From Anolis carolinensis (taxonomy: Eukaryota): a stretch of 64,000 bases of DNA. Below, piece by piece: positions 1 to 64,000 of this stretch. Under the pieces are notes generated by a model, which ran no database searches, had not been told where the DNA came from, and saw only the letters and a program-made list of their open reading frames with translations. The position numbers and the translations under genes were made by a program. The stretch's first letter is position 1. Each line of letters begins with the position of its first letter. Where the stretch lies: positions 10,217,190 to 10,281,189 of the forward strand of contig NC_085846.1 in the NCBI RefSeq assembly GCF_035594765.1, read 5' to 3'.

Positions 1-927
1 TAGTAGAAGAAACGATAGATATTGGGGGAGGGGGAACCAGCATCTTAATAAAACCTATCACCCAATGATATTATTTAAGGGAGGTGGGCCTTTATGGGAC
101 TTCACTGCTTAGATCCCACTAGATTCTACAAAGGCCCATGTATATTATGTATCATACTTGGAAGGAGTTCGATGTGTTACTTATAAAATCCACGGGAACT
201 GAGCTGTGAGGTCTCATAAATATCCATCTCATCCCATGTATAGATGTTGCTATAGTTTGCCCATCCCTAATGTACATGGAACAGATCAAAGATGTAATCT
301 AGGATCTAAGTGACAGATAGGTAACATCCAACTCTATCTTTGATTTCAACAGGCTCCCGAGAGTGTAGGCCAGGAAGTTAGAAGGTGATTTGTTGAACAA
401 TATGGTGGAACGATGAGGTATTATGAGCTTGTTATTGTTGCCCAATCATATAGGCTACTGGAAGGACACATGAATATCTTTTATGCTTCCCAGCGCTATG
501 CTTTTTGCTTTTCTGGTTGGGATATGAACAAAGTTCAGAAAAACAATATTAGTGACCAAAATGGGGAAAAAAATATAATTTTACTTGAAACTTCCTACTT
601 CCTTCCTAAAAACTTCCTTCCTAAAAACTGCATCAGATCATCTGCCTCATTGATATATAATCCCCTAGCGTTTTCCAGAAAGAATAATTTCAGAGAAAAA
701 TTATTTTGTTCACATCAAAAAACCAATCTCTAGCAGTAAAGTTATCCAAGCATAGAAAGAATGGTAGAATGAAAGAAATGGGAATATCTCAACTCACATT
801 CAGGCAATATTTTTTTCCTAGCTTGCTTAGGGAAAGTTAACAAAAAGCAAATTCAGGGTCTGTAGGGATTGAATTCTCCTAGAAATCCTGTTGTTTTAAA
901 CTCTTAATTCTGTGGGTGAAAACTTAC

Positions 928-1219
928 CTGTGAAAACTTATAGGCGCACAGGATATCAGCCATGAAAAGACAGATCTCAGAACTAGGTCCCCCAATGACG
1001 GCTGCTAGGTTGTCTTGGGCGTCACATTTGTAGTTAGGGAAAAAATTGTCCCAGGTAGAAAGGAGTTCCATTGAAGCACGATAGGTAAAGTCAGCAAGGA
1101 AATTACTGTTGTAAATGAAGAATCCCAATGTGATGTTGGGTAAGATAAGGGAATTTTCATTGATCTCCTTAATGGCAAAAATCAAGGCCAGGATGTGTTG
1201 GTAGTTGTGAGAAAACACT
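928..1219 (-). CDS. V2R gene A (partial, continues left of window), coding exon 2
   Basis: 292-bp exon with AG acceptor (1220-21) and GTAAG donor; encodes [35 protein letters not shown], the hallmark V2R exon-2 motifs. Confidence 0.93.
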
Positions 1220-1380
1220 CTGAAATAACAGTAACAGCACATTTCTATTTCAGATTAATACACATTTTCTATTTGCATTGCACTAAAATACATTGAAGAA
1301 TGTCTGACTATAGATACAGAAAAATGGGCTTGAGCCTTCTACAAATATACAGTCAAACAGTGAGGATCAGAAATAATGTG

Positions 1381-1381
1381 T

Positions 1382-1412
<31 letters not shown>

Positions 1413-1414
1413 CC

Positions 1415-1446
<32 letters not shown>

Positions 1447-1455
1447 CATCATCAC
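1381..1455. repeat. (CAT)n microsatellite in intron 1 of gene A
   Basis: Direct inspection; source of the spurious poly-His/poly-Met ORFs. Confidence 0.95.
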
Positions 1456-1949
1456 TATGTCGTGCTTTATCTCTCTAAAAAGGGACCCCAAAGCACTAAA
1501 AACAATGCAATGTACAAATGTGGGATGATATTTATTTCTAGATTTCTTTTTCAAAGGTAGAAATAAAACCTTGAATAACTCATAAAGACTTTCACAGATC
1601 ATTACTAAATTTGTAAATAGTTCTCACATGGCATTTTTTGTGCAGACAACTACATTTTTGTGCAGGAACCTACATTTCGAGTTTCTGTACAGAAAATGCT
1701 ACAACATAATCGTTTTTTGTATAAAGCAATGTCCATATTTGTAAGTCTTACATCAAGTAAGTCCCATATGAAAAACAAGCACTTTTAAAAAACATTTTTC
1801 TATATTTTCTAATATTTTTTCCCTTTTTAATTTAAACCAGTTCCAACATATAACAACTGAATTTTTAACAGATCCCAACCTCACTTATGTCTGAAGTATT
1901 GCATGAAATAATTTGGGGGGCGGGGGCGGGAGGGGAACCAAATTCATAC

Positions 1950-2209
1950 ATCGTATCTCCTTGAGATTTCTCAGCAGGATTTTGTCTAAAGGATATCTCT
2001 TCAGAAGACATAAAAATCTGAGACAGAATGGCACCTCTATGCAGGTCTCCCGAGATGTGATACTTGTGATGAATATGAAGAGATCGACCAATGTCACATG
2101 AACCAGCTGTGCATGCCACCTGAAACAGACTGAACACCAGCAGAATGAAAATGAGTTGGATGGATAGTTTAATTCTGCATAGAAATATTCCACTTGGACA
2201 ATTATTCAT
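1950..2209 (-). CDS. V2R gene A, coding exon 1 (signal peptide and start of Venus flytrap domain)
   Basis: ATG at 2209; hydrophobic signal peptide; 260 bp ending in phase 2 at a GTATGA donor; nearly identical to gene B exon 1. Confidence 0.88.
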
Positions 2210-2832
2210 TGCTTCCCAAATTGTGATCCAGGTCTCCTGTAGTAGTACAGCCTGTTTGAAGTTCCGTTTGTTTCCTGGTTTGAAATCAGTTCTGTACAGT
2301 GTGAAATATACACAGTCAAAGCAATGGAACCGTCTTTTCCTCCATCTACAGCTCCAATGACATTAGCAAGCATATAATTTAGAACAATGCACTCCGATGC
2401 AGGTTCAGTTGTAGATAAATCCCACTGATTGTACAGTGATGTAGTCCTGTGTATAAAAGAGCACAGACTGAACCTTTTCTTCACTAGTATTCCCTGCAGT
2501 TTCCAGGAACGTTAAAGAAGTAAGAGCAAATAGGATAAGAGCAAATAGGATAAACTTGATCATTAAATAGGAGTGCTCTGAGGCATTGCAAAAATATGTT
2601 TATCACAACTCAACAGGTGTCTTCTCAGATCATACCACATTTAACAGTAGCCATATGGGTCACAATTGTGCCTATAAAAACATGTCCAGGAAGCAAAAAA
2701 GCTACCAAGGAAAGAACTAGTCTTCTGGGTATTAACTGGTTGGCCATTATTTTTCGCAAGTTTGAGACTATGGGGTTGATATTTCCAAAAGTAAAAAGAT
2801 CAGCTGGGCACAAAGCCATCAGATAGCTAGAC

Positions 2833-4114
2833 CAGGGGTCCCCAAACCAAGGCCCGGGGGCCGGAAGCGGCCCTCCGAGGTCATTTACCTTGCCCACGTC
2901 CTCAGTTTTATAATATAATATATTCTATATACATATAATATTGATAATAATATTACAATGTAATACAATATAACACTAATAATAATACCATATAATAATA
3001 TTAATTATATATTCTATACTAGCTGTGCCCGGCCACGCGTTGCTGTGGCGAAGTATGGTCGTATGGGAAATAAAGTATTGAGAAATTGGTGGTAGTTAAG
3101 GTAAAGGGTAAAGGTTTTCTCCTGACATTAAGTCCAGTTGTGTCCAACTGCACATTGAAGTGGATTATATGGCAGTCAAGATAATCCAGTTCAAAGCAGA
3201 TAATATAAGATTATGAATGGGTTATATAGCTGTGTGGAAGGGCCTTGAGTCTACACTGCCATATAATCCAGTTCAAATCAGATAATCTGTATTTTATAGG
3301 CAGTGTGAAAGAGGCCTAAGTGAGGCCTAACTATGCCTGTCCCCTGGGCTGAGTGGGTTGCTAGGAGACTAAATGGGCGGAGCTCAGCCTTTGAACTGGC
3401 AGCAATTGGATAAAAACAATTATTCCTCTCCCTCTAATTAGGACTTTATTTTTCTTTTCTTTTTGCTGTATGAACGTAGAGGCATGGATGAGGGGTTGTG
3501 CTGCCAGGTTTATTATTTCTGGGATGTGTAGTTTTGTTGTTTTGTCCTAGGCCGAAATTTCATTACCCTTATATATATATAGATTACATATAATATTACT
3601 AATAATATTACACTATAGTGGTCTAGTTCAATATAGTAATATATAATGCTAATATTGTGCTATGCTAATAATATAATATATTGTATGTACATATAATTTG
3701 TAAGCCACTCTGAGTCCCCTTTGGGGTGAGAAGGGTGTGATACAAATGTAGTAAATAAATGCAGTAAATAATAAATAAATAAATAAATAAATTGGGCTCA
3801 CCCAAAGTCTGAAATGACTTGAAGGCAAACAACAACAACAACAACAACAACCCTAATTAACTTGACTATCTCATTGACCAGAAGCAGGACCACACTTCCC
3901 ATTGAAATCCTGATAAATGTATGTTGGTTAAAATTGTTTTTATTTTTAAATATTGTATTGTTCTTTTGTTGTCGTTGTTGTTTTTGCACTACAAATAAGA
4001 CATATGCAGTGTTTATCGGAATTTGTTTGTATTTTTTTCAAATGATAATCTGGCCCCTCAACAGTCTGAAGGATTGTGGACCGGCCCTCGGCTTAAAAAG
4101 TTTGAGGACCTCTG
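2833..4114. mobile_element. Non-autonomous hAT (Charlie-like) DNA transposon
   Basis: TIRs CAGGGGTCCCCAAAC / GTTTGAGGACCTCTG; perfect 8-bp TSD AGCTAGAC (2825-32, 4115-22); absent at the paralogous site upstream of gene B. Confidence 0.9.
3019..3583 (-). mobile_element. Non-autonomous Helitron nested in the hAT element
   Basis: Minus strand begins TC(TATATA) and ends with hairpin GCCAC-AGCAACGC-GTGGC followed by CTAG; inserted between A and T with no TSD. Confidence 0.8.
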
Positions 4115-5499
4115 AGCTAGACTCTTAGCACCAGGCTGGGTGGTGTCAAGGGAGGAGCATCAGATAGATCTCATTTTCTTCAAGCATCACAGTCAAAAAC
4201 TGTGCCAGATGAAGGTTATAGACATTGTTGACACAAAACCATGAAAATTCCTGGGGATAGGGGCTGTTGAGGATTCCAGATCCCACCATATTCTCATAAC
4301 TTCCTTTTGAGCAATTTACGTACTCAGAACTCCACTGTACAATCAGCATAAACTGGTGTCTTAAACCAGCTGGTGAGCACTGACACCTTGTCCCAAAAGG
4401 ACTGCAGTCCAATTCCCCTGACTGCCTCCTCACTCCAATTCTCCATCAGCTTCTACTCTATCCAAATGATGGTGCTGCATACTCCACAGAGCTTCAGCTA
4501 AGCCATTGTCCCTTCCACATGAAAAGCCTTGAACCAAATGTTATGTTGGAGGCCATGTAATGTAAAACAATGGATTGCTTTCATGACAAAATTAGACTTG
4601 GATGTTAGGATGTTAGGAAATGGAAGGTCTTATTGTCACATCAAAAATGGAATCACTAATATACAGCATTCATGAAGAGTGGTAAGATTCAGTTATGTGA
4701 CGTAAGGACATATGTGGGTGAGTGATGACAGCACATTTCATTTTATTATCCCCAGGAGTAATGAGACCCTCCTAATAATCATTCCTTGATCTTATCATAG
4801 AATCATAGGATAATAGAGTTCGAAGGGACCACATGAGCCACCCAGTCCCCTGCCCTGAAGGAAAAGCACAAAGTATCTCTCCTAAGACTTTTGGTAATCT
4901 GGTCCAGAACCCTATTGGTTCCATACAAGTTAAGTTGGATTTTTTCTAGGATTGCCTAGCAATGGTTCAAAAAGGAAGATATGAAATATAGGCTCTGAGC
5001 AGCCTATTTTTATATAGTTCTTGTTTTTATATTATTGCTGAAGTTTTACTAAGTATACCTTTGGTTGTAGACTTATGCTATGTTTGTGACTTTCTGGCTT
5101 TTCCTGGACTATATTATCTTGGAATATTTGTGATGTCTTGGCCTAGCCTTTTCCCTCCTCTGCTTCCTTTCCTAGTTTAGTTCTCCCTTTGGTGTGGACT
5201 TTCCCATTTGCACTGAGTTTTTAGGGGTGGAGCGTAACCCCCTCCCCCTCCCCCAGAGGCCTGACTCAGTTGGTTTAGCCTTTTTGCCTCAGAGTTTGCC
5301 TGAAAGGCTTTTTGTCAAGCCATTGTCACTCCCTTCCACATGAAAAGCCTTGAACTAAATGTCATGTTGGAGGCAGTGTAATTTAAAACAATGGATTGCT
5401 TCCATGACACAGTTAGACTTGGTTGTTAAGAAATTAAAAACTTTAATTGTACTGTGGCCTTATTGTCACATCAAAAATGGATGACAGAGTTAGCGAACT

Positions 5500-5645
5500 T
5501 CACTGCAGTGCGCTCTATGTGGGGCTGTCTTTGAAGATGGCCCAGAAACCCCAATTAGTACAACGGTCTGCAGCCAGGTTATTAACTGGAGCGAATTATA
5601 GGGAGTGGACAACCCCCCTATTTAAACAGCTCCACTGGCTACCAG
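5500..5645 (+). mobile_element. L2/CR1-type LINE RT fragment (paralogous copy at about 20800-21010)
   Basis: Peptide LYVGL.LKMAQK.QLVQ.SAARLLTG..TPL.KQLHWL, typical of the L2/CR1 ORF2 C-terminus. Confidence 0.7.
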
Positions 5646-5881
5646 TAAGTGTAATGTATTTTCTCAGATAGCTGGAGATACTTAGATTTTACATTTTGTC
5701 AGGGCCTCTATTGTCTCCCTATCCAAACTATTGTTCTGGTCTTAACACATATGCCAGCTGTCACTCATCCTGTAGGAAAATTGTAATTACAAATTGAATA
5801 AATCAAAATTTCTTATGCATTTTTACCATTAAAGACCTTATCTTGTCATAGTTAAATAGCTGAAATTTAACTATCACCACC

Positions 5882-5912
<31 letters not shown>

Positions 5913-5918
5913 GATACA

Positions 5919-6054
5919 GCAGTGGTTCTCAACCTTTGGGTCCCCAGGTGTTTTGGCCTTCATTGCCCAGAAATCCCAGCAAGTTTACCAGCTGTTAGGA
6001 TTTCGGGGAGTTGAAGGCCAAAACATCTGGGGACCCATAGGTTGAGAATGACTG
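5919..6054. mobile_element. Short hAT-type MITE
   Basis: TIRs CAGTGGTTCTCAACC / GGTTGAGAATGACTG with palindromic interior; related copy at about 24224-24355. Confidence 0.7.
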
Positions 6055-7845
6055 ATCTACAGCAGTGGGTGAGTGATGACAGCACATTTCATTTTTTATC
6101 CCAAGGAGTAAAGACACCCCACTCCCCAATAATCATTCCTTGATCTTATCATAGAATCATAGAATAATAGAGTTGGAAGAGACCACATGGGCCACCCAGT
6201 CCCCCTGTTATGCAGGAAAAGCACAAAGTATCTCTCCTAAGACATTTGGTAATCTGGTCCAGAACCCTATTGGTACCATACAAATTAAGTTGCATTTTTC
6301 TAGGATTGCCTAGCAATTGTGTAAAAAGGAAGATATGAAATATAGGATCTGAGAAGCCTGTTTTTCTATTGTTCTTGTTTTTATATTCCTGCTCAAATTT
6401 TACTAAGTAGCCCTTTGCTTGTGGACTTATGCTGTTTGTGACTTTCTGGCTTTTCCTGGACTATATTACCTTGGGATTTTCATGAGACATTTGGATTACT
6501 GCTGGGTTATCATCTATTGCTAACCCCTCTTTTTTGGATTATACATCTTTCCTTAGTCCTGTTTTTTCATATGTTGTATGTGTTTTTACAATAAACTGTT
6601 TGCTTATACTGTGGATTCTTGTGTGGTGCTGTGGTTATAGGGATTTCTAGGCCTGAGGTGCAACAGTTACCCCTTGATGCTGGTGTTATCCCATTGCAGA
6701 TAGGAAGTTTTCAAGGAGAGTCCGCCTCAATGTTTTACTGGGGATGAGGTGGGGCAATCACAATTCTTGCTGGTCACACGGGCACCCTATCTTGACACTG
6801 GCAGAATTATCTTAGGCCAGGATGAAGGAGGGAGAGTGTCCCTGCCAAGATCAGAATGGGGCACCCAAACAATCAGGTCATGCTGATGTCAGCAGAAGGG
6901 CCCATGATGGCAAGGGGCTCTGATGCAACTATTGTATCTAGTTAGTGGCACTGGCAGTATCTGGCCTTGATAGACCCCTTTCCCTGCAATGTTGAGTGGA
7001 AGAAAAAGGTGATGCCATCAGATGTCCAATTGGGAAGTGCATCAGGTTGAATTCCTAGATGCAGATTCCATCTAAATGTAGCTGACCAGACTGCTCCAAA
7101 ACCTCAGGATGCTCCAGAATTTTTGAACTGGGGCACAGACAGTTCAACACAAACCAAACCTAACAAAAAACCAGGATATTCGCCAGAAATAGGCATACAT
7201 TTGAGATGAGAGCTGCATTTTAGCTGGTGTAGGAAAGCCCTAATATGGGCGGGGGGGGGGGGGGGGCTGACTAGAATTTTGAACAGTCACAAACCATTTT
7301 AATGGAGGTTTTCTAAAAACTAAAAACTAAAAGGAGATGTCTATAATTATCAAGTAGATAACAGACCAGCTAATGTATTCAATGAAAGCAGAAAGCTGTG
7401 TGAATATGCATTTCTGTATCCAACCGATTCATGTCAATTCAAAAATAAGCCTTAGCTCTATTTAGTTCCTCTGATGACTTTTATTTTCGGCTTTGGTTGC
7501 AACTTGCAGTAAGACATTTACAGAAAGGAAAGCTTCAGGAGAAATTCAATAGAAATTTAATAAAGCATAATCTTAAGCATATAAAAGAAATAATCATGAT
7601 ATATTTCTGATAGTGGAATATACTATACATTTTCATAATTCTAAATCTAATATTGTTCTTACATATTCCAATTCTTCAATACAAACTAAGACTGGGACCC
7701 ATCCTTCTGATGAAATTATGAGGATAAAATATAGATCATTCCTTTGTACCAGAATATCATCTATCACCAGGACATTTTATTAACGTTAGGAACCAAATTC
7801 CAAATAAAAGACAAAGAATGATAAATTTATAAACAGAAACTTTCT

Positions 7846-8747
7846 TTAATGCTTTCTTTTCATTACTTGCTCCTTTGTATTCATATCAGGCCTCAGAATA
7901 ATGATGTAGCATTTGGGGAAAAATATAAAACCAAGTAATCCGGCACTGGAAGCTAAGATGGAGAAGATCTCCACGGCCACCATGTATTTCCCCTTGGAGC
8001 TCAAGTATGTTGGCACAAAGGAAATCCACACACTGCAGAAGACCAACATGCTGAAGGTGATGAACTTGGCTTCATTGAAACTGTCAGGCAACTTCCTGGC
8101 AAAGAAAGCTGATGTGAAACTGCAAATGGACAGGAAACCCATAAAACCCAGGAGGCAATAAAACATGGTGATTGACCCTTCATTACACTTCAGAATGACT
8201 TCTTCAGCCATTGAGTTCACATCAAGATCAGGAAATGGTGGAAAGGTAGACAGCCACACTGTACAAATGGTGGTTTGAATGAGCAAGCTGGAAAGAACAA
8301 TGGACGTGGCCATTCTTTTCCCCAACCATTTCCTCAACTTGGATTCAGGCTTGGTGGCTTGGAAAGCAAGAATCACAGTGATAGTTTTGGCCAAGACTGA
8401 AGAAATGGCCACGGAGAAGATGATGCCAAAAGCTGTCTGACGAAAGAGACAGGTCATCTTCTGTGGCTTTCCAATGAACAGCAGAGCACAAAGGAAGGAG
8501 AGCAGGAGGGAGAGGAGGAGGGTGTAGGTGAGGGTCCGATTATTGGCCTTGACAATGGGAGTGTCCCGGTGTTTGAGGAAGATCCCAAGCACCACAGAAG
8601 TTACACAAAAAAGGAAAAGAGCAGAACTGGCCAAACTTGTTCCCAGAGCTTCTTCAAAAGTGAGGAAAGTTAGAGATTTGGGGATGCAGAAATCCCTCTT
8701 CTTATTTGGGTAATGATCTTCTGGACACTGAAAGCAGTTATCCACAT
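7846..8747 (-). CDS. V2R gene B, coding exon 6 (end of cysteine-rich domain and 7TM domain)
   Basis: 902-bp exon after a CCTTAG acceptor; [40 protein letters not shown] class C/V2R motifs; TAA stop. Confidence 0.97.
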
Positions 8748-9041
8748 CTAAGGAAAAGGAAACATTGACATACTCTAAAAGTCAGTTGATATAGTCAAAA
8801 CATCATTTGAAAGCCTATAGTAAAGCCTATCCACATCCCATGTCCTGGATATTTTTAATTATTAAAATTTTATAATGCATTCTTTGATAGATAATTGCCT
8901 CAAACTATACCATTGAAGAAGATAAAAGTGAACTCCTCTGGATAATTCACTATAGGAATATTCTATTCCTATAGAATACATTATTTCAGTAATGTTGGAG
9001 GGAATATTGACTAGAAATAGACTAGCAGCAGCAACAGCAGC

Positions 9042-9089
<48 letters not shown>

Positions 9090-10217
9090 CCCTGTAGGTG
9101 CCACCTTGTCGTGGTGGTGGTGGTGGGGCTTAACTGCTCCAATGATGCTGAGAGCTGTGCTGGCGGTAGTGTAACTACCAGCAGGTCCAACCAAGCCAGA
9201 GAGGTCCCAGCTGAGGAGCAGAACTAAGAGCACCTAACCCATTAGCATTATGGAGAATCAAACCAAAACGAAGTCTATACTGGCTTGGTCGTCACCCAGG
9301 ATAAAAAGGACCGCGGTGGATGCTGCTGATTCTGGACATCCATCGACAGGTGGGCTACAGAATCAAAATACAAATGAACAGTCACAGAAGTGGCAGAAAT
9401 ATACAATGCCAGAAAACCGCACAGTTATGAAATGCTATTACAAATCTGAACCTCAAAAGCATGGCTAACAAAAAAGGATGCATCAACTGGAAACAAGAGT
9501 ACCCTGACTCACAGATAACAGAATCCCGACTGGCTGATGACCCAAAAAATCAGCTGATTACCCAAAATGCAGACTGTGCAAGGAAACCGACGAAACCATT
9601 GTTCATATCCTCAGCTGCTGTAAGAAAATCGCACAGACAGACTACAAACAGAGGCACAACTATGTGACCCAAATGATTCATTGGAACTTATGCCTCAAGT
9701 ACTACCTGCCAGCAGTAAAGAACTGGTGGGATCACAAACCTGCAAAAGTATTGGAAAATGAGCATGCAAAGATACTGTGGGACTTCCGAATCCAGACTGA
9801 CAAAGTTCTGGAACACAACACACCAGACACCACAGTTGTGGAAAAGAAAAATGTTTGGATCATTGATGTCGCCATCCAGGTGACAGTCGCATTGACGAAA
9901 AACAATAAAAAAAACTCAGCCACTATCAGGACCTCAAGATTGAACTTCAAAGACTCTGGCAGAAACCAGTACAGGTGGTCCCGGTGGTCATCGGCACATT
10001 GGGTGCCATGCCAAAAGATCTCAGCCGGCATTTGGAAACAATAGGCATTGACAAAATTACTGTCAATTGCAAAAGGCCACCCTACTGGGATCTGCGCGCA
10101 TCATCTGAAAATACATCACACAGTCCTAGACACTTGGGAAGCGTTCGACTTGTGATTTTGTGATACAAAATCCAGCATATCTATCTTGTTTGCTGTGTCA
10201 TACAATGTTGTTGTGTC
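9090..10217 (+). mobile_element. Internally deleted R4/Dong-clade non-LTR retrotransposon (restriction-like endonuclease region)
   Basis: IHWNLC..WWDHKP.KVLENE..KILWDFRIQTD..PD..IIDVAI peptide; flanked on both sides by (AAT)n tracts (9043-9089, 10218-10257), the known Dong target. Confidence 0.82.
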
Positions 10218-10257
<40 letters not shown>

Positions 10258-10498
10258 TTTATAGACAGCCCTATCTTCCCAAACGGATTCCAACATGTAT
10301 ATGTCATGCAACAACCTGAGGTTAAGTCCTGTCTCTAGACAAGGTTTAACATGTCTAGGCGAGAGTATAAGTTGGTCATTTTAGTCTCTTCCTCTCCATA
10401 CGCCACAATAAGTAAGTAGGTTCTAGGAGTTTATTTAAAGCAAGAAGAGAGGGAGCAGTTTTTTATTCTTTTGGGGAGGGAGTTCCAGAGGTGGTGAT

Positions 10499-10786
10499 CA
10501 GAGCCGAATTAATGAGGCGAATTAAGCGGTCGCTTCGGGCGCAAAACATATGGGGGTGCAGTCGAGACTGCTTTTTCTCTTGATTTGTTGTAAAACATGA
10601 TGTTTTGGTGCTTAATTTGTAAAATCTTAATGTAATTTGATGTTTAATAGGCTTTTTCTTAATCCCTGCTTATTATCCAACATTTTCGCTTATCCAATAC
10701 TTTTATTTTTCAGTGATTGTTTTGAGGGGGGGGGGGCGCCAAAATTCTGTTCGCCTACACTTGAAAAATACCTAGGGCTGGCTCTG
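10499..10786. mobile_element. hAT MITE
   Basis: Termini CAGAGCC / GGCTCTG; 8-bp TSD GTGGTGAT/GTGGTGAG; body shared with the element at 56672-57004. Confidence 0.8.
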
Positions 10787-11374
10787 GTGGTGAGTGACCA
10801 CGAAGAAGGCCCTATTTCAACCGTGCTTGAGATTGGGGTGGGACCGAGAGCAGGGCCTCCTCTGCAGATCGCAAGACTTGAGCCAGTTTAGCTCCCGTGA
10901 GTCTAAACCTGACCAGGTAGTGATTGGTCCATGACAAAGGAACTGTGGCCAGCTCCTTAACAAAACCATCACCATCATCCTGCCCCGAACAGAAGGAAGA
11001 ACGGAATTATATATGAATGTCTCCAACCTAAGGAACAGGAAGTCACAAAATTGAGAGTGGTTGGAGGAGGGGACAGTATAACTAAATATGAATATTTTAT
11101 AGATATTAGGAAATATTGTATTGGTCCACGCCGATATATATATGTTTCACCGTTTTTTTTATGAATATGTAAATTGAAAATAAAAAATCATATTAATACA
11201 AAAAACTAAAATAACAACTGTTGTCTTGAAAAAGGGCTTTTTGTTATACAAGTAGAGCATGAAGGAAAGTTATAGAAAACACATTCCATGTGAAATAAGA
11301 AGATGGAAAGTGAGGGAGGGAGGGAGGGAGGGAAGGAAGAAGAAAAGAAGGAAAGAAGGATGGGCCACTCTTAC

Positions 11375-11501
11375 CCTTCTGGGCAGAAATCTTCCCTTCT
11401 GGACATGGAATACAATCATAGCAGCAAAATGGCTTCCCTTCCTTCTTTTTTTTACTATAACCTGGATAACAATGGTCATTACACAAAGAAAGAGGTTGTG
11501 C
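11375..11501 (-). CDS. V2R gene B, coding exon 5 (nine-cysteine domain)
   Basis: 127 bp, AG/GT boundaries; [33 protein letters not shown]. Confidence 0.95.
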
Positions 11502-12371
11502 CTATCGACAAATAAAGGGAAATATTTCATGGTGATGACCCTCAACTCTCTTTTCCACTCTAATATGGAATCTGTTTGAGTCTTAAATTTTGTCTAGCAT
11601 CTGTAATGGACTAATGCGGGCAAAGAAATTGAGTGTGAGTTCTGACAAGACAGAGGTGCTCACGGTCAGTTGAAAGGCAAATAAACGAATCAGGATAGTT
11701 GTGGTAGTTGAGGTTACACTGGAAGTACACAGGTACACAACCTGTGTGGCCTCAGCCTTGAATATAGCAGGGCAGGAAAGATGGTCACTAATATCAAAAT
11801 TTCCCAGGGTTCTGCGGATTCCAGGTGTGCTCTGGAACACTGAAAGGCTATGAGCCCAACTCCACCCAATGCTGAAGAAGCCTGATCTATCCGCAGTTAT
11901 ACATTCCTTGATGACATCTGATTTGGATTATTATATCACACTCCATGAGGGTTAACTTTAAAGAGTGTTCAGAAATTTGACCCGGGACAAAGAATAACTC
12001 CACAAAGTCTGTGATCTCCCCAATTCAAAGTGTTGGTTGTGACATAGAAAGGCTTACACAAAATAGATCTAGATTACCGGAAAAACCGGACTGTCTGGAT
12101 CCGGATATTTGCAAATAAACCTATCAATTTTGGTCCCACCATCTGAACAAATATGCTTGGTAGAAACAGGAGAGAAGATCTTTTCAGTGGAGAAGAAAGA
12201 ATGAAAGAAGGATTTCCAGCTCATGAAGAATATTCTCTGGTTTGAATGTTTCCTGACAGTTTTCCTATCCAGATGATATGCTTATGATATGAGAATCTGA
12301 CAGTGAGATACTGCATATACATTTTGGGGAGAGTGGAAATCATCACATGATGGAATGTATTCACATCCTAC

Positions 12372-12599
12372 CTGATTGAACCAGCTGGGCCATACCATGG
12401 CATCCTCATGAACAGTGAACTCAACGCTTGGTAGAGACTGTGGATCTATCCTTCCCACTTTCACTCGACTAAAGGTCTCATTGGGGAATGTGACCCAGTT
12501 GACGATATCAAACCCAGCTACTAATTCCCCATTTTTATTAAAGGAAATCTGTTCACCAACCGTGTTGTTAAATATAACATATTTTAGGAAGTGATGAAG
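12372..12599 (-). CDS. V2R gene B, coding exon 4
   Basis: 228 bp, open; LHHFLKYVIFNNTVGEQISF..FDIVNWVTFPN..VKVG..WFNQ; AG acceptor and GTAGG donor. Confidence 0.95.
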
Positions 12600-12869
12600 C
12601 TAAATTGAGGGGAGAAAATGCAGTTACAAATGATGCTCACTATCCAAATAAATAACATGAAATAGTAATGGCTTGCATTTGACATCTACTTTTAAGGGAA
12701 CCTATGTGTTCTTATAGAAGGTATATGTTTGTTTATTGGTGATACTACTGAGCTATTTTATATAAAGCTAGGAAATGTCTAGCACACTGAGCAGTGCACA
12801 CACACCTTCCAGTATAGACTGCATTAACCAGGATAGAGATTCCACCTGATCTTGAATGCTCAACAGGGT

Positions 12870-13362
12870 CAGCCCTGGATAGTGCTTGGATAGTGCATCT
12901 GCATATGGTTTGGTAACTGCACAGTGGCTGATAGGACGGTGCTCCAAAGGGTCACCACTACTGCAAAGAAAATCATTGGTTGCCCTCTCCCCTCTTTGGA
13001 AGAACTTTATAGGTCCCATAGTCTTAAGAAAGCTCAGGGCATTTTTGGGAATCCATCTCACCCAGCATATTCTTTTTTTGAATTGTTGCCATCTGCAGAT
13101 GCAAACAGTATAGGGTCACAAAGTCAAGGAGAAATAGACAGAGAGACAGCTTCTATCTTAGAGCTGTGGCTATGTTGATCTCCATGATTTCACTTTGATG
13201 TGGCATTGGGCGCGGTGCGGTGGCCGTGGGGACGTGGAGGGATGGGTGTGTTGTTTTGTGGTGTGTGTTGGGGAAGGCATCTAATTTTGTTGTGCAATAG
13301 TACAATGACAATACAGCTATTCTATTCTATTCTATTCTATTCTATTCTATTCTATTCTATTC
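12870..13362 (+). mobile_element. Rex1/Babar-like LINE 3' fragment with (ATTCT)n tail
   Basis: Peptide WFGNCT..DRTVLQRV...AKKIIGCPLPSLEELY...SHPAYSFFELLPS; pentanucleotide tail at 13316-13362. Confidence 0.7.
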
Positions 13363-14264
13363 TAGTGCTTGGATGGAAAGATGCCAGTGAATACCTGGCA
13401 CTATAGGCTATATTTCATAGGAAATGATAAAACCATATCAGAGTCTACCTTGCCTAAGAAAACCTTATGAAGCTCATGGGTTCTCCATTAGTTAACAGGC
13501 AATGTGGCAGGCACATACACCAAAACTGGAAACATGGGTCTAGGGAATAAATATGAAGCAATATTTAGAGTGTGCTATTCAGTATTCAGAAATCACTTGG
13601 ATCAATTTGAATGTTAAAAGCTATACACTATTGGAAAAAATTGGCATAAAGCAGGGCAAGAAAGATGGTCACCAATATAAAAATTATGATGGAAAACTGA
13701 TTAGTTGAAGGAATTGGCTACTTTTATCCTGGATAAGAAAAAAAAAATAGAAACACAAGAACTGGAAAAAGACAGAAAAATATCATGTCTTTTTTGCTGT
13801 GTGTTGTGTCTACTACCTATGACAAACCTAAAGCAAGCCAGATTTTCCTGAGAAGTTTTGTTCAGAGGCAGTTTGTTGTCAATGTGCACTTATTCTCCAT
13901 GAAGTAGAAATATATACAGACAGACACATTATTCACTTGCAATAGAAACTTGATAAAAAATAAATACAATGAAATAAAAACAAAACAGGGGTGATCATAT
14001 CATATCATATACATTTACTGGAATATGTGTGCACAAACTAAATTTACATGAAGTATGACACCAAAGTACAATAATAAGAAGTTACAAAATGAATCAAGTA
14101 TATTCCAGCTTTAATGAAAACAGAAGCTGCTATGAAGTCACAGTAAAAGGAAGATGACTCAGTCCTAGAGCCTAGACACCAAAATTCTATCTCTTCCAGA
14201 AAATTTGGGGGCTAAACATACAAATAAGGTGAATGATTCTGTAACATTGTGCTCTGAACTTTAC

Positions 14265-15110
14265 CTGCCATGGCTGCATTTTTTGAAGATCTCTGATCCC
14301 AGTTCTTCTGTGTCTGAATTTGGATAAATCCATATCATGCAAAGCATGTGCGATAGCATAGACACTGTTGTAGATGTTGTAGCTGTGGCTGGTCATGCTC
14401 ATTTCAAAAACAGACATAGGAAGAGTCTCCAGCTTCTCCTCCTGAGTGCAGATATTTTCAGGGGACTCGTCTAAATTGAGCCCGGGAAAAGAACACATGA
14501 ATGCCTGCTGCCAGAAGTCCCCGATAAAGCCATCCTCTCTATTTGTGTCTGGTTTTCTGTCCTGCAGGAATTCATGGAATCCTGAAACCTTTTTTGGGAG
14601 ACGTGAAATGGATAAAGCCCCATTGATGAAGCTCAGATCCCAGTCTCTTTGAATTGGGAGTGATGCAAAACCTATTTCCGCTGTCATTATCCAGACTTTA
14701 TTTATTTTTGGTAAATCAGTGTAAAATGGAATTTCTATCCATATTCTCAAAACTAGAATTGTCTGAATTTCACCATGTAGGATCACTGCATTGGCAGTGC
14801 TTTTACTGATAAGGCATGATGTTTTAATAAGCTCATTTTTCATTGTTTCTAATTCACTGAAAAAGTTTATCAGGATTGCTCCTTCTATGAAGTCAAAGCA
14901 AATACCTTTTTGCATGAACATCGGGAGTACTTTATGTACAAATCTTTCTCCCATTTCACGATTGAAATACACCAGCCCAATCCACTTCCACTGGAAATGC
15001 AAAATTAAGTCGAGAATCCCAGTGTATTGGTGGGTAGTACTTGGGAACATGTTGTGAAAGAAAACAGCTTCCTTTTTGTTATCCATTAGTGGAGCAGAGC
15101 CATATGTGAT
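14265..15110 (-). CDS. V2R gene B, coding exon 3 (Venus flytrap domain)
   Basis: 846 bp, open; ITYGS..F.NMFP..HFQWKWIG..FWQQAFMC..CTQEEKL..YNSVYAIAHALH..PWQ; AAG acceptor and GTAAA donor. Confidence 0.96.
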
Positions 15111-16039
15111 CTTTGGGGTGAGAGATAAGGAGGTAATCATATTAGCACATTACATCTACAAGTTAATATAATTGTAGTGAGTGAATGAAATGACTGTATC
15201 AGGTAGTGCATCAGTACAGTTAAAAGCAAAGCATGGTACTGAAATAATAAAAATTCCCCCAAAAGGAATCCAAAGCAAGAAAAAACAGAGGAAAAAATGC
15301 ATTAGAGTAAGGAAATAATTACAGAAAATATTTTAACATTTATCTAAAAACATTCGTGTTTGCACCTCAAAGGATTGAAAGGCATGCTATTGTACTGGTT
15401 TGGACTTTGTAAGATCCGGTACCTTAAGTAGTGACTGAACATCCTCCAGACTATATCAGTTAAAATGCATTCTGCAATAGCATTAGCTGCATCTTCTGGA
15501 TCATCTTCAAGGCAGCTCAGTATGAAACCCATGACTATAAACTAAATTGGATGCAAATTCTGTGACCAGGCTAACCCATCACCCAATGATGTAATCCAAG
15601 GGTGGGCCTATATGGGACTTTACTGCTTAGATCCCACTAGATTCTACAAAGGCCCTTGTATATTATGTCTCACACTTGGAAGGAGTTTGATGTGTTACTT
15701 ATAGAATCCATGGGAACTGAGCTGTGAGGTCCCATAAATATTCACATCATCCCATGTATAGAGTTGAACTTTCTTCAGCTCATCATGCAACATATGTTGC
15801 CTTTTAGAGTCAAGTTATTTTGTTCACACCAGAAAACCCATCTCTAGCAGTAAAGTTATCCAAGCATAGAAAGAATGGTAGATTGAAAAACATGTGAATA
15901 TCTCAACACACATTCAGGCAATATTGTTTTCCAAGCTTGCTTAGGGAAAAGTTAACAAATACAAATTCAGGGTCTGTAGAGACTGAATTCTCCTAGAAAT
16001 CCTGTTGTTTTAAACTCTTAATTCTGTGGGTGAGCTTAC

Positions 16040-16331
16040 CTGTGAAAACTTATAGGTGCGCAGGATATCTGCCATGAAAAGACAGACATCAGAAGTAGGT
16101 CCCCCAATGACGGCTGCTAGGTTGTCTTGAGTGTCACATTTGTAGTTAGGGAAAAATTTTCCCCAGGTAGAAAGGAGTTCCATTGAAGCAAGATAAGTAA
16201 AGTCGGCAAGAAAATGACTGTTGTAAATGCAGAATCCCAATGTGATGTTGGGTAAGATGAGGGAATTTTCATTGATCTCCTTAATGGCAAAAATCAAGGC
16301 CAGGATGTGTTGGTAGTTGTGAGAAAGCACT
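16040..16331 (-). CDS. V2R gene B, coding exon 2
   Basis: 292 bp, canonical splice sites, V2R exon-2 motifs. Confidence 0.96.
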
Positions 16332-16499
16332 CTGAAATAACAGTAACAGCGGACTTATATTTCAGATTAATACACATTTTCTATTTGCATTCCACTAAAA
16401 TATATTGAAGAATGTCTGACTATAGATACAGAAAAATGTGCTTGAGCCTTCTACATATACAGTTGAACACTGATGTAGGTGTGAATCAGAATTCATATG

Positions 16500-16544
<45 letters not shown>

Positions 16545-16640
16545 GGCATTGAATGTTTGCCCTATATGTACATAATGTGATCTGCCCTGAGTCCCCTTCG
16601 GGGTGTGAAGGGCAGAATATCAATACTAAAAATAAATAAA

Positions 16641-16679
<39 letters not shown>

Positions 16680-16993
16680 CGTTGTCGTCATCATCATCAT
16701 CAGCACTCTGTCGTGCTTTATCTCTCCAAAAAGAGACCCTAAAGCACTCAAAACAATGCAATATGCAAACATGGGATGATATTTATCATAATTTTACTTT
16801 TGAAAGGTAGCAATGAAGTCTTGAATAACTATATGAAAAACTTTAAAAAACATTTTTGTATATTTTCTAATATTATTTCCATTTTTAATTTAAACCAGTT
16901 CCAACATATAACAACTGAATTGTTAACAGATCCCAACCTCTCATGTCTGAATTATTGCATAAAATAATTTGGGGGGAAAAACCAAATTCATAC

Positions 16994-17253
16994 ACCGTAT
17001 CTCCTTGAGATTTCTCAGCAGGATTTTGTCTAAAGGATATCTCTTCAGAAGACATGAAAATCTGAGACAGAATGGCACCTATGAGCAGGTCTCCAGAGAT
17101 GTGATACTTGTGATGAATATGAAGAGATCGACCAATGTCACATGAACCAGCTGTGCATGCCACCTGAAACAGACTGAATACCAGCAGAATGAAAATGAGT
17201 TGGATGGATAGTTTAATTCTGCATAGAAATATTCCACTTGGATAATTAGCCAT
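16994..17253 (-). CDS. V2R gene B, coding exon 1; spliced CDS 2655 nt (~884 aa), apparently intact
   Basis: ATG at 17253, signal peptide, GDLLIG motif, phase-2 GTATGA donor; all six exon phases join in frame. Confidence 0.92.
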
Positions 17254-17530
17254 TGCTTCCCACACTGTGATCGAGGTCTCCTGTAGTAGTACAGCCTGTT
17301 TGAAGTTCCGTTTGTTTCCTGATTTGAAATCAGTTCTGTACAGTGTGAAATATACACAGTCAAAGCAATGGAACCATCTTTTCCTCCATCTACAGCTCCA
17401 ATGACATTAGCAATCTGCATATAATTTAAAGCAATGCACCCCAATGCAGGTTCATTTATAGATAAATCCCACTGATTGTACAATGATGTAGTCCTGTGTA
17501 TAAAAGAGCAAAGACAGAACCCTTTCTTCA

Positions 17531-17546
17531 CTAGAATTCCCTGGAG
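17531..17546. promoter_or_regulatory. Candidate O/E (EBF)-like site upstream of gene B; related motifs upstream of A, C, D and E
   Basis: CTAGAATTCCCTGGAG; reverse complement contains CTCCAGGGA, which fits the YYYCARRRR O/E consensus. Confidence 0.45.
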
Positions 17547-18268
17547 TTTCCAGCAACGTAAAAGAAGTAAGAGCAAATAGAATAAACTTGATCATTAAAT
17601 GGGAGGACCCTGGGGCATTGCAAAAATATGTTTATCACAACTCCACAGGTGTCTTCTCAGATCATACCAATTTTACCAGGAGTCATATGGGTCGTATGTT
17701 CATGAAAAAACATGTCCAGAAAGCAAAAAAGTTTCCAAGGAAAGAACTAGTTTTCTGGGCATTAACTGGCTGCCCAATATTTTACACAAGTTTGAGACTA
17801 TGGGGTTGATGTTTCCAAAAGTAAGATCAGCATTGCTGGATTTGATTACAGGCCTAGATAGTCCTCTTATTCGTGTTGTGTTTTATCCCAGGGGTCATTT
17901 ACACTGTGGAAATAGTATAGTTTTAACTGTGATGGTTCATTTGCACCCGTTGGTTCTGTTGGGTGGGATGTGTGCCAGTTTGGCTAGTTGGTGGAGGAAA
18001 TGGGCTAAGCAGACACCTGTCCATCTCTATGTCAAAAATCCATGAAAAGAAATGGGGAATTTATTGATGTGGAGCATCTCAGAGCATTGAATGGGCCAAG
18101 GGAACAAGTTTGAATTTCATCGTTACACTCACGGGATGAAGGAATTGGAATGGAGGTCAAATTTGGGATTGGCCTGGGTCTCGTCCCCTCTTTTAGGGGT
18201 TTGAAACACACCATGTTCTTCCTTGCATTTAAAGGTTGGCTGGGTACAAAGCCCTCAGATATAGCTAG

Positions 18269-18651
18269 TGTCAGGGTTTGTCCATACTATCCTTCCTCTC
18301 CCAACATGGCATGGGGTAGATGAAACTGGTATTTCTCCGTACCAGTTTCATCCACCCCATGCCATGTTGGGAGAGAGATGATGGTTAGGCTCTCTGATAA
18401 GAGCTATCTGGACCTGGGCGGGGGGGGGGGGGGGACTGGGAACTGTAGAAGTGTTATGTGAGAATGGAATGTAGCTGTTTGAAATTAGATAGTGGGAGGG
18501 GGACGGGTTAGCTAGGAGATATACACCGCAGTTGGCGGGAACTTGCTAGAGCTCTCTTTCTATATCCTGTGGTAAGAAGGAAATAAAGCTGTCTCTAAGG
18601 ATTTGCCTTTGTGAGCGTGCTTTTATTCCAAGATTCCCCAAGGGTCTGACA
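18269..18651 (+). mobile_element. Solo LTR (383 bp)
   Basis: Termini TGTCAG...CTGACA; 5-bp TSD GCTAG/GCTGG; AATAAA near 18582; absent from the paralogous region of gene A. Confidence 0.8.
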
Positions 18652-18798
18652 GCTGGACTCTTAGCACGAGGCTGGGAGGTGACAAGGAAGGAGCCTCAGA
18701 TAGATCCCATTTGCTTCAAGCATCACAGTCAATAACTGTGCTAGATGAAGGTTATAGACATTGTTGGCACAGACCTATGAAAATCCCTGGGGATAGGG

Positions 18799-20100
18799 TG
18801 TTGTAGTTGAGTCTGCTGGCAATATTACCAACAGTAGAAGTACTAGTAGGAGGAAGAGGGGTAATCTTGAGCAGGTACCAAATGAAGAACAGCAAAGGAA
18901 ACAGATCTGGGAGATACTTATGGCACCTTATGAGGAAGGCACGTTTGAAGGGTTTCCAAGTGATGAGGAATCAATGATTTAAGAAGGAGACAGGATGGAT
19001 GTGAATAGAGGAACTAAGAGGGTTACTCGGGAGCAGGAATCAGATGAGGAACGGGAGAGGAAGAAGCTCCGGGATATACTTACTGCTCCCATAGAGGAGG
19101 AGTCGTTTTTTAGTTTCTCTGGGGATGATGGGTCTGAGAGTGATGAAAATGTGGAGGGCACATCGGACTGGACTAGGGTACAAGAAATAAGGGATATGAG
19201 TGCGGAGCCAACTTCTAGTGATGTGTTTGTGGGGTCTTCGGGACAGGAGGATTGGCAAACAGCTGATATACCAGGGCCATGGGGAAACCTAAGTCTTGAT
19301 AGAAGATGGAGGAGCTGGAGGGATGAGAACCGGGATTCACATGTGATGACAGGAACAGCTGTGGGAGATGATGATGGGGTGGAGGCCAGCTCATCTTCAG
19401 AAAATGATGTGTAAGTTAAAAGTAGGGTCTGAAATGGGTATCCTTTGCAGAAGGCAAAGTGTCATTTTAGCGTATGTTTGTCTCTGCTTGTTTTTCCTAT
19501 TGGGTTTTGGGTCCTGGCTCTGCAGCTTGGCATTCCTGGTTCCTGTGATTCTTGGACCTTTCGACTGGCGATTTCGGCTCTGTTTGATGACCTCTGGTAA
19601 CAACGTTTGGATTGGCTTATCACGGTTGCAGCTTTCTCCCCTCCTGGCTTTGGATTGACTTCACTTCAGCTCTGGTTACCCTCTTCAGAAAACTACCTTT
19701 GGATTGGCTATCGTGAGTGCGGCTTTCCCCTGTTCCTGGATCCTGGTTTGACTCGACTGCAGCTTGTGTAAACACCTTGAGGACGTCATTAGTTTGTACC
19801 TTCTGTTCTGCTGCTTTTTGAACTTTGACTGGTTTTGTTTACCTTCCGAGTACAATGCTGTCTTCCAGGAAGTCTGTTACAGTGCTGTTTGCTGCCAATT
19901 CCATTGACTGCATTTTAATCCAGATTATCCATCTATTTAATCCGGATTATTTTCCGTTCTTCCTCTTGAGCCCAGTTTGGGCTAATACTTTGAGTTACAC
20001 TACAGTTAAGTGTCTCTGAGCCTGTTTTTGAGTTGCAATAAATCTTTTGTTAAGACTGAGTATTGTGTGTGTGGCTCTTTAAGGCGCCTGTGTTCCGACA
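18799..20100 (+). mobile_element. Solo LTR (1302 bp), Gypsy- or BEL/Pao-type
   Basis: TGTTG...CGACA termini; perfect 5-bp TSD TAGGG (18794-98, 20101-05); AATAAA at 20037; empty site visible in the gene A duplicate (about 4257-4265). Confidence 0.87.
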
Positions 20101-21259
20101 TAGGGACTGTTGAGGATTCGGGGTCTTACCGTATTCACATAACCCCGTTTTGAGCAATTTACGTACTCAAAACTCTACTGTACAATCAGCATAACCTGGT
20201 GTCTTAAACCAGATGGTGAGCACTGACACCTTGTCCCAAAAGGACTGTGGCGCCAACCCTTTCCTTCTAAGAAAGACGTAGAACTGTAATACATATTCAA
20301 CCAGGACTGGCAAAAGATCACTTAGCCTGTATTTCTTTCTGAACCACAGTACAGCCCTTGTATAAGAGCTGGTGCCAACACTAGCCCGATTCCCCTGACT
20401 CCCTCCTCACTCCAATTCCTCATCATCAGCATCTACTCCATCCGAATGATGGTGCGGCATACTCCACAGAGCTTCAGCTAAGCCATTGTCAATCTCTTCC
20501 ACATGAAAAGCCTTGAACCAAATGCCATGTGGGAGGCAGTGTAATTTAGAACAATGGATTGCTTCCATGACACAGTTAGACTTGGTTGTTAAGAAATTAA
20601 AAACTTTAACCTGTACCGTGGCCTTATTGTCACATCAAAAATGGATGATAGAGTTAGCAAACTCCGCTGCTCAAATTGTAACTGCAACTAATATGGGAAA
20701 AATCTCTAAGAAAGTGATATCTGAGGTGATACCTACTGTGTGCCAATGCTTGTGCCACCTTTTTGAACACCAATGACGATGAATGTATACACTGATCCAC
20801 AAAGTCCATACCTCGAGAAGTCTGACTTGTCCATGGTGGTCTTAGTTACCTCCAGATTGGATTGCTGCAGTGTGCTCTATGTGGGGCTGCCTTTGAAGAT
20901 GGCCCAGAAACTCCAATTAGTACAACATTCTGCAGCCAGGTTATTAACTGGAGTGAATTATAGGGAGCGGACAACCCCCCTATTAAAACAGCTCCACTGG
21001 TTACTGATAAATGTAATGTATTTTTTCAGATAGCTGGAGATTCCTAGATGTAGATTCCATCTAAAATTAGCTGACCAGACTGCTCCAAAACCTCAGGATA
21101 CTCCAGAACTTTTGAACTGGGGCACGAACAGGTCAAACCAAACCTAACAAAAAAACCAGGCTATTCACCAAAAATAGCCATACATTTGAGAGGAGATCTG
21201 CGTTTTTAGCTAGTGTAGGAAAGCTTTAATATAGAAAATGCAAATGGGTCATTTATGTT

Positions 21260-21950
21260 ATTTATTTTTTTGAATATTTTTTATTGAAAATATTTTAGTT
21301 TAACATTAAAACACTAAAGAGAGAACAATAGAGGGAAAGTAAGAAAAAAGGGGGGAAAAAAGAAAAAAAAGAAGAAAAGCCCCAAACCAATCAGAAACCT
21401 ATATCTATATATAGAAAAAAGAGGAGGGGAAAGGGAGGAATAGGGGAGGGGAATTGTTAATGACTTCCATTCTTCTTCCTTCAGTTCTTCTTCTTCTTAG
21501 TTTTACACTGAATCTTTAAAAAAAAGTTCTTTCCTTCTTAAGATAGTCCTCAAAAGTCCTCTTCTACCGGGATTTTCCTTTAATAAAAATGTTACTCTAT
21601 CCATGTCTTTTAGTTCAATTACATTGTTAAGCCAATCTTCCTTATTGGGTATAATATCTAATTTCCAACTTTTTGGAAAGACCATTTTTGCAGAGGTAAT
21701 AAAATAGGTAAATAATTTTTCTTTGTTAAGGTCAGTAAAATGTTCTGAGTCAATTATTCCCAGCAAGTAATATTCAGGTTTCCTTGTGAAGTCTCTTTTT
21801 AAAATTAGTTGGCATTCTTTATGTATGACTTTCCAATAATCCAATGTTTTCTCACAAGTCCACTTTTGCTCTACATTTCCAACATTTATTGTCCAAGTTC
21901 TTATACATTTGTCCTAATTTCTTTGGTGTCATATACCAGTGATAGAGCAT
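21260..21950 (-). mobile_element. L1-clade LINE 3' end (ORF2 C-terminus, 3'UTR, A-rich tail)
   Basis: YWK.I....QLIL...KPEYYLLG...AK....KSWK....P.KEDW peptide; T-rich tail on the plus strand. Confidence 0.75.
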
Positions 21951-22825
21951 CTATTTAGCACAATAGGAGGAAGACTGGTGACATTTGGAACCTTTTGTAA
22001 AATATAATTTCCATTAAATTCATTCTATTTTATTCCTATTATAATCAAAGCTCTACTGGAGTAGGAATCCTTCCCTCTGCTCCTCTGAAAGAGTAACTTA
22101 GAAATCACCCACTATATACACTCAGAAATCAGTCATGAAATACAGGACAATAGGAAAAACATTATTTCAACCATTATTTCTTTTTATTGGGCACTAAGAA
22201 CAATGGTTGGACTGCCAAATATAGCGTACAATGGTTGCTTGAATAAGAGAGTACAAAAGAACAATGGAAATTATCAGTCATTTCCCTAACATTTTTTCAT
22301 TTGGGATTTCAACCACTTTCGGCGAGTCCCAAGTAGTTGCAAGCCATGAAAACAGCATTGGAAAGTCACTTGTGGATCAAGGCCATACTTTTCTCAGTTT
22401 TGCCAAGTGAACCCTTAGCTATAGGCTATCCTGTCATTTTATCCCCTTTCTTCTTTTTCTTGTTCAAAATAGATCTCATTATATGAATGTAGTGTTTTCA
22501 TGAATGGCGCACGAAAACCACAGAAGCTTGTTAACAGCTCCCAAGCATTCAATTTCTCTCCTTTGTGCAAAATTATCCAGTGTGTTGTGGTGCTTTATAA
22601 AAGTAATTAATCTGTGGCCCCATCTGCATGGTCATATAATGCAGTTTCAAAATGGAGTTTAACAGCATTGAACTGCATTATATGGAAGTGTAGACGAGGC
22701 CTGTGGTGTTACATAAAGCTCAAGTTTTCAAACTTTAGTAGTGTCTAAACATCTATTGTGAGCAACCTCCTTATCCTGCCTTAGCAAAATCAGAAACATT
22801 CTGTCAAAAATGGAAGAAGCATTCT

Positions 22826-23727
22826 CTAACATTTTCTTCTCATTAACTGCTCCTTTTTGTTCTGCTCAGGCCTAAAGAGGATAATATAGCATTTAGGGAA
22901 AAAGATAAAAGCTAGTAACCCAGCACTGGAAGCCAAGATGGAGAAGATCTCCACAGCCACCATATATTTGCCTCTGCTGGAAAGGTAGGTTGGAACAAAC
23001 GTTAACCAGACACTGCAAAACAGCAACATGCTGAAGGTGATAAACTTGGCTTCATTGAAACTGTCAGGTAACTTCCGTGCTAGGAAAGCTACAATAAAGC
23101 TGATAATAGCCAGGAATCCCATAAAGCCCAGGACACAATAAAGTATCGTTCCAGATCCTTCATTGCATTCCAATACATTATTCTGAAGGAATGAATCTGT
23201 GTCAGAATCTGGGAATGGTGGTGAGGTTGCCAAATTTAGTGAACAAATCATGACTTGAGTCAAGGAGCACAAAAGAATAATGGATATGGCCAGCCTTTTC
23301 CCTATCCATTTTTTCAATTTAGATCCAGGCTTATTGGCCATAAAAGCTACAACAACTGTGATGGCTTTGGCCAACAAGCAAGAAATAACCACTGAGAAGA
23401 CCATTCCGAAAACTGTTTGTCGGAGGAGACAGGTCATCTTCTGAGGTCGGCCAATGAATAGCAAAGTGCAGAGGAAGGAGAGCAGGAGGGAGATGAGAAG
23501 GGTGTAGGAGAGCATACGATTGTTCACTTTCACAATGGGTGTATTGTTATACTTCACAAAGATTGCTAACACCAAAGTGGTAATGAACGAAAGGGCAACT
23601 GCAGAAGTCGCCAAACCAATTCCCAACGGTTCAGCATAAGACAAGAAGATTACAACTTTTGGAATGCAAAGGTCTTGGTCCTTGTTTGGATAGTAACCTT
23701 TTTGACATTGAGAGCAGCTGTCCATGT
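22826..23727 (-). CDS. V2R gene C, coding exon 6 (7TM)
   Basis: 902 bp after a TTCCAG acceptor; [31 protein letters not shown]; TAG stop. Confidence 0.97.
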
Positions 23728-24949
23728 CTGGAATACAAATATAAATTTAGGTGAAATTTACATCCTTGGTTGTCATATGATGAGTATTCCCATAAAGCAA
23801 GGCTCAGATTTCCATCATTTTAAATAAGATCTGGGAGGAAAGTTGGGGGCATAGTAGGGCAAGCATGATCCAGGATATGGATCTCTAGTGACTGCCAGTC
23901 ACATACTTATCCAGAGTATGACTTTATTACTTGTCCCACTCTCTTAAACAACCTACATCAAACAAATACGTGTAGGAAGGAGGCTTCATTATCCCTGGAT
24001 GTGGGAAAATTGCCTTTTCAGAAGTTCAAACTGTGTGTATTGAAGTGAATGGAAAGTAGTTAGTGAATCTCCATTCCCTGGCCACCAACTGCTAGAATAC
24101 ATAAGCAATTTGCATTTATAGGTCTTCTTTCATCTGCATTACAAGGCTGAGGTTATTGCTGCTTCCATCTTGTCTACACTTGCTGCTACTGTATTTGTTT
24201 TCCCATCCAAAAGCCCTGTAACTGCCATGGCCAAACTTCGGCCCTCCAGGTGTTTCAGACTTCAGCTCCCAGAAATCCCAGCCAGCTTACCGGCTGTTAG
24301 GAATTATATGAGTTGAAGTCCAAAACACTTGGAGGGCCGAAGTTTACCCATGTCCGTTCTATAATCATGTCCAAGATGATTATCTGTGTTAGTTAGCAAA
24401 AGCTACACATGCTTTTGGAAATTTAGGGAAATGACTGCCTGCATGACTGCTTGTCAGAATAAATAGCATTTTTAGCAGTTGGTGCTGCCAAAAGGGCATA
24501 GTCAAACCCTGAATTTTAAACTGCACAATCTCTCTCATTATATGTATTTTAAGGAACTTTTGTCATGCTGTTAATATCTGCTTTAGTACCAGAGATCTTA
24601 TAGGTCGGGACCAATAAGCTTTCATGTTTCTCATTTCTCTCAATATGCACCGACTCTGCACTCACTGATTCAACCATTTGTAGCTTTAAAATATTTTTAA
24701 AATCCAAAAGGCACACTTTGGTTTTATCATTTTTATAAAAGACACATTTTTCTACACTACTGCACAGAATGGGATTTGAACATCTACGATTTCAGGTATC
24801 CATAGAATAGTGGGAATCTGGAATGAAAATGCAGCCGATACTCAGGGTCCACTGTAAATGTAATGGTTCCTGGCTTGATGTAAATAAGATTTTATGCAGT
24901 AATTGTCTGCCTTGAGTTGGAAGTGCTGGAGAAAACCCACATCTCCTAC

Positions 24950-25076
24950 CTGTTTGATTGGAAATCTCCCCTTTGGGACATGGAAGGCAATCATAGCAAC
25001 AGTATGGCTTCCCTTCCTTCTTTGCCCTTCTGTATCCTGAGGAGCAACAGTCATTACACAGTGAGCGTGGACGTGT
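24950..25076 (-). CDS. V2R gene C, coding exon 5
   Basis: 127 bp; [42 protein letters not shown]; AG acceptor and GTAGG donor. Confidence 0.94.
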
Positions 25077-25147
25077 CTGTTCACAAGTGAAAGATGTAAA
25101 TATGTCAGCTTTATGGAAAACATTAACTTGTACAGATCAAGGGCTCA

Positions 25148-25501
25148 GGCCCCTTCCACACAGCTGAATACAATCCCACATTACCTGCTTTGAATTGGAA
25201 TACCGTATATACTTGAGTATAAGCAGACCCGAATATAAACTGAGGCACCTAATTTTACCACAAAAAACTAGGAAAACATTGACTCCAGTATAAGCCGAGG
25301 GTGGTAAATTTCAGAAATAAAAATAGATACCAATAAAATTACATTTATTGAGGCATCAGTAGGTTAAATGTTTTTGAATATTTACATAAAGCTCAAATTC
25401 AAGATAAGACTGTCCAACTCTGATCAAATCATTATTCTCATCTTCTTCAATGTAAATGTGCTTATGTATCCTTTTAATAATAATAGAGTAAAATAATGCA
25501 T

Positions 25502-25538
<37 letters not shown>

Positions 25539-25983
25539 CAGGAAAATGATGCATGTAATAATAGAGTAAAATAATAAATGCAATAATAATAATAATAATA
25601 ATAATAAGAAGAAGAAGAAGAAGATCAGAGTGAAATAATAAATGTATTAATAATAATAAAAATAGAGTAAAATAAATGTAATAGTAGCAACAATAATAGA
25701 GAAAAATAATAAATGTAATAATACCAATAATAATAGAGAAAAATAATAAATGTACCATATATTCTTGAGTATAAGCTCACCCAAATATTAACCAACCAGG
25801 ACCCTCACCCGAGTAAAAGCCGAGGTGGGCTTTTTCAGTCTGAAAAAAAGGGCTGAAAAACTAGGCTTATACTCAAGTATATACAGTATATGGTAGTGTG
25901 GACTCAGATAACCCAGTCCAAAGCAGATATTGTGGGATTTTCTGCCTTGATATTCTGGGTTATATGGCTGTGTGGAAGGGCCC
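25148..25983. mobile_element. PIF/Harbinger-like MITE interrupted by a nested pogo/Tigger-like MITE (25203-25886)
   Basis: Outer TIR GGCCCCTTCCACACAG with 3-bp TSD TCA; inner TIR CCGTATATACTTGAGTATAAGC with TA flanks. Confidence 0.8.
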
Positions 25984-26170
25984 TCAGACTACAGGTATTG
26001 GTTAGCATCCCACACTCTCCAATCAATCTGCTATGAACAGGAAAAATGTGTCATCACCTCTAGTTCATAGGTCTATTTAGTTCACTTTTAGTTTCGTCTT
26101 AAATTTTTTTGTTGCTCATCAATACTATTTTAAGGTCGGCATGAATGTCATGCAGATATACTTTCACCTA

Positions 26171-26319
26171 GGGCCCTTCCACACAGCCCTATATCCCAGA
26201 ATATCAAGACAGAAAATCCCACATTATCTGAGTGTGGACTCAGATAACCCAGTTCAAAGCAGATATTGTGGGATTTTCCGCTTTCATATTCTGGGATATA
26301 GGGCTTCGTGGAAGGGCCT
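26171..26319. mobile_element. PIF/Harbinger-like MITE
   Basis: Same TIR family as 25148 (GGGCCCTTCCAC...GTGGAAGGGCC); 3-bp flanks CTA. Confidence 0.75.
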
Positions 26320-26432
26320 CTATTTATGCATGTATTTGCAGTTTTCCCTCACTTGCCTCCCTTTAAACCAGAGGTGGGTAAATCCCAGCAATGGGCTGCC
26401 TGCAGTCCTTCATTATGAGTGGAGTAAAAATA

Positions 26433-26698
26433 GGAGCCTCCGGTGGCCTAGGGGATAAAAGCCTCATGACTTGAAGTTTGGGTTGCTGACCTGAAAGCTG
26501 CCAGGTTCGAATCCCACCCAGGGAGAGCGTGGATGAGCTCCCTCTGTCAGCTCCAGCTCCATGCGGGGACATGAGAGAAGCCTCCCACAAGGATGGTAAA
26601 ACATCAAAATCATCCATGCGTCCCCTGGGCAACGTCCTTGTAGATGGCCAATTCTCTCACTCCAGAAGCAACTCCGGTTGCTCCTGACACGAAAAAAA
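26433..26698 (+). mobile_element. tRNA-derived SINE (AnolisSINE2-like)
   Basis: A/B-box head (GGTGGCCTAG..GGTTCGAATCC), A-tail, TSD AGTGGAGTAAAA. Confidence 0.8.
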
Positions 26699-27096
26699 AG
26701 TGGAGTAAAATGGGGAAGACTATGCAAATATTTCCTTCGGATCCCCACATGCAACTCCTGAACCTTTTCCAAAGCTTTCCCAAATCACTCATTTTTAGGT
26801 TTTTTTTAGGCTGATTATTGGTTTTTATCCTAATGATTCTTATTCCCCTTACTTGGTATGGAAGGTCCATTCTGAACAATTGAGATTTTTTTTTGAAAAG
26901 TATATATTTTTTTTCACATATAAGATTTTTTAAATTTCAAAATCTTTCCAACCTGAATATGAAGCTATTTGTTAATAATGGTATAAATGTCTGAAATGAA
27001 ATTGTGACACATTCCCAAAGACAGAATGATTGAGAATTCAAATCACAATATCTTCTAAACACAAACACACATTGTGAACGTGTATATAGACCTTGC

Positions 27097-27321
27097 CTGG
27101 TTAAACCTGCTGGGCCATTCAATGGCATCTTCATCAATGGTAAGCGATATGTCTGTGGAGGCCTGTGAAACTACACTCCCAACTTTAACGCGGAGAAAAG
27201 ACAGATTTGGGAATGTGACCCAGTTGACAATATCGTACCCACCAACGACTTCTCCATTTTGGTCAAAAGAAACCTCCCCAGCACTATTGTTGAATGACTG
27301 ACTTCTCAGGTAGCGAGGAAT
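27097..27321 (-). CDS. V2R gene C, coding exon 4 (GC donor)
   Basis: 225 bp, open; IPRYLRSQSFNNSAGEVSFDQNG..YDIVNWVTFPN..WPSRFNQ; followed by GCAAGG rather than GT. Confidence 0.92.
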
Positions 27322-27413
27322 CTAAATGGGGAAAACACAGCATATATTCAGTGTTGTACTAGAACTCTGGGAGACAAGACTTTGAATTGCTGCTCTACCA
27401 TAGAAATCTACGG

Positions 27414-27552
27414 CAGTGGTTCTCAACCTTCCTAATGCCGCAACCCTAAATACAGTTCCTCATGTTGTGGTGACCCCCAACAATAATATTATTTTCATTA
27501 CGACTGCATAACTGTGATTTTGCTACTGTTATGAATCATAATGTAAATATCT

Positions 27553-27600
<48 letters not shown>

Positions 27601-28224
27601 CATTCACTGTAACAAATTTGGCACAAATACCCGATACGCCCAAATTTGAATACTGGTGGCGTTGGGGGGGGGGGATTTATTTTTGTCATTTGGGAGTTAT
27701 AGTTGCTGGGATTTATAGTTAACTTACAATCAAAGAGCATTCTGAACTCCACCAGCAATGGAATTGAACCAAACTTGCTACACAGAACTCCCATGACCAA
27801 CAGAACATACTGGAAGAGTTTGGTGGGCATTGACCTTGAGTTTTGGAGTTATGGTTCACCTCCATCCAGAGAGCACTGTGGACTCCAAACAGTGATGGAT
27901 CTGTACAAAACTTGGCATGAATGCTCAAATATGCCCATACGTGAACACTGGTGAAGTTTGGGGGAAATAGATCTTGACATTTGGGAGTTGTAGTTGCTGG
28001 GATTTACAGTTCACCTACAATCAAAGAGCCCCTTGAACACCACTAATGATAGAATTAGGCCAAACTTCCCACACAGACCCCCCTTAACCAACAGGAAGTA
28101 CTGGAGGGATTTGGATCCTGTGATAATCAGAAATATGTGTTTTCTAATGGTCTTTGGTGACCCCTCTGAAACCCCTCTTGCGACCCCCCCCCCGGGGTCC
28201 CGACCCCCAGGTTGAGAAATGCTG
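27414..28224. mobile_element. Non-autonomous hAT-Charlie element with internal repeats and (TA)n
   Basis: TIRs CAGTGGTTCTCAACC / GGTTGAGAAATGCTG; imperfect 8-bp TSD ATCTACGG/GTCTACAG. Confidence 0.78.
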
Positions 28225-28914
28225 GTCTACAGGGAGATATTCCACAAGTCACACTCTCTCAGTCTTTGGGAAAAGCAATAACAAACCCCCTTAGTTGTGT
28301 TAAGAAGGATATTTCTATTGCTTCTCCTGGTCTGAAAAGTGCTACAAGGAATTTTAGTATAAACGTTGATCGGGGATGATGGCAGCCACAGTCGAAAAAA
28401 TTCCCTGTTTTGAAAAACAACTAATGAAAAACAACTATGGCAGACCGAAAAAACAAACGGACTGGAACTTGATAAAAAACTACTTGAAAGAAGAACAAGT
28501 GAAGATGTTGATTTAAGGTTAAGTTCTGCTACTTTAGAAAGACAATAAAAAGGTTAATTAGTAATGGCGCCAGATATAGATAAATAAGAAAAGATATATA
28601 AAAACTGCTTATTGTAACTGTGCAATGGTTGGAAGTCTAGAATCTTTTTCTTTTTAAAAAAATTATATTATCATCTATGGGGTTTTTTTTGTGTCTTTTT
28701 TTGTTTTTGTTTTTAAATTGTTTTTTGCCCTCTTTTTTGTGTAATCATTAATTTCATGGCATTCACTAAGTTTTGTTATGCGTATTATTGTATGTCTGTG
28801 TTTGTCTATTACAATTTAAAAACAACACACACACACACACATATAAAATTCCCAGTTTTGGGAGAGACAGTGGCTGTTGCATCAATGGCTGTGTCTTCTG
28901 CTTAAGGACATTAC

Positions 28915-29775
28915 CTGCCATGACTGCTGTGTTAACATACTCTCTCTCCTTCCAGGTATCACTGTTCTTCTCTTTAATGGGGATGAATGCATGGAATGGA
29001 AAGCATGCGTCAGGGCATAGACGGCATTATAAATGGCATAGCTGTGGCTAGTCATGCTCATTTCAAAGACAGAGCTAGGCAGAGTTACAAGTTTCTCTTC
29101 TCCAGTGCAGATGTTCTCATTTAGTTCATCTATGGCAGGGCCAGGGAACAAGCAATTAAATGCCTCTTCCCAGAAAGCCCTAACAAACCCATCTCCTTTT
29201 TCTAATGTATGGTTTCTTGTCTGCAGAAACTGTCTGAATCCTAACACCTCCTTTGAATGAATAATAAACGATAGAGCACCATGGAGGAAATTTATGTCCA
29301 TAGTTCTTTGAAAGAGGGATGATGTGAAATCGGTGTCTCCTGTCATAATCCAAAGTTTCCCTTTGTCTTGAACTGGTATGCCTTCAAATGTGAAAAAGTT
29401 TTCTACAGTTCTCAACTTGGCCATGCTTTGAACCTCACCATGAAAGATCATGACACGGGCTGTACTGCTGAAGACAAGCCGAAATGTCACAATCCAATCA
29501 GTTATCACCTCAGTGACATCACTGATTAAACTCCTGCCTGGTAATTTCTCAATGATGTCGAAGCAGACGCCGTTCCGGGAAAACAATGGAAGCAGCTTCA
29601 TTACAAATGTCTGCAAACTCTCGACATCTTCATAGATCACGCCAATCCATGTCCACCTAAAATGCAGTAACAATTGGAGAAGCCCCAAATATTGTGTATT
29701 CCCATTTGGGAACATCCAGTGGAAGAAGGCAGCGTTATTCCTGTCATTCTGTTCTGGTGCAGAGCTATAGATGAG
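28915..29775 (-). CDS. V2R gene C, coding exon 3
   Basis: 861 bp, open, canonical splice sites, Venus flytrap motifs (HFRWTWIG, FWEEAFNC, CTGEEKL). Confidence 0.96.
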
Positions 29776-30278
29776 CTGGAAAAAAGCCAAAGGAAAATAA
29801 AATTAAAAGTTTCAGATATATCTAACATATAGCAAGGTGTACTCACATGCACACACAGCATTATCCCCCCCCCCCCTTGCCAGTCTGTAAAAGCCTGACA
29901 GCATAAAATATTTTAACTTGATCTTTCTAAGGAGAGAGTTTCAAAGTCTTGGAGCACTCACTGAGGAGGCCCTCTTCCTTGTTTCTATTACATGAGTCTG
30001 AGAAAGTGGTGGGCGTCCCCTGAAGAGTTTAGAGCTCTAATAGACTCATAAAGGAAGACATGGTCCTTGAAATAACATGGACCCTATGCTCACACCATAT
30101 TGCGATGCGGGAGGAACACTCAGTCTGAAGGCAAGTGGCTTGGAGAGGGAGACATGGCTAAATTTTTCCACCTGTCACAATCTGAAATGCTACACCTGCA
30201 GGAAAAAAATTGACTTAAACCTGGATATACCACCTAGATTTTCCTTCCATCATCCATGTTCCAAGGGGGTCCTCTTAC

Positions 30279-30570
30279 CTCAGTGATTTTGTAGATGCCC
30301 AGGATGTGTGCCATGTGGGAGCAAATGTTGGAGTTAGGTCCCCCAATGACTGCTGGCAAGCTCTTTTGGTCATCACATTTGTAGTTTGGGACAAATCTGT
30401 TCCAAGTGGAGAGAAGTTTCATTGTGGCCAGATAGGTCCAACTTGGATAAAAATTGTTATTATACACATGGAAGCCCACAGTGATGTTTGGCAAGATCTG
30501 GGGATTCTCATTTATCTCCTTTACAGCAAACACCAAGGCCAGGATGTGCTGGTAAAATTGTGTCATTTGT
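30279..30570 (-). CDS. V2R gene C, coding exon 2
   Basis: 292 bp, canonical splice sites, [23 protein letters not shown]. Confidence 0.96.
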
Positions 30571-30634
30571 CTGTAAGGAGAATGATATGCCGCACATCAA
30601 AGCATCTGATTTATATAAAACAATTACATGTCAG

Positions 30635-31114
30635 GGTTGTTGTATGTTTTCCGGGCTGCATTGCCATGTTCCAGAAGTATTCTCTCCTGACGTTTCACCC
30701 ACATCTATGGCAGGCATTGAAAAGCTTCATCTCCTGAAGTAAATAAGAAGCAACACTCTTAAAACATAGGAGTTCCAGACATGATTGACTCAGGGGCAAC
30801 TAACGACTCTAAACAAAGGATGCCCCAAGGCAGGAAAAAATCCAAGAGATGAAGCTTTTCAATGCTAATTTAGGTGATTAACTACAACATTCACACTGGC
30901 CTCCAACTGACAAGAGTTTTCCTCTCTCACCCTGGACTTTCCACAGATATATAAACCTTTCTTGCTTAATTTCTCCATACTTCACAACCTCTGAGGATGC
31001 CTGCCATAGATGTGGGCGAAACGCCAGGAGAGAATACTTCTGGAACATTGCCATGCAGCCCGGAAAACATACAACAACCCTGTGATCCCGACCATGAAAG
31101 CCTTCGACAACACA
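30635..31114 (+). mobile_element. Penelope-like element remnant with inverted pseudo-LTR
   Basis: ~83-bp inverted repeat (30634-30716 vs 30997-31080); 13-bp flanking duplication AATTACATGTCAG; hammerhead motif within the pLTR. Confidence 0.8.
30988..31028 (+). ncRNA. Minimal type I hammerhead ribozyme motif (Penelope-associated), cleavage triplet mutated
   Basis: cct-CTGAGGA-tgcctgccatagatgtgggc-GAAAC-gcc-agg: CUGANGA and GAAA cores, helix II and short helix I. Confidence 0.68.
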
Positions 31115-31569
31115 AATTACATGTCAGATTATTGTTTGCTTGATAAAACATTGGATTATGATGTATTGTAAAGCCGTAGTTCAGGGAAGAGATATTTGTG
31201 ATTTTTCAGACTTAAGTTTTATTGTGTATAATATTTAGTGGGCTCCAACTTACTCATAGCTCCATAATTATATAAATCCTGGAGTGGTGAATATGAGGAA
31301 ATTGTAATTTTAGTAGTCATTGAAGCAAGATACAAACACCCAACACAGATTGTTGGCAAATGGCAGCTAATATATGTAAATATACATTCACAATTATCAG
31401 TGTTCAAACCTGTCACCAAATGATTGTCACTTAATGACTCAAAAGAATGTCAAGATGATATGGTTCCTCTTTACAAATCAGAAATCTGATTTCTGAAACT
31501 AGACAGATGCTATAAAGGAAACTGAAGGGGAAACTGATAAATTATATGCTCAAAACATTCAATGCTTAC

Positions 31570-31844
31570 GATACGTGCTCAATGGACAGCTGATTGGGCT
31601 CTCTCCTGAAATCTCTTTCTTCATAAGTGATGAGGAGCTGGGAAAGGACTCCAGGAATGATCAGATCTCCTGCATGATGATACTCATAAAGAATGGGCAG
31701 AGACTTGCTGACGGCACATTGAGGAATAGGGAGACTCTTGCACACACCCACTGGGAGCAGCACCAAAACCAACGTCAGAAACATCATCAGCTTTGAAGAA
31801 AATAAGTGTTCAGAGAAACAAGCCATCTTTTGTGGCACAGCCAT
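31570..31844 (-). CDS. V2R gene C, coding exon 1; spliced CDS 2682 nt (~893 aa), apparently intact
   Basis: ATG at 31844, signal peptide, GDLII motif, phase-2 GTAAG donor. Confidence 0.92.
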
Positions 31845-32714
31845 TCAGTTCTGTGACACAGTCTGTTGAACATGGATATTCACTTGGTTGGTTGAAAACA
31901 AGAAGAAATGGTGTTGCCAGAACTCCGTCTAGACCCTGAATTCTCCAGGCGTAGAGGGTATTAGTAGCAATCTCAAAGTTTATTTTTCAGTTCTGCTGGT
32001 GGCATATGGAATTCCTTAGGGACTTTAAAAAGAAATCAACATGATTCTAATCTGAAGATTGCTGAGGTGGTAATAACTTATTAGGATGATAGCTATTCCA
32101 GGCAACAACACGTTTCTCATAATGTATGATTTTAACTGTTTTATATTGAGTAATGAATTTTTTTTTTACATTGTTTTGTAAGCTGCCTGGGGTCCCACCT
32201 TGGAAAAGGCAACTTATTAAAACAAACAAACAAGCAAAGACATAGGGAATCATATAGAAGAATTTAGATTTATTATTACTGGAGTAGACTTATTAAAAAA
32301 TATTAACTAATGCATGACTTTATCTGAGTAACTGATAGGTCAGCCTTGGTTTGAAGGGAGACTTCCAGGGAATGGCAGATTATATTCAGAGGGAGGAAAT
32401 GGCAAAGCACTTCTAAGCCGTGAAAATGCTATTCTGAGATGTTAGGGAAAATAATTGCCCTCATTGACAAGGATCTCATCTCCGCCATGAGGAAACCCAT
32501 TTGGCTTAGCAAAGTGTTCAAGGTCTACACTATATAGGGGTTTTCTTGGTGTATGACCCCCTGAAAACATACCAGAAATTATAAAATTCAGACAATAACT
32601 AAAGAGCAAATGTCATGGATTCAGTAAAATGAACAATCAGAGAGGACTCTTTCTGTGCTTATCTTGAGAATGCGCTCAGATTATCTATCCACATTTATCT
32701 ATGCATAGGCGATA

Positions 32715-32860
32715 ACTCGTGACTGAGTATGATGTCTTCAAAGGATAGTGTCTTGGCAATGGGCGTGTAAGTGACCGTAGAGACCTATTCTGGATCCAAG
32801 TGGTCTTTCACAATGAGGACATAGATTTTCAGATGGAAGGCAGTCCCAACAAGGTTTCTC
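32715..32860 (-). mobile_element. RTE-clade LINE 3' fragment
   Basis: CPHC.R...SRIGLYGHL..H terminal zinc-finger-like peptide. Confidence 0.6.
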
Positions 32861-33101
32861 TGTGTCTATTCCACATTTTAAAATTAGCATTAGGCTCATC
32901 TTTAAATCTCTTTTGTTTTCCACTGCCATTCTGTTCTCCATTATTAAGCTGAGAATAGACTTACTGCTTTGGGAGATGTGATTGGACATTCACACAATAT
33001 TGGACTGGTCGAATAAAGTTGGTGGTGGAGGATCATCGCTTCAATGCTGGTGGTCTTTGCTTCTGCAGACTATAATACCGCCATCACTGTAGAATTTGGA
33101 G

Positions 33102-34154
33102 CAGTGATTCCCAAAGTAGGTGTTACCGCCCCCTGGTAGGAGCTGGTGCGATCCAGGGAGGCAGTGATGGCACCTATTAGGACACGGGGGCGGGGCCAGG
33201 GGAGGGGCGGGGCCTCTTCCCAAGTGCTGGAGACAGGGCTGACACCTGAAGTGCCTGTTAAGACAAAGGGGGCGGAGCTAGAGGAGTGGGCGGGGCCTCC
33301 TTCCAAGAGCTCGAGACAGGGCTGAACCTCTATACCTCTCCTGAGAGGCCTTTTAGGACTAAAGGGTGGGGCTAGGGGCGGGGCCTCTTCCCAAGAGCTC
33401 GAGACAGGGGTGAGCCTCTATACCTCTCCTGAGAGGCCTTTTAGGACTAAAGGGTGGGGCTAAGGGTGGGGCCTCTTCTCAAGAGCTCGAGACAGGGCTG
33501 AACCTCTATACCTCTCCTGAGAGGCCTTTTAGGTCTAAAGGGTGGGACTAGGGGCGGGGCCTCTTCCCAAGAGCTCGAGACAGGGCTGAGCCTCTATACC
33601 TCTCCTGAGAAGCCTTTTAGGACTAAAGGGTGGGGCTAAGGGTGGGGCCTCTTCTCAAGAGTGCAAGACAGGGCTGAGCCTCTATACCTCTCCTGAGAGG
33701 CCTTTTAGGACTAAAGGGCGGGGATAGGGGCGGGGCCTCTTCCCAAGAGTGCGAGACAGGGCTGAGCCTCTGTATACCTCCCGAGGCGCTTGTTAGAACA
33801 CGGGGGCGGGGTATAGAGGTTCAGCCCCACCAGGCACTTAAGAAGAGGCCCCACCCCCTCCTCTAGCCCCACCCCCTGTGTCCTGGCAGGTGCCGCAGGA
33901 CAGGGATAGAAGCTCAGCCCTGCCTCAGAGCTCGTAACTCCACCAATCCCAGTCCTGGCCGCCCGTTTGTAGCCCCGCCCACCTCCCCCTCCCCCTCCCA
34001 GCCCTGCATCCTGGCCTAGGGGAGAGGCTCAGCCCCGCCCTCTTAAGCAGGAGCCACGCCCACCCCTCTAAGCCACGCCCCCCTTTCCAGGGGGCGCTGA
34101 GTAATATTTTTTCTGGAAAGGGGGCCGTAGGCCAAATAAGTTTGGGAACCACTG
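33102..34154. mobile_element. Non-autonomous hAT element carrying an 88-bp GC-rich minisatellite
   Basis: TIRs CAGTGATTCCCAAA / TTTGGGAACCACTG; TSD ATTTGGAG/GTCTGGAG. Confidence 0.8.
33225..33800. repeat. 88-bp minisatellite, ~6.5 copies
   Basis: GAGACAGGG unit starts at 33313, 33401, 33489, 33577, 33665 and 33753. Confidence 0.93.
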
Positions 34155-34274
34155 GTCTGGAGTATTCCATCTGATTAGTATTTTTTTTCCTGTATGATTT
34201 TTAGTTGTTTGAACTTGATGGTAAGAATAAGACTTGAATGGCCAAGCTCTTCAATGGAATCAGGGGAGGAAATA

Positions 34275-34597
34275 CAGTAGATTCTCACTTATCCAAGCTA
34301 AACGGGCCGGCAGAAGCTTGGATAAGCGAATATGTTGGATAATAAGGAGGGATTAAGGAAAAGCCTAGTAAACATCAAATTAGGTTATGATTTTACAAAT
34401 TAAGCACCAAAACATCATGTTATACAACAAATTTGACAGAAAAAGTAGTTCAATACGCAGTAATGTTATGTTGCAATTAATGTATTTATGAATTTAGCAC
34501 CAAAATATCACGATATATTGAAAACATTAACTACAAAAATGGCTTGGATTATCCAGAGGCTTGGATAAGCGAGGCGTGGATAAGTGAGACTCTACTG
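34275..34597. mobile_element. Tc1/pogo (Tigger-like) MITE
   Basis: TIRs CAGTAGATTCTCACTTATCCA / TGGATAAGTGAGACTCTACTG with TA flanks. Confidence 0.82.
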
Positions 34598-35826
34598 TAA
34601 TGAAGATTTTGTTTTTATTAGATAGGTTTTTATTAGATATTAGTTCCATACTGAATGGTTTTGGAAGCCATGGGTGGTGGTTCATGGTTGGGTGGTGGGG
34701 AAAATATTTGTATTTTGAATTTTGTATTTTGTATGTTACTTTCACACAACACACACACACAAATATATATATGAATGAATGGGTTCATCCCATCAGATGC
34801 TAACTTGATCCATGGCAGTCTTGACTGATGAGAGGTGCATCGATTGATTGGGCCCAGGGAGTAATAAATGTCTTACTGTGGGCATAACCACTTAGGTCAG
34901 TGTAATATTGTCAAAGAACAAAGCTGTTTCAGTGTGTGGATGATTTAGATAAGACGTTCTGGAGCCAGTCTCATGGAGCTCATATGTAGTACCACAGAGC
35001 TGGCCTTGAATCAGTTCCAAGATCTGCAGTATCTGCAGCTTCACGGTGCAGGAGAAATTGTGGATTTTTAGTTCAATTTTGCATGCTTCAATGTGCATGT
35101 GCGAATCACTGGAGTACCCTTTTCTCAATCAGTTTTGCCATGTGATGTGCATGCTGATGGGCCCTGTTTTGAAGTATCCTCTAAGTTTGTTTGTCACAAT
35201 TTAAAGCCTTTAAAGCACATTGCTGCACAAGTTTATGATGCATGCCATCTAAACACTGTGCTGTCAAGCTACCTTTAAAGCACATTAAGTGGTCCATGTA
35301 GATGTGCTCTGTCATGCGGATGTGCTTGATGATTTGAAGACTCATGAACCCTCTCTTGAAGAAAGCCTTCTCAGATCTGGAGCTATGTGAGAATTACTGC
35401 AATATTAACTCAGTACTCCCTTTGGAAAAGTATTAAGTGTGCATATAATTTCAGACATTTTTGGAAAAAACAGATTACCGTCACCTATTTCAGCCAGAAT
35501 ACCAAAATGTCCTTGTTTGAACAAAATGAGAAGGGTTTCCACTTTGAATTTAAACTGTTGATGATGTTCAAAATACTAAAAATCTTGAATAAGCCCCTTC
35601 TTTATTGACTTTCTTGTTAGGCATCAGGAATCTTTGTACATAGGGTAGGAAATAACTAAATATAAATAAACCAAAGGAATTGACAGCTATCTCAGTCAAT
35701 GACTTACAGAAGTCATTGAGATATGCACACATATAAGAGTGAACTTTGAGCCCCATTAAAAACTGGGAAGAAATTTAGTTAACTGTACAGTACACTTGCT
35801 GATGTTTACTGAGGGCTTTAAGCATT

Positions 35827-36728
35827 TCAGGTTTTTGTCCTTATTAACAGCTTTTTGTTGTTTAGCTCAGGCTTTAGCAATATGATATAGATTTTAGGAG
35901 AAAATATACATATGAGCAATGCTGCACCTGATGCTAGGATGCAGAAGATCTCCACAGTCACCATATTTATTCCTTTTGTACTCAGGTAGGTTGGAATAAA
36001 GGTGAGCCATACACTAGAAAATGCCAACATGCTGAAGGTGATGAACTTGGCTTCATTAAAAATGTCAGGAAGTTTCCTGGCAAGGAAAGCCATGCTGAAA
36101 CTTAGAATAATCAACAGACCAAAAGTGCTGAGGCAACTGTAGAGCATTAGATGTGAACCGGGATTACAATACAGGACAATGTATTTGGCCATTAACTCCA
36201 TATCAGAGTCTAAGAATGGGGGGAAAATGATCAGCCGCACCATACAAATAATGAGTTTAATAAAGGGACAGGAAAACACAATGGAATTGACCAGTGGCTT
36301 GCTCACCCATTTCTTCATTTTGGACTCAGGTGTGGTGGCCTTGAAAACTAGAATCACTGTGATTGTTTTGGCCAACACACATGATAGGGCTACTGTAAAG
36401 AGGACACTAAAAAGACAGTCTCTAAGTAAGCATATGAGATGATTAGGCTGACCAATGAACAAGAAAACACAACTGAACACGAGGAGGAGAGAAATGAGTA
36501 GAACATACGATAGACTGCGGTTGTTAGCTTTGACAATTGCAGTATCCTGGTACTTAAAGAAGATCCCGAGCACCAAAGCTGTGATAAATACAAAGGTGAG
36601 GGAAAGAATGGTTAAACTGACTCCCAAAGGTTCATGGTAAGACAAGAAGATAATATGTTTAGGAATGCATTCATGCTGATCATTGCTTGGGTATTGTCCT
36701 TTCGGGCATTCAAAGCAAGTATCCATGT
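35827..36728 (-). CDS. V2R gene D, coding exon 6 (7TM)
   Basis: 902 bp after a TTTCAG acceptor; [27 protein letters not shown]; TGA stop. Confidence 0.96.
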
Positions 36729-36893
36729 CTGAAAAGAAGAAATGACAGATGGAATGAAAATATAGTTCATTTCAGTGAATGTGCAGTGAATTGAATAACA
36801 CAAAATCAAGGAAATTTACCCAAACTCTGAAAGAAGTAATTGCCACCAACTCCTTAATTTCCATAATTTTAAAAATCTATCCATATATTTTTT

Positions 36894-37203
36894 GGAGCCC
36901 CGGGTGGTGCAGCGGTTAAACCGCTGAGCTGCTGAACTTGCTGACCAAAAGTTTGGTGGTTCGAATCCAGAGAGTGGGATAAGCTCCCGCTGTTAACCCC
37001 AATCTAGCAGTTTGAAAATATGCAAATGTGAGTAGATCAATAGGTACAGCTCCGGCGGGAAAGTAATGGCGCTCCCTGCAGTTATGCTGGCCACATGACT
37101 TTGGAGGTGTCTATGGACAATGCTGGCTCTTAGGTTTAGAAATAGAGACAAGCACTAACCCCCGAACACGACTAGACTTAATGTCAAGGGGAAACCTTTA
37201 CCT
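36894..37203 (+). mobile_element. Sauria SINE
   Basis: tRNA-like head GGAGCCCCGGGTGG..GGTTCGAATCC and (ACCTTT)n tail. Confidence 0.85.
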
Positions 37204-37204
37204 T

Positions 37205-37830
37205 TTTATTATTTTTTCAGCAACATAAGTATTACCATACAATTTCTAAAGACTATGATTTTTTTCCTATACTGCTCATATCATTATTTATTTACATCAA
37301 TTAGTTTTCCCCATACGCCATATTGAAAAACAATCAAATTTTAATAAAATATTAAAATGGACTTCCCACCTCCCACCTCAAAGACACACAGAGAAAATAT
37401 TGTTATAACCCTGCTAATCTATCATTCTAGACAGTTTCTGCATTCCACCTACTGTCTAAATTTTGTTATTCAATCTTCAAAACCTTCAAGGGTTTTAAAA
37501 ATTATCAATTTCTGCCAATTCTAAAACTTTTATCATTCAATTTTCTTTCAGAGGTAGTTCTTTAGTTCTGTATTTTTTGTACATAGAGTAGTCTTTCTGC
37601 AAAATAATCATATGACGTACTGACTCGAAATTCATGGCTTTTGTTTGTCCCAATAAAAATAAAGTTAAACCTAATCGTAACCTGATTTTAAATATATCTT
37701 GTAACAAATTTTGTTCCAATTTCCAATACTCTTTTGCTTTGTTACATGTCCACCACATATAATAGAAAGTACCTTGGTGTGCTTAACATTTCCAACATAT
37801 TTTTTTTTCATGTTTTTATACATCTTCAAC
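37205..37830 (-). mobile_element. Degraded L1 3' fragment
   Basis: H.WWTC.KAKEYW...LFLLG peptide of the L1 ORF2 zinc-knuckle region. Confidence 0.6.
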
Positions 37831-38016
37831 AGTTTGAGGGGAAAAGTAACCAAACCAACACAACACAGTGGTTTGAGCATTGTACTGCAACTCAGAAGAA
37901 CAGATTTAGAATCCCAACTTGGCCATGAATGTGGTGGGTAAATCACACATTCTTGGCCTTAGAAAACCCTATCATAGGTGCCTCAGCTTATATTCGGGTC
38001 GACTTATACTCAAGTA

Positions 38017-38347
38017 AGGTAAAGGTAAAGGTTTCCCCTGACGTTAAGTCCAGTCGTGACCGACTCTGGGGGTTGGTGCTCATCTCCATTTCTAAGCAGA
38101 AGAGCCGGCATTGTCCATAGACACCTCCAAGGTCATGTGGCCGGCATGACTGCATGGAGCGCCGTTACCTTCCCGCTGGAGCGGTACCTATTGATCTACT
38201 CACATTTGCATGTTTTCAAACTGCTAGGTTGGCAGGAGCTGGGGCTAACAGCAGGCGCTCATTCCGCTCCCGGGATTTGAACCTGGAACCTTTTGGTCCG
38301 CAAGTTCAGCAGCTCAGTGCTTTAACAAACTGTGCCACCGGGGCCCC
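38017..38347 (-). mobile_element. Sauria SINE, full length
   Basis: (AAAGGT)n tail on the plus strand, complete body, 9-bp TSD ACTCAAGTA. Confidence 0.9.
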
Positions 38348-39392
38348 ACTCAAGTATATATGGTAAATGTGATGAAGTCCTAACTCTCCCTCAAGCTCTA
38401 ATTCTATATATAAATATAGATATACCATAGATATAGATACTTTAGATAATTCCAGTCAGAGGTACTAATGTTGCACATCCTCTGTAGCATACTTCATTGA
38501 CTATTAGAGGTGTGTGTAATGCCAAATATTCATTTCATTTCAAAATACAAATTTAGTATGTCCCCTGCTTCGTTTCGTGTTTCTTTTTTCTTTTTTTAAT
38601 TTATTCAATTTTTAGGTGCATTACATAAAAGGGGAAAATACAATCTGTGAGCAGGAAATATATAACATGGGGAAAAGGGGGGATTAAGTATCTGTTTCTG
38701 GGGCTAATATGGTAATAGCGAAAGGGAAGGAAAAAAAATTAAAAAATTAAAATTAAAATTAAAAAAGGAAAAAAGAAAAAAGGTTTCAGGGTATAGGGGT
38801 ATTTTGGTATTCCGTTCTTTGTACTTCGCGAAATTGTTATTCTGTTGAGTTTATTCTTTTCAAAATTTTCTAGATTCATCCATATACAGATTTGCAGGAT
38901 CTCATTGGTTATTTTCTAGACCTTTGCTTTATTTCCTATATTCTTCATATTTCTTCCAATCTGTTGTTTTTAATATTTTTCCTTTGCTTTCTTTTAACAG
39001 GAAGGTCAATCTGTCCATATTATAAATTTCATCTATTTTTTTCTAACCTTTGTTCTTTTGATGGTATTTCTTGCCTGTGTTTCTAAACTAACTTGAGGGG
39101 TCTGTTTAAAATTTGTTAACATTTTTGGTTTATTGATTCGCCCATTTATGCCAGTGGAAACACTTCTGGGCCGGTTTCTCTGTCATTTTTATGGCTATCA
39201 GGATGAAACTTCCTACACTTGTAGGACGGATTTACCACTGTAAGCATTCAAACTTTTACACAGCTGTATTGACTATACATACTCTGCTATCGTATGCATG
39301 CATAACTGAATATATCAAACTACCTCTTCTTTTCAGCAGTGACAACCATTGAAAATCACTGTTAGAGCATTTAAAAACATAACACTTCTTAC

Positions 39393-39519
39393 CTGTCTCA
39401 TTTGAAATCATGCCTGCAGGACAGGGAATGCAATCATAACAGCAAAAAGGCTCTTCTTTTCTCTTTCTCTTGTGGTAGCCAACATGGCAATTATCATTAC
39501 AAATGGAAAGAGGACGTGT
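39393..39519 (-). CDS. V2R gene D, coding exon 5
   Basis: 127 bp; [35 protein letters not shown]; AG acceptor and GTAAG donor. Confidence 0.95.
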
Positions 39520-39802
39520 CTGTACATTAAAAAAACACAATATTTTAACACTCAGTAAATATGTTTTCAAAATTTTTGTAATGCGATTTGATCCACACTT
39601 AAGGGCTTGGTTCATAATTTTATGGCAGGGTGGATTTGCTATCACATTGTATTTTTTAATACAGTGGGCTATATGGACCAACAAGATTATCCAGAGGTAG
39701 ATTTCGTGCATCAGCATGTCACATCTCATACTACCTCTTTCCCCTACTTCCTAGGTGTATCTGGGTTAACCCCAATGCCAAATATCTATCTACCAAAAGA
39801 CA

Positions 39803-40371
39803 GGGGGTGCTTCCAGACAGGACAAAAATCTGTGCCAAAGAACCTTCTTTGGTGTGGATCTGCCCCGCAAAACCCGGGCTTTCCAGGAGGAGGAGTGGCT
39901 ACAACCCATCCCGATTACAATCAGGATGGCACGAAGCCACCCTGAAGCCCCCCAAATGTTCCCTCCTGGTGCAAGGAGGATTGTTATTGAGGCCAGGTGA
40001 GTTTAACTTTATTTTTAGGGTACATTTGGGGTTTGGGAGGAGGGGGTGTCTTCTAGATTTTTCCGGCTCCTGGAGCCCAAAAAACCGAGATGGCTGTATG
40101 AATTGGGCCAAGGAATCACGTGATACAGTCCTTGGGCCAAATCCACACAGGGCCCACACCTGGTAAGACCCGGATCTTGCCTTTAGATCTGGACCTTACC
40201 TGGTGTTTAATTAACAAACCCTGGTTTGTTCCAAATTAATTAAACACCAGGTAAGTTCTGGAGTAAACCCTGGTTGGTTCCAAATTAATTTAGTTTTATC
40301 AGAAGCGTTGTCTGGATGCCTCCAGTAAAACGGAGACAGATCCCATATTTTGGGTCTGTCTGGATGGGCCC
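39803..40371. mobile_element. Harbinger-like non-autonomous element with internal palindrome
   Basis: Imperfect TIRs GGGTGCTTCCAGACAG / CTGTCTGGATGGGCCC; 20-bp inverted repeat at 40195-40256. Confidence 0.6.
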
Positions 40372-40914
40372 TAAGAGACAGTTTTGCTGGATTACATAGT
40401 GAATTTTGGGATTTTTAATTTTTTTATAGTTTTCATGTAAAATTATTTTATTGATACTATCCCATCTTGAAATCCATGTATACAGGGCATATGAAGTATT
40501 TGCACAAATTAATGAACTTCCACATTGATAAAGGAGTCTGTTGGCCAAATTATATGTATTCCATGGAATAAAATATACACTTTGATCCTTTGAAACCATC
40601 TCTTTGAGTAACATATATGTCTTGCCTCTCCTCTTGTTTTGTTGTGAAGTATCCAATTATTTTCTGTTAGTATTCTTGGATTTGCCATTTCCTTGGCATA
40701 TTTTATTTATAATTGGTGCTCCTTTGATCATTGACTTAGCTTTTTGATAGGTCAAGTGCAAAAGGTAAGATTTTGCCAGACAAAGATTTAGTTTGAGCTT
40801 GCTCTGTGCTATAACCACCTTCATGTCATAGCATGGGGAATGAATTAGTTCAGAATTGGGACAGTAATCCCCAACTTTAGAGATATGACTGGATTTGAAC
40901 ATGTTGATCCTTAC

Positions 40915-41142
40915 TTGGTTAAAGTCAGTAGGCCATATGATGTCCTCCTCAGAGATTGTGAACTCATTGCCACGTGGTGCATGGGGGTTGATTTTTCCGA
41001 CTCTAACTCTCATAAAAGACATGTTTGGGAAGGTAATCCAGTTGATAATATCAAACCCAGTTACTAAGGTACCATTTTGGTCAAAGGATATCTTGTCACC
41101 AACACTGTTGTTAAATGACACATATCTCAGGAAATGGTGGAG
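40915..41142 (-). CDS. V2R gene D, coding exon 4
   Basis: 228 bp; LHHFLRYVSFNNSVGDKISFDQNG..FDIINWITFPN..WPTDFNQ; AG acceptor and GTAAG donor. Confidence 0.95.
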
Positions 41143-41607
41143 CTAAAACGTGAAGAGTGAAAATGTACAATGTTTTAAAAAATAGTTAAATAAAACAGAA
41201 CACAGATAATATTTCATACCAGCAAGTTGTGGTCTACTGATCAAGGGAAGAAAACTAAAATAAAATTTTCATTGGATCTGTACATGGTGGGAGTCTGTAG
41301 TATTAGGCATTGTCTAGATATATAAGCTCTTCTGAAACTGCCACTGTGTTCTGCACATTTGCTAACCAGCTCACCAACAGAAAGGAAAAGCCTATAACAA
41401 GGGGAAGAGGCAGTCCCAAGATTCACATTAATTAATGCAGTTTGACACCATTTTAACTGCCACATTTCTATCCTATGGAATCATGGGAGCTCTAGTTTAC
41501 AAGGTCTCTAGCCTTCTTTTCCAGAAAACACTGATGCCTTATCAAACTAGCTTCCAGGATTCCATAGCATTGAGCCATGGCAGTAAAAGTGATAGCAATC
41601 TGCAGTA

Positions 41608-42054
41608 CAGGCAGTCCCGAAGTTACGAACAAGATAGATTTTTTATATTTGATCTTGAGTTGAATTTGCATGTAAGTCAGAACAGGTACGTTTTAAGTGT
41701 AATTTCATACATATACACACTTTGGATATGCTTGGTGTTTGTTTTGCTGTCTGTATGGCAGTTCAGAAGATTTCACTTCACTTTCTGTCCCTGTGTTAAT
41801 TGAATATTTAAATTTGGCTTGTGGAAACAAATATTGATGATAAAGCTTCATAGGAGACACCTTTTCCTCATGATAACATTTCCAGGAGTGAAGTTGCCTT
41901 CTTAGGGGTAGATTTCAAAGTGTATGTTTTATTCCATGGAATATGCATGACTTGGTCAACAGAATTCTTTATCAACAGACTTCCCGTTGTCTCACTCCCA
42001 TTCTTAACTATCAGTCGTTTGTAAGTCAGATGTTAGTAACTCGGAGACTGCCTG
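41608..42054. mobile_element. Tigger-like MITE
   Basis: TIRs CAGGCAGTCCCGAAGTTAC / GTAACTCGGAGACTGCCTG with TA flanks. Confidence 0.78.
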
Positions 42055-42303
42055 TAGTTCCATCAGAGGACTAGAACAAATCTGAAACTTTAAGACATTA
42101 CGTATGAAGTCTAGGCTCGCAGAGACTATATTAATAAAAGCTCACATTATCTTAAATGTGAGGAGGAACACAGAAAATTCTGGTGAAATTGAGATGACAA
42201 CAGACATAATCAGATGCCACTAAAAAAAAGTAACTCACAAAGCATAATCTAAAAACGTGAATCTTGAACAACTATGGTGATATTCCTTCTCATTTAGTTT
42301 TAC

Positions 42304-43161
42304 CTGCCATGGCAGCCAATTAGCAATATTATGGATTTGTCCCTTCTCCGTTACTCTCATTCTGGACCGGGAGGATCCCATAAATTGCAACGCATGGACC
42401 ACAGCAAGGACAGCATTGTAGACACTATAGCTGTAACCAGTCATTCTCATTTCAAAAACAAAAGAAGGAAGGGACTCCAGTTTCTCCTCCCCTGTGCATG
42501 TCTTCTCAAAATTCCAGTATGAAGTGTAATTTGGTAAAGAACACAAAAATGCATTTTGCCAGAAGTTTCTGAAAAATATATCTTTTTTTGCAATTGGGTT
42601 TTGAGTCTGAAGAAATTTCTCGAAGCTTGTTACTTCTTTTGAATGAATTGCAAGGGATATAGAGCCATGGAGGAAATTGATGCCTCCAAATCTTAGGATA
42701 GGATGTTTTGTGAAATCCACCTGGGCAGTCAAAAGCAAGACTTTCCCTTTTGGTTCTATTGGCACAAGTTCATATCTTGAAATGTTTATCAGTATCTGAA
42801 CAATTAGTAGAGCAATAATCTGACCATGTATTATGAACACTCTGGCAGTGCTGTCACTGAACATTTTGAGTGCTTCTATCCCTTCATCCAAAATATTGTC
42901 CATTTCACTTGAAAAATGTTGCCTGGGGAATTTTTGTTTGAAGGCAATGCAAATGCCATTCTCTGAAAAGATTGGAAGCACATTTTGTACAAACCACTCT
43001 CCAGTCTCATCCTCAAAATAAATCACCCCAATCCATATCCAGTGGAAGTGTTGAAGTAACTTAAGAATCCCCATATGTTGGTGGTCCCCATTTGGAAACA
43101 TATGGTAGATGAAAACTCCTTGGATGCTGTTATCCACCATAGGAACAGAGCCATATGTAAG
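42304..43161 (-). CDS. V2R gene D, coding exon 3 (intact copy)
   Basis: 858 bp, open, canonical splice sites, Venus flytrap motifs. Confidence 0.95.
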
Positions 43162-43403
43162 CTGAAGAAATAAATTTTGTTTTAATAAAGAGGAGATCTC
43201 CTGTGACTGCATCTACATATATGCTTGTTGCTTTCCTTGGGAGAGGCAAGAATAATGTATTATAGTGGTTGGAGTGTTGGAGTAAGTTTCTGGCAGAACC
43301 ATGAGAACACATTGGGTGATTCTGGGCAATTCACACATTCTCAGCCTAAGAGGGAGGTAATGACACACCTTCTCTGCATAAATTGTGCCACTATACTCTT
43401 ACT

Positions 43404-44489
43404 CAGAGCCAGCCCTAGGTAATTTTGGGGGGTAGGCGAACCAAATCTTTGCCCCCTCCCGAATTTGGCACACCCCCCCTCACACACCCAAACCAATACC
43501 TGCGAGCTGGGGCGGCAGGGATCATCACTCGGCAAAAGGCCAAATGAGGAAGGCCAGGCTCCAGGATGGCCTAGCTCTTCTAGAGAGAGCTTGCAAGGTC
43601 TTGCGAAGTCTTGCGAGGTCTTGCTAAGTCTCGTGAGGTCTACCGAGAAGAGCCTGGCCTTCCTGGAGCCTGGCCTTCCTCGTTCGGCTGTTTGGCAAGT
43701 GATGGTCCCTGGCAGTGGGAGCGGCAGCGGGGACCATCCCTCGCCAAACAGCCAAATGAGGAAGGCCAGGCTTTCCTCGGGAGACCTCGGGAGACTAATG
43801 AGGTCTCCCTAGAAGAGCTAGGCCTTCCAGGAGCCTGACCTTCCTCGTTCAGCCATTTGGCGAGCGATTGTCCCCGGTGGTGGCGGCGGCAGTGGGACCA
43901 TCGCTCACCAAACAGCCGAATGAGGAAGGCCAGGCTCTTCTCGGGAAACCTCGCGAGACTTCGTGAGACCTAGAGACCCTAGAAGAGCTAGGCCTTCCTA
44001 GAGCCTGGCCTTCCTCGTTTGGCCATTTGGCATTCGGCAGCGGGGACCATTTCTTGCCAAACAGCTGAACGAGGAAGGACAAGTTCCAGGAAGGACTAGC
44101 TCTTCTAGGGAGACCTCACGGGGTCTCACAAAGTCTCACAAGGTCTCATGAGGTCTCCCGAGAAGAGCCTGGCCTTCCTCGTTCTGCGTTTGGCGAGTGA
44201 TGTCTCTCCCCCCCCCCCGCCGCTGGGGACCATCGCTCGCCAAACGGCCGAATGAGGAAGGCCAGGCTCTTCTCGGGAGACCTCGCGAGACTTTGCGAGA
44301 CCTCGTGAGGTCTCCCTAGAAGAGCTAGGCCTTCCTGGAACCTGGCCTTCCTTGCTCAGCCATTTGACGAGCGATGGTCCCCGGCGGTGGCGGCACCTGG
44401 ATGGGGGAACTGTCAAAGCCTCGACAGCGCCTCCCTTGATGTGTGCCCCAAGCGGCGGCTTCAGTCGCTTCAACATTGGACCGGGCCTG
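43404..44489. mobile_element. hAT element carrying a palindromic GC-rich tandem array
   Basis: Left end CAGAGCCAGCCCTAGGTA (same family as the 10499 and 56672 MITEs), right end GGGCCTG; imperfect TSD CTCTTACT/CCCTTAAT. Confidence 0.72.
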
Positions 44490-44854
44490 CCCTTAATGTT
44501 ATAAAATTTGGTTCCTAAGAGCAAGAACAACCATGTCCTTCCTTGCTCCATCTGAATTAATTCCACAAGAGTATTAGAAAAATATCTGAAACTATAGATG
44601 ATGAAGGATGAAGTCAATGAAACTCAATTCTAGGTTCACAAAGACCAGGACAATCAAAGTTCACAGTATCCTAAGTCCAAGGAGGAGTACCAGAAACTTC
44701 TGATGGAATAAAGTGTAAGGCAGACCTAAGCAGAGGCCACCAAAAAACAAACAAACAAGCAACCCCCCTCATTTGTAATATGCAAAACATAAGAATTTGA
44801 AAGTTGAGCATGTGCAATCACAACTATGGGATGTTTTCCCCCCATGAGGTTTAC

Positions 44855-45898
44855 CTGCCATGGCAGTTGATTAAGAATCTCATGGTTTGGTTCCTTCCTC
44901 GTAACCCTCTTTCTAGACTGTGAAGATCCCATAGACTGCAGGGCATGGACCACAGCAAAGACAGCATTGTAGATACTGTAACTGTGGGTGGCCATTCCCA
45001 TTTCAAGCACAGAAGTAGGAAGAGACTCCAGCTTTTCCTCTCCTGTACATGTCTTCTCAAAATTCCAGTATGAAGTGTAGTTAGGTAAAGAACACAAAAA
45101 TGCATTTCCCCAGAAGTACAACTGGTTTTCTGGTCTGAAGAAATTCCAAATACCTCTTTGGAATGAATTGCAAGGGCTATACTTTTCTTTCTTCATTTCA
45201 GGAGTGACTTGAGAAACTGCAAGGCACTTCTGATGTGAGAGAATTGGCTGCCTGCAAGGAGGTTGCCCAGGGGATGCCTGGATGTTTTACTATCCTTGTG
45301 GGAGGCTTCTCTCATGTCCCTGCATGGGGAGCTGGAGCTGACAAAGGGAGCTCACATGCTCTCCCTGAATTTGAACCGCTGATTTGTCGGTTAGCAGCAG
45401 TACTGGCATGGAGGAAATCAATGTTCCAAACTGTATGTGTGTGTGTGTGTGTGGGTGGGGGGTGGGTGGGGGGGGGTGAAAACCACCTGTGCTGTCAAAA
45501 TCAAGATTTTTCCTTCTGAATTTATTGAACTATATTCATATTTTGAAATCTGTAGATACATCCCAATAGCTATCAGAATTGAAGACTCTCTATGTATAAC
45601 CAACACTTCAGCAGTGCTGTTCATGGCAATTGCATGTGCTTCAATATCTTCCACTACAGTATTTACCATTTCACTTGAAAAGTCTTGCTTGAGGTACATT
45701 TTTGTGAAGACAACACAGATGCCCTCCATTTTTTACAAACCTCTGAGGCTTCATCATCGAAATAAAGCACCCCAATCCACATCCAGTGGAATGGTGAAGT
45801 AATGGAAGGATCTCCATAGAAACCCCATGTGGAAACACGTGGTAGAGGAAAGCTTCTTGGATGTTGTTATCCATCATAGAGATAGACCCATGTGTAAG
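44855..45898 (-). pseudogene. Decayed duplicate of V2R gene D exon 3 (pseudo-exon)
   Basis: LTHGSISMMDNNIQEAFLYHVFP...FWGNAFLCSLPNYTSYWNFEKTCTGEEKL..PWQ; frameshifts, deletions, a SINE and a (GT)n insertion; AG and GT sites retained. Confidence 0.9.
45182..45406 (-). mobile_element. tRNA-derived SINE (AnolisSINE2-like), 5'-truncated, inside the pseudo-exon
   Basis: Reverse complement matches the SINE body at 26433-26698. Confidence 0.78.
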
Positions 45899-47103
45899 CT
45901 AATTTATTTTATTTATTTTTTAAAAAGAGGAGACTTCTAAAAGATGTCCCTGCAGTTGTGTTTACAAATATGTTTGTAGTTTCCTCTTTTAGAGGACAAA
46001 GTATGGCAGTGGTCTGAATGTTTGATTAGCACCCCAAGAGAGCCATAGAACCCTATGGTATGCCTTCGAGGAAAAAGATTCTTAGAGGAAACTGTGGATT
46101 TCCACCTACCCTTCTGTTTATTCTGACTCCAATTTGTCATCGAAAACATCTCAGTTTTTTAAAACCACCTTTTCTTACATTAGGAAAGCAGGAAATTGTG
46201 ATTCACTCTTACGTGACAAGGGAGAAAGTCAAGCGCTGCTCTAAACCTTTGCTTATTATTTATATTGTAAATATTTATATCAATTTTTGATCTATGAATA
46301 CTAGGCTTGTGCGTGGATCCATTTCAGTGGTTTTCCTTTGGCCATAATAGGATACAAAAAATAAGCAAGACATCAAATAGAGCTAAGAATATATCGCAGA
46401 AGGCTTTTGCACAGTCATAAAGTTCCATTAGTACAGCTGCAGACTTATTTGTACAATCAATGGATGGCCACCTCTCTCATGTATGGAGATGGGAAGCCTG
46501 GAAAAAAACCTGGAAAAATGGGGGGGGGGGAATTCCCCCTCAAAATTGAAAAGTGTGTAGAATATGATATTTTCCAATGATAAATAAAATATATATGACA
46601 TGGTATTCAAATTATATAACATGAAGCCCTTGATGAAAGACATTTTGTTTCTGCACCCTTTTCTCCCAAATTTTTCTTTTAAAAATGGCTTTGGAAAAAA
46701 ATGGGAAAAAACTGTTTCTCCTCCAATTTTTCTGGGTTTTTTTTCCAGGCCTTCCCATTTCTACTCATGCCCTTGCCAAGTCTTCTTTAGAGATAAATAT
46801 TATATATCATTAAACTGATCTGGGATCAATTGAAATAGTCCTAAGATGGTTAAAGGCAAGTCCCTCTCTGTGCTCTCACCATGACAGCATCTTTCAGATC
46901 CAGATCCAGTCTCACTCCATTCCTCAGACTGGGATAATGCTTCAGGCTAGGATAATGTGGCACAGAATGGGCTGAAGTGACTCCTTTTGAAGCTGATCCA
47001 GATAGATTCAAATTGTCCTGACTTACTTACAGATCTTTACCCATGATTTCAGTTTTGCGAATATTAAAAAGGCTATAAAACTACACACAAAGTCAGCACT
47101 TAC

Positions 47104-47395
47104 CTGTGGCATCTTGTAAAGAGCCAGGATAGGTGCCATACGGACATATGCATTAGAATCCGGTCCTCCAATAACTGCTATTGGGTTGTTATGGGTCTCA
47201 CACCTGTAGTTAGGAAGGAATCTTTTCTGTGTTGAGACAAGTTCCATTGAGGCATGATAGGCTGAGTTTGCATCAAAGTGGCCATCATAGATTGAAAAGC
47301 CCAGTGTGAGATTGGGCAAGATATGGGGGTTTTCATTTACTTCCTTCACAGCAAACACCAAGGCCAGAATGTGCTGGTAGAGCTGAGTGAAAACA
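47104..47395 (-). CDS. V2R gene D, coding exon 2
   Basis: 292 bp; [43 protein letters not shown]; canonical splice sites. Confidence 0.95.
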
Positions 47396-47710
47396 CTGCA
47401 ATGAGAAGAAATGCTGGGTCATAGTGGATCTGATTTGATATTGCACTAAAACAGAGTGGAGGCCACTGTCTATTAAGGATCCCCAATACTGGATGCTATA
47501 TGTGATTTTTTTAAAAATACGAAAGTCTGAATATAGGCCTAAAAAGAATATGAGCTACACATACAGAAATATACCCCATGGGCGGAACTCTAGATCAAGA
47601 AATGAACTGATATCAGAATAGTGTAGCACAGGGAAGATCAGATGCCAGAGTTTCAGGATATACTTTCTTTTTGAATTAAAAGCCTGAGATCTACTAACTT
47701 TTGTTCATGT

Positions 47711-47950
47711 CATGAGAGACTTGAGAAACTACGAGTTGCTTCTGGTGTGAGAGAATTGGCCGTCTGCAAGGACGTTGCCCAGGGGATGCTCGGATGTTTT
47801 ACCATCCTGTGGGAGGCTTCTCTCACGTCCCCGCATGGGGAAGCTGGAGCTGACAGACGGGAGCTCACCCCGCTCCCTGGATTCAAACTGCCAGCCTTTC
47901 GGTCAGCAGTCCTGCTGGCACAAGGGTTTAACCCACTGCGCCACTGGGAG
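47711..47950 (-). mobile_element. tRNA-derived SINE (AnolisSINE2-like)
   Basis: Same body as the 26433 copy, with a tRNA-like head at the right end. Confidence 0.8.
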
Positions 47951-48416
47951 TTACATCTACTAACTGAAAGTATTTGCAAAAGTCATACACAAAGAATGAA
48001 TGGATGGATTTTTAAGCCAGAAATCATTTTCAGTACTGAACGAAATATGCTATCAGTTTACAAAACAAACAAAAAGCCAACTAACAGATGCACCAGTCAC
48101 ATTCAATTTAGTATGTAGTTCTACCCAATTGGTTTGGAGCTGCAAATATATTTACAACCAACAACTATCACTAAATAATGATTACCAATACCTAATAAGT
48201 TATATGCTGCCTTTCCAATGAAGGGAAATCAGATGGTAAAGCCTATCAACAGAATGATCCTGATAAAGAACATTATCAGGACACATGCATTTATGAATGC
48301 TTTTGAAAAGGAAAAATAAACCCACCCCTTACATTACACCGTTGGAAGTATCAAAAGTATTCAAAGTTTTTGAGTGTTGAGAACTGAGTATGATTTCACA
48401 AAATTCCGGTACTTAC

Positions 48417-48634
48417 GTGATGTCATCAATGAGTTCAGGAGAAGGAAGTTCTTTAAAGGTCTCTGGTGATGAAAATATGAAACTTTGAGACATGATAGCA
48501 GCAATGTTGATTTTTCCTGGTTGAAAAGACTTGTAAAGAATTGGAAGGAGTCCACTGACGTTACATTGAACATTCGGAAAGGTGCACACTATGTGAGGCA
48601 AGAGCACTAATATCAACACCACTATGACCATCAT
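48417..48634 (-). CDS. V2R gene D, coding exon 1; spliced CDS 2625 nt (~874 aa) when the intact exon 3 is used
   Basis: ATG-ATG at 48634, signal peptide MMVIVVLILVLLPHIVC, phase-2 GTAAG donor. Confidence 0.87.
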
Positions 48635-50469
48635 ATTTAGCAAACTATTTTACCACTCCAGAAATATAAGAGGTCTGTGGAAGGACAGCTGGATTTTTCT
48701 GGCCATTCATTCATCTTAATGCTTTGGAATAATAGTTTGTAAAGTTGAAATTACCTTTGACCAAATAATTGGAACACCTTCTGTCTCTATTCTATTCTTA
48801 ATAGTCAGATATGTACATTTATACCATCAATTACTCTATGCTTTAAATGAAAATGATCAGACTGGTTAGGGTCTATTTGCTACTATCTCCAACCCCGAAT
48901 CTTAAATGTTTATTCCTGTCTTCTCTGTGTTATTTTTTTCTGCAGGGAAATCTCCAGGGAACTAGAGAAAATATTACCATAGGCAAAGTGATAATGTGAT
49001 AATTACAAGGAAGGCAAGCCCTTTGTAACTGTCACAGCTTCAAAGAGAAAGCAAAGACAAAAACATGTTTATTACATTTTAAATAGAAATCATACTTTCT
49101 TCTTTGGAACAGGAAAATAAACTTCATGTGGACATAGTGAAGGGTCATAAGCCAGAAAATAGTAAACTTTTGCCTATGTAGCTTTGCCTCTGCATATGCT
49201 CCTTCCTTCCTGTGAGCTGGTGCCTTTCTCCAGAAAGTTCCAAGGAGAGAAGAAAGCTCGGAGTAAACAAGTTAGGTCATTGGTATCACTTGTGCCAAGT
49301 GGGTGTGGAAGGCGAGGAAGACCCTCAGCCACTGGTCAATTTTAGATAAATGCATGGCCTGACTCACCAGGCCAGGCGTGTTGCGGGGCTGGCCGCCCCC
49401 GTCATGGCGGCTGCCATGGACCTTCTTCTTCCCAGAGGCCCTTGGGGCGGCGGGAAACTTTCCCGCCACCAGGGCCCTGGGCCAATGGATTGCGGGACCG
49501 CCCCTGCTTGCCATTGGGCAGGCAACACAGGGAGGGCGGTCCCAGCTGCTGCACAGGCCCCAAGAGGGCCAGAGCAGGTATTCGGCGTTTCCCGCTTGAG
49601 GAGGAGGCTGCAAGGCTCGCAGGGGAAGCGGCGGCATGGGAGAACGGCGAGCACCCCTTTAAAAAAAAAAAGAAGAAGAAGAGGGAGCGCGCAGGGCACG
49701 GCGGCGGTGGAGCAAGCAGCGCTGGAGGCAGCGTCCCCGAATCAGCGGAACCGTTCGGAGCGGTATGGCTCAGGGCCCAGGGGTCAAGTGGCTGGCTCAC
49801 GTGGCGCTTGCTCCTATGCCCCCCCACCCCTTTTTTCTCCGTCGGGGCGGACAAAAACGGGGATGTCCTTTCCTCTTCGGGGCTTCTCCCGGTTGGGCAT
49901 ACCTACTGCCCGGGACGCGGGGGCGGGGGTGGGGAACCAGGCCAGGCGCCTTGGCGGGGGGCCAGCTGCTCGGCTCGGCCTCAGCACCCAGCAGCCATGG
50001 GGCACTCCGCCCCTTCTCCGCGGCGTCGGCGGCGGGGGGGGGATTGTTTTTTCCCCAGCACTCAGGAGTAGGGCCTCCATTCGGTGGCTTAGACTAGCAC
50101 AGCCCCACAGCTCCCTCGCCCGGCTCTTCAGCGGGCGAGGCCTCGTCCGGCCGCGCAGCCGGTTGGAAGGGGGGGCTCTCAGGCCTCCAACATGCTACTT
50201 GGGGGGCCGGAGTTGGGTATCCATAGACACTGCGCGGCCATCATCTTGATTTTTACAGCCAGCGGTGTTTTTTGCCAGGCTTCCATGCTGCTGTATAACT
50301 CACGGAACCCCCCCCCCCCTTATGGGGCAGCTGCGTTTTGGCAGGCCCCTATGCCAGGCCGCATGGGTCGTCTTTCCCCTTCAAGGGGCCAAATCACCAG
50401 GGCCGACCGCACCAGGGGAAGTTGCCTCAAGGGGAAGTTGTTTTGTTTTCTATATTTTAACACAGGAGA

Positions 50470-51822
50470 ATGGCACCAAGAAAAATGCCCAGAAAAAAGG
50501 TGGCTGCTGGGAAGGAAACGGCGCCTGCGTGGACAAGGTCTTCCAGGAGCCAGGCGACAGCGGCCCAAGGAGCAGGAGCGAAAGTGGCGGGGAAAAACCC
50601 GGCATGCAAGGCGGCAGCCAAGCGGGCAGGGCAGCAGGAGGCTGTGGTCCTAGAGGGTATCTCCCAGAACCTTGCCCGCCTGGTTGACAGGATGGGCAAA
50701 CCCGAGTCTAAGGTTTATCGCAGGGCAGAGAGGACACCAACACCGCAACCGAGGGAGGAGCAGAGAGGCAGAAGGCATACAAGAGACAGGGAGATTTCCA
50801 TTACACCTTCACCCAGTCCGGGATCCAGCGCCGACGAGTCACTAGCTACGGTTGAGCGGGAGGTTCGGAGCAGCGGGGGGACTCGCAAGAAAACACGCAG
50901 GTCTTCCAGGCATTGCTGTCAGCAAGGGACCGACAGCGACTCCGCTGAGAGTGAGTATGCCCGCGTTGACCTAGTTGACAGAGACAACTATTGGAGGACA
51001 GCGGCCCTTGTGCCGGGACTCCCTGAATGGGCCATTAGGGATAGAACAGAGACAGCATCTGCTCTAGGGGCTCCCTGTGGCGCATGGGGAAAACGAAAAA
51101 CCCCTACCCCGGTGCTACCAGGTCCCTTCCAGGACAACGAAGACCCCCCTGGGTCGCACCTTTCACCACGCATCATCAGCAGGATACTAAAAGGCTACTA
51201 TGTGGACATTTTTTCTCTCATAAAACCTGAGGGTGAGGAAGGCAGGGAGCCCCCATCCAAGGGCAGGCGCCGTAAAAGTGATAAGGACAGGCCAGCAGAG
51301 CAAACCTTCATTAACTGGATGGCCGGTTTCTCTGAATATCTAGGTGTAGTGGCTACATCCTTCCCTGATTGGGCTTGGCATCTCGCCAACCATCAAAAAA
51401 ATGTCGTCAAAGCTAGGAGGCTAGCAGGCGAAGCGGCAGCCATTGCTTACGATATTGCCTTCAGGCAGAGCACTTCCCAGAGTGCCAGGGTTAGATGGGA
51501 CCTTAAGAATCACGACATATGGCTCACGGAGGTCGGGCCTAGCATCAAGAGCAAATTAGATGCTGGGAGGTCTGATCGTTCATGGGGTAGAAGGGATGCC
51601 AGGCGGGCCATATGCTGGGAATTCAACTTAGGAAAATGCCAGCGGGCACATTGCCGTTTTGACCACGTGTGCGAATACTGCACAGGGAACCACACCAAGA
51701 TGACATGCAACAAACAAGCTGGCGGTTCGCAGCACTTTCGGACAGGCCGGGCGGGCGCCCAGCCCGGCTTTAAAAAAAAAGGAGGCGCATCCGGCGGAGG
51801 CAACTCAGGACATTCCAAGTGA
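50470..51822 (+). CDS. DIRS/Ngaro ORF1, gag-like protein with C-terminal CCCH and CCHC zinc fingers
   Basis: 450-aa ORF; CWEFNLGKCQRAHCRFDH followed by CEYCTGNHTKMTC; YVDIFSL and W..YD..FR blocks. Confidence 0.85.
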   Translation: MAPRKMPRKKVAAGKETAPAWTRSSRSQATAAQGAGAKVAGKNPACKAAAKRAGQQEAVVLEGISQNLARLVDRMGKPESKVYRRAERTPTPQPREEQRGRRHTRDREISITPSPSPGSSADESLATVEREVRSSGGTRKKTRRSSRHCCQQGTDSDSAESEYARVDLVDRDNYWRTAALVPGLPEWAIRDRTETASALGAPCGAWGKRKTPTPVLPGPFQDNEDPPGSHLSPRIISRILKGYYVDIFSLIKPEGEEGREPPSKGRRRKSDKDRPAEQTFINWMAGFSEYLGVVATSFPDWAWHLANHQKNVVKARRLAGEAAAIAYDIAFRQSTSQSARVRWDLKNHDIWLTEVGPSIKSKLDAGRSDRSWGRRDARRAICWEFNLGKCQRAHCRFDHVCEYCTGNHTKMTCNKQAGGSQHFRTGRAGAQPGFKKKGGASGGGNSGHSK

Positions 51823-51874
51823 CAGGCCTTTTGAGGCTTTTGCTCTGGCCTCGACCCCGGTTTGTCTTACCGCC

Positions 51875-53452
51875 ATGCTTCCCTGGCTAAAAGCTTACCC
51901 CCTCAAAGCAGCTGCCACATTTTTATTAGAAGGTTTTTCTTCAGGTTTTCATATACCGGCGGAAGGGCCCAGAACCACATTCACCTCGGGCAATCTCAAA
52001 TCTGCCACCCAGATGCCCGAGGTCCTTAGGAACAAAATTGTCAAAGAGCTGGAGGCCGGTAGGGTGGCTGGACCTTTTCCAGCACCGCCATTGGAGAATT
52101 TCAGAGTTTCCCCACTAGGAGTGGTGCCCAAGAAGGCGCCGGGCGAGTACCGCCTCATACACCACTTATCTTACCCAAAAGGCTCGTCGGTAAACGATGC
52201 TATCCCTCCTGAACTCTGTTCAGTAAAATACGCCTCTTTTGACCAGGAGGTCAACCTAGTACGGGAAAAAGGACCACACGCACTGATGGCAAAATGCGAC
52301 ATCCAGTCAGCATTCAGACTCCTCCCGGTCAATCCAGCGGACTTCAACTTGCTGGGTTTCAAATTCCAGGACCAATGGTACTTTGACAAAGCCATGCCCA
52401 TGGGCTGTGCAGTCAGCTGTGCAGCATTTGAGACTTTTAGTTCCTTTTTGGAATGGGTAGCCAGGACATTCGCCCATTCCAGATTTATTACTCACTACCT
52501 CGATGATTTTCTTTTTGTAGGGGGCCGCGACAGTAAAGAATGTACGCATCTCCTCAGGTCATTCGTAGCCATGGCCAAGGTATTTGGCATCCCGCTGGCA
52601 GGGGAAAAAACAGAGGGGCCTGCCACCACAATCACTTACCTAGGCATCCAGCTGGACTCCGTCAGGGGAGTGTCCCAGCTGCCCGCGGATAAGCTCTCCC
52701 GGCTGGGAGACTTGGTCCGCGAGGCCTTACACAGGAAGAAAATCACCCTTAGGGAACTCCAGGCCATTTTGGGCCACCTCAACTTCGCCTGCAAAGTTGT
52801 GTCACCGGGGAGGCCATTTTGTGCCCATTTGGCCAGGGCCACGGCGGGGATCAGCGCCCCACATCATAGAATCAGGGTGACGCTAGGTATGCGGGAGGAC
52901 CTCAAGGTTTGGCTGGATTTCCTTGGCAGGTTCAATGGTGTGTCCATATGGCAGGACAGATAGGAGCCTGAGGAAGAACTTCAGGTAAATTCGGATGCTG
53001 CAGGGAGCTGCGGTTTTGGAGTTTTCCTGCAGGGACACTGGTGCGCATCCAGGTGGCCGGATAGCTGGCGAGAGGGCGATATACTGCGGGACCTTACTTT
53101 TCTGGAGTTTTTCCCAATACTAGTGGCGGTCAGGACCTGGACAGACATGTTAAAGGATAAGAGGGTGCGTTTTTGGTGCGATAATCAGGCGGTGGTCAAG
53201 GTCATTAACAAGCAAACATCCAGGTCAACCAGGGTCATGAGACTTGTAAGACAGTTTGTGCTAACTTGTTTGGAAGCTAACATTACTTTTACAGCTCAAT
53301 ATATTCCAGGTGTTGTCAATGAAGTAGCGGATGCATTGTCCCATTTCCAGGACGACAGGTTTCGATCATTAGCACCAGAGGCAGACCTCCAGCCCACCGT
53401 TTTTCCACAGGAGCTGTGGACCCTTGGAGAGGAGAGGCATGGGCGGAGCTGA
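51875..53452 (+). pseudogene. DIRS/Ngaro ORF2, reverse transcriptase + RNase H, interrupted by one in-frame TAG (52961-63)
   Basis: SPLGVVPKK, KCDIQSAFR, MPMG, YLDDFL; the same frame resumes with SDAAG..LEFFPI..WCDN..NEVADALS (RNase H). Confidence 0.92.
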
Positions 53453-54480
53453 TGCTAACCATTGCCCCAGCAACTAGGAAAGCTTATCGCGCAGCGGTGG
53501 CCAAGTTTACCAAGTTTAAATTGGAGTCGGGCTATGGCAACAAGTGGCCAACCAACGAGGACGAAGTGCTGCACTTCATCATTCACCAAAAGAGGTCCAA
53601 CGTGTCGGCACATGCCATGAGGCGTCACCTGGCGGGGATCACCTTCTACAGCAGGGCGGCTGGCTGGAGCGACCCATGCAACGAATACAGAATTAGAAAG
53701 CTCTTAAGAGGATGGAGCAAGCAAACACCTAGGCAGCGGGACAGCAGATGCCCCCTCTCCTACAATACCCTAAGCAGAATCGTCGCATCGCTCAACAGGA
53801 TCTGCGCTTCCCGTTATGAGGTGAAGCTATTTTCCGCAGCCTTTACTACAGCCTTTTTTGGGGCCCTGCGACTTGGGGAGGTGGTGTCCAACTCCAAGCA
53901 TGATAGGTCGGGTAGGGCACTCCAGCTCAGGGACGTTGCAGTCAGGCACAACTCAGTGGTCATTCGGGTCAGACAGTCCAAGACGGACCAAGGGGGGAAG
54001 GGGGCATCCCTCAACATTCAAGGCCTAGAACCGGGTCGAGTGTGCCCAGTCCGGGCTCTCTCCAAGTTTTTAGCGGCACGCAGCAAGTCCCTGGGTGCGC
54101 TTTTCATCCATCGGAACCGAACCCTCCTGACCAGGTACCAATTCATGGCTATATTCCGCAGCGCAATGCGGGAACTGGGTCTCCCTGCCGCAGAATACGG
54201 GGGACATTCATTCAGGATAGGGGCGGCCACCACCACAGCCGTAGGTGGGCTGCCGGAAAATGTCATCAAAGCAATGGGGAGGTGGAAATCAGCGGCTTAC
54301 ACCACTTACATCAGGCCCAGCCTTCTCCTAGAGGCTGCGGGGTCTGCCGGCTCCTCTCCTTCCCTGCAGGTATGCCACCGTGAAAGGAGGAAGGAGGCTA
54401 GCGAATGGCGAGGAGCGGGGACCGACAACAACCGGGTGAAAGGAACTTCACGGCGCAAAGGTGTTCAGAAAGCTGTCTAG
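53416..54480 (+). CDS. DIRS/Ngaro ORF3, tyrosine recombinase
   Basis: Catalytic R (GALRLGE), K (SKTDQ), HxxR (GHSFRIG), W (GRWKS) and Y (YTTYIR) all present; overlaps the RNase H end. Confidence 0.93.
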   Translation: MDPWRGEAWAELMLTIAPATRKAYRAAVAKFTKFKLESGYGNKWPTNEDEVLHFIIHQKRSNVSAHAMRRHLAGITFYSRAAGWSDPCNEYRIRKLLRGWSKQTPRQRDSRCPLSYNTLSRIVASLNRICASRYEVKLFSAAFTTAFFGALRLGEVVSNSKHDRSGRALQLRDVAVRHNSVVIRVRQSKTDQGGKGASLNIQGLEPGRVCPVRALSKFLAARSKSLGALFIHRNRTLLTRYQFMAIFRSAMRELGLPAAEYGGHSFRIGAATTTAVGGLPENVIKAMGRWKSAAYTTYIRPSLLLEAAGSAGSSPSLQVCHRERRKEASEWRGAGTDNNRVKGTSRRKGVQKAV

Positions 54481-55273
54481 CCGGCCTGGAAGGGATACTT
54501 CGTACTCGAATTCCATCAGAAGCGACATGGTCGCAGAATAGGACTCAGCATCGTGTCCTGGGCACACAGTTGCAATTATTGTTTGGAATTTTGATTTTGT
54601 TGGTTACGGAAGGTAGGGTTGGCGGCAAGGAGAGTGGGGATCACACCCTCCTTTTTGTGGCGTCTAGCATGGGCCCGGGATCAGCTATGCTTACTCCCCC
54701 CCCCTCATTGGCAGGAGGGGGGAATATCATTGCGTCCTGTGGGCGGCGCTTTGGTACCGATTACCGGGCTGGTATCGGTTGTGCCTTAGTTTTGCTTCAT
54801 GATCAAGCAGCACCGGGCTGACCGATCGATGATCCAGGACCCATGCGTGGTTGCCAACCCTTGTTCCTGTAACCAATAAATTGTTGTGGCCTTGTTATAC
54901 CCAAAAACATGTGTAGTGTGGTTTTTATGTTAGTACACCAAAGGCGGGACCAGGTCGCCCATGCCCAAGCAAAAGCCAAGATATATATTCTTTGCTAACT
55001 GCGCATATGTTGTGACGGCCATTTGCATGGTACGGACCCATTAGACTGGGTGCCTATGGCTGTTCGCCTTATCATTAGCTGTGATAACAGTAAAAGGCTT
55101 GTTTTATTGCTCTCTTGGAATTTCTCTCCTTTACTTCCCCTCCGGGCCAGTCTCCAACAGTTGTAGATCATCACATCAAAAAGTTAAAAATTAAGCAACA
55201 AGAAACAGATTTTCAAGATGGAATTTGGGAGGCACCAAAAATGTGAGACTCTCAAAATCATCATGATCATCAT

Positions 55274-55824
55274 AGGAGTCACGGTGGCGTAATGGATTAA
55301 ATAATAATAATAAATAATAATAAAACTTTATTTATACCCCGCCACCATCTCCCCGACGGGGACTTGTGGCAGCTTACATGGGGCCATGCCCAGGACAATA
55401 CAATATAACAAGATACAAAACAACATATCATAATACAATTAATACAATAGATAATAATGTACAGTACAACACAAAGTCAAGAAAGCAATATCACAAGGGC
55501 GGGCCGCATGAACACTAAGATAAAACTCGGGGTGAGAAAGGGATAAGAATAAAAACTTCGGGGAACAGGGACACCCTTAACCCTTTTTACCAGTTGAACT
55601 GCTGACCTGAAGGTTGGGTTGTGACCTGAAGGTTGTCAGTTGGAATCTGCGAGATGGTGTGAGCTCCTATCTGTCAGCTCTAGCTTGTGGGGACATGAGA
55701 GAAGCCTCCCAGCAAGATGGTATCACATCTGGGCACCCTCTGGGCAACATCTCTATGGAAGGCCAATTCTCTCACACCAGAAGCGACTTGTAGTATGTTC
55801 TCAAGTCACTTCTGACACCATTTT
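55274..55824 (+). mobile_element. tRNA-derived SINE (AnolisSINE2-like) split by an inserted retroposon tail (about 55300-55575)
   Basis: Head GGAGTCACGGTGGCGTAATGG; body resumes at about 55577 and matches the 26433 copy. Confidence 0.6.
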
Positions 55825-56671
55825 AAAAATCATCATCATCATCATCTTGAAGATTATTTCACCCAGAAGTACTAACTAGAAAATATAAGTCGGTGGAAAG
55901 TCAGTCAGAAGTATTTTAATTTTCATACTTTTAGGCTTGGTTATGCAACATGGCAGAGGGAATTAACCTAAGGCATTGGCCACAACTCAAGGTGTGAAAT
56001 AAATGAAGAAAGATGCAAATGTCTAAGGGTGGCACTCTCCTGAAGATATTTCATTTTCACGCAAACAGTAAAAATTCATAGTTTAAGTATAGGGATGGAC
56101 TTTTTAAAAAAGAGAGAGAATCTATCACCAGAAACATTGATATGACTTTTTCAAATGGAATACAAATGCTAACAAAAGTCAAAATATTGCCAACAACAAT
56201 TTATTTAATGAGAAAGGTCAAGGAGAAGAAAGCAACGGGAACAATTCAAATAATGATATGATTTCAGTCTAAAAAAGAAAACAGGATAGAGTACAATAAA
56301 TAGCTATCCATGTAAGGTCTCAGGACTCTTGGCTGATGCGCAGCCCATGGCAGCTGTAGACCTCATCCTGCTATAAGTTCTTTTTGAATAATGGCTATGA
56401 GCTGAGTATTAATGAAGTTCTGGCCTTCACTATTTTGTCCAGTTGGTAAATCAAGACCAGTTTGGAGGATAAGTGCTCCTGACTGGTCCCAGAGGCAGCC
56501 ACACACACTCTCCTGAACCCACTGTGATGGCAGGTTGGAGATAACAACAACAACAACAACAACAACAACAACTTTATTTTTATACCCCACCAATGAGCAT
56601 GTGTCCATCTATTCACATAAATACATATGTGTTTGGTCTACATTGAAACAGATATACACTTGGTTTACACT

Positions 56672-57004
56672 CATAGGCGGTTCAACCACCAGGCCAACTA
56701 GGCAGTTGCCTGTGGTGCCATCTTGTTGGGGGGCGCCATCGAGGCAACTCCTGTCTCCTGCGGCCTGCCTCCGCAAGGTACTGAATTGCTTTTTCTGTTG
56801 ATTTGTTGTAAAACATGATGTTTTAGCGCTTAATTTTAAAAATCTTAATGTAATTTGATGTTTAATAGGCTTTTCCTTAATCCCTCCTTATTATCAAACA
56901 TTTTCGCTTATCCAACACTTTTATTTTTCAGTGATTGGTTTGGGGGGGGGGGGGTGCCAAAATTCTGTTTGCCTACACTTGAAAAATACCTAGGGGCGGC
57001 TCTG
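56672..57004. mobile_element. hAT MITE
   Basis: 8-bp TSD TTTACACT/TTTGCACT; right part nearly identical to the 10499-10786 element. Confidence 0.8.
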
Positions 57005-57646
57005 TTTGCACTCTAGATTTACAAGGATTCTTATACTTAATTACAAATTATTTATAAACATAGGTAAACACTCACAATTGGGACTTTTGTATATGTTGTG
57101 TGTTAGGATGAGAGTATAGCGGAACCAGCAGCGTCCAGTTAACACCATGTGCAAAGAAACTCACACCAGGCAGAGGAATTGAAAGAACAAAGGAACTTTA
57201 CTCTTGCTTGTTGAGTTGAAATATAAAACAGTTCTGTAATCATACGATGTCCATGTAGTTGCATAAGATCAATAACTAATCAATCAGCATTCAATATATC
57301 CAGCATAGCATATTCAAACTGCTACTTGACCGTAGCTAGAGAGCCTGTCTTTTCTGTGCTCTCCCTGGAAGCCCAGATTCCCAACTGAAAAAACCCAGCC
57401 ATCTGCCAGCATACCGATACATTGTTTGAGGCGTGGCTTGCCTCTGCAAAAGCTTAGCTCCCTTTTTTAAAAGAGATCTTTTGCAAACAACTTTGCAAGG
57501 ATTTCTTTACACACACACACACATAGCAATTTGGCGCAATATTGTGTAAGTAATATTCACTGTAATGAAATCAGTTGTTTAATCCCAACTAGAGCAGACC
57601 TATTGAATCAATTGTTGAATAGTGAGTCAAAGATATGTGAATCTCA

Positions 57647-57795
57647 GGGTCCTTCTATACAGCCATATAACCCAGAATATTAAGGCAGATAATCCACATT
57701 ATCTGCTTTGAACTGGGTTATCTGAGTCCACATTGTCATATATTCCAATTCAAAGAAGATAATGTGGGATTTTATTCAGCTGTGTGGAAGGGCCC
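57647..57795. mobile_element. PIF/Harbinger-like MITE
   Basis: TIRs GGGTCCTTC / GAAGGGCCC; TSD TCA. Confidence 0.75.
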
Positions 57796-57870
57796 TCACT
57801 GATGCAATGCTTGCACTAACAGTAAAATTCAGTCAAAATACATTTCCTATTTTACGTGAAGCTATCTATA

Positions 57871-58191
57871 GGGTAAAGTTTTTACCCTGACATTAAGTCT
57901 AGTCTATCTAACTCTGGGGGCTGGTGCTCATCTCCATTTCTAAGCCAAAGAGCTTAGTCCATAGATGCCTCCAAGATCATGAGGTTGGCATGACTGCATG
58001 GAGCGCCATTACCTTCCTGCCCAAGCGGTACCTATTGATCTTTTCATAATTGCATGTTTTTGAACTGCTAGGTCGGCAGAAGCTGGAGCTAACAGAGGGA
58101 GCTCACCCAGCTTCCCAGATTCGAACTGCTGATCTTTTGGTCAGCAAGTTCAGCAGCTCAGCGGTTTAACCTGCTACACCACCGAGGGTTT
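57871..58191 (-). mobile_element. Sauria SINE (older copy)
   Basis: Matches the 38017-38347 copy. Confidence 0.8.
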
Positions 58192-60610
58192 CCTGGAGCT
58201 ATCTACGAGGGTTGAATGAAAAGTAATGCCTCAACCTTCGTAACTCCTCAACAGATGGTATGCCGCAGGTACTGGCTTGTTCAGTAGACTCTCCTCTACA
58301 GTTCCATTTGGTGGGAAGCCTTAGAATTGAATGGTTGTGTTGTTTTAAAATAATTTCCCCCTTTTTATTTAAATTATAGAAAGTACAACTGCCCAGTAAC
58401 AATTTATATAAATGTGATTCTACTTTAGGTTTTAGCATTTTGTGAGATTTTGGACTTCTTCTAAAATGAAGTTTCCCCTTTCAAACAAATAATAAAGAGG
58501 AATGGGTGGAGAAAACACTTGTATGATGATTCAGAATGATTTTGGTAGAAATAGTAAGGGTGAAGGGTTTGGTAATATTATGTGATTTCATTTCAAGTGC
58601 AATGGGACAGTACTGTATGGTAAAAAGACCCCCCAACCCGGCTATCTGCAGCGTATGGTGCCAAATACGTGGTACAAACCTTCACAATTGATGCTAGGTC
58701 AGGTGGATTGTTCATGAGAGAGATGAGCCTTCTCAATGATTATCAACACTTTCCCTTCTCATCTCTGATTTATGGGGACTTTATCATAGGTTTTCATGGC
58801 CATACCTCCCTCTGCATTAGCTAACAGGACATGTTATTCCCTGACACTTTCCCTCCCATATGCTAACCAGACATCCCCTCACTTTGTTTCTGAAAACAAA
58901 CAAGATAAAGAATATAGTATTTGTACTTTTACCTTCTCATCACCTTCTCAAGCTTACAGGTACTTGGCAGTTTATCAATTGGATCTAATGAATTTGCACC
59001 GCTGCTATGAAATGCTGGGCTAATTTGCAATAAAAAAAGAAATAATTAAACTTTTGATTAAGTATGACGGAGAGTCCACTCAGTATGCATTACTGGACAT
59101 GGAAGGGTGTTCTAAGTGGTGTTGATTTGAGCCCTCACTCAGATGCTTTTTCCAACATTTTTTCTAAAGTTAAAGTTAGAATTGTTCTCTAGAAGGTGGG
59201 GTACAGAATAGAAAAATGGTTGCGATTCAGGGCTGTTTCTTTGAACTGTGATAATTTTTGCACTATTTTGCTTTCTGACCGTTTGTAAAATCATGGTGTC
59301 AGCATATGAAACTTTAAACCTACTAGAACATGGCCATATAGCCCGGAAAACACACAACAACCCAAGCTTTAAACAGCTTGGGCCTAGAATACTTGAGACT
59401 AAATTTTAAAATTTATTTACTTCATTTATACCTTGCCTTTCTCACGCCATAGGGGACTCAAGATGGCTTACAACTCCGGCAAGATTCAATGCCACTTAAA
59501 ACATAGTAATAAAACACATCTCATCAACTAAAACCAATTAAAACAGTTGTGCAAACAATACACATAGAACGGATTAAAATATATAAAGTGCATAATTCCA
59601 TTCATCTATAATCTTTGCTCATAATCCTTATTCAGACTGTGTTGAAATCCGTAATAACTTAGTTTCTCCCTTTGTCCTTGTACCAAATACACAATTTGAG
59701 TAGTCTTTTGATTGCATCAAGTCTGTCTCTTTGACCCTTTTGCCGGTTGATGTTAGGCATGACCATGATTTCCTTTGCATTGAAGGCTCCTAAAATAGTT
59801 TTATTAAAAGCAGCCATAAATAGGATCCAGTCATGGTTTCTTTGCTGAAATTGTTTAATACTTTGGGATGAGAAGAGGCATTTTATTGCTGTACCCTGTG
59901 CAGGAATTTATTTTCTATAATGTGCTTTTTACTGTAAATTAAAAGAACGTTTCAGAAAATTTGCAATGTTTTTTTTAGTGTTCTTGCAAACCACTATGTC
60001 CGCCATATGCAATTTTGTAGAAAAATCCATCCTCTTTTTCCTCCTGATTTCTTTCTTGAGACTTTATCAGGTTGTGGGTACTTTTGAATCTTCCTTCCCT
60101 ACACTGAAAGGCAAGGAAAGCGGTACAGAACTTCTGATATAGGTGACTTTTGATTCAGGAGGCTAAAACTGATGCAGATTTAGTAATGCACAGAATAAAC
60201 TTTATGGAATCAATAGGAATTCAGGTACTAAAATAAAGGAAATCATGCCTTAGCAAAATCCCATTGATTGGCATGGGTCTACTCGAGCATTACTAAAACT
60301 AGATTCAGCTCTGTGATTCTGTATGTGAAACATGTTTTTGTCTGGAATAGCCATGAAGAACCTATAATTCTGATAGATGATTACCACCGTAGCAATTTTC
60401 AAATTATTCAGGACTATGTTGACGTCTTCTCAAGGCCCCTAAGGAATTCTAGACGCCACTAGCAGAACAAGGAAATCAATATTGAAACTGCTCTTAATAT
60501 TCTCAGTGCCTGGAGATTTCTAACTGCAGAGCTCTGTCAACCCAGTTCCCTCCTGTATTTTCGACTGTTATCAGCCTGTGTTTCAGAAGTGATTGACTGT
60601 GTTGCAAAAG

Positions 60611-60867
60611 ATGGATTATTTCTCCGAACATCTGTTTTCTTCAAAGGTGATGGTGTTTCTGGCTTTGGTTTTGGTGCTGCTCCCAGTGAGTGTATGCAGC
60701 ATTCTTCCTGATCTTGAATGTGCCATCAGCAAGCCTCTACCCATTCTTCATGATTATTACTATGCAGGGGACCTGATTGTTCCTGTAGTTATTTCTCAAA
60801 TACTCATCATTTATGAAGACAGAGATTTCACAAAAGATCCTAATCTGCTATCCGTTGAGTACCTCTC
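60611..60867 (+). CDS. V2R gene E (partial, continues right of window), coding exon 1
   Basis: ATG at 60611; paralog of gene C exon 1; phase-2 GTAAG donor. Confidence 0.9.
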
Positions 60868-61467
60868 GTAAGCAGTTGCATGTTTTAACTGTATAATGTA
60901 TTAATTCTGTTTCACAGTTATCTTTAGCTATATCAGTTGTATTATTTTGGGAATAAAGTCATAAGGAGGAATCATGTTATCTTGACCCTCGTCTGAATTG
61001 TGTAACAATCATTTTGAACACTACTAACTGTGAGTGTATATTTACATGTGTTAGCTGCCATGTGTCAACCTCTTATCTATCTCTCTGTTAAGATCATAAT
61101 TGGGTGACAACAACAAGTCTTCCCATATCCACCACTCCATGATGTATATAATTATAGATGTATGAGTTGGAGTCCACTACTATACACAATAAAATATATT
61201 AAATGCTTGAAGTCTCATGTCTTTGCTGCAGAATACTAAAGTGATTTTTCATGCAAATGTTCACTACTGACTTCCAAAGTAATGCCTATTCTGAGGTAGT
61301 GTTTTAAGAAGCCCAAGAGCCCTTGCATGGTTTCCATTTCTGATCTCTTTCCCAAACTAGGGCTCTACAATATATCATGATGCAATGTTTTATTCAGCAT
61401 ATTATGAGCTATTGTTTTTTTTAGTGATGCAGATAATTTGTAGTGTGGCATATAATTCTCATTACAG

Positions 61468-61759
61468 AGGGATTCCTCAGTTTTACCAGCACATCCTGGC
61501 CTTGGTGTTTGCTGTAAAGGAGATAAATGAGAATCCCCAGATCTTACCTAATGTCACTGTGGGCTTCCACATCTACAATAATAATTTTTATCCAAGTTGG
61601 ACCTATCTAGCCACAATGAAGCTTCTCTCAACTCGAGATAGATTTGTCCCTAACTTCAAATGTGATGCCCAAAAGATCTTGCCAGCAGTCATTGCAGGAC
61701 CCAACTCTAACATATGCTCCCACATGGCATGCATCCTGGGCATCTACAAAATTGCTCAG
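61468..61759 (+). CDS. V2R gene E, coding exon 2
   Basis: 292 bp, TACAG acceptor and GTAAG donor, V2R exon-2 motifs. Confidence 0.96.
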
Positions 61760-62290
61760 GTAAGAACGTAGTCGTTAGAAGGAAGGTTAGAACATGGAAG
61801 TTTGGAAGAAGATCTGGGTGACCTACCCAGGTTTAAATGAAAGTTATGCCTTCAGGTGTACCATTTTGGGTTATTACAAGTGGAGGAATGTAGCATCTCC
61901 ATCTGCCATTGCTCTATAAGCCACCATGTGCCCTAAAACTGATTACTTCTCCTATACAGCCATTGAGTTCACAGATTGGGACTAGGTCATTTTAAGGACT
62001 AAATATCCCTTTATGATACTATTAGATCTTCTTATACTGATTGGTGGTAACAAGGGAGAAGAACTCCTTGGTGGTTACTCCAAAACTTTGGAACTTTCTC
62101 CTTAGAAAGACCATGATAGTCTCATCTTTGCTCTATTCAGTCAGAAAATTAAATCATTTTCAAGCTCTCAGGCTTTTACAAATTGACTGCACGGGGTGTT
62201 AAAGCTGCACATGTGCACACACACAATTGTTTCTGTGTTTCACGTATCTGTAAACCTTTCATATTATCCTTCCTTGGCTTTCATCCCCAG

Positions 62291-63151
62291 CTCACCTATA
62301 GCTCTGCTACAGAACGGAATGACAAAAACGAGGCTGCCTTTTTCCACTGGATGTTCCCAAATGGAAATAAGCAGTACTTGGGGCTGCTCCAGTTGTTGCT
62401 CCATTTTAGCTGGATATGGATTGGGGTGATCTATGATGAAGTTGAGAGTCTAGAAAAGTTTGTGATGGAGTTGCTTCCATTGTTTTCTCAGAATGGTATT
62501 TGCACTGACATCATTGAGAAAATACCAGTAAAAAGTTATCAGAATGGCATCACTGAAATGATAAGTGACTGGACTGCCACATTTCAGCGTGTCTTCAACA
62601 GTACAGCCAATGTCATGATCTTTCATGGTGAGGTTCAGAGCATATCTTATTTAAGAATTATATACCACTTTTTCAAATTCGAAGGCATATCAATTCAAGA
62701 CAAAGGAAAAATTTGGATTATGACAGGGGAGACAGATTTCACATCATCTCTCTCTCAAAGAACGATGGACATCCATTTCCTTCATGGTGCTCTCTCCTTG
62801 ACACTTCATTCGAAGGAGGTGTTAGGATTCAGACAGTTCCTGCAAACAAGAAACCATATATCAGAAAAAGGGGATGACTTTGTTAGGGTTTTCTGGGAAG
62901 AGGCATTTAATTGCTTGTTTCCCACCTCTATCCTGGATGAACTGGATGAGAATATCTGCACTGGAAAGGAGAAACTGGTGACTCTTCCAAGCTCTGTTTT
63001 TGAAATGAGCATGACTAGCCACAGCTATGCCATTTATAATGCAGTTTACGCTCTGACATATGCTTTCCATGCCATGCATTCATCCCCGTCAAAGAGGAGA
63101 GCAGTGGTGACTGGAGGGAGAAGGAGTATGTTAACTCCGCAGTCATGGCAG
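62291..63151 (+). CDS. V2R gene E, coding exon 3
   Basis: 861 bp, open, CCCAG acceptor and GTAAT donor; same length as gene C exon 3. Confidence 0.96.
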
Positions 63152-63757
63152 GTAATGTCCTTAGCAGAAGGCCCCACATATATTAATACAATAGCCATCA
63201 TCAGTTGCATATGATGTGGTAGACTAAGAGTTGTTTGTATTATGCAAATATAGGATTACGATTCTATTTTAATTATCATCCTTTGGATTCCTGGGGTTTG
63301 CAGTTTCAGGTAAGGTATTCAGAACATGTGGAACTACCAACCTCACCACAAGTCCCAGGAAATTAAATATCAGGATTCACCCATGGTAATTAAAGTGGAA
63401 TAATAATTCATGTAGTGCAAAAGAGCCCCAAGTTAGCCTACAAGGTTCCTTTGTTTTCTGATACAGACCAATTTTCCTGTGCTTTGAATTCAGCTGCATT
63501 TTTTCTACATTCTGTATTTACACTTGGACACATAAGCAGGAATTTAAAGGTAAACTGAACTTTCTGCCAAGCTATTTGGCAATCTCATAACTCTTGCATG
63601 TGAAAATGAAGCAAGTAAAGATTTATAACTCTAGCAGATATCTTCATGACTATTGTCACAAGCATTAATCTGACTAAAGCTTTTTAAAGGAACACTTAAC
63701 TCAAAAGATTATCACGCAAAGTATATATGCTGATGTGGCTGTGTTTCCTCTATTTAG

Positions 63758-63982
63758 ATCTCTCACTACCTGAGAAGTTGGTCATTCAACAACAGTGCTG
63801 GAGAGTTTTCCTTTGACCAAAATGGAGAAGCTGTTGGTGGATATGATATTGTCAATTGGGTCACATTCCCAAATCTGTCTTTTCTTCGCATTAAAGTTGG
63901 GCATATAGATTTACAGGCTTCCACAGGCATATCGTTCACAATTGATGAAGATATCATTGAATGGCCCGGCATATTTAACAAG
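63758..63982 (+). CDS. V2R gene E, coding exon 4 (GC donor)
   Basis: 225 bp, open; ISHYLRSWSFNNSAGEFSFDQNG..YDIVNWVTFPN..WPGIFNK; followed by GCAAGG. Confidence 0.92.
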
Positions 63983-64000
63983 GCAAGGTCTACATAGATG

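Follow-up and report, generated by a model that had tools for sequence, protein, structure and literature searches.

A young but broken Ngaro-like retrotransposon copy of the Anolis lineage and a proposed scheme for its expression

A tyrosine-recombinase (YR) retrotransposon lies between two head-to-head V2R genes, D and E, of Anolis carolinensis, and its structure raises the question of whether it represents an unusual lineage, a recombination product or a decayed member of a known superfamily. The window analysed here is the whole stretch of 64,000 nucleotides. A sequence-only reading had described the element as young and almost intact and, having seen no methyltransferase, SGNH ORF, inverted terminal repeat or split direct repeat, as either a structurally atypical YR lineage or a recombination product. 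In this study, we find a fairly young but broken Ngaro copy of the Anolis lineage, which is most likely neither a new lineage nor a chimera; its state is the ordinary decay of a known superfamily. With a probability of about 0.7, it is a recently inserted, now non-autonomous copy of an Anolis-lineage Ngaro whose proteins would be made by the frameshift and splice scheme proposed below. The features are listed in Table 1.

Table 1. Features of the retrotransposon copy and of the neighbouring V2R genes (window coordinates).
Feature	Position	Strand	Basis or remark
First coding exon of host gene D (V2R)	48416..48634	-	ANF_receptor and 7tm_3 matches in its downstream exons
Gene D proximal promoter segment	48947..49070	-	weak similarity to that of gene E (61%/126 nt, E 0.02)
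GC-rich promoter-like 5' region	49290..49700	+	short hairpin run, CCAAT and GC boxes
Element (Ngaro-like YR retrotransposon copy, no split direct repeats)	49300..54969	+	GC/CpG step and ORFs; ends approximate, read from the DNA of one copy
Polypyrimidine-CAG acceptor, 5 nt 5' of gag ATG	50445..50465	+	sequence and Anolis models
ORF1, Gag-like, 450 aa	50470..51822	+	ORF list; A. carolinensis P0241 at 74% identity
Splice donor GTGAGT in gag, phase 1	50951..50956	+	three A. carolinensis RefSeq models
ORF2, RT and RNase H	51704..53452	+	+1 frame to gag; A. sagrei P0121 at 76% identity
Predicted +1 ribosomal frameshift site UUU_CGG in gag codons	51736..51741	+	gag/pol overlap
ORF3, tyrosine recombinase	53323..54480	+	-1 frame to pol; 75% to P0001
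YR splice acceptor	53334..53350	+	conserved Gln codon near RNase H end; used by P0001
Orphan acceptor	54350..54369	+	SGNH exon start of relatives; here 3 codons, then stop
Long-range multibranch stem	54596..54880	+	closes on AATAAA 54875-54880
First coding exon of host gene E (V2R)	60611..60868	+	head-to-head with D

Coding capacity, age and family of the copy

The 5' end of the element lies at about 49290-49310, and the 3' end possibly reaches to about 55145; this 3' limit is uncertain, as 54970-55160 holds 5 CpGs against 2.0 expected (p=0.054). For an empty-site paralogue that would fix the ends, the flanks 49070-49300 and 54970-55260 have no counterpart within the window, and no target duplication was detected by seed search, blastn or local alignment. 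The retained CpGs that had suggested a recent insertion were confirmed, with an observed/expected ratio of 0.60 in the element and of 0.27 and 0.26 in the flanks. A young age stands. Decay has begun in 6/207 conserved pol columns, 3/6 of them deviating by CpG-deamination-type changes, and an in-frame stop at 52961-52963 breaks pol.

The element combines a gag-like ORF, RT/RNase H and a tyrosine recombinase, without DDE integrase or protease, as is characteristic of the order DIRS, and the YR ORF follows RT/RNase H on the same strand with an overlap of 130 nt. Gag consists of a basic low-complexity N-terminal half, a helical core and then CCCH and CCHC fingers (51613-51708; C-x7-C-x4-C-x3-H followed by C-x2-C-x3-H-x4-C), for which a profile of 86 Gag relatives gave weak PDB matches to the CCCH fingers of MBNL1/CPSF30 and to a retroviral NC. 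Compared with known structures for a retroviral/Ty3-type capsid (CA) fold, the core, modelled confidently as helical (pLDDT 88), gave a best Z of 4.9 and no Foldseek match of any kind at E<0.001; this is no evidence of a new fold. Pol matches RVT_1 (E=1e-13) and RNase H-like domains and carries the YLDD motif of RT at 52496-52507. The recombinase matches Phage_integrase (E=2e-5), and its motif is intact (R 53869, K 53980, HxxR 54205/54214, W 54283, Y 54307), the catalytic roles of these positions being presumed by analogy with tyrosine recombinases. Thus, the three genes proposed from sequence, namely gag with both fingers, RT/RNase H with a single nonsense codon and YR with all catalytic residues, were all recovered.

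The best relatives of gag, pol and YR are all Anolis proteins of 74-76% identity, and the copy is therefore not a chimera of superfamilies. In a 48-row tree (quick IQ-TREE run, midpoint-rooted, no named Ngaro, DIRS1 or PAT reference among the rows), the window pairs with A. sagrei P0121 (100) in a squamate clade (98) beside Xenopus and other anurans. Its RT groups in this tree with methyltransferase-less elements that bear SGNH and split repeats, and with Xenopus proteins. Two relatives, L003 and L005 (45-47% RT/RH identity), show the same gag-pol(+1)-YR(-1) order, SGNH and no methyltransferase. Both bear A1..B1-A2..B2 repeats (in L003, A of 883 bp at 100% and B of 110 bp at 99%) and are the only 2 of 15 contigs reaching far enough past SGNH to show split repeats. 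Since the present copy has no such repeats, the family call rests on its relatives, and the copy is filed as a defective derivative. Judged by RT placement and gene order, it is probably an ordinary Ngaro.

Alternatively, the copy could be a chimera of two superfamilies, or it could descend from a DIRS1-like or PAT-like element whose methyltransferase and repeats have disappeared. The tree has no reference outgroups, a methyltransferase-less PAT lineage mimicking Ngaro was described in Caenorhabditis briggsae (PMC4157794), and DIRS1-like elements are abundant in A. carolinensis (PMC3266345). However, the hallmarks of DIRS1-like elements (methyltransferase, inverted terminal repeats and internal complementary region) and of PAT-like elements (methyltransferase and split direct repeats) are absent. 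The pol frame stops just past RNase H, the window gave no Dam match, a Dam domain was found in 0/18 pol relatives scanned, whose alignment also stops there, and the relatives with DNA carry split direct repeats and SGNH. Together with the concordance of the three ORFs, this makes such an origin extremely improbable.

As to the setting, the gene D ATG at 48634 (-) is 666 bp from 49300, and the site 48951-48960, labelled O/E-like in the sequence-only reading, lies inside the gene D promoter segment about 340 bp from the element; both distances agree with those first given. The placement in a divergent region holds for the head-to-head arrangement, but gene E starts at about 60611-60650, 5.6-5.7 kb beyond the element. 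The insertion falls outside the conserved proximal promoter of gene D. An effect on gene D by methylation spreading or by a back-to-back GC-rich promoter would fit the short distances and the CpG-type decay, which suggests that the copy has been methylated in the germ line. It is nevertheless rather improbable, given that the segment similar between D and E stops about 230 bp short of the element, that the element's promoter faces away from D, and that an older Ngaro-like insertion and many other repeats sit in the same cluster.

Missing repeats and folded ends

Self-blastn at word size 7 revealed no direct or inverted terminal repeats, and the best local alignments of one end with the other reached scores of 26 and 25, where shuffled sequences averaged 26 and 26. 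Both ends are structured. The 5' region contains 3 of the window's 6 TTTSSCGC sites, which we take to be E2F-like, two of them as an inverted pair (49450-49466), and its ssDNA fold was the best of 38 tiled windows (z -6.5; -4.3 in a further test). This region is probably the A1 repeat or part thereof. At the 3' end, the long-range stem has outer arms 54596-54623/54853-54880 and inner arms 54667-54688/54825-54846. The stem had no Rfam match, and an Rfam search at E<=5 gave a single match, judged to be chance. In L003 and L005, similar long-range stems of 23-33 bp begin at the B repeat, and the 3' stem is probably the B-repeat region. A B-start matrix from 5 relatives placed 54595 first within the element; as it ranks only sixth in the window, and the alignment is poor, homology of the stem is suggestive only.

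The repeats of this copy most likely disappeared when it was truncated or through recombination between repeats. For Ngaro of Xenopus, individual copies without their repeats were described (PMC9210276), and solo AB products were reported in Cafeteria (PMC8547959). Of the two explanations first offered, a recombination product is plausible solely as the outcome of an exchange among the repeats of the element itself, and a structurally atypical lineage is improbable. The latter would mean that the copy is complete and that its folded 5' and 3' ends replace the split repeats in priming, strand transfer or recombinase recognition. It is consistent with the failure to find repeats of any kind, with both ends folding far better than shuffles, with an otherwise nearly intact copy that stops soon after AATAAA and a GU-rich tract, and with a post-YR region already altered in this Anolis lineage. 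However, repeat-bearing relatives own the same kind of 3' stem, which is therefore no substitute for repeats; without a second copy, the element could probably not regenerate the 400 bp of promoter-like sequence that precede its likely start site; and repeat loss is common in single copies (PMC9210276). A repeat-less Ngaro lineage is hence distinctly improbable.

Predicted frameshifting and splicing

Pol is in frame +1 with respect to gag in 13/13 elements, and an in-frame UUU_C (TTTC) occurs within the gag/pol overlap of all 13, extended to UUU_CG (TTTCG) in 10/13; the remaining 3/13 carry UUU_C without CG. The motif is found at 13/1034 positions of the gag frame versus 1/1021 in each other frame and 5/3940 outside the overlap, a count in which each element is taken as independent although they are related (for most pairs, pol identity is 38-69%). 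One relative, L006, has exactly UCC_UUU_CGU. At the protein level, Phe-Arg follows the fingers in 12 of the top 17 Gag relatives, 3 more showing CpG-decay products, and such tails occur in 30/104 Gag relatives overall (shuffle mean 10.6, maximum 21); the frog-type subclade is mostly without the motif. In the pol frame, PF[VAEG] sits 30-40 aa upstream of the RT anchor in 8/8 long-enough squamate models. UUU_CGN is the +1 frameshift motif class of influenza PA-X and amalgaviruses (PMC3498833, PMC5052127), and the criterion of this class, an in-frame UUU_CGN conserved across relatives inside an overlap with a +1 ORF, describes the present site. Pol is therefore likely to be expressed by a flu-type +1 ribosomal slip, as far as sequence can tell. 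A -1 slip on the A-run 51769-51781 was rejected, as pol is +1 and the run is not common to the DNA relatives.

Alternatively, translation of Pol could begin at an internal AUG, or a spliced gag-pol RNA could encode it, with Phe-Arg being kept for Gag function. A pol-frame Met lies about 5 residues past the conserved TP anchor, where model P0121 begins, and in the frog-type subclade, which lacks the motif, AUGs of the pol frame occur within the finger region. Moreover, 5 RefSeq models fuse gag to pol; their junctions are inconsistent and were judged prediction artefacts, and this route was rejected. An internal start would lose conserved residues. The codons are TTT and CGN in 7/7 elements bearing the motif after the fingers, whereas Phe-Arg pairs elsewhere in these tails are encoded by TTC AGA or TTT AGA, and enrichment is confined to the gag frame and the overlap. 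We thus regard Pol synthesis without frameshifting as unlikely.

For the recombinase, splicing is likely. The RefSeq models, which are predictions and were used as such, include three from A. carolinensis (P0001, P0243, P0244) that all exit gag at the donor residue, and P0001 uses both this donor and the YR acceptor. Model P0244 enters gag at the acceptor before the ATG from an upstream exon, which probably marks a 5' UTR intron, and P0001 and P0243 read through it. The Gln codon at the YR acceptor is CAG in 10/10 elements compared with 104/181 other Gln codons. Its phase 1 is fixed automatically by the frame relation, the spliced gag-YR frame resting on phase arithmetic and P0001. The position of strong gag donors is not conserved among marine relatives, and a Met of its own is present in several of the YR ORFs. 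Under the proposed scheme, the YR exon, and in relatives the SGNH exon, would open at a conserved acceptor whose phase matches that of a gag donor.

SGNH, an optional feature seen in Ngaro elements of the amphibian type, is present in 5/7 loci with complete YR and begins after CAG in phase 1 in 5/5 relatives; in Podarcis, model P0042 likewise links SGNH to a related YR. Neither tblastn nor a profile from 6 relatives' SGNH domains found a match in any of the window's six frames. The corresponding acceptor, with 14/14 pyrimidines the strongest in the element, leads into a frame with two stops within 32 nt, presumably orphaned because the Anolis lineage lost SGNH. YR ends here in a 53-aa Anolis-type read-through tail; tails of 45-59 aa occur only in the 4 Anolis YRs among 22 examined and align with the window's tail across this acceptor. 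SGNH loss thus looks lineage-wide in Anolis. A 139-aa open frame (54402-54821) without Pfam match was considered as a fourth ORF and left as probably non-coding.

Proposed life cycle and comparison with known systems

In the textbook Ngaro cycle, the RNA is reverse-transcribed, its ends are restored and a circle is closed by means of the A-B-A-B repeats, and this circle is then integrated by YR without target duplication. Members of an intact family would be transcribed into one RNA from a promoter located in their 5' A repeat. Unspliced, it would give Gag and, by a low-rate +1 slip at UUU_CGN just past the fingers, Gag-RT/RNase H. Spliced from the phase-1 mid-gag donor to the acceptor at the RNase H end, it would give a Gag-N/YR fusion, which may be functional, and the second acceptor after YR would serve SGNH in relatives. 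The 3' A2/B2 repeats may have been lost by truncation, by B1xB2 recombination or by integration of a one-A-one-B circle. Without A2/B2 and with a stop in pol, the copy cannot replicate itself; Gag and YR could still be made from it.

It is tempting to generalise this scheme to a large animal Ngaro clade, from marine invertebrates to lizards, with Pol made by PA-X-type +1 frameshifting at UUU_CGN and YR and SGNH made as Gag-N fusions from one donor to successive phase-1 acceptors; we consider this an even bet. If true, a viral recoding class extends to animal transposons, and the overlapping ORFs of the order are explained. A bolder addition, improbable in our view, is that the Anolis lineage of this copy has lost its split repeats too and relies on folded ends. 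In the literature searched, which does not extend to key Ngaro papers, we did not find this expression scheme described for the YR order; the sections consulted describe overlapping ORFs and not the translation of pol and YR, and those of a recoding review (PMC5009743) do not mention DIRS or Ngaro. To date, the UUU_CGN class has been known chiefly from RNA viruses (PMC3498833, PMC5052127). The importance lies in a readable expression logic, as the conserved UUU_CGN and the donor/acceptor set provide exact, cheap tests. It is also a warning that lizard and frog RefSeq genes named 'xerD homolog' or 'uncharacterized' are transposon transcripts.

Among known systems, the Ngaro-like elements DrNgaro1 of zebrafish and DIRS-53_XT and DIRS-54_XT of Xenopus tropicalis (PMC9210276) share the gag-RT/RH-YR order with short overlaps and the absence of methyltransferase, integrase and protease, the relatives of our copy having SGNH and A1-B1-A2-B2 repeats. 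Unlike them, this copy has no split direct repeats or SGNH ORF, its pol is interrupted by a stop, and its YR continues in a long read-through tail that spans an orphan acceptor. DIRS1-like (AcDIRS1/2, DIRS-1_ACar) and PAT-like elements are likewise YR retrotransposons with gag and RT/RH, the former in the same host group; they own a methyltransferase, and DIRS1-like elements inverted terminal repeats as well as an internal complementary region, none of which occurs here. Influenza A PA-X and amalgaviruses share a zero-frame UUU_CGN in an ORF1/ORF2 overlap with the polymerase in +1 (PMC3498833, PMC5052127), whereas the present site is predicted from the sequence of an animal retrotransposon, and the codon before UUU is CAC compared with CCN or UCN in most relatives. 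Closest are the Anolis RefSeq families (A. carolinensis LOC134298886, LOC103279091, LOC107982626 and LOC103278285; A. sagrei P0121, P0002-P0004 and P0242), which share Gag, Pol and YR at 74-76% identity, the gag donor residue, the YR tail type and Gln-Pro-Phe-Arg at the shift site; at about 25% protein divergence, they represent different families or species.

Setting and family placement of the element

The 7tm_3 and ANF_receptor exons of the window mark it as a cluster of lizard V2R genes, and every best protein match of the element comes from Anolis. The element stands out by a CpG o/e of 0.60 vs 0.27 and 0.26 in its flanks. Neither direct nor inverted terminal repeats were found at the searched element ends, and searches of the window recovered neither an SGNH hydrolase ORF nor a methyltransferase. 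The sequence-only reading, which had described the GC/CpG block, three ORFs, the stop, an intact YR motif and these absences, was accurate. It had also called the insertion recent and almost intact; the copy is young, as its CpG content indicates, but not pristine, since it departs at 6 of 207 columns conserved among 15 relatives, including 3 of CpG-deamination type (five other genomic copies depart at 1-10). The predicted fold of the Gag core did not clearly match retroviral capsid or any solved fold. Possibly, the 3' end lies up to ~175 bp further out.

Features of the window
Feature	Position	Remarks
Segmental duplication	52-7246 and 15573-21232	copies ~89% identical; bears two V2R genes
Older Ngaro-like RNase H/YR fragments	4243-5500 (-) and 20100-20805 (-)	decayed
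GC-rich tandem repeat block	33173-33933	~88-bp period, inverted segment; between V2R genes
Gene D exon 3, apparent part-duplication	42107-43196 and 44626-45933	within 42107-45933
GC block full of tandem repeats	43500-44400	between the exon 3 copies
SINE pair, opposite orientation	47700-47950 and 55580-55820	Sauria-type; outside the element, flanking it at a distance; longest inverted repeats of the region
Gene D promoter part	48947-49070	weakly resembles gene E's; stops ~230 bp short of the element
Element (GC- and CpG-rich block)	~49300-54970	GC 0.57
Inverted pair of sites, 5' region	49450-49466	E2F-like
Gag-like ORF		450 aa, two zinc fingers
Donor in gag	50951	GTGAGT
Gag core	51130-51729	confident helical domain in predicted fold (pLDDT 88)
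Single stop in RT/RNase H frame	52961-52963
Acceptor for YR	53350	Gln codon at the end of RNase H, which is conserved
YR ORF		R-K-HxxR-W-Y motif intact
Acceptor after YR	54369	directly after YR core; 14/14 pyrimidines; strongest of the element
3' stem	54596-54880	multibranch, closing on AATAAA
Stretch beyond proposed 3' end	54970-55145	CpG-retaining, with ATTTGCAT and a C-rich tract; may be element remnant instead of host DNA

The start of gene D (minus strand) lies 666 bp from the element and that of gene E 5.6-5.7 kb past its other end. The gene D promoter contains an O/E-like site. The older insertion, present in both copies of the duplication, belongs to the other squamate clade (50-60% to the protein matches P0136/P0138); such insertions therefore recur in this cluster.

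Scanning genome assemblies of bacteria and archaea yielded 15 contigs with relatives (pol identity 39-52%). Their gene content is of the animal retrotransposon type, which suggests that they are host DNA binned with symbionts; such contigs occur in representative assemblies of Sedimenticola, an Escarpia endosymbiont, Mariprofundus and Cycloclasticus. YR is complete in seven contigs and followed by an SGNH ORF in five of them, but not in L008 and L009. L003 and L005, the two contigs extending far enough, carry A1..B1-A2..B2 repeats, the arrangement that defines Ngaro (PMC9210276, PMC3783388 and PMC8547959), and thus fit this definition. Between A2 and B2 both have ~1.2 kb of unique sequence (L003, 6186-7443; L005, 5570-6782), longer than the adjacent layout usual in Ngaro drawings and opening with a CCCAYCCCACCC tract; a similar tract follows a promoter-like block in L008.

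In an RT/RH tree of 48 rows, built by a quick method from the window, 8/15 loci and 39/120 protein matches, the window pairs with P0121, an A. sagrei protein, inside a squamate clade adjoining anuran proteins; the tree is midpoint-rooted and leaves out DIRS1 and PAT references. The sequence-only reading had offered an atypical lineage or a recombination product. A chimera is very unlikely, because the best matches of Gag, Pol and YR are concordant (74, 76 and 75% identity). Decay of this copy, together with loss of an optional domain, SGNH, mostly accounts for the atypical look. The element is best read as defective and as a new addition to the Ngaro superfamily.

Probable loss of repeats and SGNH, and folded ends

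In Xenopus, Ngaro copies have often lost their repeats in part or whole, and the DIRS-54_XT consensus lacks repeats that its copies have (PMC9210276); solo AB products are also known (PMC8547959 and, for SIRE, PMC6681497). A reciprocal B1xB2 event would leave A-ORFs-B without a repeat, matching the structure of the element. Simple truncation fits too, as does integration of a circle with one A and one B; circle integration is the general model for YR retrotransposons.

The 3' stem has a fold z of -3.4 to -5.0 as RNA and -6.4 as minus-strand DNA, for a region picked after the repeat was seen; among 19 tiled windows it is the lowest (z -4.0; next -3.7). The 5' 300 bp of the element also fold strongly. 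In L003 and L005, stems of 23-33 bp begin at the B repeat, enclose ~400 nt and show matching changes in both arms. Plausibly, folded ends could help to prime synthesis or restore the ends on single-stranded cDNA, by analogy with DIRS-1 (PMC7192593). The A repeat of L003 contains a 22-bp inverted repeat (5884-5935) whose arms are 8 nt apart, a putative binding site that could serve a factor or recombinase.

In 5/5 relatives the SGNH ORF starts in phase 1 at a CAG like that of the acceptor after YR, where the element has three codons and then a stop. Among 22 YR proteins examined, only four, all from Anolis, have read-through tails of 45-59 residues; two tails have 22 residues and sixteen at most 12. 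Because the Anolis tails align to that of the window across the acceptor (P0001, a RefSeq model, E 8e-6), SGNH was probably lost before these families diverged (their proteins differ by 25-40%), as judged from the proteins alone. SGNH may lie further downstream in the other families.

Predicted splicing and +1 frameshifting

Evidence for splicing of YR comes from gene models, which are predictions. Three A. carolinensis RefSeq models exit gag at one residue, corresponding to the window donor; P0001 then enters the YR frame at the window acceptor, P0243 returns into gag and P0244 continues into the RNase H end. The gag donor and YR acceptor are both in phase 1, and the join is therefore in frame. 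The Gln codon at the acceptor is CAG in 10/10 elements vs 104/181 for other Gln codons. By eye, a low-complexity N-half is joined to YR also in Pogona, Anomaloglossus, Xenopus and Geotrypetes models. Among marine relatives the position of the gag donor is not conserved, and a Met of its own is present in some YR ORFs.

For pol, we surveyed the window and the 12 loci that have both ORFs (L011, L013 and L015 lack gag and were left out). Pol occupied the +1 frame with respect to gag in 13/13, and the overlap contained TTTC in frame in 13/13 and TTTCG in 10/13, the in-frame 5-mer present in the greatest number of elements (runner-up, 7/13). Counting related elements as independent, TTTCG occupied 13/1034 gag-frame positions of overlaps vs 1/1021 in each other frame, and 5/3940 outside overlaps; most pairs share 38-69% pol identity and two pairs 78-79%. 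TTTCG directly follows the zinc fingers in the window and L001-L006 (7/7), while in the remaining six elements the overlap begins earlier and the site is upstream. Both fingers were matched in 111 of 152 Gag relatives, with 104 usable tails; Phe-Arg occurred in 30 of these vs a mean of 10.6 and a maximum of 21 in 2000 shuffles. Among the top 17 Gag relatives, Phe-Arg directly follows the fingers in 12, and three more have Phe-His, Phe-Cys or Phe-Gln, as expected from CpG decay of CGN. These bases, when read in the frame of pol, give PF[VAEG] in all 8 squamate models that are long enough (4/12 are too short). However, a frog-type subclade mostly lacks the Phe-Arg/UUU_CGN motif, which counts against frameshifting.

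Taken together, the predicted scheme of +1 frameshifting and splicing is well supported by conservation. The element itself is a defective copy of a known superfamily, and the worth of the finding would lie in this scheme, which is possibly new to the literature. Introns have been noted in some DIRS-group elements, and the splicing part may already be in print. Our literature search, which covered papers in part, found none tying either UUU_CGN or a spliced YR to Ngaro or DIRS, and the first 300,000 characters of PMC5009743 mention neither group. In influenza PA-X, +1 frameshifting at UUU_CGN was shown by mass spectrometry, with ~1% efficiency (PMC3498833), and it was proposed for amalgaviruses (PMC5052127). 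By motif, the element and its relatives match this influenza PA-X/amalgavirus class.
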